DNA of 46,253 nucleotides, the filler included, from Catajapyx aquilonaris (lineage: Eukaryota), in NCBI GenBank assembly GCA_000934665.2. It is 2 parts of 2 records of this genome, joined end to end, with 100 filler letters (N's around TTAATTAATTAA, not from the genome) between each part and the next. Parts side by side here need not be neighbours in the genome. Positions count along the whole stretch, not along the records: positions 1 to 23,067 come from JYFJ02005751.1; 1 more part is not named here. One strand, given 5' to 3'. The position numbers were made by a program, and so were the translations under genes. The notes beneath the pieces are model-generated. The model made no database searches. It worked only from the letters and a program-made list of their open reading frames with translations, and was not told the DNA's origin. Shown in pieces: positions 1-46,253 of this stretch. Numbering within the stretch: the stretch's first letter is position 1; the number at the start of each line of letters is the position of its first letter.

Positions 1-339
1 CCGGCCAAGTCATCTCACTTAGCTTATAGCCTCGAAGAAAGGCTTGGCGTCCACCACGATCTCACGACTTTGTACGGCGGAGTGGACAAGGCTTGGCACC
101 CAGACACCATCTCACAGGGGTTTTTTTCGGCGGAAGACTTGGCGCTTTTTTACGACTGCGTTTTTGAGTGGGATTAATATTTACATAATAATCCCTTCAC
201 CATGAAGATGTTAGTATTTTCATGGTTAAGCGCGTTATTCGGTATTCGTTCCTCCGCAAGACGCAAACGCACCACTGTGAATGTCTTGTGCAGCATCTGC
301 TGCGAGAAACTACACGTAGTTTCTCTCCTTGAGAATAAT

Positions 340-619
340 AATATCTTACCCCGTTATCAGCCTTTTTCGGCTCTTTTGGGGGGATTTTTGTTTTGTCAGG
401 AACTCTTGCGTACATGTTTACTGTTTGCTTTTTGGGATAGGATAGGGAAGGAAGGAGGCGGCTGTGGCCTTTTTAATTAGGAAGCAACCCCGGAATTCTC
501 CTGGAGAGACCGTGGGAAACCACAGAAAACCACGGTTAGAGTCGCCGGCCCCGGGGCTCGAACCCAGGACCTCCCGATTAGCAGTCGGACCCTGTAGCCA
601 CTACACCAAACTGCTTCGG
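340..619 (-). mobile_element. tRNA-derived SINE (family A)
   Basis: Minus-strand A-box-like TGGTGTAGTGG and B-box GGTTCGAGCCC; body GGCCACAGCCGCCTCCTTCCTTCCCTATCC; (ATT)n-type tail; 16-bp TSD TCTCCTTGAGAATAAT at 324-339 and 620-635. Confidence 0.9.
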
Positions 620-838
620 TCTCCTTGAGAATAATTATAATGTGAATTGCCTGAGCAAAGCATCACCTCTGCACTAGACATGAAACAGAGATAGTATGCA
701 TAAGATGTTATTATTTCAATCAATGTCCTTCTGCATAAGACAACGACAGAGTATGATCTGGAAAATACAGTAGACTACAAGTTGCATCAGGAACTAAGGT
801 ATCCCCCAACATTATTCCAGATATATGTATGTAGTGAT

Positions 839-1159
839 ACAGCTTCTCGGCCTCTGGCTAAGATCAAGGCGCCCATCGAGTGGTCCTCTCGGACCAACTC
901 GTATTTCTTGGTCGGACGGGGTGCTTGGGAGATTATCCCACCCCGTCCCTGGGTTGGACCCGGCATTGCAGTACAGCCGGGTCCAGCCCTCCTCTCCCCT
1001 ACCCTTCTCCCCCACCCCTACCTTGCAATCCCACACCTTCCTCTCCTCCCCCCGGCTGCCAAGGCTTGACTCAGACAGAGCCATACAAGCTGGGTAACCC
1101 TTCCAAACCAACCAACCAACCAACCAACCAACCAACCAACCAACCAACCAACCAACCAA
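839..1159 (+). mobile_element. U2 snRNA-derived SINE-like element / rearranged U2 retrocopy
   Basis: 839-868 ACAGCTTCTCGGCCTCTGGCTAAGATCAAG matches the U2 5' end (SL I). Sm-like ATTTCTTGG at 903-911; SL III-like hairpin 914-948; SL IV GGGTTGGACCCGGC-ATTGCAGTACA-GCCGGGTCCAGCCC at 951-989. The GTGTAGTA branch-point region is absent. Followed by a pyrimidine-rich spacer, a stem-loop and an (AACC)n tail. Confidence 0.8.
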
Positions 1160-1869
1160 GATATAGGTACCTATGTTTATCATTACATTAATGTAGTGTC
1201 CAGTAGGGTGTAGCGTCATGGGCGATCTGGAGGCACATTTCAGGTTTTGTTAAGTGGACCTCCCAAACTTCAAATATGAAAAGAAATTTTTATTCCGACA
1301 AGTGGAACACCCCCTATTTTGACCTTGAAATTTGTTAAAATGCCCAACTTAGACCAATGAATGCTTACCAGCGACATGGTTGCGGACATATTGGTAAATG
1401 CATGGCATAGGGAATCGCAGCTATGTCTCCTCTACTCCTGTGCCAAATTTGGTTGACAGGAAACCAACAGCAAAGCCACAAAAAAATGGAATAGTGACCC
1501 CCCGCCAGTTCCGCGCAAGGCTGTGCTCGTTTCCCAACTCCTCCCATTCTCGTCAGTAAAGAAGCGCTACAACTCCTCCAGCTACTCCCAAAGAAAGGGT
1601 TGCAGGGTTTGTCTAGAACTCTAGATGATTAAGGCCACTGCCTCCCACCTCTGGGGACTTGAGTTCAAGTCCCGGCTAGGACTGAGTTTGCCTATATGAG
1701 CGTCATTGAGCGAATGTTACACTTATCTTCTAAAGTCAAATATGAAAGGAAATTTTTTGGGATATGAAAGATTTCTTAAAATTGTCTAGTCAATATTTTA
1801 TTTTTGCAATAAGCACATACACTGTCATACACTGCTACATAAGTACAGAGTGCAGTTTATTTAGGAAAT

Positions 1870-2808
1870 TGTCACGAGGTCAAATTCAAGAGGTCCCAAA
1901 AGCAGAGAGTGACGTACTAAGGTGCAATTTAAAGAGAGAATTTATTCTCAAAAAAAAAAACTGTTCAGGAAAAAATAGGAGCAAGTCCACTCAAATATAG
2001 GTTCACAATAATATTGGGATGTGGAGAACGGACGGCTAGGAAGGTCAGATTAACAAACAAAACAATCCTGAACAAAACATCCAAATAACGTGTACAACTA
2101 GAGTATAAACCAACACACTTGGCACTCATGGAAATAACACTCCACATTCACTTTCACTTTCTACTCCCGCTTCACGCTCCACTAGCCCGGAGCGATAAAG
2201 AAGAGCAGGCCCCCCAAAAAAATGTATGCACTGGCGCAACTAAGCAACACGCACCGTTACACACATACGTTCTATAGAAGATCCAGGTCCGGATCTCCAG
2301 AGTTGAACAAACACTCCGGTGAGATGACAAATCCTCGTTGGTGTCCTTGATGACGAGAGTCCAACTTCACCACTGTCGTTGAACACAGGCGTATACCGCC
2401 TACTTCACCACTGTCGTTGAACACAGGCATCTACAGCCTACAGTGTCAAACAGTGCGACACGTCCCCAATAAAAGGGGAAGGGAGGGAAGGCAAAGGAAA
2501 CGACCGTGTACAATTTTACCACGGCCTCCAAACCTTCAAACCACTGACAAGTAACGGGAACCCACCCGTACCACAGTAACTCCCCAGAATTACGTACAAG
2601 TACCTTTCACTCGTACAACCCAAAGGGGGGGAAAATAGCAAGTCACCCAGCGTACACAGAGCATACCAGCTCCGCTGAGGAGACGCCACATACTGACCAC
2701 GCAGGGCCAGAAAAAAACTCTTCAAGAAAAAAAAATCCTAGCGACTAAGCAATTCCATTTTACAAGCCGAGTCCGTGAGACAGGCCAGTCCAAAAGTCAC
2801 ACGTGACA
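1870..2808. mobile_element. Solo LTR (939 bp) inserted in the left arm of the palindrome
   Basis: Termini TGTCACG...CGTGACA; 5-bp TSD GAAAT at 1865-1869 and 2809-2813; the right arm shows the empty site; no internal gag/pol. Confidence 0.9.
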
Positions 2809-2813
2809 GAAAT

Positions 2814-3330
2814 GGTACATTAAAGTCTTTCTTACTTCTGAATGAAGCCATAAAGTCACGGGATTTACATGCTGACCTAATATAGCCATCTCTTGCCTCC
2901 TTTCCGTAAACTGCCTCGGATGCTTCAGTTACCACCTACACGCATCTTTCCACTGCTTGAGAGTGACATGGTAACGTTACGACACGGGGTTCCTCAATTA
3001 TCATCCGCTCAAGCTTTTCGATGGAGAACTGCATCGTGAGTGGAGGTTCCGCCTTGCACTCTTCCACTGGTGGAAGTAGATCTTTCAAAATCTGAGATCT
3101 TTTCTGGACCTTTGGAGGGCGAAATTCTCTGGCTGGCTGTTGTTTGGGAAGTTGCGGAATGGTCTTGATTACATCGACTGCCAATTTCCAGTTTTCATGG
3201 TCATCATCTGCAAGCTTGATTTGGTGCAGAAAATGTTTCGGGCCATCTGTACATCTTGGGTGACGTTTGATCCTGAACCACATAAGTCCATAGTGGCACA
3301 CGACGCACTGTGCGAGTAAATGCAGCTCTT
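2814..3330 (-). pseudogene. hAT-type transposase C-terminal fragment, left arm (internal deletion and frameshift)
   Basis: Reads EELHLLAQCVVCHYGLMWFRIKRHPRCTDGPKHFLHQIKL//ADDDHENW...PCHSQAVERCV. It lacks the VTLLPP...LLAML segment of the right arm, and a small deletion near 2936 shifts the frame. Confidence 0.8.
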
Positions 3331-3880
3331 CACAGATGGCCCGAAACATTTTCTGCACCAAATCAAGCTGGTAACACTATTGCCACCGGCAAGCGAGGAC
3401 ATTTTATGGCGTGTTATCCAAAGAAACGCGTATTGGGCTCACCATGAAAATGTGTTACTAGCGATGCTTGCAGATGATGACCATGAAAACTGGAAATTGG
3501 CAGTCGATGTAATCAAGACCATTCCGCAACTTCCCAAACCACAGCCAGCCAGAGAATTTCGCCCTCCAAAGGTCCAGAAAAGATCTCAGATTTTGAAAGA
3601 TCTGCTTCCACCAGTGGAAGAGTGCAAGGCGGAACCTCCAGTCACGATGCAGTTCTCCATCGAAAAGCTTGAGCGGATGATAATTGAGGAACCCCGTGTC
3701 GTAACGTTACCATGTCACTCTCAAGCAGTGGAAAGATGCGTGAAGGTGGTAACTGAAGCATCCGAGGCAGTTTACGGAAAGGCGGCAAGAGATGGCTATA
3801 TTAGGTCAGCATGTAAATCCCGTGACTTTATGGCTTCATTCAGAAGTAAGAAAGACTTTAATGTACCATTTCCTAAATAA
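3331..3880 (+). pseudogene. hAT-type transposase C-terminal fragment, right arm
   Basis: Open frame TDGPKHFLHQIKL...IQRNAYWAHHENVLLAML...EPPVT...LPCHSQAVERCVKVVTEAS...KKDFNVPFPK*. It is 5'-truncated at the palindrome centre. Confidence 0.85.
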
Positions 3881-4579
3881 ACTGCACTCTGTACTTATGT
3901 AGCAGTGTATGACAGTGTATGTGCTTATTGCAAAAATAAAATATTGACTAGACAATTTTAAGAAATCTTTCATATCCCAAAAAATTTCCTTTCATATTTG
4001 ACTTTAGAAGATAAGTGTAACATTCGCTCAATGACGCTCATATAGGCAAACTTAGTCCTAGCCGGGACTTGAACTCAAGTCCCCAGAGGTGGGAGGCAGT
4101 GGCCTTAATCATCTAGAGTTCTAGACAAACCCTGCAACCCTTTCTTTGGGAGTAGCTGGAGGAGTTGTAGCGCTTCTTTACTGACGAGAATGGGAGGAGT
4201 TGGGAAACGAGCATAGCCTTGCGCGGAACTGGCGGGGGGTCACTATTCCATTTTTTTGTGGCTTTGCTGTCGGTTTCCTGTCAACCAAATGTGGCACAGG
4301 AGTAGAGGAGACATAGCTGCGATTCCCTATGCCATGCATTTACCAATATGTCCGCAACCATGTCGCTGGTAAGCATTCATTGGTCTAAGTTGGGCATTTT
4401 AACAATTTTCAAGGTCAAAAAGGGGGGTGTTCCACTTGTCGGGGAAAAAAATTCTTTTCATATTTGTAGTTTGGGAGGTCCACTTAACAAAACCTGAAAT
4501 GTGCCTTTTGATCCGATAAAATTCGTCCAATGACTCTACACCCTAATATACAGTACGTAGCTAAATATAAACTGAAAAA

Positions 4580-4710
4580 CCCTTAAGGCGCTCAGTGGTG
4601 CTCCAGCTAGGCGTCCCGGGTAGGTCTACGGGTAGGTACAATCCTTAGGTACTCCCAGGTACTCCTTGGTATTCCGGTGTACACTCTACAGTCGAGTGAG
4701 TACCCCCTCG
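4580..4710 (-). mobile_element. Degenerate copy of the small TIR element with GGAGTACC minisatellite
   Basis: Reverse complement GAGGGGGTACTCACTCGACTGTAGAGTGTACACCGGAATACCAAGGAGTACCTGGGAGTACC resembles 30799-30952 and 7515-7686. Confidence 0.55.
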
Positions 4711-5151
4711 GGCGGCATGTTTAAACAACAGCTGGACAGAAAAAGTCATAATCAGGTCTTGCAAAAAATATATAACTTGTCTTATACTGTTCTTCACTCA
4801 GAATTTATTGGCTTTGACAACTGCACAACAAAATTGATAATAAGTTACTCTCGTTTTTCTTGGGTTGTAGAGTGGCCTTCAGATTCATAGAGTTGAGGTC
4901 ATTAAAAAGACGTTAGGAAGAATTCCTACAATATATTTTCTCAAATGACACGTGCGGTCATCGCGTTCAGGTCACTACTGTACAATCCGCAGTCAATGTT
5001 AAAATTTTGGAACGTTGACTACAGCTGTCACTTTAATGATAAGCAATAATGACGACAAAAATAAACTACACGGACTAGGATACTAGGATTGGAGTGGATA
5101 CTTGCAACATCCTGAAAATTGATCTAGTTTGTCTGGGTGTGGACATGATCC

Positions 5152-6234
5152 TCACAGACGTGCCAAGTGTTTTGAACGGGACTCCTCTTTAATTCCGGTA
5201 ACAATCATGCTGGTAAAATAATTAATAATTCTGACCGCTGGTCTGAAACGACAGAGGGACGACAAGATAAATGTAATCAATTTGAAACTTATCTTAGAGT
5301 ACCACGACACTTTGAAAGAGAGCGTTTCAAAGACACTGGTAAATTTGTATACCCACATCATGAGAAGAAGGTAGGTTTCGCCACTCAAGACGAGGCGCGT
5401 CAAAGGAACAATATTGTGAGAAGCAGACACCAACATTCTACAGTAATATTCATTTTCCGCAGTAAAATTCTTCATGTTGCGCTGGAAAACTTCATCCATC
5501 GTCTCCTGGCAAATGGCTCTTATTTGATCCAATGTTTCCGTAAACGGATTCAAGTGTTCCTCTACTCCCAGGTGGTAACAAAGGACTTTCCACGTGTACA
5601 TGTAATCCCCGATCTCCTCCTCTGTTGCATTGTGTATGCCCACCTTCTCTGGACACAACACTACAGGAAATGTCATCATAACTGACGCCAAGGCGAGGTC
5701 CAGCTGGCTCATGTATGGACTCCCATCCTGCAGCTTGAATGGACACGGAGGTGACTGGTCCCTGATGTGTTCAGTCAGTCGACACTCTTCCCACAGCTGA
5801 GGCTCCTTGGACGTATCCATCTTGACTGCTTCCACCTTTGACCTGTTCTTATTGGCATACGCACCCAACCTCCTGTGTCAGTCCTGGACGTCCTTCATGC
5901 TTCGATACGCCTCGTCCTGTGCATCCCACAGGTCTCCTTAAAACCAGGTTGAAATGTGTGCAAGAGTGGCCATCATTAAGCGACGAAGTGTCTGCGGATT
6001 CTCAAACTTGCCGTAGTAGAGCACCACTTGATGTCCTGGCTCCCATAAAAAGTGGCCTGAGGCAGACATGAACACGGAGAGAAGCACTCCGAAGAGATTT
6101 CTCTGCGCGAAGGCCTGTCCCCTCCGAAACCTGTCCTTGTCCAACCAAGATGGAGCCTTGTCCACAGTGTTCACAACTGTGTAAGGCACCATCGCACCTT
6201 CTCGAATGAGCTTCTGCAGAGTTAGTCCTTCCAT
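5152..6234 (-). pseudogene. Intronless MpaB/DUF2236 (ER-bound oxygenase / rubber-oxygenase catalytic domain)-like gene with two in-frame stops
   Basis: One continuous frame of 360 codons from ATG 6234: PSWLDKDRFRRGQAF...TLAHISTWF*GDLWD...MKDVQD*HRR...SQLDLALA...PEKVGI...DYMYTWKVLCYHLGVEEHLN. Stops are TAA 5938-5940 and TGA 5878-5880. Family recognised from motifs. Confidence 0.75.
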
Positions 6235-6265
6235 TTGGAGTGAGGAAGACGAACGAGAAAGGGGC

Positions 6266-6273
6266 TTTATATA
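6266..6273 (-). promoter_or_regulatory. Candidate TATA box of the MpaB-like gene
   Basis: TATATAAA on the minus strand, about 32-40 bp upstream of ATG 6234. Confidence 0.4.
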
Positions 6274-6865
6274 TCCCCGAACGTACCAAGCATTGGAGCT
6301 ACGTACGTATACGATACATATGTCTGATGTGGCGTAACACCTGAAATTAATGGCATAGTTATGCAACATTTCATGCCTTATAACCGAGATGACACCGATA
6401 ACCGAGTCTAAACACGCCACATTACATGCCGGTTTAATATAAGGCGTGAAATGTTGCATAACTATGCTCTTAAGAATTTACAACAAGCAGTGGCAGAACA
6501 TATTCGAGGTATAAGTTGCAAGCGTTGTGTATTGGTGTGCGCCCTCATCATGAGCTATGCAAATGTTATTTTATTGGTAACCCTGGAGATGCTCCTCGGA
6601 AAATTAGATTCAATGAAAGTATTCGTTAAGACCTAGAATTTAAGTAAACAGAGCTTGACTAGTTAGAATTTGACATCAGTGGCTCCACAAATATATTCTT
6701 GCATTTTGTGTTAGTTTAAAAGGAAGGATCGCAGCCATTCGGCCATTTTTTCCATAGTTATAATTCCGGGTTGTACTGTGCAGTACCCGAAAAAGGACTG
6801 GAACGCAGAGTTAGTCCTTACATTTTTGCAAATAAGAAAGACTAACCAGAAGGAGGCATTATGTA

Positions 6866-6943
6866 GAGTCGGCACGAAAAAGGTAAGGACACATTGACGG
6901 TTCCAGAATCCTCAATGTGTCCTTACCTCTTCCGTGCCGACTG
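6866..6943. mobile_element. Mini palindromic MITE (Tc1/mariner-like)
   Basis: AGTCGGCACG..AAGGTAAGGACACATTGA pairs with TCAATGTGTCCTTACC..CGTGCCGACT; TA on both sides. Confidence 0.7.
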
Positions 6944-7134
6944 TACAAGCGTACATGCGAGAAATTTTATTACCAAGCAATGGTGTTCCATAACGTTGCA
7001 CAAGATGAAATTAATTATTTCAATTCCCAAGTACAAGGAGTATGATTATTGCGCAAGTTGATTGTGAAATATTATTTTCTTTCCGCAGCAATGAACAATA
7101 TTCATGCCAGTACCTGCATGGAAATGGAATGTGG

Positions 7135-7193
7135 CATGTTTAGAGTGATCTGACCTACAGAAGACTTATGTAGGTCAGTTCACTCTAAACATG
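7135..7193. repeat. Near-perfect 59-bp palindrome / hairpin
   Basis: CATGTTTAGAGTGATCTGACCTACA pairs with TGTAGGTCAGTTCACTCTAAACATG. Confidence 0.8.
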
Positions 7194-7514
7194 TCATCGT
7201 TCCGGACCAATTTTGGGTTCCACTCCAATTTTGCCAAAGCCCTTCTGTTCCCCCAAACTGACCAATTCCATGGAAAGAATACAATAGTGGATGGCGAACC
7301 ATGATTGTTATGGTTCATAAACCTATCTGGATTATTTGCATTGTAGTGCGGAAATAAAACTTATCGACTGCGCCTGATCCCATCCATGATTCTGTCAGCA
7401 GGAAACAATGGTTTAGCGAATGCCCCCCTTTGCCCACCTCCTCCTCTCAACCATCTGGTCTCCTCTTGTTACGTACGTAAGCATATTATGAATTCTATCG
7501 TCGCGCCTCCCGAC

Positions 7515-7686
7515 GGGAGTACCTGGGAATACCAAAGGAGTACCTAGGAGTACCGAGGAGTACCTGGGAGTACCTGGGAGTACCTGGGAGTACCTGGGAG
7601 TACCAAGGAGTACCTGGGAGTACCAAGGAGTACCTGGGAGTACCACTGCAGGTGTACACCGGAGTACCGAAGTGATTACCCCCTTG
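7515..7686 (+). repeat. 10-bp minisatellite (GGAGTACCTG)n within a small TIR element
   Basis: About 12 tandem units, followed by ACCACTGCAGGTGTACACCGGAGTACCGAAGTG...CCCCTTG, shared with 30799-30952. Confidence 0.85.
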
Positions 7687-8158
7687 CTATGAAGATTTAA
7701 TTTAAGTAAAAGGTTTCCTAGTAAATGCATTTTTATGATTATGGGCTTTATAATTATGGTATTTTTTCCTCTCCAAGACGCTTTTAACAGCTGTCACGCA
7801 CGCGAAAAAAAAACTTGAAATTTTGCATTTCTTGCAATACAAGGGGTCTGAGGAGGATGTCCTCACCGCTAGTCTCTGACGTGCACGCCTGACACAATCT
7901 TTTTGGGTTACGAAAGAGCAGAATCACGAGGAGAGTAGTTATGAAATTTTGAAATCTTTTCTCTAAAAACGCTCCAGCATAGAGAGAATTAATTAATATT
8001 TACATAATAATTCCTTCACCATGAAGATGTTAGTATTTTCATGGTTAAGCGCTTTATTCGGTATTCGTTCCTCCGCAAGACGCAAACGCACCACTGTGAA
8101 TGTCTTGTGCAGCATTTGCTGCGAGAAACTACACGTAGTTTTTCTCCTTGAGAATAAT

Positions 8159-8435
8159 ATCTTACCCCGTTATCAGCCTTTTTCGGCTGTTTAGGGGGGA
8201 TTTTTGTTTTGTCAGGAACGCTTGCGTACATGTTTACTGTTTGCTTTTTGGGATAGGATAGGGAAGGAAGGAGGCGGCTGTGGCCTTTTTAATTAGGAAG
8301 CAACCCCGGAATTCTCCTGGAGGGACCGTGGGAAACCACAGAAAACCACGGTTAGAGTCGCCGGCCCCGGGGCTCGAACCCAGGACCTCCCGATTAGCAG
8401 TCGGACCCTGTAGCCACTACACCAAACTGCTTCGG
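8159..8435 (-). mobile_element. tRNA-derived SINE (family A), duplicated copy
   Basis: Same element and same TSD (TCTCCTTGAGAATAAT) as 340-619. Confidence 0.9.
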
Positions 8436-8653
8436 TCTCCTTGAGAATAATTATAATGTGAATTGCCTGAGCAAAGCATCACCTCTGCACTAGACATGAA
8501 ACTGAGATAGTATGCGTAAGATGTTATTATTTCAATCAATGTCCTTCTGCATAAGACAACGACAGAGTTGCTCTGGAAAATACAGTAGACTACAAGTTGC
8601 ATCAAGAACTAAGGTATCCCCCAACATTATTCCAGATATATGTATGTATTGAT

Positions 8654-8943
8654 ACAGCTTCTCGGCCTCTGGCTAAGATCAAGGCGCCCATCGAGTGGTC
8701 CTCTCAGACCAACTCGTATTTCTTGGTCGGACTGGGTGCTTGGGAGATTATCCCACCCCCGTCCCTGGGTTGGACCCGGCATTGCAGTACAGCCGGGTCC
8801 AGCCCTCCTCTCCCCCACCCTTCTCCCTCACCCCTACCTTGCAATCCCACACCTTCCTCTCCTACCCCCGGCTGCCAAGGCTCGACTCAGACAGAGCAAT
8901 ACAAGCTGGGTAACCCTTCCAAACCAACCAACCAACCAACCAA
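8654..8943 (+). mobile_element. U2 snRNA-derived SINE-like element, duplicated copy
   Basis: Same organisation as 839-1159 (U2 SL I, Sm-like site, SL III, SL IV with ATTGCAGTAC loop, stem-loop, shorter AACC tail) and same flanks. Confidence 0.8.
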
Positions 8944-9889
8944 GATATAGGTACCTATGTTTATCATTACATTAATTTTGTGTCCAGGCAACTGGCTGTT
9001 GATGGTTGCCTGGTCACTGCATTATTGATGTTGTTGTGTAGTTCGATTCTGGCCGATCTCCTGATCGGACGCTGTGTAGTTGTTGTCCTGAATAGAGTTC
9101 CAAACTGGTTCTCATACCCTTCCCCGTGTGTTATTCTGTGGTGTCTCTGACGTACTCATCGTGGAGCACTGCATTAACTTAATTGCTACAGTATTGATAA
9201 CTATATGAACTGAAGCAAATAACATTCTTCCAATATTTTCTGTATTCTTTTCGTCCCTATTTACATGATAATACTTGCATAACATTATCATCGTATACTT
9301 GATACAGACGCGAGACTGCTTGCAACACGTCTAGTTTGCAATAAGCAATGCATTTTTGATACGTCATCACTGCCCTTGCAGGTGGGTGCGCAATAATAAT
9401 AATATAGCAATTATTATCACACCTATGATATGGGGTAAAAAATGAATGGTGTTTTATTTCGTAAGCCCTAAGGTGCATGTTTCTCACTATTGCAACAAAA
9501 AACCCGATGGTTCCGAATTTGGATTGGAGTTCGATTGGAATGGGTTCAGTATGTTCCTCCCAGCCTCTTCTTCGCGGATCGCCAAAGTACAGTTGACTCC
9601 GGATATAACAGCCTCGAAAGGGAAAATACGTTGTTTTTGATTATTCAACTTGCTTTCCCACGCGCAAGAATAAGACAGAGAATATACTGAGGAGTGTGAT
9701 TTTCGTATCTGTCACTGATCCAAGCTACTCAAAATCATCCTTTTTGTGGTACATTTGACAAAAATGAGACGACAGAGGAAAAGTACGGATTTTTTTGGGG
9801 TCCTGCGTAATTTACGGGTGAGCTAATTTTGCATTATTGTGGATAGTTTCATAAATGTATGCAGTAGTGGGTATTATAAGCATATTATA

Positions 9890-9918
9890 CTAGCAGGATA
9901 CCCGGCGTTGCTCGGGTT
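9890..9918 (-). mobile_element. Helitron 3' terminus
   Basis: Minus strand reads CCCGAGCAACGCCGGG hairpin, short spacer, CTAG|T. The 5' end was not located. Confidence 0.65.
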
Positions 9919-10851
9919 ATGAAATACTTTTCATATTAACTTGTTATGTAAGGTCGTCTCTGATACACTACTGGGGTAGTAATATTATTACTCCAGCGAA
10001 TCTGTGTCTCCAACAAATCTGTGTAGTGTCTGAAAAGCTCTACGAGCTTCAACTTGTAATAACATGTTTTGACACTCATGGAACATGCTGGTAACTCTCA
10101 GCTATCATCACTACACTTCTGAGCAACAGGACATTCAAAGATTAAATAAAATAAAAGATTATTTTCAAATAAATTATTAAGGGTACATGTTAGGTTCAGA
10201 GTGCAATATTTTTACTACTGAAAACATTGAAAATATTTAATGTGCTGACAACTTTTATGCAATCAATAATACGTTTTGATGGTGTCTAGAGGCGTCGCCT
10301 ACAAAATTCGGGCTCTATATGGTAGACCTTTGAGATTTTTGTTCAATGACTATAATAGTCACTAATATTACTGGCAATTAATTAATCTGAGAGGCAGGCA
10401 CGGAGTAGGGAAATGCATACACATGGATCTGTATACAAATCACATTTCGAGTGCCAGCAGCAGGGAATCTGGACTCGAGAAACTGCAGCGACCTACATTC
10501 ATTTTTCATATGGAAAACTATTTTTGCCAAGATCTTTCTACATACCTTTGATTGCAATTTTTCACTCGCAGCCTTGTACGACTTGGCATCTGCCATGTTA
10601 TGATCCACTTGAAGATGACTCATGTGATCATGAAGTTCAGACGCCACAACTTGGTATTGTTATAGCAGCAAACAAAACGGTAGTACTGAAAGTGCTGATT
10701 GTTAATCAGCTGAAATAGGAACGGTAATACCTTGCTTCACATATGAAGATTCATCCGTCCAAATAACTGCATTTAAAGACTTAGATGCCAATTTTACAAC
10801 TTTGGCTTACTGAATAATCCAATGACATTAAAAACCTATTTTTGAGGAAAT

Positions 10852-11124
10852 AATTGAAGGGGTCGGTCAAGGGGTCGGTGCAATACTGCCCTAACCCTCC
10901 CAAACCTGATTTTGAGAAAACTGCAGTTGAAAGTTTGAGAGACCATATAGTTACATCCCATATACCATGTGACTTATTTCATTTGATTTCTCAGTGACCG
11001 ATGGCAGAAACTGCACAATTTCAATGGATTTTATTAGATACATGAGTGTAGTACATGGAAGTGTGCTTAACTCAATTTGTGTCATTTGGTGGGTTAGGGC
11101 GGTATTGCACCGACCCTTTCAATT
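10852..11124. mobile_element. MITE (~270 bp)
   Basis: TIRs AAGGGGTCGGTGCAATACTGCCCTAACCC / GGGTTAGGGCGGTATTGCACCGACCCTT; the left end carries a short internal duplication. Confidence 0.8.
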
Positions 11125-13564
11125 ATGGTACTGTCAAATGTTCCATAATGACATTTATTTTTGCTCCAAAATAATATATGTAGAGGAGAATAACAGGGTT
11201 ACTTTCAGGCACTTTATTAAAAGTTAAGCTACATCTTGGAATATGATCATGCAATGCAAAAGTGATTCATTTCAGACTAAATAAAGGACTAATTGAGGTT
11301 GAAAACATTTGATGAACAGTAAGTAGTTCACCATGATTGTATCAGTCGGCTAGACTGACTAATAATTATTTTCTCTCATGCGAGCCCATCGAGTGCATAA
11401 TGAGAGTTCATATACCAGTTCCATCCAGCTTCTGTGGAAAAGATAATGAATTTTATTAACATCACTGCCCGGGTCATGTAATGGCGTTAAACACTTCTAG
11501 CAAGTGGGAGCGAGCACCATTCATTTCAGAATGGAATTTATCTACAAATTTTATTACTTGAAGTAAATGGTGTCAAAATGACAGCCAATAATGACGGATA
11601 TTAGAAATTTCACATTTTGACACGCTCTCCAGGAAGTGAAAGATGTAAATTATTTTGAAGTGCCCGAGTAAATTCAGCACGGACTCATGAATAATTTTTT
11701 TTAAAACTGAATCAGTTCATAACCAGAGGTAAATAATGACAGCACTCACCACATTCATGTACTCCTTCCTAAGTTGGTGTACAGTCACTGTGATGACTCA
11801 ACAGAAAGGAAGCTGAATTCGCGTCGACAGGACATCTCTTTTTGGCCTGGTTCTCATGTGATCGCACCTGATGTTTTGAGCAGCAGAAGAATTTCATGTT
11901 CTCATCTTGGGAATATAATGGAATAATTAGCAATCAGTGATAGCGATTGTTGTCTGCAAAAGTACTGGAAGAGTCATCAAGTCTATTATTGCTTCAGCCA
12001 AATATTATGCTAACTTGACTATGACAGCAATGACGCTCAACAATATCAACAATGAAACTCTCAGTTCAAAGAGAGTGACGTCACAAATCTTTGGGGATCT
12101 GAAATATTTGCGAAATCTAAATTTGCCAACATTCAAATGCGTGGTACCATATTCGTGAGCTCAAATAATCTTCTTATTACAGTCATATACTTATGGCCGT
12201 CACTCACCTACAATTAATGACCAAGCGAAGTCTAATAATAAAAAAAGCGTAATTTCATATAAATATTTCTCTGGGCAATTGCTGTTGCAGCTATATTGCA
12301 CTAAGCTGCTTGTTATTAGTCAGTTCCTCTTGCAGATTGCTAATATTTGGCAAATTGAATCACATAATTATTAAAGCTCTAAATTTTAAAGCAATGAATT
12401 TCTGATTGCAGAATGACTGAACTCAAAAATTGGCATCAATCTGGACTGATGGAATTCATTTTTTGCACCTTTTATTAAGGATGGGTACAGGCAGCCTAGT
12501 ATTAGTAGCTAATCTTTCAAAAACTACTATTACATTATGTGTTGTGCATGGAAAAGCACGCAAGTGCCACAAAGAAGCAATGAGCACTCTCAATGACAGT
12601 TGAAGTATTACTCTCTCATGCGACCTTTGCTCATTAGTCATTACACCTTACAGAATGATGATGCATCTGATTGGTCTCTGGACATCACCTGCCTGATTCT
12701 GCCAAACCAACAACCACTTTGGCCTCATCCAATTCAACTTCTGGAATCAAGCAATGCAAGCTGCTGTCGTCATCAGATGCCTCAAATCTTCTGTTGCCAT
12801 CTATCCGTGCAGACCAGACAATTCTGCTGAACTGATTATGTTGAAATTGTGTATTAGGCAATACCTGAGACCTTGATTGTGTCAAGTGATGATAATATTG
12901 CAGGATTTGAAGAAGTACAGTATAGTTCAAGATGTGGGCTATTAACTGCCCACAATATTTCTGACAGATGTTGATCTTGCAGAGGTTCATCTAGTTTCAT
13001 AATAATTATGTGAAGGTTCTCGGTTATTTGCAGGCATCAAACATAATTATCTTGGTGGAATTTGTAGTCTGCAAATGTCATTAAAATTTTCTAAGGCAAG
13101 ACAATTGATTGTGTTGCAATGCAACCTATAATAATTAGTATAGCTAAGGGTGGAATTTTCGTCACACTGCTAGTTACCAGTTACCAGTTACTCGTACTTC
13201 TAAATTAGCAGTACCAGTTCCAACACTGGTACTGCTAAGCAGTATTTTTCAATAGGGTCTCGTCTTACCTAATATAAACTGTTGTTATTTCCTATTTCTG
13301 ATTTCAACAACTGGTTGCTAGCCACGGCTACAATATAAGCAGTTAAGGCCGAATTTGTCAATAACTAAAACGACAAAAAAGTTTGATCACTCTGTATAAT
13401 TATAGGGGAATATATAGGGAAGTTGGTTTGTACAGCATGTTAGAGTTCACGAATCTTGACCACAACAATGCCAAAACAACAATTCTTTATTTGTGATGTA
13501 AATAACCGTACTTGTAGGTAGTTTGAACAGTCTTGAGCGGCTTTATAGGCATGATTTATTTCAC

Positions 13565-16055
<2,491 letters not shown>

Positions 16056-17099
16056 GACTAGATCGCAAGAGTTAAGATCAGACGCGCACTTTTTACTGGA
16101 ACACCAGGAGACGACTGACTATACGTAGGCGAAAGGGGTGGAAAAAATGGCGGAGAAATGCAGGTTTCCAGTTTCACAATGGAAAACACACTGTGCAGGA
16201 AAGTATTAATAGATGGAGGGGGGTGACACTTTCGTAATATCCGGTGCAGTCCTGCACTTGAGACAAAGGAATATTCGGATTGTTCATCCTAGCAGCTGGT
16301 GGTATCAACATGAATTAAAATCATAAATCACAACATGTCCAACAATTTGAACCACTTGACCCTGAATTGGTTGCATACTTACCTTCCATGAGTGTGATTG
16401 TTCTGTCCAAAAATAAACTCGCGGATTCCACTCTCTTGCACTATTGAGGACACATTCCTGGAAAACAATAGTAGAAAATAGCCCATGCTGCGGTTCGAAG
16501 ATTCCTGCGACATCTGATCATATGCACGATTGTCTCACACGTACATGATAAAATCACCATAAAAGTTAGGACTGATCAAAGTCCAGGAGTCTGCAGCCTT
16601 TAGTAATGCAGACACACAGCTTTTACAACCCTGATAATGTCCGAATAATGTGTCTAGCAAGCATCATACCTTGCGTAATGCTCCGTTTTAATACCGGCCG
16701 TATATCTTGACACTCGTCTCAAGGCTTCTATACGTAAATTGCAACTATCAGCCTCAGTACTGTATACCAAGCACATATAGAGTGCATAATTATGTGGGGT
16801 CATGCACAGTACATCTGCTTTTACTTGTGCAAGTGTGCTATCACAATGCGATACTTTGTATAATGTTAGTACACAATAGTTTCACGATTCAAGAATTGTG
16901 AGTCCCAGGTGTTGGATACCTTATACTTAAGCCAATACAGTACGGATATCAGGTGTTGAATGAAATGGCTATTCTTCAGTGAATGAAAGTTTTTGAAATA
17001 TCTTCTAGAAAATAAAAAGTCGCCATTAATAGCCACCATTCTGAGGTTGGGTTCATTTTCAACTTGACTATTACAGCTTCTAATGTCAGCGGAAATGTA

Positions 17100-17249
17100 C
17101 TATCGGGCGCGGGTTCAAATACTTTTGGCAACTTTATCCTGGTCATGAAGCAACCCTTCACACACACACACGTCTCCTTAATGTGGGGTCTGTGCGAAGG
17201 GTTGCTTCAAGACCAGGATAAAGTGGACAAACGTATTTGAACCCGATAG
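17100..17249. mobile_element. Tc1/mariner-like MITE (~150 bp); second copy at 32996-33139
   Basis: Long TIRs CTATCGGG..TTCAAATACTTTTGG..ACTTTATCCTGG..GAAGCAACCCTTC; TA flanks. Confidence 0.85.
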
Positions 17250-17707
17250 TACCTGTTTCTAAGTAATTACCTTGTCATATGCTTGCATTTTTTTGAATTA
17301 GTAGTACTGTACGTATGTGGGTAAGCACAGTCATGATTAATTTTAACCAGGCGATTTTTAAATACCGAGGCTAGGTACATAACAACATAAGTACAGTTTC
17401 CTCAAAAATTGCCACCAGTCATCGTCGAATTTCTTCGAGCTTTGCGCCAGTCTCAAAATATGTGCACCTAGAGTTTTCAGTACACTGCATATATGACAAA
17501 AATTGAGGGCGTGCAAAAATTGACAATGAAAATAATTGAATCGCAAATTTGAAAAGGGGGATAAGTCACAAGAACCAAACTTTTCAGGAAGCACTTAAAA
17601 AAACCCAGAACCCTATGTGTTAGAGAGGTGAATATTTACTGAGAAGACAACATCATAACCATCTCAAAGAGATCCGTGGGATTTTTATTTAGGTAACTAC
17701 TCAATTA

Positions 17708-18198
17708 CAGTTGAAGAACGGAAATGCAAAAGGGCCCAGTTGCAAGGTGACACATTTTTCAGGAGAGCATTTTTTCCGTATCGCGGCCAACATAATGTCC
17801 GGAGCTCATTGACCACTACAGAGGAAAGTTGGCGTGCATGAAGGGGAATAGCTGCGTACAGTGTATATGTTTATGAAATATCACACGTGCGCGAAGTAGG
17901 CTACTGGCCACTCAATGTTGTCATATTAGGACCCTTTTGCATTTCCTTGACCTTTTCGATCCACATGAGCATTGTATCAATCTATTTTTTTATGAATATA
18001 CTATTTTAATGTACATTATCAGGACACCATACCATGAGGAAATAGTAAACAATGGCATAAAAAATATTGCATGTTATGTTCGCATGTGAATGAACATCAA
18101 CACAGTCATCATTGTTTAGAGCAGCGCTTTATTAATTTCCTCTGAATAACACATCAGTCACGGCAGCAATCTAAATAACATCTTCAGCATCCTCACAT

Positions 18199-18245
<47 letters not shown>

Positions 18246-18664
18246 TACCCCATTGGGAGAATCGGCGCTCCATTTGGGGGGTGGAGTACCACCATTGAAT
18301 GGGGCCAAGGATAGGGAAGGAAGGAGGCGGCTGTGGCCTATTATACGGACCCCAGTATCAGTCAGGGTTGCCGGCCCCAGGATTCGAACCCAGGACCTCC
18401 CGATTAGCAGGCGGCTTCCTTAACCACCACACCAACTTCAGCATCCTCACATGCTGTGTCAAGGGTCTTCAGAGATGGCCCAATTCCTGCAAGTGGGCCT
18501 TTATGCATTTCCCTCGATATTTCTACTTCCATTTCTTACATGATACTGCATCGGCATCCTCCACACCATGTGATGCACGTATGGCTTACCTACAATTTGT
18601 ATATCTCAACTGGTTTTCTCATAAATCGGCACTTGGGCCCTTTTGCATATCCGTGCTTCAGTTG
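17708..18664. mobile_element. Non-autonomous TIR DNA transposon carrying a nested SINE
   Basis: TIRs CAGTTGAAGAACGGAAATGCAAAAGGGCCCA / TGGGCCCTTTTGCATATCCGTGCTTCAGTTG. Confidence 0.7.
18199..18435 (-). mobile_element. tRNA-derived SINE (family A-related head, different tail)
   Basis: TGGTGTGGTGG and GGTTCGAATCC boxes; (TAAA)n tail; 17-bp TSD CTTCAGCATCCTCACAT at 18182-18198 and 18436-18452. Confidence 0.92.
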
Positions 18665-18933
18665 CAAAAGGGGGGGCGGGGGAAAGAAAATATGACTTAA
18701 CCCTCTTTTTACCATTTTTCTGAATTACCAAGTACACCCGAAAATAATGAAAACAATTTTTTGCAGCATAGTTATGTGCTTCACTAACCTGCATTACTTC
18801 GCATTATTAATATTATCCTCTTATTCATCTACATGCGAGAATGTTGGTGTGGTGTAGAACGATGTGGTTTTCAGGGTCGTACTGGAGTAGATGCTCTGTA
18901 ATTTGCATCACACAACTCCATATACTGCATATA

Positions 18934-19372
18934 CAGGGTGCGGAAATTTAATCTATACCTTCGCTTTGGGGATGTCAGAGGGCTTCCAGACGATCATTTT
19001 AAATATAGGAATCGAGGGTCTCCGAATCATAGTTACCGAGATAATTAGCATTAAATAAAAAGTGCATTATCTCAGCTTATAGATTTCGGATACTGCTTAC
19101 GACACTTCCAGCGCCTAGGACATTCTCTGCTACACCCAATAGGATCGTAAATTAAAATTAAATAACATGGTAACACCTTAAATTTAAATGAAAAAGGTGA
19201 GGTCGCGTGGAGTGACGCATATGTGCCAGAATATTTTCTACCTTGTGCTTTAAGCATGTTATCTCGGTAACTATGCGTCGGAGACCCACGTTGCATAAAT
19301 ACTCAAAGTGATCGCCTAGAACCATCCGATCATTTCCCAAAGCGACGCGATTGTAGATTTTTCCGCACCCTG
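18934..19372. mobile_element. Tc1/mariner-like MITE (~440 bp); inverted second copy at 26513-26946
   Basis: TA|CAGGGTGCGGAAA...TTTCCGCACCCTG termini; the internal sequence matches 26513-26946 in reverse. Confidence 0.85.
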
Positions 19373-20702
19373 GGCACGTATACAGGCACATTTCTTGTAC
19401 GTTTTCATGTATCTTGTGGTGCGAATAACTCAAAATCGGTAAAACCGTGACTATAGTTATGCACTTTTTCTTTTCGATTCAATTATGTCGCAATATTATT
19501 CTTTCTTATGCAAGTTTTAATAGCCTCTCAATCTCAGTTCTCACAGATCTGTCTGTGTCATGCAAACGCTTGCATAACTGATATTATATACTAGTAATAT
19601 GAGCAGGGTTGTGCTGCAAGGTAACCTGTGTTGTTATGTAAGACACTCCTGTTGTTGTGGCATTTCAACCGCGTTATAAGAAAAAGCCGGTCCGATCTGC
19701 TAAAAGCATCCCCAACAAAAGTGTAATTTGCAAATTATTTTGCAAATGATTTTACAAACTCTTTGGATGCAATGTTGTTATAAAAATTCTCTAATAAGTT
19801 AAGTAATCTCCCTTTGACAGCCCTTTGATTATGGTTTTTTCCTCCTAAACGTGTGCTTTTTCCAACACTCCACCTTCAGGCAAAACACGAATTTCTACTA
19901 TAAAATGGCAGGTACAGGAAGTCAAATTGCACTTTAATTACGGCACATCTAATTGGATGTACGTGATTTAGTAAAAACAAGAATCTGGGTAAATTTTCGG
20001 GAAAATCCCCCCATTCCCATAGCTCAAGGACATATTCGTGATGACAGATTTATCATAGTTCTCACTGGTACTAGCTGCCACTGTTTTTGTCATCCGCTAA
20101 ATTAGTTTTAAAGAAACTCGAAAAGACATAGATTACATGTGCAGACCACTTTATTCCTCAGCTGACATCATGAACCTAGTAATGAATCAGTTTTGTCTGT
20201 GAAGGTCATGACCGAATCAGATAGGATCAAATCCCGTGTTTGAGCGGGGGAAATTTTCAAGAAGGTGCCTGACATCCTCGCAAGATATCCTTTTGATGTA
20301 AATCCTTGACAGGATTCTCAAAGGATGCCGTGCTCTCTGTTTGAATGGACAATAGCTGTTATTATGCCGCGTACAACATTCGTATGCCACTCTACCGACC
20401 AGTAAAAATCTGCAAAATTTATAGGTCGTACTATATACAAATAAGTGAGTTTAGACTCTATCAGGCCACATTTCGTCAGTAGTGTTCCACACTGTACAGA
20501 AGACTATCAATTTAAGGTAAAAGTGTTTATTTGCGATGTGGTACGTGCCTGCCATTAAAAGGATGCATGAGGGCGAGACTTAATCGCAGGATATATTCAA
20601 TGTGATTTTTAGTCGGCTCTTTATTATCTATTTAGCAGTGTGTATTATTAAGACGGACCCAAATTCACAACGAGAATGTGACGAAGTGATTCTGCATTCA
20701 CC

Positions 20703-22648
20703 ATGCTGGTAAGAGTACATTTGGTGATAAATTTGGAAGAAATATAATTTCACGTGGTTGGAATATACTGTTTCACCTCGTGTTTCATCGCGTGGTAGAT
20801 TAAAATTGCATGTCACTTATTGTAAACAGGATGAAGTTCAGCCTCATGTCGATGATGGAACCATACCAGCGCATTATGCAGAAAAATATAGAATTTCACG
20901 TCTGCAAGATTTTGTTGTTGAGATTATAAAGCAAGGAAGTGTCCCTCGACATGTTGGATTCATCATGGACGGAAACAGAAGATACGCCAGGTCCAAAGGG
21001 ATTCCGATCATGAGAGGTCATGAAGAAGGGTGAGTTTCCTAGCACACATTTTTCCAATGGCATATCTTAATTAATGTAAATTATTTATTGCACATGTAGT
21101 GGTGAAAAGATGATAAACGTATTAGGATGGTGTGGATTGGTCGGAGTCTACGCGGTGACCACATTTGCGTTCAGCTTGGACAATTTTGGTCGACCCCAAG
21201 AAGAAATAGATGGGCTGCTCCAGGTGTTTGAAGATGCCATGACTAGATATTTGGATGAGGTGTAAGTATAGTATATTCTATATATGACTACTTCTTTTCC
21301 CCCACATTTACAATTAAGATCCCTTTTAATGTGTTATGTTCTCAATATTCTAGTGACTTGATGATAAAAGGTGGGATCCAGTTTCGAGTCATTGGTCGAA
21401 TGGAGTTATTTCCCGAAAGACTTCGAGTTCTGGCCGGAGAGCTAATGGAAAGGACACGGCATTGCAAAGATCGTGTTTACAGTGTGGCCATGCCATATGC
21501 TGGTAAGTTGGCTTCATGTTGCACAGTACATACCTTCGAAGTGAAAATGTCTCTATGACGACTGCCTGACAGACAAAACACATGTGGTATTGTTGAATGG
21601 AATCAGGTGTTCACCGTCTCATGGCATGTGGAAAAATAGCTGCAAACGACGGGCAAATTTGTTTAATCCGTTTCTTGCTTAGGTCGAGACGACATGACGT
21701 GCGCCATAAACCAGCTGAAGGAAGGAGTGAGGAACGGCCTGATTCAACCGGACGACGTGTCCGAAGCATTGTTGGAGCAGTGCCTTCAGACGGGGGACCT
21801 GCCTCCTCTGGACATGATCGTCAGAACATCCGGGGAAATGAGGTTCTCCAGCTTCATGATGTGGCAGGTAATTTAGATTAACATTAACAGAGCACTGGCC
21901 ATGTAGGACAGGGCGTCAAAAGATACCAACACCACTGTACTGTAATATTATCCTGTGCTTCATTTCTGATTGCAGAGTGCGTACAGCTTCATCGCGTTTG
22001 ACAAGGTTTTGTGGCCTAATTACGGATTTTGGAACGTAATGGGCGCTATGTTGAAGTATCAGCTTCACGCCGATTATTTGAAGGCATGTATAATCCCTTC
22101 TTACTACTATTGTATAATCCATGTAAGATCGTAAAAAAAGTTGCGTGTTTGTCAAGGTTTATTCAGCTGGTTTCAAAATCATGCAGTGAGGTACGTACTG
22201 TACTACAGTACATCACTTAAGTATACAGACTGGGACTGTTCTCCCTGAATTATAAACAATTACTTCCCTTGGATTAATTATAAACAGGAAGTAGTCCTGG
22301 AAGATGAACAATGCACTAATGAGTATGTGACATTTTAATGCTTTGGAATAACACTACTGGCATAACTTCCTATGGCTTTAAGTCTTTGAGCTCTTATTCC
22401 CTCTTGCAGCATGAAAAAGTCAGCATAATCATGATGTGAAATTCACCCTTCTTCGTATAGTGATCAGAACAATCGAATTTTTTCAGCCTTATCGGAGGAA
22501 ATCGGAAAGGAAGAGTGTACTGGAAATATTCGACTCCGATAAGAGAACTCGCATTGCCAACTTCTTGAAGTATTTGGACCACAAACACACCGAGCACATC
22601 AGTTCTTTACAGCAACAGCGAGAGTGCTGCGTGTTGCCTCTCTGCTGA
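20703..22648 (+). CDS. DHDDS: Dehydrodolichyl diphosphate synthase-like cis-prenyltransferase, 7 exons, ~323-336 aa
   Basis: Exons 20703-20708 (ATGCTG|gtaag), 20830-21029, 21100-21261, 21354-21502, 21683-21867, 21976-22083 (GC donor; alternative GT donor at 22122), 22487-22648. Motifs [62 protein letters not shown]. Confidence 0.9.
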
Positions 22649-23067
22649 TGGGGGAAAATAACAGGCATATACCATAGTGGCACATGCAGGTGGTGAATTA
22701 CCCGAGTGGATCTTTCCAACTATGATTATTGGAGAGGGATAAAACGTGAGTGATGACTCACAACAATCACCCATTCCACATCCACAGGATTGTAAGTTTA
22801 CGTAAACCAGAATAATACTATAAAATAATAATCTAAATCTTGGTAAGGCAGCAATGTTATTGACATATTTTCACTTTTTTTGCGCAATAAATTATTTTCA
22901 TCGTTTCTGATGGCCCATTATGACAATTAATACAGTATGTCTCCTTCCTTTCCCCTATGAAATTTACCAGGAAGTGTAGCAACAATAAAGTTTCCGAACG
23001 GCAGGATTATATTTTGTTACCCAAACAGATGGATAACAATGGTCACATGTTAGGGCCATTTAATCGT

Positions 23068-23167
23068 NNNNNNNNNNNNNNNNNNNNNNNNNNNNNNNNN
23101 NNNNNNNNNNNTTAATTAATTAANNNNNNNNNNNNNNNNNNNNNNNNNNNNNNNNNNNNNNNNNNNN
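23068..23167. other. Assembly gap with artificial six-frame-stop spacer
   Basis: 44 N + TTAATTAATTAA + 44 N, exactly 100 bp. Confidence 0.9.
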
Positions 23168-23787
23168 ATCCCACAGATTCACCCGAGATTCCACAGATTC
23201 ACCCGGGATTCCCCGGGATTCATCCTGGAAACGTACGAGATTCACCCGATTGTCCGACCCCTTGCAGTGCGTCACGCTGTCCATTCGTACTGTAAGTTTA
23301 AATTGTTAATAAAACCCTCTGGTCCTAAACTTTCGGGAAGGATTGTAGTACAGCGGAAGCGAGTGCCCCGACGGAGATAAGGTTGCATAAGTCGTGAGAT
23401 AGCAGGTCATAGCAGGTAATATTGTTTCTGCCACGTCTTCAGGAGATTCTCATGTGCCATTCTTGTGTCACAAGGACGCGGTTAAATACGGTTAAATTTT
23501 GCTAGCTCAGTTTTCATGTCAAAGTCTCTGCCTTGTGATACGTCTATGCATGATAGGGTGAAACTGGTCCTCGAAAGTGTCTGTTGGGAGGATTCTGGGT
23601 AATATAATTATGAAGGAGTAGGTAAAGATAATTATGTAGAGCCTACTCTCAGAATTTCTGTATCCAGTTTACGCATTTTCATTAAATGATTATGCAAAAA
23701 AACTTCCCTATCCTTATTGATTCTCCCGTGATCATTAGTTTATTTTAATATTTCTATTCCAGGGTGTGTGGACTACATTTAAATTGG

Positions 23788-26700
23788 TCAAGGTAAATAA
23801 CCGATTTTAACAGGATGTATGTGCAAATCATTTTCTCTGAATGAGTGTGCTGCCTTTGACATGGGAACTACAACAAGATGGTAAAATATTTCAACAAGGC
23901 AAATAGTACTGAAGCCTATGAACAGACTGGCTATTCCTCCAAAGTCAGCTGAAAAATAGAGACATTATATAAGGGTTAAATGGGATATATCAATATGGTA
24001 CATTAAATTGTTAGCTCACCTATAACATTATTCCAGGTGTACCGCAAATCGCGCTTGTAACTAATATATGAAAAATCTTTGAAGAAGATGCGAAGTCTAA
24101 CATAATCTAATCTGTGAAAGATAGTAATAAGGAGTATTATACAGTATACACTGTATGAATTAGTACTGCCATCAAGAATGAACAACAGACATCATACTTA
24201 TTAGTTTTGGAAGTATGGGTTCATTCTTTGCTAGCATTAAACAAACTTCATTGATTGCCTCCCACAGATAGTCTGGATTATAGCATACAGTATTACGCAA
24301 ATTCATGAATACCTGTTTGTGTCATCAGAGACGTTTCCATTCCTGTAATCATAGTGCTTGCCTTCTAATTGACCGACGAAGTCTGCGGATGACACTTCAT
24401 GGGCATATTTTGTAGTTTTGCAATAGACAGGGCATTCGCATTTCATTCCACTTGCAGATATGTTGTAGTCATCAAGATTGTCCGTCGGGGTCAAAGTTGT
24501 GAAGTTAGCTGCAGGAGATAGGATTATAATATTGTGATGCCTTTTAATTTCACAGACAAATGAGTCATTTAAAAATGGTTTTACATACACTCATGAGCCG
24601 TGATGCACAGGATCTGCTGGAAGGTACACATGCCATAAGTGTTTCCTGCGGGAAATGGCAATATCTTAGGTTAGTATAGCCCTGGTGGCACACATCATTG
24701 ATTCAGGAGACCTTTTCTTATACTGTACCGGTACTTATTAATAATGACAAATTATAATTAAATGGAATTGCCATCAATTTTTAGTGTTATTTTTATAGCA
24801 TTGATATAATTATGCAGTCCACATTTTAGAGGTTCATTTTGTTCTCTAAAATGGTACCGTATTTAATGAAATCAACGATTGCACAGTACTTTCTGAGTGG
24901 AATAGGGGCATTAAAATAGGCCATCCTGGTCAATTTCAATAAATAATGTGAAATTTTGTGAACAAAGTGCACCTCAGTAAATCGGATCTCATTAACCATC
25001 GATATAAAAATGAAAAATTCCGCAATTTCCAATCTCTTCCCGCCGTCATTTGTAGTCAAATAAGCAACACTTTGACTCGTCACGTATCACTGTTGATTGT
25101 CACTTTTTATTCACGCTGTTTTGCGTGTTTTTCACCAAAATCTCCATCCCTGAAGCAAAATAGGCGTCCTACATATTCCCTCTCTTATTTTGTTATAGCA
25201 TTATTTTCGCCAATATGGATGCCAGCTAAATTCTGAAACACGTTGGCATACAAGTGAAACCCACTAACTTGTAAGACCTACTATTTTGGCAGCTGTGGGT
25301 TATTTACACCACTACGTAGCACATCATTCTGCTCTATCCAGCCTATCGCCTGATAAAGTATATTTAGTCCTCAATGTTCAGTGAGTCAGGAAGCCCGGGA
25401 TTTCTGGCTTCCCTAGCATATAAACAAGTGCAAGGTCAAATCTTTGAGCTGGATTATACTGTATTTCAAAAGTTTTTTAAAAAATCATTTCGTGGATTTT
25501 ACCTGTATGACGACGATTGGCTAAATGGTAAGTAAATCCAATCAGACTACAGCATCGTTTTGTTGCCTCACTTCCTATTGTTTATGTAGGTCCTACTCAT
25601 TATCAAATCTACTCCCTTACCATTTACTTAGAGGTCCAAGAAATACTCACTCGCGAAGTTCAACTGGTAAGGCACGCATCCGCAAATTCGGTTCATTTCC
25701 CGAATGCGACATTCGAAAATGCAGTTGTCGAATGTGTATTTCTTGTGAAAAGTCAATTTTACATCATCCTCCAAAGCGCATTGACGTTGGGGGTACGGCA
25801 TTCGTTCTATGTCTTCCACCGGAAACGTTTGTAGCGCTGACATACTGCATAGTACATATTTTCCTGCAGGTACCGGAATTCCACGCTCTAACACCAAAGG
25901 GAATGTGTAAGGGTTGTGAATGAGGACCTGAAATAGAACGAACCATGCAAATTGAACGGAATGGGCTATGTTGGAACCAGAATTATACCTTGAACCCGTG
26001 AAAGTTTTCGCTGTTGAAGGCTCCACTATCACCGGAAGGCACTCGTAGTACAGTGGTGACCCCGAAAGCAGACCCAGCAGATCCTACATGCCACAGTTTT
26101 TTTCCGGATTGATTTAAGAAATTCCGGAGAACAGATACGTTTCGTTTGGGTTCAGGTCTGAAAAGGAACCGTCTCTCTGAGGAGGTCGAAGAGTGCAAGT
26201 GCAATGTCTTGAACTGCAATTTTGTGCGTTTCCCTGGGTTGTGTTTTAAACATAAATACCGCTCGAGATGAAGCTGGACACAACTCAACTCTGCACAACG
26301 GGAAGAAAGCTCGGGCTTGGGATCGAACCCGGGACCACATCAATCAACTTGTCCCTGTTTCCGTTATTTGTTAGCAGTAATGTCCGGCAAGGAATGTGAT
26401 CGGCCATTGTACGTATCATACGGCTTCAACATAATTTTAATAGTTGGTCAAATTATTATCAGGTAAATGTGCAGATAACTTGCAAGTATTTTTAAAAACC
26501 CAACATAATATACAGGGTTAGGATTTAACCTACCGTCGCTTTGGGAAATGATAGATGGGTTCTAAGCGATCACTTTGAGTATATGCAACATAGGTCTCCG
26601 ACGCATAGTTACCGAGATAATGTGCTTCACACAGAAGGTATAAAATATCCTGGCACGTATGCGTCCCTCCACGCGACCTTACCTTTTTCATTTAAATTTA

Positions 26701-29521
26701 AGGTGTTACCGTGTAATTTAATTTAAATTTACGATCCTGTTAAGTGTAGCAGGGAATGGCCTAGGCGATGGAAGTGTCTTAAGCAGTATCCGAAACCTAT
26801 AAGCTGGGATAATGCACTTTTTATTTAATGCTAATTATCTCTGTAACTATATGGGTGGGAGGCCCATGTTGCATATACTCAAAGTGATCGCCTAGAACCC
26901 CTCTATCATTTCCCAAAGCGACGGTATATTAAATTTCCGAACCCTAGTGTACTGTATATTATATCTATGAAAGGGGTATAGTCGGCGCGTAAGCCTTGTC
27001 ATAATGAACAAGAAAGTGAAGCTAATATAAAGCGTGTAAAAAGACTTGCATGGAACTTACAATACGAAACCTCGTCGATTAAATGAGAAACAGTATCCCA
27101 TGTCGGTCGGGGCCAAGCTGAACATTTTGTTGCAGTCTGACAAGACTCCCAACCATAAACACTGCACAAACGTCTCATTGACTTGCGGCATCAGCTGTAA
27201 AGAGAAAAACTATTACTTGATGTTTAGTATAGTTTACCATCAGTTTGTTCACCAACCCACAACTTCCCTTGCTACATGGTTCGTCTCATGCACAGGACGA
27301 CCTCTATTACATACACATGTAACCTTAACAGGCAGTTATCTTCCGTAATGAACATGAAATCTCCAAAATAAACTAGTTTAATCTCGTCTTAAGTATAATA
27401 TTATCTCAAAGGACCCAGGTCTGAGAGCAAAGACTTAGCAGCAGGACGAAACAGTTCTAAATTAGCCTACTTCCATTGCCTAGCTTACAATATTAAATAG
27501 ATCCTGCAGAGGTCATTATACAGGATGTTTCTTTCTAGTATGCCGTCTGGCAAGCAGCGTACTCATTGACCCAAGACAAGACGAAAACATGGGGTGAGAA
27601 ATGTTGAGGGACCAACCGGTAAGGAGGTAGACGACCAGGCACACATTGGCCTGCCCCTAAACCTAGACACACCTTTCTGTAGGGAGATTTCCTGTCAGGT
27701 GGAACCCGCTCACCTTACCATAATATACTCTTAGGGAGCAGGATACAAGTGTTATAATCATTACTGAAGGTATATTGTGGGACGTTGCCTTTTTTGCAGT
27801 AGTGATTATCACGCTCATATCCTGCTCCCTGTGCAACTACATATGGCAGGGATATTCAACTGGCGGCCCGCGGTCCGGATCCGGACCGCGACGATTTTGT
27901 CCGGACCGCGACAATATACAGGACAGTTTGAAATAGCATGATAAATTACTAATTCATGATTGTTTTTTGGAACAGTGCTACCAATTTCATCAAATACACA
28001 CCTATTCAAATCTCCCACATTTCACCTAAGCTCGTGTGACCTTGAACCCCCCAAAATTTTCTCCCCGCCATTTACGGCTTGTTCACCTTGTGCTTGCGAA
28101 ATGGCCCCCCCTCCGAAATTCTTCTGCCTACGCCCCTAAAGGGCGAAAATGTCATATCCCCTGCCTTGATAGGCCCTTCTACCCTTGCTGCACATGCTTA
28201 TATTTTCGAATATGAACCCTGTGGTACCATATAAAATCTATATATTCCCCCCCCCCCCGGGGGGGGGGTGGTACGGACCTTCAGTGGCCCAGGGAAGGTA
28301 AATACTGGACCTTGTCAGAAACTAGTTGAATACCCCTGACATATGGTAAGGTGAGCGGGTTCACCTTTCAGGAGATCACCCCCTACAAATAGGTGTCGTG
28401 TGTGTTGCCGCGTGTGTTTAGGGGTAGTCCAATGTTTCTGGTCGTCTATTGTTCCCTTCGACATTTCTCCTCCGCCTCCTCCCTACATTTTCGCCCTGAT
28501 TTTGGCCAACGAGCACGCTGCCTGCCAGACGTAGTAGCCTAAGAGGCTAAGAAAATATATCCAGTATATACGTATTTCATGTAAGCACGCAACTCCTGAA
28601 TAACGGGCAGGCCAGTCAGAGTAGGGTTATTTTATAATACCGTATTTATACCGTGAACCTAAGATTACATTCTTCATTGATATGATTGTGTCGCTTCATT
28701 AACAGTACCTTTTCCATTTCTAATATTACTTGGGAAGAGTAGCTGTCGTAGATTTGTTCTAAATCATCCTTAAAGTCGGGATCTAAGGACTTAACAGAAT
28801 TAATTATATTTGATTTTGTCATAAGCATTGCAGTTAATTCAAAAAGGACCGGTATATCGTCTTCGGAAAGGCCCTCGTAGTGTCTGAAATGAAATATCAA
28901 TTATCAAGTTAGATTGTAAAATAAGATATGGTTGTAAAAATCTACAAATTAAGTGAAACAAAATGAAATTGCGACGAGCTAAACTATATAATGGTAATGA
29001 TTCTTTCACAATATATTATATGGAAGGCATTCTTACGGTTTGGATTTGAGATGTTCATCCCATCTGGATCGATCGATCCGATTTTCCGTGCATATTGTGA
29101 CTGCGGGAAATGGGACATTCCAAATTTCACGATGCGTGTTAAACGCGGTAATGTGAACTGCATCTGGGTAGTTCCACTGAATGTAATAGACCATTCCGAT
29201 TAAACCAAAAAATATAGCAGAGTAAGACAAGGTCCAAAACCTCCTGAAATTGTTGAAGTTTCTGAATGAGAAGTAACTGACTGTCATAATAAAATAATAA
29301 CTTAGATATATATAGACTTACTTCTCCATTACAGTGCCTCGACGCAGGTACTTCATACCGTGAAGAGACGACTTTTGCAAAAAGTTGTCAAAGTAATGAA
29401 AGCATCTGGTCCGTTTGCTTGGTGGTGCATTTTTTGTAGCATGTTCATTTCCTCGTTGCACGGCCCCTTGAGAGAACTCATTTGGTTTCTGAATATCCCA
29501 ACATATGCGTACTCCAGCCAT
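23788..29521 (-). CDS. DEG/ENaC (pickpocket-like) channel subunit 1, 10 exons, ~555 aa
   Basis: Exons 29521-29322, 29243-29037, 28883-28709, 27194-27061, 26157-25989, 25927-25651, 24645-24589, 24508-24313, 24111-24020, 23948-23788; phases consistent. Motifs SSLHGMKYL, TM1, FPAVTIC, TDMGYCFSFN, YTFDNCIFEC..CGCVP, CECPVYC, TM2 ADFGGIASLFIGFS..VE, C-terminal GYLP. Confidence 0.93.
26170..26340 (-). mobile_element. Truncated tRNA-derived SINE (family D)
   Basis: Minus strand GGTCCCGGGTTCGATCCCAAGCCCG..GTGCAGAGTT..CTCGAGCGGTATTT, related to 38206-38539. Confidence 0.65.
26513..26946. mobile_element. Tc1/mariner-like MITE, copy of 18934-19372
   Basis: TA|CAGGGTTAGG...CCGAACCCT termini; lies in intron 4 of ENaC gene 1. 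Confidence 0.85.
27521..28564. mobile_element. Long-TIR foldback MITE hosting a hAT MITE
   Basis: ~200-bp imperfect inverted arms (e.g. GAACCCGCTCACCTTACCATA / TATGGTAAGGTGAGCGGGTTC); TA flanks. Confidence 0.7.
27847..28338. mobile_element. hAT MITE
   Basis: TIRs CAGGGATATTCAACT / AGTTGAATACCCCTG; perfect 8-bp TSD ACATATGG. Confidence 0.9.
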
Positions 29522-30017
29522 ATCTGGCTAGTATCTCATTTTGCACTTCTTCTCTGCATTTAAATGTTCCGCTTGCATATGCATTCTATTGGCTAATAAT
29601 AACCTTAGAACAAATGAGTTGCTAACAATAATATTTGAAAATGCACGTCAATTCGTGCAATTATAAATAATACAAACTGCAAATAATCTTGTCACATCAA
29701 TGTGCTTACCCACACTGTAGGCATCTAGGGAGTTAGCCTAATACATCGCAAATGCCATAGTCTCCTTGAATGTCTTTTAATGATGCATGGGTCCTGTACA
29801 GTAGGCTACCTATGACAAGGGGTGTGTAAGTGTATTGATACTGTATTGCGAAGTAGGATATATTTAAATAAGAAGGCTTTGCAATTTGCATGCGTCACGT
29901 GTTCGTGCCAGAGCTTATGTAAGCCTATGTAGACATGTACTTGTACAGTAACATAGAACACATCGATTTCTTGGTATGTGACGAAAGTGGTAGGCCAGTA
30001 ATGAAGTGTCCTTACTG

Positions 30018-30200
30018 GTGGAGGCGGAATGACGCAATGGTAACACCCGTGCCCAAAGATACAGGTCCCGGGATTGATCCCAAAACCCGGGTTTCTCTTT
30101 CTCATCTCGTGCGGAGCTTTGGCTTCGCCTCGGGTGGGAACCACCCAGGGAAACACACTAAAATGTCCTAAAACGGACTTTCCTTTCAAAAAAACAGAAG
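30018..30200 (+). mobile_element. Degenerate tRNA-derived SINE (family D)
   Basis: GGAGGCGGAATGACGCAATGGTAAC..GGTCCCGGGATTGATCCC..CATCTCGTGC..GGCTTCG..CACTAAAATG, matching 38206-38539. Confidence 0.65.
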
Positions 30201-30267
30201 AAAATCCGGGGAAATTCTTTACCAATGTTATACGCAGGCTTTGACTATATAAGTGTTTTATATTTAA

Positions 30268-30553
30268 CCCTGGAACCGTGACGTGGGGTCTTTTAGGACC
30301 CCAGAGGAATATTAAAATGCATTAAAATTACAATTACAATGAACTGTTTGCCATTTTTTAAAGTATATAACAGGAAGTGCATGTTTATTTTCAATTAGCG
30401 ATCATTTTAGGCATTGTTCAAAGAATTATTGCATATAGGCAATACATTGAAAAGTATTATATAAAAATTAATAAAAATTAAAATATGGCATGGGGTCCTA
30501 AAAAACCCCACAGCACGGTTAACGTAACTTTCAAGCACGTCACGGTTCCAGGG
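30268..30553. mobile_element. piggyBac-like MITE
   Basis: TTAA|CCCTGGAACCGTGACGT...ACGTCACGGTTCCAGGG|TCAA, with subterminal TGGGGTC..TA..A.CCCA repeats. Confidence 0.85.
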
Positions 30554-30798
30554 TCAATTACATTAACTTATTTATGACTTACAAGTGGAGTAAAAATAAT
30601 ATATTATGAAGATGTTAATTTTATTCCCACGTTGTGAAGGTATGGGAAGTGCACTTATAACATTTGACTAATAAAAAGTAAAATTTTAACGCATGCAAAA
30701 GAATGCAGAAAGTAAATTATGGCTGGAAAATAGCAACTTTAGTAACCATCATCAATTTGATCCTTTAACAAATAAATATTGACCCATAATATACCGTA

Positions 30799-30952
30799 CA
30801 AGGGGTTAATCACTCTACTGTAAAGTGTACTGCACTGGAGTGCCAAATTCAAGGAGTACCATGGAGAACGAAAGAGTAAAGTACCTAAGGAGTACCTGGG
30901 ATTCAGTACCACTGCAGGTGTACACCGGAGTACCGAAGTGGTTAACCCCTTG
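30799..30952. mobile_element. Small TIR element with GGAGTACC repeats
   Basis: TIRs CAAGGGGTTAATCACT / AGTGGTTAACCCCTTG. Confidence 0.7.
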
Positions 30953-31263
30953 ATACCGTATATTATATACTTAGTTAGCGTAATCGCTGCGTTCTGCAAA
31001 AAAATTATGTAATAGCCTACACAAGTTTCCGCTATATCAGACAACACTAAATAGTCTGTACGTTTCGAAATTTTCGAATGAATAGGGCTGGTACTATAAT
31101 CTTTTTCAGGAATTCATTTGTTTATTGAAATGCCCAAATAAAAGTACTGTTACTGTTACGTACAGTAGGCTATACATATGCATTTGGGCTATATAATCGC
31201 TTATGGAAGTCTCAATACCGCAATACGTATCAATTGCATGCAGCTGCTCTTAACCGCAAGCAA

Positions 31264-31624
31264 TTTTTTTACGTTACCCCGTGATAAGGTGGAGCCTTTT
31301 AGGGGGGTGGAATACCACCATTTCACTCAATTTTTCTAGATTTTAACTTCATTCACCGGTGCAAGGAGTGAGGGATGTAGGGTACCGGTAGGGATTTTTG
31401 GGGAGGGAACATAGGTGCAACGTGCAAGTGCAAGGTCTGTAAAGGGGTGATGTGGGTGATGTGCTGTTCCCCAGGAGGTTAGGTTGCCAGACACCTCCTT
31501 GGTATATACAGGTGAGAGACCCTCCTGACGCAGGTGAAAGGAAAGCTCCCCAGGCGGGGATCGAACCTGGGGCCTTTCACTCAGCAAGCAGAGACGTTAC
31601 CATCTCGCCCATCTACACCTTCCC
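31264..31624 (-). mobile_element. tRNA-derived SINE (family C)
   Basis: Minus-strand B-box GGTTCGATCCC; body CCTGCGTCAGGAGGGTCTCT..CAACCTAACCTCCTGGGGAACAGCAC; A-tail; 12-bp TSD AACCGCAAGCAA at 31252-31263 and 31625-31636. Confidence 0.9.
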
Positions 31625-32512
31625 AACCGCAAGCAAATTCAAATTGCCAAGTTCAATACGCACCATGCTTATAAAATGCTTAAAATGCTTGTTAAATGAT
31701 GTGTCGGCACACTGCATGAATATAAGTTATCTGGGACGATAATTTATTACGGACCCCAGATACCTTACTGATTGCATTAGGATTGACACACTTTCGTATG
31801 TAGATCATTTATCGTTGAGAGGATGGGCGTCTTTTTGATCATTCTTCTTAGTAGGACAGTTGTGTTGTCGTGTGACACGAATGCTCTTCGTCCTTCCGTG
31901 AAAATATGATATATATTCCTTGAACCTGGGCTGATATCAGAGCAGCGCTTTGTTACATATTTCATCCGCATGTTATTTACCTTTACCCCGAAGGACAAGG
32001 GAAATCGATTGATGACTGACTTTCTCAAGCGATACATCTTGTTAACTCCTTTAATAGCCGGACTTTTTAGCAGGCTCTAACAAGAGTTCAGGTTATGGTT
32101 GTTATTAGGATGATCAGGATATACATAGGCTATGTATTTTGAAGGGAAGTACTTTCCGTCACTATGGAATAAAAGACAGCATACTCGTATGCCTAGTTAT
32201 TATTAAAGAATTTTATTGATTCTCGTGCCCAGAGATGAATAACTCGGGATTTAGAGTCAAAAAATATTTACAGTGAAGACGTACACAAATAAATATATTT
32301 TAACATAGTGTTATTGCCATCTTACAGTGCATGGATGTCATATTTTTTTGGTTCAAGATTCTTAATTGAGGATAAATAAATAAATAATCCACCCTTGCAA
32401 TTGGAGGCAAAAGAGTCAACAATGTATTGGTAATACACCAATATTCATATTATGCGATGTGCATAAGTGTTGAATAATTAATTAGCTGATCGTTGCTATT
32501 TTCATTCGGTTA

Positions 32513-35500
32513 TTATGGCAAGTAGCCTGGATAGCCTCTTTTATTATATGTTTTATACAGCTGAGTTCGGACAGCACGGTGCTGGGATTCTTGCTGAATT
32601 ACATGAACCTTGTTCTCCGATCTATTTGAGAACCACTTTTTAAATATGGGAGACCATATGAAAAAGTAAATTATCTCGAAGAAACTGATGATGCTGAACC
32701 CAATAAAGAGGCTAGTGATTCCTCCAAAGTCAGCTGAGGGAATGAATCGCACTTTAGCCAGAAAATTTTAATGTCGATAAAATATCAAAGCTTCAGGTTT
32801 TCTTACCCACGACATTGTGCCAGGTGTACAGCACATTGCGTTGGTACTGCATATATGTGAAGTCCTTGAAGGCAAAGCGAAGCCTGGTCAAATCATCTCT
32901 GAAAAATATTTATTAATATTTATCAAAATAATGTAACTTACCTCTATATGACATGTGTTATAATAATATAAGTTACCGGTGTACTGTATTGTGTACTATC
33001 GGGTTCAAGTACTTTTGGCCACTTTATCCTGGGCTTGAAGCAACCCTTCGCACAGAACCCACGTTAAGGAGGTGTGTGTGTGTGTGAAGGGTTGCTTCAA
33101 GACTAGGATAAAGTGGCCAAAAGTTTTTGAACCCAATAGTACAGTGCATGTGTGTACAGTACATAGCCTACCGTTCGTCCTTAGGGACACTATTTCGCAG
33201 AGATGAGGTTTCTGGTAGATTGTAAATGGGTTGCGTTACTTCGGCACTGTACTCGGTTGCGACGCACGGTCTCGGGCAGTCGCAAGTCATTCCTGGTCTG
33301 GTTTTATTTGCACCATCGTTTATTGGCATCTTTGGATCGATGGTGTGAAAATATGCTGGAATAACATTTATTTCATCTTGAATTATGATGGAAACATTGG
33401 AAAGTAATTCCATGTTCACATGCTCACGTGGTCTTGGCAGAAGAGTGAAATATACAAAGTTATTTCATAACGATTCAAGCTGAATGTTAAAGCGAGTTCC
33501 CGGGGTGCGAAGGCAAAATGACATATCTCCAGAAGTGATCCTCTGGTATACCCAGGAACTCACTTAATTTACAACTTAGTTTACATAATTATAATTATAC
33601 TGTATAGAGTGAGAGGTGAGAAAATTCAAACGTTGGCGGAGTCACACAGAACATAATTATCTCTGTGTGTCTTGAGGGGATGTAGGTGCCCTGATTATAC
33701 TGTATGTTGGGGGAATTTCTCCTAATGTATATTACGGGGTAGGTGTTAAACCATAATGCATCCATTCACAACAAAGAATATTACTTACTTCTGTTACTAA
33801 TGATGCACCGCAAATGAGTAAAGTTGCAAAGACGTCTTGGCTCATCTGAAAAGTAAGACATGTGATTATTCTGGCAGCAGGCCTTACGGTACCCGTACTA
33901 TAAATATTTGTATCACTTTCCTTACCTGCCCATGTAATAACTTATATGCAGCTCGAATTTTACCTCGCCCACCAGAAAAGCTGGATAAAGTTTATTTAGT
34001 TTATTGGTTCGCTTGTGCTCGATTACTAATGAAACATGGGCATCATAATTATACTGTATAGACGAACCAACATTTTTGTGGTTGAGGTGAACCTAGACGA
34101 AGTCCTACCTAATCAGATAGTGGTTGTCACGTGTTCCCTCCTTTTGCCTGTAGTATTGGGTCTCACGATTTTGCGTAACTCTGGAATTTTTCCCTATACT
34201 TATTGTGGGTTCATTTTGGCTGCGATTTTCTTAAGGAGTGCAGTTCAGTTCTGTAAGAGAGTCAGCTGCTGAGTATTCCATGGAGATTCTGCCTTTCATT
34301 TTCTCCTTTGTTGCAGTCCTTTTTATTTGTTGAGAATTGAAATTTGGTTATGTGAAAATTTTGTGCGAAAGCGAGATAAATGTTGTTACATGTTGCCTGT
34401 TCGTTGCACGCACTTTTATTTGTATCCAAGTTCCATTGCTTGTGTGTGCGTGTGGTGTGAAGGCATACGACTAAACTCGCCACAGAGCGATGCTAGCTAG
34501 GTATGTGCTGATTATTTTGGATCTGGTAATTAATGTGATTATTTACAGATTACAGAAAATGAATTACTTATTTATTGAAGCATGCTGATATTTTGACTTT
34601 GTCCTCTTCCTGGTTTGGAAATTTGTCTGTCAAGTATAGTTGATTATCATTTAAGGTGAAGTGGGGTAAGTGCATACACGGGGTAAGTGCATAAACTGGC
34701 CGCCATATTGGAATGAAAATGGCTGACATGCTCACCTCTTGTGGGGATGTGATGTGCAGCTACACAAAAGAGTGCCTGACGTGTTTTGGTGTCGTCAGCC
34801 ATTTTCATTCCAATATGGCGGCCCCGTGTATGCACTTACCCCGTGTATGCACTTACCCCACTTCACCTTACTTATTTTTGTTTCTTAAAGCTTTTCTGTA
34901 TTATGTATTGCTGTTTTTGGTTTCCTAAGATGCTGTGACTGTGTGCAGCTTTTTTACATTATAATATGAGGTAAGTGTACCAGTGGTCGACAGTGGCTCA
35001 GTGGTCAACACCGGATGAGACTTGGAACCTAAATAACAAGGGAACGCGGCAATATTGAGTGGAAATGAGACACCTGGCATCATTATTTTCACATCCCTTT
35101 GGGGCTGACTGATCACCACATATTTACCATTCACGTCCTAATTAGTGAATGAGAAGCGTGTGAACACATCAACACTGATTTTTGCCTTGAAATGGTGCTT
35201 TTCTTAGCGGATTCGCTAAGAGACACGTAGAAAGTAAAACCTTGCATATAAATAAGTGGAAGTGTGACTTCGGGTTTTTGACGTGGATACGTCTTTAAAA
35301 TCGGATCAGGGGGCATGCAGGCAAACTCGAGCGTTACAGAAAAGCGTGAATGGTGTCGATTACTGGAACAGTAATCATTTTGGCTGTCGATTACTGGTGA
35401 ATTTGCACACTTGCATATACAAAATCTTGACGCAAAATTAACCTGTTTAATGTGGCACGAATATGCACTGGATGAAAGAGCAAGTATCGACGATTCGAAC

Positions 35501-38500
35501 GATATTTTTTCCGAGGATTTCTTAAACTAATTCCCATGGAAAGAGTGTCCGACGTGAATTATTTCCCTTAAAGTGTCGACCACTGGGATACTTACCTTAT
35601 ATGAATTATACACCATACATAACCTCAGATGAAGGAGTATGCGCATATGATTTAAGTTTGTGTGGCGTAGTCTCAGCACAATATTATTACGGACCTTTCA
35701 CGTGCTTCTTTTTGGGAGAGTGACCTCCTCCTTTGATAGTTCCGAGAGTACAGTGCATGAATGGAATGAATTCCCAATAACACTGGTCTATTTTGGGGTC
35801 AACCTTCCCTGCTTTTCTCTTCTTACTAATGGCATTATTTAATTAGCTGGTATCTTTGTCATCCAGTCACATGACAGTGGTTCAGGTCTGGAACAAGAAC
35901 AACCAACCAAACCCTGTTGTTGATTCGTCTGAATTAGGACATGATTTTTTTTTTAAATCTATTCTATTCGGAATAATTTAGATACCCAGTATACGTCGTC
36001 TAACAGTATATTTAAAAATATGGGATGGGACATCCTTTTACGTGACTTTTGTGACTCAACTTACGAAGAAATACGTAGTGTAGAGGTATGCAGTGGCATA
36101 ATCTCCTCATGGTGTTTCTTCGACATGCCAGGATGCAATTGTCGTAAGTGTACAATTTGCTGAAGTCTTGCTTTGTGTCGTCTCCTTTGATGCTGCAACC
36201 TCTCCTGCTGTGCTTCATATCCCTGACCACTTGCGCGGGTGTATTGGACGTTGCCGAAATGGCCACTACTGCATAGCGCTTCTTACCCACTGGTATACCC
36301 TTTTCAGCGGCCAGTGGGATGCTGTTCGGGCTGTGAATGACTATCTGGAATGGAATTTTTCTGCAAATGATTTTCATAACCAAATTCAAAAGGCTTAATT
36401 TTGTTACTTAGGGCGGACAAGTCTCACATTTTCTGCCAGAAAATTGCATGGTTTCCGTATGGCTATTACAGGAAAATAAACCAATAATTTCTAACGACAA
36501 AAAGGGACACGAAATTAATGAGCCCAACATTTATGCTGTGGTTAAATTGATAAACCTGGGCACTAAATGCAGCTAATTAATAAACATGCTTTGTGAGACT
36601 TAATACTGCCATATGTTGATGTGTCTTATGCGACATTTTTTTCAGGAGCAGCAGTGCGACAGACCTTGAATCCTTGAAAGTTTTCCGCTGGAGCGAAGTA
36701 TTCCTTGGTCCTCGCATGTACGGTGACGGCCATCCCTGCTACGAACCCTGCCGTGTTGACGTTCCAAGCCTTTTTGGTGGCGTTAGCCAAGAAGTCTTGG
36801 ATCAACTGCTTTTGGTGAGCCGTCCTGTTCTTTGTCCTTGAAATTTTCCGGGACTTTCTGAATTATTGGGTTAAATATGAAGGATTTTCAGTGACAGCTT
36901 ACTTAGATAGCCATCTGCTGTTGAATGAAAAGCAGTAACCACTGTCGGTGAGAGAGAGGTCGAATAGGTCGGCGCATTTCACCTTGTTGCCCATCCACAT
37001 ACAGCTCATAAAAGTCGATTTCACAGTCGGAATCATCTGCAAAAGTACCGTAAGTGCCGTGAACGCATAATCAATATATTTTATTTCTGGTTAAATTTTA
37101 TTTTAAGAAAACCGTAGTTGGTACTTGCCGAATACCATGCTGTCAGAGCCTTGCGAGAATAGTTTGCATATATGTCCTCCATCATGTCCAGGTCTTCCTT
37201 GGATACGCGATCTACTAATAAGGGACTTCTTGTAGATAAATAGGCCGTGATTTTAAATAGCAACTCTCGCTGTCTTTCAGTCAGGTTGCTGTATTCCCTG
37301 AAATAACGAATGATTTCTTGAAACAAATACCCACTTAAGTTTTAACATAGAGATAGAAAGGGTCAGTGATCTAAACTAGCCACTTTGCGGTGGTTATCGT
37401 AATGCTGGAGTTACTTGATAATGAGGGTCGGCAAAATAACGGCAATTGTGACTATTTTACGCAACTGAGCTCCTGCTTACGAAGACTTACGAACTTGGGT
37501 AATGGTGTTAGGGCTACTTGATGCCTATGTTACGTACCAAGTAGTACATTATGCAGTATAGTATAAGGTAAGTTGTTAGCTGTGGGGGCTGCTGATTCGT
37601 AATTACTAAATTAAAGAGTCGGCCATGAATAAAGCACCTACTGCTAACGCTGATATGAATTATTAGCAACGAATTTTTATTGATTATTGGAAGAAATAAC
37701 GTGACCATGGCAAGGATAAAATCTCCACTCATACGTTATCCTCAGTGTTGAAACTGGACCTCAAGTGTGATAATGACCATTCATTTTTTGCGGACATGGC
37801 AACAACTTAAAGGAGCATTAACTTGTTAAATTATCTGCGGATAAATAGTGTTTATATTACCCTTTCATATCAGTAGTCTATATCAAGTCCAGATATCTGA
37901 AGATGATAGTAATGAGAAAGTCTGACAACAAGCATCATATTAAAAGTTAATTTGCGACACTACTACAAGTAGTGGCCAGATTATGGGCACCAGGTCGCGA
38001 ATCAGGCCAAACTCTATCTTGCCAATGGCGCAAAGGCAAAAGCACTTCCACCATAAATATTTAAAATCTTCTCTGATCTTGATCAAGGAGACAGTTTCAA
38101 CTTCCAAATAATAATAAAATAATCCGTATGACAGTGTGACAATTTTTGTTACATAATGTGGCTCCATTAGTTCCATGCCTAAAATATTTCATTGTCTAAA
38201 ATATAATAATAATCCGGGTAGTGCTTGACCTCATCAGAGGTATATAGCACGGACCTTTATTTATGTCTCGTACATATATTGGAACCTTTATACGTAACGC
38301 CCGGGCCCACGGGCAGGATGACAGGAGGGGATGTGCAAAGTGCAGTCAATGTCTTTATGTGGCCATTTTTAGTGAACTCCCCCGGGTGGTTTAGTCTGTA
38401 GGAAATACCACCCGAGACGAAGCCAGAGGTGACCCAATGAACTCTGCACGAGATGAAGGGGGTGTCCCCGGGCTGGGATCGAACCCGGGACCTTAACATC

Positions 38501-39400
38501 CGTGGGCGCATACGTTACCGCAGCACCACTCCGCCTCCCTTTCATTGTCTAAAATATAGTCTATGTTACATTAAATTAAATCCACAATGTTGGTGATAGT
38601 AGGCCCATATTTATGCAATTTGGATTTTCATTGGTTTAATTGGTATCTTCTGTACATTAACGCTTGGCATAACACAAATGGTAACTTACGTACGGTGCTC
38701 GGCCATGTAAGCTTCATATTTTGACTTTTCGATTTTGTTGACATTGCATATGGTAATTGCTGGGAAGTCAACGTTCCAGATTGGGTTGTGTGTGTCTGCT
38801 ACGGCGATGAATACCTGTTTAGGGTAGCCTTGTTGCATAAGGACAAGAACATAAATCAGTGCTACCATTACCACCAGGTAGCAGAACTTCCACAGCATCC
38901 TGAATACGACAGAATACGATAGTGTTAGCGGTCTTGTATACGTGGAGTGAGGCGCTTGGTTTTTATTAGACAGAAAAATCGAGTAAGAATTATTATTGTA
39001 GTCATAATACTCAAGGTAATGGGAAGTACTAAAACCAATGCAATACCAAGAGAAGGTTGTATTACCTGTCAAATCGTGGTCCTCTGCTGAGATACTTAGC
39101 TCCATGAAGTGATGTTTGCTGTAGAAAATTGTGTACGTAGTACCAGTAATTGGAGCTGTCAGTACATTCCTCCTCTTTCTCTCGGAATAAATTCCCCTTG
39201 ATGACTTCCGGAACATTCTTATTGGGCAAGGGCCTTACCCTCCGCCAGCTGTCCTCGAGATTCATGGCTGACCTCCTGGGATTGTGATTTTTCCGGAAAT
39301 CTAGTAAGAATCGATTCCCGATCAGCTGGAGGCATGTTTTGACATGTGTCTCCTTGCCCCTGGTCGTGGTTTCTATTCTTCTTCCCAACGATTGACCCAT
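32513..39400 (-). CDS. DEG/ENaC (pickpocket-like) channel subunit 2, 10 exons, ~624 aa
   Basis: Exons 39400-39066, 38899-38690, 37297-37129 (GC donor), 37036-36903, 36857-36665, 36344-36065, 33845-33789, 33355-33172, 32898-32807, 32733-32513. Motifs TSLHGAKYL, FPAITICN, TDSGYCFSFN, YTYDNCILAC..CHCIP, CDCPRPC, ADFGGITSLFIGFS..FE, GYLP. The start ATG could be a downstream one. Confidence 0.92.
32996..33139. mobile_element. Tc1/mariner-like MITE, copy of 17100-17249
   Basis: TA|CTATCGGGTTCAA...TTGAACCCAATAG|TA. Confidence 0.85.
34654..34868. mobile_element. pogo-like MITE
   Basis: TA|AGGTGAAGTGGGGTAAGTGCATAC...GTATGCACTTACCCCACTTCACCT|TA; ~75-bp TIRs with internal repeats. Confidence 0.85.
34969..35597. 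mobile_element. pogo-like non-autonomous element
   Basis: TIRs AGGTAAGTGTACCAGTGGTCGACA / TGTCGACCACTGGGATACTTACCT. Confidence 0.75.
38206..38539 (-). mobile_element. Full-length tRNA-derived SINE (family D)
   Basis: GGGAGGCGGAGTGGTGCTGCGGTAAC..GGTTCGATCCC head; (ATT)n tail; 19-bp TSD TTTCATTGTCTAAAATATA at 38187-38205 and 38540-38558. Confidence 0.92.
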
Positions 39401-41025
39401 TCACACTACGCAAAAAAAAGAAGCGCCTTATATTTCATGCATGATTATTGAGTTACGGGAAAACCTTGTGGTGTCATAGAAATTGTTGTCGGGTTATTGA
39501 GGATGGTGTATTGTCCACGTGGCTAGTGATTGATGGGCGCGAACGTGTTGCTTGCGCAGCAAACACGCCAATGAAATGTGGTTTCCGGGATTTATTGCCA
39601 CTAGTATGATGCATGGGCGTTCTTCCGATTGACACGCTAGACTGTATGACATTACACGACATTGTCATGAGCTCGTTACGTAATGTGTCTGAAATAAATT
39701 CAAATTAATTGAGTGGCCCCGAATAAAATTACATTTAGATTTAGATTTTTTCAGTAGCTTTTTATTGTCACGTTTTTCCTTATTTAAAAATCAGAAAATT
39801 CACAGATAGTTCATTTTATCTCATCGTCAAACCAGGCTTTTATTAGTATTGCCAGGTGCAGCGGTGTACTGTATACAGTACACTTGTGATATTTATTCTG
39901 TTTCTCTCTCACCTGAATATTGTCCACTCTGGTTGCCTTGTTACCGACCGCCAAAGGGCGCTGATGACCTCATAATATTAAAATTGGTGTGATGGAAAGG
40001 GGAATATGAACTTGTGCAAATGCATGCAACCCATATTTTTGTCGTCCATCTCCTTTTTATTTATCATATTACATCTCAGAAGCGAGATCATACACACATT
40101 TCATGCCACTTGCAGATAAGGACATGTAGGTATAGAGCGATCAGTTTAATAGTCATTTACAAAATCAATCTGAAAAGAAAGTGAGGAAGGAAAAATGATT
40201 TGTTGGTTTTGAAATGAAGTAACTTTTGAATGGTAGGTGACTTTCTTGAAACGAAATTTTACGTGAGCTACTTCCACTTTTTTATGTAGAAGTGCTGCAT
40301 ATTCTGGTCTTTACATGCAAAGCGACAGATAATATTATTGTCCTTTGTAATCTGCCAAACGCACTGTGAGCTGTGAGCATGTATTATTTTTGTCTGAATC
40401 CATTGTGAAGGGTGTGACCTACTGCACCTGAACATGCTGGTAAATTTTGTTTTCTAGCTGCAGAAATAAAGATTGGGGCTTCGCCTCACCTCATTGTGAC
40501 CGAGCACCGAGATGCCCGAGTAACTTTGAAGTAATTACTGGTTCTAAAGTTTGGCTTGAGAGGAGGAGGAACTACGAGGAACTCGTATTGCTTGACCACA
40601 ATCAATATCACCAAGTAGCCTCCAGAATTTCGGGAGTGGGTTCTCTGTGCCATCATAACTTGGGAAAAGTCATGCCACAGCAGGTTTGGCAGGATATCGC
40701 GCCAGTGAGATTTCTGTTGCATGACAAGTGACAGTCTCATACAAAACCTCTAGGTAAAAAACTTGGGAGTATACAGTCGACATGAAAGTTGGTTGCAAGT
40801 AATTATCATTTTCTATTTAGGCATTTAATCGAAAAATATACCACCTTGTGGAAAGTCTGCACTTTTCCTTTTTCTCAAAAATGGGTGGAGTACCATAATG
40901 AGTGACAAGACAATAAGTGCTTACATTAAAAGAGTGTCTTGTGTGAAAATTAGGGTGGGTTTTGTATTGTACCGTATGAAAAGTTGCGTGGTGAAATCCA
41001 ATTTTTGCATCACTCATAAAGTGAC

Positions 41026-41296
41026 CAGCGCCGTATACAGGATTTTTGTTCGGGGGGGGTTTGGTACCGTCTACCCTGTCGGTCAGGGGCGCCGGAACGG
41101 GGGGGGGGGNNNNNNNNNNNNNNNNNNNNNNNNNNNNNNNNNNNNNNNNNNNNNNNNNNNNNNNNNNNNNNNNNNNNNNNNNNNNNNNNNNNNNNNNNNN
41201 NNNNNNNNNNNNNNNNNNNNNNNNNNNNNNNNNNNNNNNNNNNNNNNNNNNGGGGGGGTTTGAACCCCCCGAACCCCCCCCCTGGATACGGCACTG
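41026..41296. mobile_element. hAT-like MITE ends spanning an N gap
   Basis: CAGCGCCGTATACAGG / CCTGGATACGGCACTG with G- and C-runs; interior unsequenced; no matching TSD. Confidence 0.6.
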
Positions 41297-41563
41297 CAAG
41301 AAATGGTTTTAAAATTCCCCCTTCCATTACTAGGAGGGGGTCAAAGGTGTGTCTTATATCATTGGATGAAAATTAAAATGTGGGCTATTCTACGAACTGG
41401 TGTTATTTAAGGAGACAGAACCACATGTAAAATTTCGTGGTGACAATTTGAGCATTTTTTCATAACTTAATTGCAAAGTTTCGCTCGTGGCTAATTTTTC
41501 AGATGTCAGACTTGAGTGGCTCTTTCTCATGTAGGTAGCATATAGCCTACCGATTTACCGCGT

Positions 41564-41889
41564 GGAGAGGCGTGGTGGCCGAGTTGCTAACGACTCGGTT
41601 TGCTGAGTGAAAGGTCCCGGGTTCGAACCCCGCCCGGGAGTTCCCTTTCGCCTGCGTCAGGAGGGTCTCTGACCCGCGCCTTGGAGGCGTCTCGCAACCT
41701 AACCTCCTGGGGGAACAGCACATGACTCATTTTCCGGCATTGCACTAGCACTGGTGTCTCCTCTCCGAAAAATCCCCACCCCTACCTCATGTCATTTCTT
41801 CCCTGCACAGAGTTGGAAGAAAATACGAAAAATTGAATGGAAAATTAGAGGGCTTCTTGCTCGTCTATCACGGTGTAATAAAAAAAAAA
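41564..41889 (+). mobile_element. tRNA-derived SINE (family C)
   Basis: GTGGCCGAGTTG A-box, GGTTCGAACCC B-box, same body as 31264-31624, ends TATCACGGTGTAATAAAAAAAAAA. Confidence 0.85.
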
Positions 41890-42361
41890 CTATTTCCGAA
41901 AGTCGTGGAAATCTTCCATCATTCACCAGTACATTTTATGTCTAGTTTCAATGCAGTAATATTTATGTAATTATTCAGCATAAGTTATGCAAATATTGTG
42001 AAACTTCAGCACCTCTTCAGAGGCCTACGTATATTATGTCAAAATTCTGAGGTTGGAACTACTACCCTTGACTCGCTTGACTCACTTGATATGGAATGGC
42101 CCCTTTTATGACGCATTTCACTTTCAAACAATTGATAGCCTAAGTGTGTTTACGAAATCGTATCGTTGTCGTTGACATTATAACTAAAGAGGGTTAACCC
42201 TGTGCCGCGCATTGTGACTTGAGGGCAACAATTAATTTGCGCAGGCGCCATCAGCTTCAACGTTGGTCCTGGAAACCACAGTGTGGCTTGGTGTCACAGT
42301 TCGTTTGTTAGCTTCCGCTAGATGACAAGCAATGTCGACAAATGACACAGGCAGCTGGATA

Positions 42362-42671
42362 GGGGTCGTGCAAATACCACGTGACCGATTTTAAGCCACT
42401 TTTTGCCCCCCCCCCNTTTTTAAAAGGTCAATGTTATCAGAAAAAACGCGTTCCAAAATGATAGCTCCTCAACTAAACTGTTTAAGCACGTAAAAAACAT
42501 GTCTCCCCATGTTTTCGGGGTCGCTGATTTCGAATTTTACGTTATTTTGAACCCATGTGCATCTGTAAAAGCTCCCATATGTGCCCATTCACCGTGTTCA
42601 GAGATACTACATGAACTGTCGCCGACCCCCCCCCTCCCCCCAAAACGGTCACGTGGTATTTGCACGACCCC
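42362..42671. mobile_element. MITE (~310 bp)
   Basis: Perfect TIRs GGGGTCGTGCAAATACCACGTGACCG / CGGTCACGTGGTATTTGCACGACCCC; ATA on both sides. Confidence 0.85.
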
Positions 42672-42927
42672 ATACGGTATGAAGCGGAGAGAAGCCAAGG
42701 TAATTGAAAATGGTGCGAAATTTGAATTTGCTGAAGCAGCAATTGTTTCTGGAGCTGATTAGATATAGGTGCAGATATTAAATATCCAATTACATGTGCA
42801 AAACTGCAAGAGCAGCTCTCTCGTCGCCATTTGAGGCCATTCTAATTTTGCCAGCACAATTTCATCACAATTTTTTGGCGGCGCAGGCACAATATTGTTT
42901 GAGGTTTGAGTCCTAAGTCATTGTGCG

Positions 42928-43308
42928 TATTTTTATTTAAAAACGGTAACATGTACAGAATTGACCATTATTACTACGTTTATAAGCGCGGAGCCTTGAG
43001 TCATCTAAACACAGCTTGGATGACTCAAGGCTCCGTGGTTTTTAAGGTCCGACGATTACAATTTGTACTGGAATAGAGAGACCCCCGATATCTCAAAGGG
43101 AGCCGGTAAACGAAGGGGGGTCGTGACCCCTCACCCCACCCCGAGCTGCATGCGACGGTGAAATGGTGGGGGTTATAATCGCCTTTAGTTTTCTGACCCC
43201 CCTTGCAATATGTATGCCATCTGTATATCAGTTCAAATTGTAATCGCCGGACCTTCAAAATTTAGCTAAGGTCATCTCTGTATGTGTTACCGTTTTTGAA
43301 TAAAATAA
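42928..43308. repeat. Degenerate foldback element with nested hairpins
   Basis: AAAAACGGTAACAT / GTGTTACCGTTTTT arms; AAGGTCCGACGATTACAATTTG / CAAATTGTAATCGCCGGACCTT; internal hairpin GGAGCCTTGAGTCATC..GATGACTCAAGGCTCC. Confidence 0.6.
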
Positions 43309-43553
43309 TACTCTCCATGACATTTGACTCAGCCCATGTAACTTCAAAGTCATTGGGTCAGAGATGACCAAAACATAATAAAAACCATCCTTACGTCGCC
43401 TATGATGAGAAAAAGACGTTAGAAAATTTTCTTCCCAAAATCCTAAATGTGTGCAGTACCGGTTAATATCTACGATGCCGGTGCTTTATCTACTGTAAAT
43501 TATACTACTATATATACAGTATATACTATATCTCGTATGTAGCAGACGTCTTT

Positions 43554-44841
43554 TCATTTTATGAATCCCAATGTTTTATCACCACTGTCAATATGCGCAT
43601 GCGGGTCACGTCTGAGGCAAGGACGAAGAACAAAGAAATAGAGAAGTTCGACAACGCTTATGAAGCTGATTCCCAGGAAGAGGCTTGCAATTCCTCCACA
43701 GCTTGCTGAAATGAATCAATCAACACATACGATGATTACGATACTATACCGTACTATACAGTACTTTGAAAAGGATACCGTACATCAACATGGTGCGGTA
43801 TAGGTGAATTATTTTTATTTACCTAATAGATCTGGCCACGTGAATGCACGATCTCGTTGGAATCTGATATAACCGTAGTCTTTGAAGAACACGTGGAGAT
43901 GGATCGTATCTAGCCTAAAAATTAACGAAATAGTCACTTTTTAATTTACCACAATGTGTGGCTGTCTTACAGTCTGGATGACGGGCCTTCATCAATCTGA
44001 CTGATGTCAAGGAAGGTCATTCCATCGGCTAATTCTGCGGAGGTCAGCTCTGCGGAATAATCCACCGACGAACAGGAAGGCTGACATTTGCATTTTTCAG
44101 GTGCGTTATTTTCGGCAGATCCAAATTTTTGTATTTCCACTGCAAAGTATTAATTGTTAATGTATTTTTATGGTAACAACATGATTATATAATTTTACGA
44201 TTGTAACCTTTGATAATAAGCAGTAGTACAATACTAGACAAAAATACAAAGTACAAGGCTATTGTTTGCAATAGTGTATTGTACAGGTATTGTCTACGTA
44301 TAACGTAAGATTTATGTGGTGGAGGGGTTCGTAATAACGACCTGTACTGTAAGTATACAGTGCAACACGTCATTCCCGCAAGGAAATACTGATTTGAATG
44401 GTTAAGATTACGCAATAAATATATACGTAAATATAATGTTCACTTCAACTATGGGTAAACTGTGATTATTTTGTGCCAGGATTAATCAAGCATAATTTAC
44501 AAGACAGTCCATATAAATGACTACAAGCATTCATGCATTTAGGTAGGCTGACTGGGATGGTATGTAGCAGGTGGGGAATTGAAATAGTTGGAGGAATGGG
44601 TATTACTGGCAATCGTGGATCATCTCGTGTCAAGTGCTGGCTGTGAATGGGCGATGCGGTACAGAATAGTTGGGTGACGAGAAGGCATGTGTAGCACGTT
44701 TGTGAACCAAACTTAATTTATGCATTATAAGAAATAGTCATAAATCTTAACGTTACCTCCTAGTGTAGTAAGAATACTGACCTGTATTATTAACCCAGCA
44801 TTCTATATTTTCGTAAGTGAATTGCCTTGCCGTATATTTTT
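43554..44841 (-). CDS. DEG/ENaC (pickpocket-like) channel subunit 3, last four exons (5' part outside the window)
   Basis: Exons 44841-44782, 44139-43971, 43914-43823, 43705-43554 with the same phases as exons 7-10 of genes 1 and 2. Motifs CKCQPSC..YSAE, LHVFFKD..RD..FTWPDLL, ASCGGIASLFLGISFISVVE. Confidence 0.85.
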
Positions 44842-44894
44842 CTGCAGAAACGAAGGGTTGACATGAATTTCAGGAACGCACAGTAGTAATAATA

Positions 44895-45382
44895 CAGTAA
44901 AACTTCTATAAGTCGAATCTCCATGGGACCGGGAAAACACTTCGAGTTAAAGAAGTTTGGAATTTTTTAAGCACATAACTCTATACGGAAGCCTGCCTTT
45001 ATATCCAGCGACGAAAGGTGTTCAAAACTTAAAAATAACTGTCACTGTCACTCGTACAATGTTCCTCATTGTTTTGTTGTAAAAAAATCTCAGTTATGGA
45101 CATTTGCCTACTCTTAGATTCAAGGATTCAATTGTCACAATCGAGTCAAGCACTTCTTTCGGTACGTCTGGTAGACGGAGATCAGGAAATTGAGCCTTTC
45201 TGTACACGTGGCCTACTCTCGACCCTTCGGCTGCGAAATGAGCAAATTTTCCGTACTCGCCAACATGAACTTCGACTTAGGGAGACTGAAAATGCATTGA
45301 TATCCCATCGTAAGGCACTGCCTGCACTTCGACTTATAGAGAACTTCGACTTAGGGAAGTTCGACTTATAAAAGTTTTACTA
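44895..45382. mobile_element. Tigger/pogo-like MITE
   Basis: TA|CAGTAAAACTTCTATAAGTCGAA...TTCGACTTATAAAAGTTTTACT, with subterminal ACTTCGACTTA repeats. Confidence 0.85.
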
Positions 45383-46253
45383 AGCATTTAACAGTTGAAT
45401 ACCTGAATGCAGAACGATCACATTTGAAATTTATTTAGGCGCTGTGTAACATAGTCACTTATGCGTGCTTTATGAATAATTTTCTGCTAGAGGCAGTCCC
45501 CTATAGTGCACCAAAAGCAAAAACAATTTCTTACTTTCTGATGCCTTACCAAAACTTCAAACTTTCACCTCATTACCCCGCCACCCAGCCAATCAAAAGG
45601 CTCCATAGTGGATAAAAAGAGGGAAACAGTGTAGTAATAATAATTATGATTGTCCTAATTTCCATGAGATCCTAAAGAAACCTCAATTTCAAGAAAGGGG
45701 CCCTATTCAACAAAGAGCCTAAGTCTGACGGTTTTAATTCGTTTATGACTTTCAGAATGTGCTGAAGGAATATTAACAGTGATAAGGTCTGAAAGTATGA
45801 TTATAGGATATTGACTAGAAAGTTTGAAAATATCCGGATTCTATATGAGGCTGGTTCCATTTCAATCCAGACGGTGGGTGCCCAGTCATGGTCTTCGATT
45901 TTTTTTAAAAAAATATATGTGAAACCCACATCCAATTGAACCCTTATGGAGCAATCAGTTTTACGAGATTAAATTTAGTTATCGATATATTATTATTTCT
46001 TTCAAGGGGTACCAAAATAACCTTCACGGGAAGTGCACTTTTTCCTTTGTTTTCAATGAGTATATCTCGGGAACTGTTCTGAAAACCAACATGAAATTTT
46101 AAACTCATGCTTTTGGAAGAACACGCTGTCATGTAATGCATAAATTTACCTTATTGAATGGTACAGTCACCTGCAAAAAAATCTCCAACATTGCATATTT
46201 TGGTCAAAATTCGCATATTTCGCAATTTATTGCGGCGTTATGGTAAACGTGAC

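Follow-up and report, generated by a model that had tools for sequence, protein, structure and literature searches.

A retroposed SINE-like element derived from U2 snRNA, with an abundant 3′ part, in an apparently arthropod genome

Positions 830–1159 of the DNA analysed here hold a retroposed, SINE-like element made from U2 snRNA with an internal deletion. This identification is supported: I regard the element as retroposed and SINE-like because it is bounded by a significant target-site duplication, ends in a microsatellite tail, and shows a high word depth over 897–1110 in contigs of the same organism. Membership of its 3′ 210 bases in an abundant family is well supported. The original prediction of a U2-derived SINE therefore holds as to the retroposition, the U2 origin and the abundance of the 3′ part, but the first ∼58 bases, from the U2 5′ end through the hairpin, are not visibly high in copy number and belong to the family only possibly.

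Element layout and match to U2

In an Rfam covariance scan of the window (the whole 46-kb stretch of DNA that was analysed), U2 (RF00004) was the sole family above its gathering score, with two matches, both on the plus strand. These lie at 839–996 (61.3 bits) and 8654–8812 (60 bits), and both exceed the gathering score of 46, in agreement with the proposed U2 identity. The former was recovered when 780–1220 was rescanned; in that interval U2 was the only family found at E ≤ 10, and no Rfam LINE 3′ element matched the 3′ hairpin or the tail. The U2 alignment spans model positions 1–192 with an internal deletion. Bases 839–868 align with model positions 1–31, ending in AAGATCAAG, with a posterior probability that is mostly maximal (cmscan). 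Model positions 32–46 (consensus UGUAGUAUCUGUUCU, containing the branch-point recognition sequence) are absent from the element, and the stem-loop II modules, of 20 and 18 model positions, correspond to 6 and 13 bases. The element consequently lacks the combination of branch-point recognition sequence and stem-loop IIa by which a functional U2 is recognised.

The architecture that had been read from the sequence, summarised in Table 1, is confirmed in its main lines: the U2 5′ end, the deletion of the branch-point/stem-loop IIa part and its replacement by a linker and hairpin by the Rfam alignment; the Sm-like site, stem-loop (SL) III and SL IV in U2 order by alignment and folding; and the C/T-rich spacer, 3′ stem-loop and (AACC)n tail by direct reading, folding and Tandem Repeats Finder. 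The tail matches its repeat unit at 100%, and comprises 5.5 units in the second copy of the insertion (copy 2, against copy 1 at 830–1159). Each stem-loop was folded alone and compared with 200 shuffles. The hairpin at 877–901 reaches −15.1 kcal/mol, which 3 of the 200 shuffles equalled, SL III −23.9 kcal/mol (1/200) and SL IV −31.5 kcal/mol (0/200), while the signal is weaker for the 3′ hairpin, at −18.9 kcal/mol (10/200).

One detail of this architecture applies to a single insertion. In copy 1, A958 can pair with T982, giving a continuous SL IV stem, and the description of SL IV as fully paired is therefore correct for this copy, but not as a family trait. In most related contigs, G replaces T at 982 (in sequencing run X1, 10011 of a depth of 10941.8, in 24 contigs), so that an A/G mismatch falls at the internal loop of SL IV in the U2 model. 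Since the majority of related contigs have G982, the fully paired SL IV is private to the copy-1 insertion.

Table 1. Coordinates of the U2-derived element, its duplication and exons in the window.
Feature	Position	Strand	Basis
1-kb duplicated block with copy 1 (partner 7992–8987)	173–1203	.	self-BLAST, 94.3% over 1032 columns
5′ target-site duplication copy, AGATATATGTA	819–829	+	10/11 identical to 1159–1169
9-nt 5′ extension, TGTAGTGAT, between duplication and U2 position 1	830–838	+	direct reading
U2 5′ end (SL I and stretch before branch-point sequence)	839–868	+	cmscan alignment
Linker and hairpin (877–901) replacing branch-point region and stem-loop IIa/IIb	869–902	+	Rfam alignment, folding
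Sm-like site, ATTTCTTGG, with C interrupting the U run	903–911	+	aligned to AUUUUUgg of the U2 model
U2 stem-loop III	914–948	+	Rfam alignment, folding
U2 stem-loop IV, loop ATTGCAGTACA	951–989	+	Rfam alignment, folding
U2 3′ terminal bases (to 996) and C/T-rich spacer	990–1050	+	Rfam end, direct reading, high depth throughout
3′ hairpin, putatively recognised by a LINE reverse transcriptase	1051–1094	+	folding
(AACC)13.5 tail	1106–1159	+	Tandem Repeats Finder
3′ target-site duplication copy, AGATATAGGTA	1159–1169	+	starts at the final tail base
Second copy of the same insertion, 5.5-unit tail	8654–8943	+	97.2% identity to copy 1 over 290 columns
GH47 mannosidase exon	14645–15022	-	
Amiloride-sensitive channel exons (three)	25631–26083, 36015–36407, 38689–39234	-	

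Target-site duplication

The two copies of the 11-bp target-site duplication are identical at 10 of 11 positions, and the sequence into which the element inserted reads AGATATA(T/G)GTA. When the 3′ copy was anchored no more than 4 bases from the end of the tail, 10/11 was reached by none of 500 shuffled versions of the 40 bases upstream, and none of 1000 random genomic pairs at equal spacing, likewise tail-anchored, equalled the observed duplication; without anchoring, 5 of 500 shuffles did. The duplication, put forward originally as possible and degenerate, is thus significant, but it does not adjoin the U2 sequence, as the 9 bases at 830–838 part it from U2 position 1. The 330 bases between its two copies place the element among the short (<500 bp), tailed retroposons.

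The first 7 bases of the 5′ extension (830–836, TGTAGTG) recur at 1192–1198, 23 bases past the 3′ target-site copy. This post hoc observation might reflect a target duplication that was once longer and then internally deleted, or a 5′ joint made through microhomology.

Abundance of related sequences

Contigs of four DNA runs, from one sample of the same organism, were aligned to 560–1420 at 80% likeness. The summed word depth of these contigs does not equate to copy number, and the tail was skipped as a repeat. In run X1, the depth is 177–461 over the flank at 647–849, 528 at 850–878, 2834 at 879–907, 8132–13940 at 908–1081, 3766 at 1082–1110 and 54 at 1169–1197, with single flank contigs at 38–50. 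The first four of these intervals have depths of 51–271, 169, 1047 and 2213–6568 in run X4, and the same profile is found in all four runs. Word depth over 908–1081 is ∼20–70 times that of the flanks, a range also obtained for 897–1110. In contrast, the depth at 850–878 is only ∼2–3 times that of the adjoining flank bin, versus ∼70 times for 908–936, and the steep rise falls near position 897.

Within 897–1110, the only differences listed at 10% of depth or more are those at 982, 1010 and 1048, and an extra C behind 940. The majority letters at these three positions in X1 (G, A and A) occur in 24, 15 and 19 distinct contigs respectively; many sequence variants are thus present, as dispersed copies would give. 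Because of this depth and of the few listed variants, I conclude that the stretch from 897 to the tail, encompassing the Sm-like site, SL III, SL IV, the spacer and the 3′ hairpin, is an abundant, little-diverged repeat. The possibility raised at the outset, that the genome contains only the two copies seen in the window, fails for 897–1110. Among the related contigs, no variant at 10% of depth or more is listed within the Sm-like site (903–911); as this site is non-canonical, the related contigs are unlikely to be working U2 genes.

The depth is alike on both sides of the junction between U2 and the spacer in all four runs, and at least one contig (record 22, covering 941–1044 with 5 other letters and 8 gaps) reaches 31 letters or more beyond this junction in both directions. 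This bridging contig may stem from a paralogue of the 1-kb block described below, as opposed to an independent insertion. The depth over 897–994 could in principle also include true U2 genes or pseudogenes, with 995–1110 belonging to a separate family that shares the tail. The unvarying Sm-like site, the many sequence variants and the even depth across the junction argue against a contribution of true U2 genes.

Before position 897, the hairpin of the related contigs is a diverged version, ∼25% different, with about four substitutions and three small indels relative to 868–896, and still recognisably related to it. This version is a 30-letter loose-end consensus from 3–6 contigs per run (X1, X2 and X4), with an agreement of 0.98; a U2 5′ end may or may not precede it, and partial matches of 30 bases may escape the alignment.

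Segmental duplication and structural conservation

As originally proposed, the two copies in the window derive from one segmental duplication. Self-BLAST pairs 173–1203 with 7992–8987, at an identity of ∼94% that counts the tail-length gap, and copy 2 shares its flanks and its duplicated target site with copy 1. No further copy was found within the window by BLAST at a word size of 7. In the flank at 620–849, several variant contigs were identified, with 6–9 differences per 100–145 bases and each at single-copy depth, and hence the genome probably contains a few more paralogues of the 1-kb block than the two in the window. A reading of the 1-kb direct repeats as LTRs is little favoured: the block ends that were read showed no TG...CA, and the frames read or scanned between the repeats no gag/pol-like product.

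When copies 1 and 2 are aligned globally, the element (267 nt) has 8 differences, the upstream flank (666 nt) has 17, and the tails differ in length by 32 bases. The element thus changes at the rate of its flank, and there is no indication of structural selection within the window. In addition, two of the changes in copy 2, 891 G>A in the hairpin and 918 G>T in SL III, break stem pairs. The earlier suggestion that the paired stems reflect selection on structure is therefore not upheld, and their pairing can be plain inheritance from the host's own U2. Compared with copy 1, the variant hairpin of the related contigs has a paired change closing the inner stem (C...G against T...A at 881/896, derived by hand), which fits a conserved hairpin but falls short of proof.

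Transcription signals

Runs of at least four T or A residues are absent from 839–1159, and transcription by Pol III would therefore not be cut short by an internal terminator. Searches with consensus A- and B-box motifs gave poor matches. The best A-box-like match has 3 mismatches, and such matches occur at 12 per kb across the window; two B-box-like matches were found in SL IV, with 2 mismatches each, against a background of 1.1 per kb.

U1 and U2 genes possess external Pol II promoters, and the way in which the SINEU families are transcribed, and the reason why they amplify, are described as unsolved (PMC4494074). For the element described here, the 140 bases upstream are target DNA. In D. 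melanogaster, the invariant core of the PSEA is ATTC-CAA, within insect snRNA promoters that evolve fast (PMC1761439). In a functional U2 gene, a proximal sequence element would be expected upstream, centred some 50–55 bp from the start. The PSEA core, a D. melanogaster consensus that may not be that of the host, was not found in 700–838 with up to one mismatch.

Genomic surroundings

The window is ordinary animal DNA, with exons of a GH47 mannosidase and of an amiloride-sensitive channel (Table 1), and a neighbouring mpaB-like ORF whose nearest Atlas cluster is mostly Arthropoda, which points to an arthropod host. It also includes several other repeats. Positions 535–620 (and likewise 8351–8425 and 18361–18435) are a fragment of an extremely abundant one, with a depth of 330000–482000 at 560–588 versus ∼40–50 for single flank contigs. 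Read by eye on the minus strand, this fragment, which is located 200 bp upstream of the U2-derived insertion, starts like the head of a tRNA-derived SINE.

Two copies of a tRNA-derived SINE, which has a B box of the GGTTCGA type and ends in poly(A), lie at 41560–41880 (+) and 31290–31611 (−). A common body between this SINE (41560–41880) and the U2-derived element was considered and rejected. One of its copies and the spacer of the U2 element have 14 C-rich bases in common, and the likeness goes no further; this identity is absent from the other copy, which aligns no better than shuffles do (161/300), and Rfam found no U2 at the tRNA-derived SINE.

Nested inverted duplications, 98–99% identical, pair 1231–1872 with 3865–4506 and 2809–3215 with 3466–3872. 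They yield mirror-image ORFs of 146 and 186 amino acids, with no Pfam match; either a genuine palindrome or an error of assembly may lie behind them. Finally, two pairs of short repeats (17110–17252 with 32993–33142, and 18929–19371 with 26508–26945) match in both orientations, as palindromic MITEs or foldback elements do.

Origin of the element

The explanation that I consider probable is that 830–1159 represents a single retroposed copy of a retroposon that is short, non-coding and present in many copies, and that is fronted by U2 without its branch-point/SL IIa part. In the proposed scenario, a U2 transcript would have been fused with the 3′ portion of some retroposon's RNA, perhaps when a LINE reverse transcriptase switched templates. 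The alignment shows that about U2 positions 32 to 65–95 were then lost. So-called stringent LINE enzymes recognise a repeat tail with its preceding hairpin, and an enzyme of a LINE could in the same way recognise the 3′ hairpin and repeat tail of this element, with target-primed reverse transcription as the probable route of a multiplication that is itself partly shown. Self-BLAST identified no partner LINE in the 46-kb window. The present copy landed at the target sequence given above, duplicating 11 bp of it, and was subsequently carried along in the 1-kb segmental duplication, which gave the second copy. Within the window, the element is most likely inert, a passenger without sign of function.

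Given that the head at 839–878 is near flank depth, one may ask whether the element is instead a one-off chimeric retrocopy, in which the reverse transcriptase, during insertion of an abundant (AACC)n-tailed retroposon, switched to a U2 (or variant U2) RNA, and which has spread only by segmental duplication, with no family behind it. In humans, L1 activity is known to give rise to snRNA–retroposon chimeras that have target-site duplications (as summarised in PMC4494074), and the several paralogues of the flanking block could account for the few bridging contigs. However, template-switch chimeras normally contain an unaltered snRNA, in contrast to the internal deletion and non-canonical Sm-like site seen here. 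Moreover, the high-depth related contigs have this same Sm-like site together with a recognisably related hairpin linker, and similar depth flanks the U2/spacer junction in all four runs, all of which makes a one-off event unlikely. That the element is an internally deleted, non-autonomous LINE, with U2 as the 5′ head and the spacer, hairpin and tail as the 3′ UTR, has a parallel in some crocodilian Tx1 LINEs, which bear U1- or U2-derived 5′ heads in common with SINEU (PMC4494074). The 46-kb window, however, contains no LINE with the same head or tail, no Rfam LINE 3′ element matches, and coding remnants are not recognisable in 839–1105; I consider this origin quite improbable.

The original prediction also envisaged a U2 mimic. 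Such an expressed variant snRNA gene, assembling an Sm core and the proteins that bind SL IV and with no branch-point pairing, would be in keeping with the Sm-like site, SL III and SL IV with its conserved loop, all intact in copy 1, and with the absence of T runs of four or longer from the element. It is nonetheless at odds with the flanking target-site duplication and the repeat tail. The D. melanogaster PSEA core was also missing within 140 bp upstream, even at one mismatch, and copy 2 has stem-breaking changes, with a divergence between copies equal to that of the flank. A functional snRNA gene thus appears highly improbable, and the retroposed copy of a U2-fronted family remains the preferred reading.

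Implications

If the family truly carries the U2 head, this would be a second, probably independent snRNA-headed family, in a distant phylum, and comparison of the two could tell accident from requirement. Their value for such a comparison lies in a nearly identical deletion end-point, combined with a different tail type and with no internal oligo-T, as opposed to the crocodilian families. An improbable reading is that crocodilians (with SINEU-3) and an arthropod have each made a retroposon built on U2, in which positions 1 to ∼31, the Sm site, SL III and SL IV were kept, and the branch-point/SL IIa part was dropped. Provided that the family does have this head, recurrence of the same deletion would suggest a functional rule. 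The modules that are kept would let the RNA use the snRNP route, including stability, export, Sm assembly and nuclear return, to meet the LINE enzyme, and loss of the branch-point part would spare spliceosomes from poisoning.

Comparison with known elements

In print, such U2-headed SINE-like elements come from crocodilians only; the one described here apparently belongs to an arthropod. No description of an arthropod snRNA-headed SINE was found in the literature searched; a Daphnia preprint lists an automatic class 'SINE_U', and nothing more. A search of metagenomes with a two-anchor pattern (SL IV loop and 3′ hairpin) returned 2 loci, in bacterial-looking coding DNA that shares the anchors alone, and these were dismissed as chance matches. 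Two patterns run against a collection of prokaryote genomes, and one against viral contigs, gave 0 matches.

Cleavage of U2 genes by the LINEs Utopia and Keno falls between positions 38 and 39 (PMC4640811), 7 bases past the U2 break of the element at position 31. A derivative of these was nevertheless rejected because the flanks of the element are not U2: its 3′ flank is the duplicated target AGATATAGGTA, and not U2 from position 39 onward. The element also has a target-site duplication, whereas arthropod Utopia is described as producing none (PMC4640811). By eye, no reverse-transcriptase or endonuclease ORF was read in stop-to-stop frames of at least 120 amino acids crossing 830–1159.

The chimeras formed by L1 template switching (Buzdin 2002; Garcia-Perez 2007; both as cited in PMC4494074) resemble the element in having a 5′ snRNA, a 3′ retroposon part and target-site duplications. 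These are, however, independent single events with an unaltered snRNA, according to that text (PMC4494074). The snRNA part of the present element instead has an internal deletion, and no less than its 3′ two thirds is found again with the body at high depth. The element also resembles SINEU-1, SINEU-2 and the U1/U2-headed Tx1-Mar LINEs, in which an snRNA-derived 5′ part is likewise placed on an unrelated retroposon body. Its 9 bases at 830–838 have a parallel in the '5′ extensions', short stretches ahead of the snRNA start in some copies, that are described for SINEU-2 (PMC4494074). As presented there, the heads of these three are short fragments or U1–U2 fusions, whereas the element includes nearly the whole 3′ half of U2.

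The closest counterpart is SINEU-3, which is described as 32 bp of the U2 5′ end, a ∼50 bp internal deletion, 83 bp of U2, and a tail (Kojima 2015, PMC4494074). The element likewise consists of the first 31–32 U2 bases followed, past the deleted branch-point region, by the part with the Sm site, SL III and SL IV. Both are short, non-coding and multi-copy (for the element, over 897–1110), and in neither is an internal promoter readily recognised, the element having only poor A- and B-box matches. Unlike SINEU-3 as described there, the element has ∼110 extra body bases with a 3′ hairpin, an (AACC)n tail in place of poly(A), no visible target preference and no association with Mariner targets. 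It also has no internal oligo-T, which most crocodilian SINEU families possess (PMC4494074). Its host is apparently an arthropod, and that of SINEU-3 a crocodilian, and the element is therefore probably independent of SINEU-3 in origin. In SINEU, numerous copies have one common structure that includes the head, which sets a retrotransposition unit apart from independent chimeras; for the element, the high depth covers 897–1110, while 839–878 is near flank depth. Since the mark of SINEU is a U1- or U2-derived 5′ region, and that of the element is assigned to U2 by Rfam, it probably joins the SINEU kind as a new member from beyond the crocodilians.
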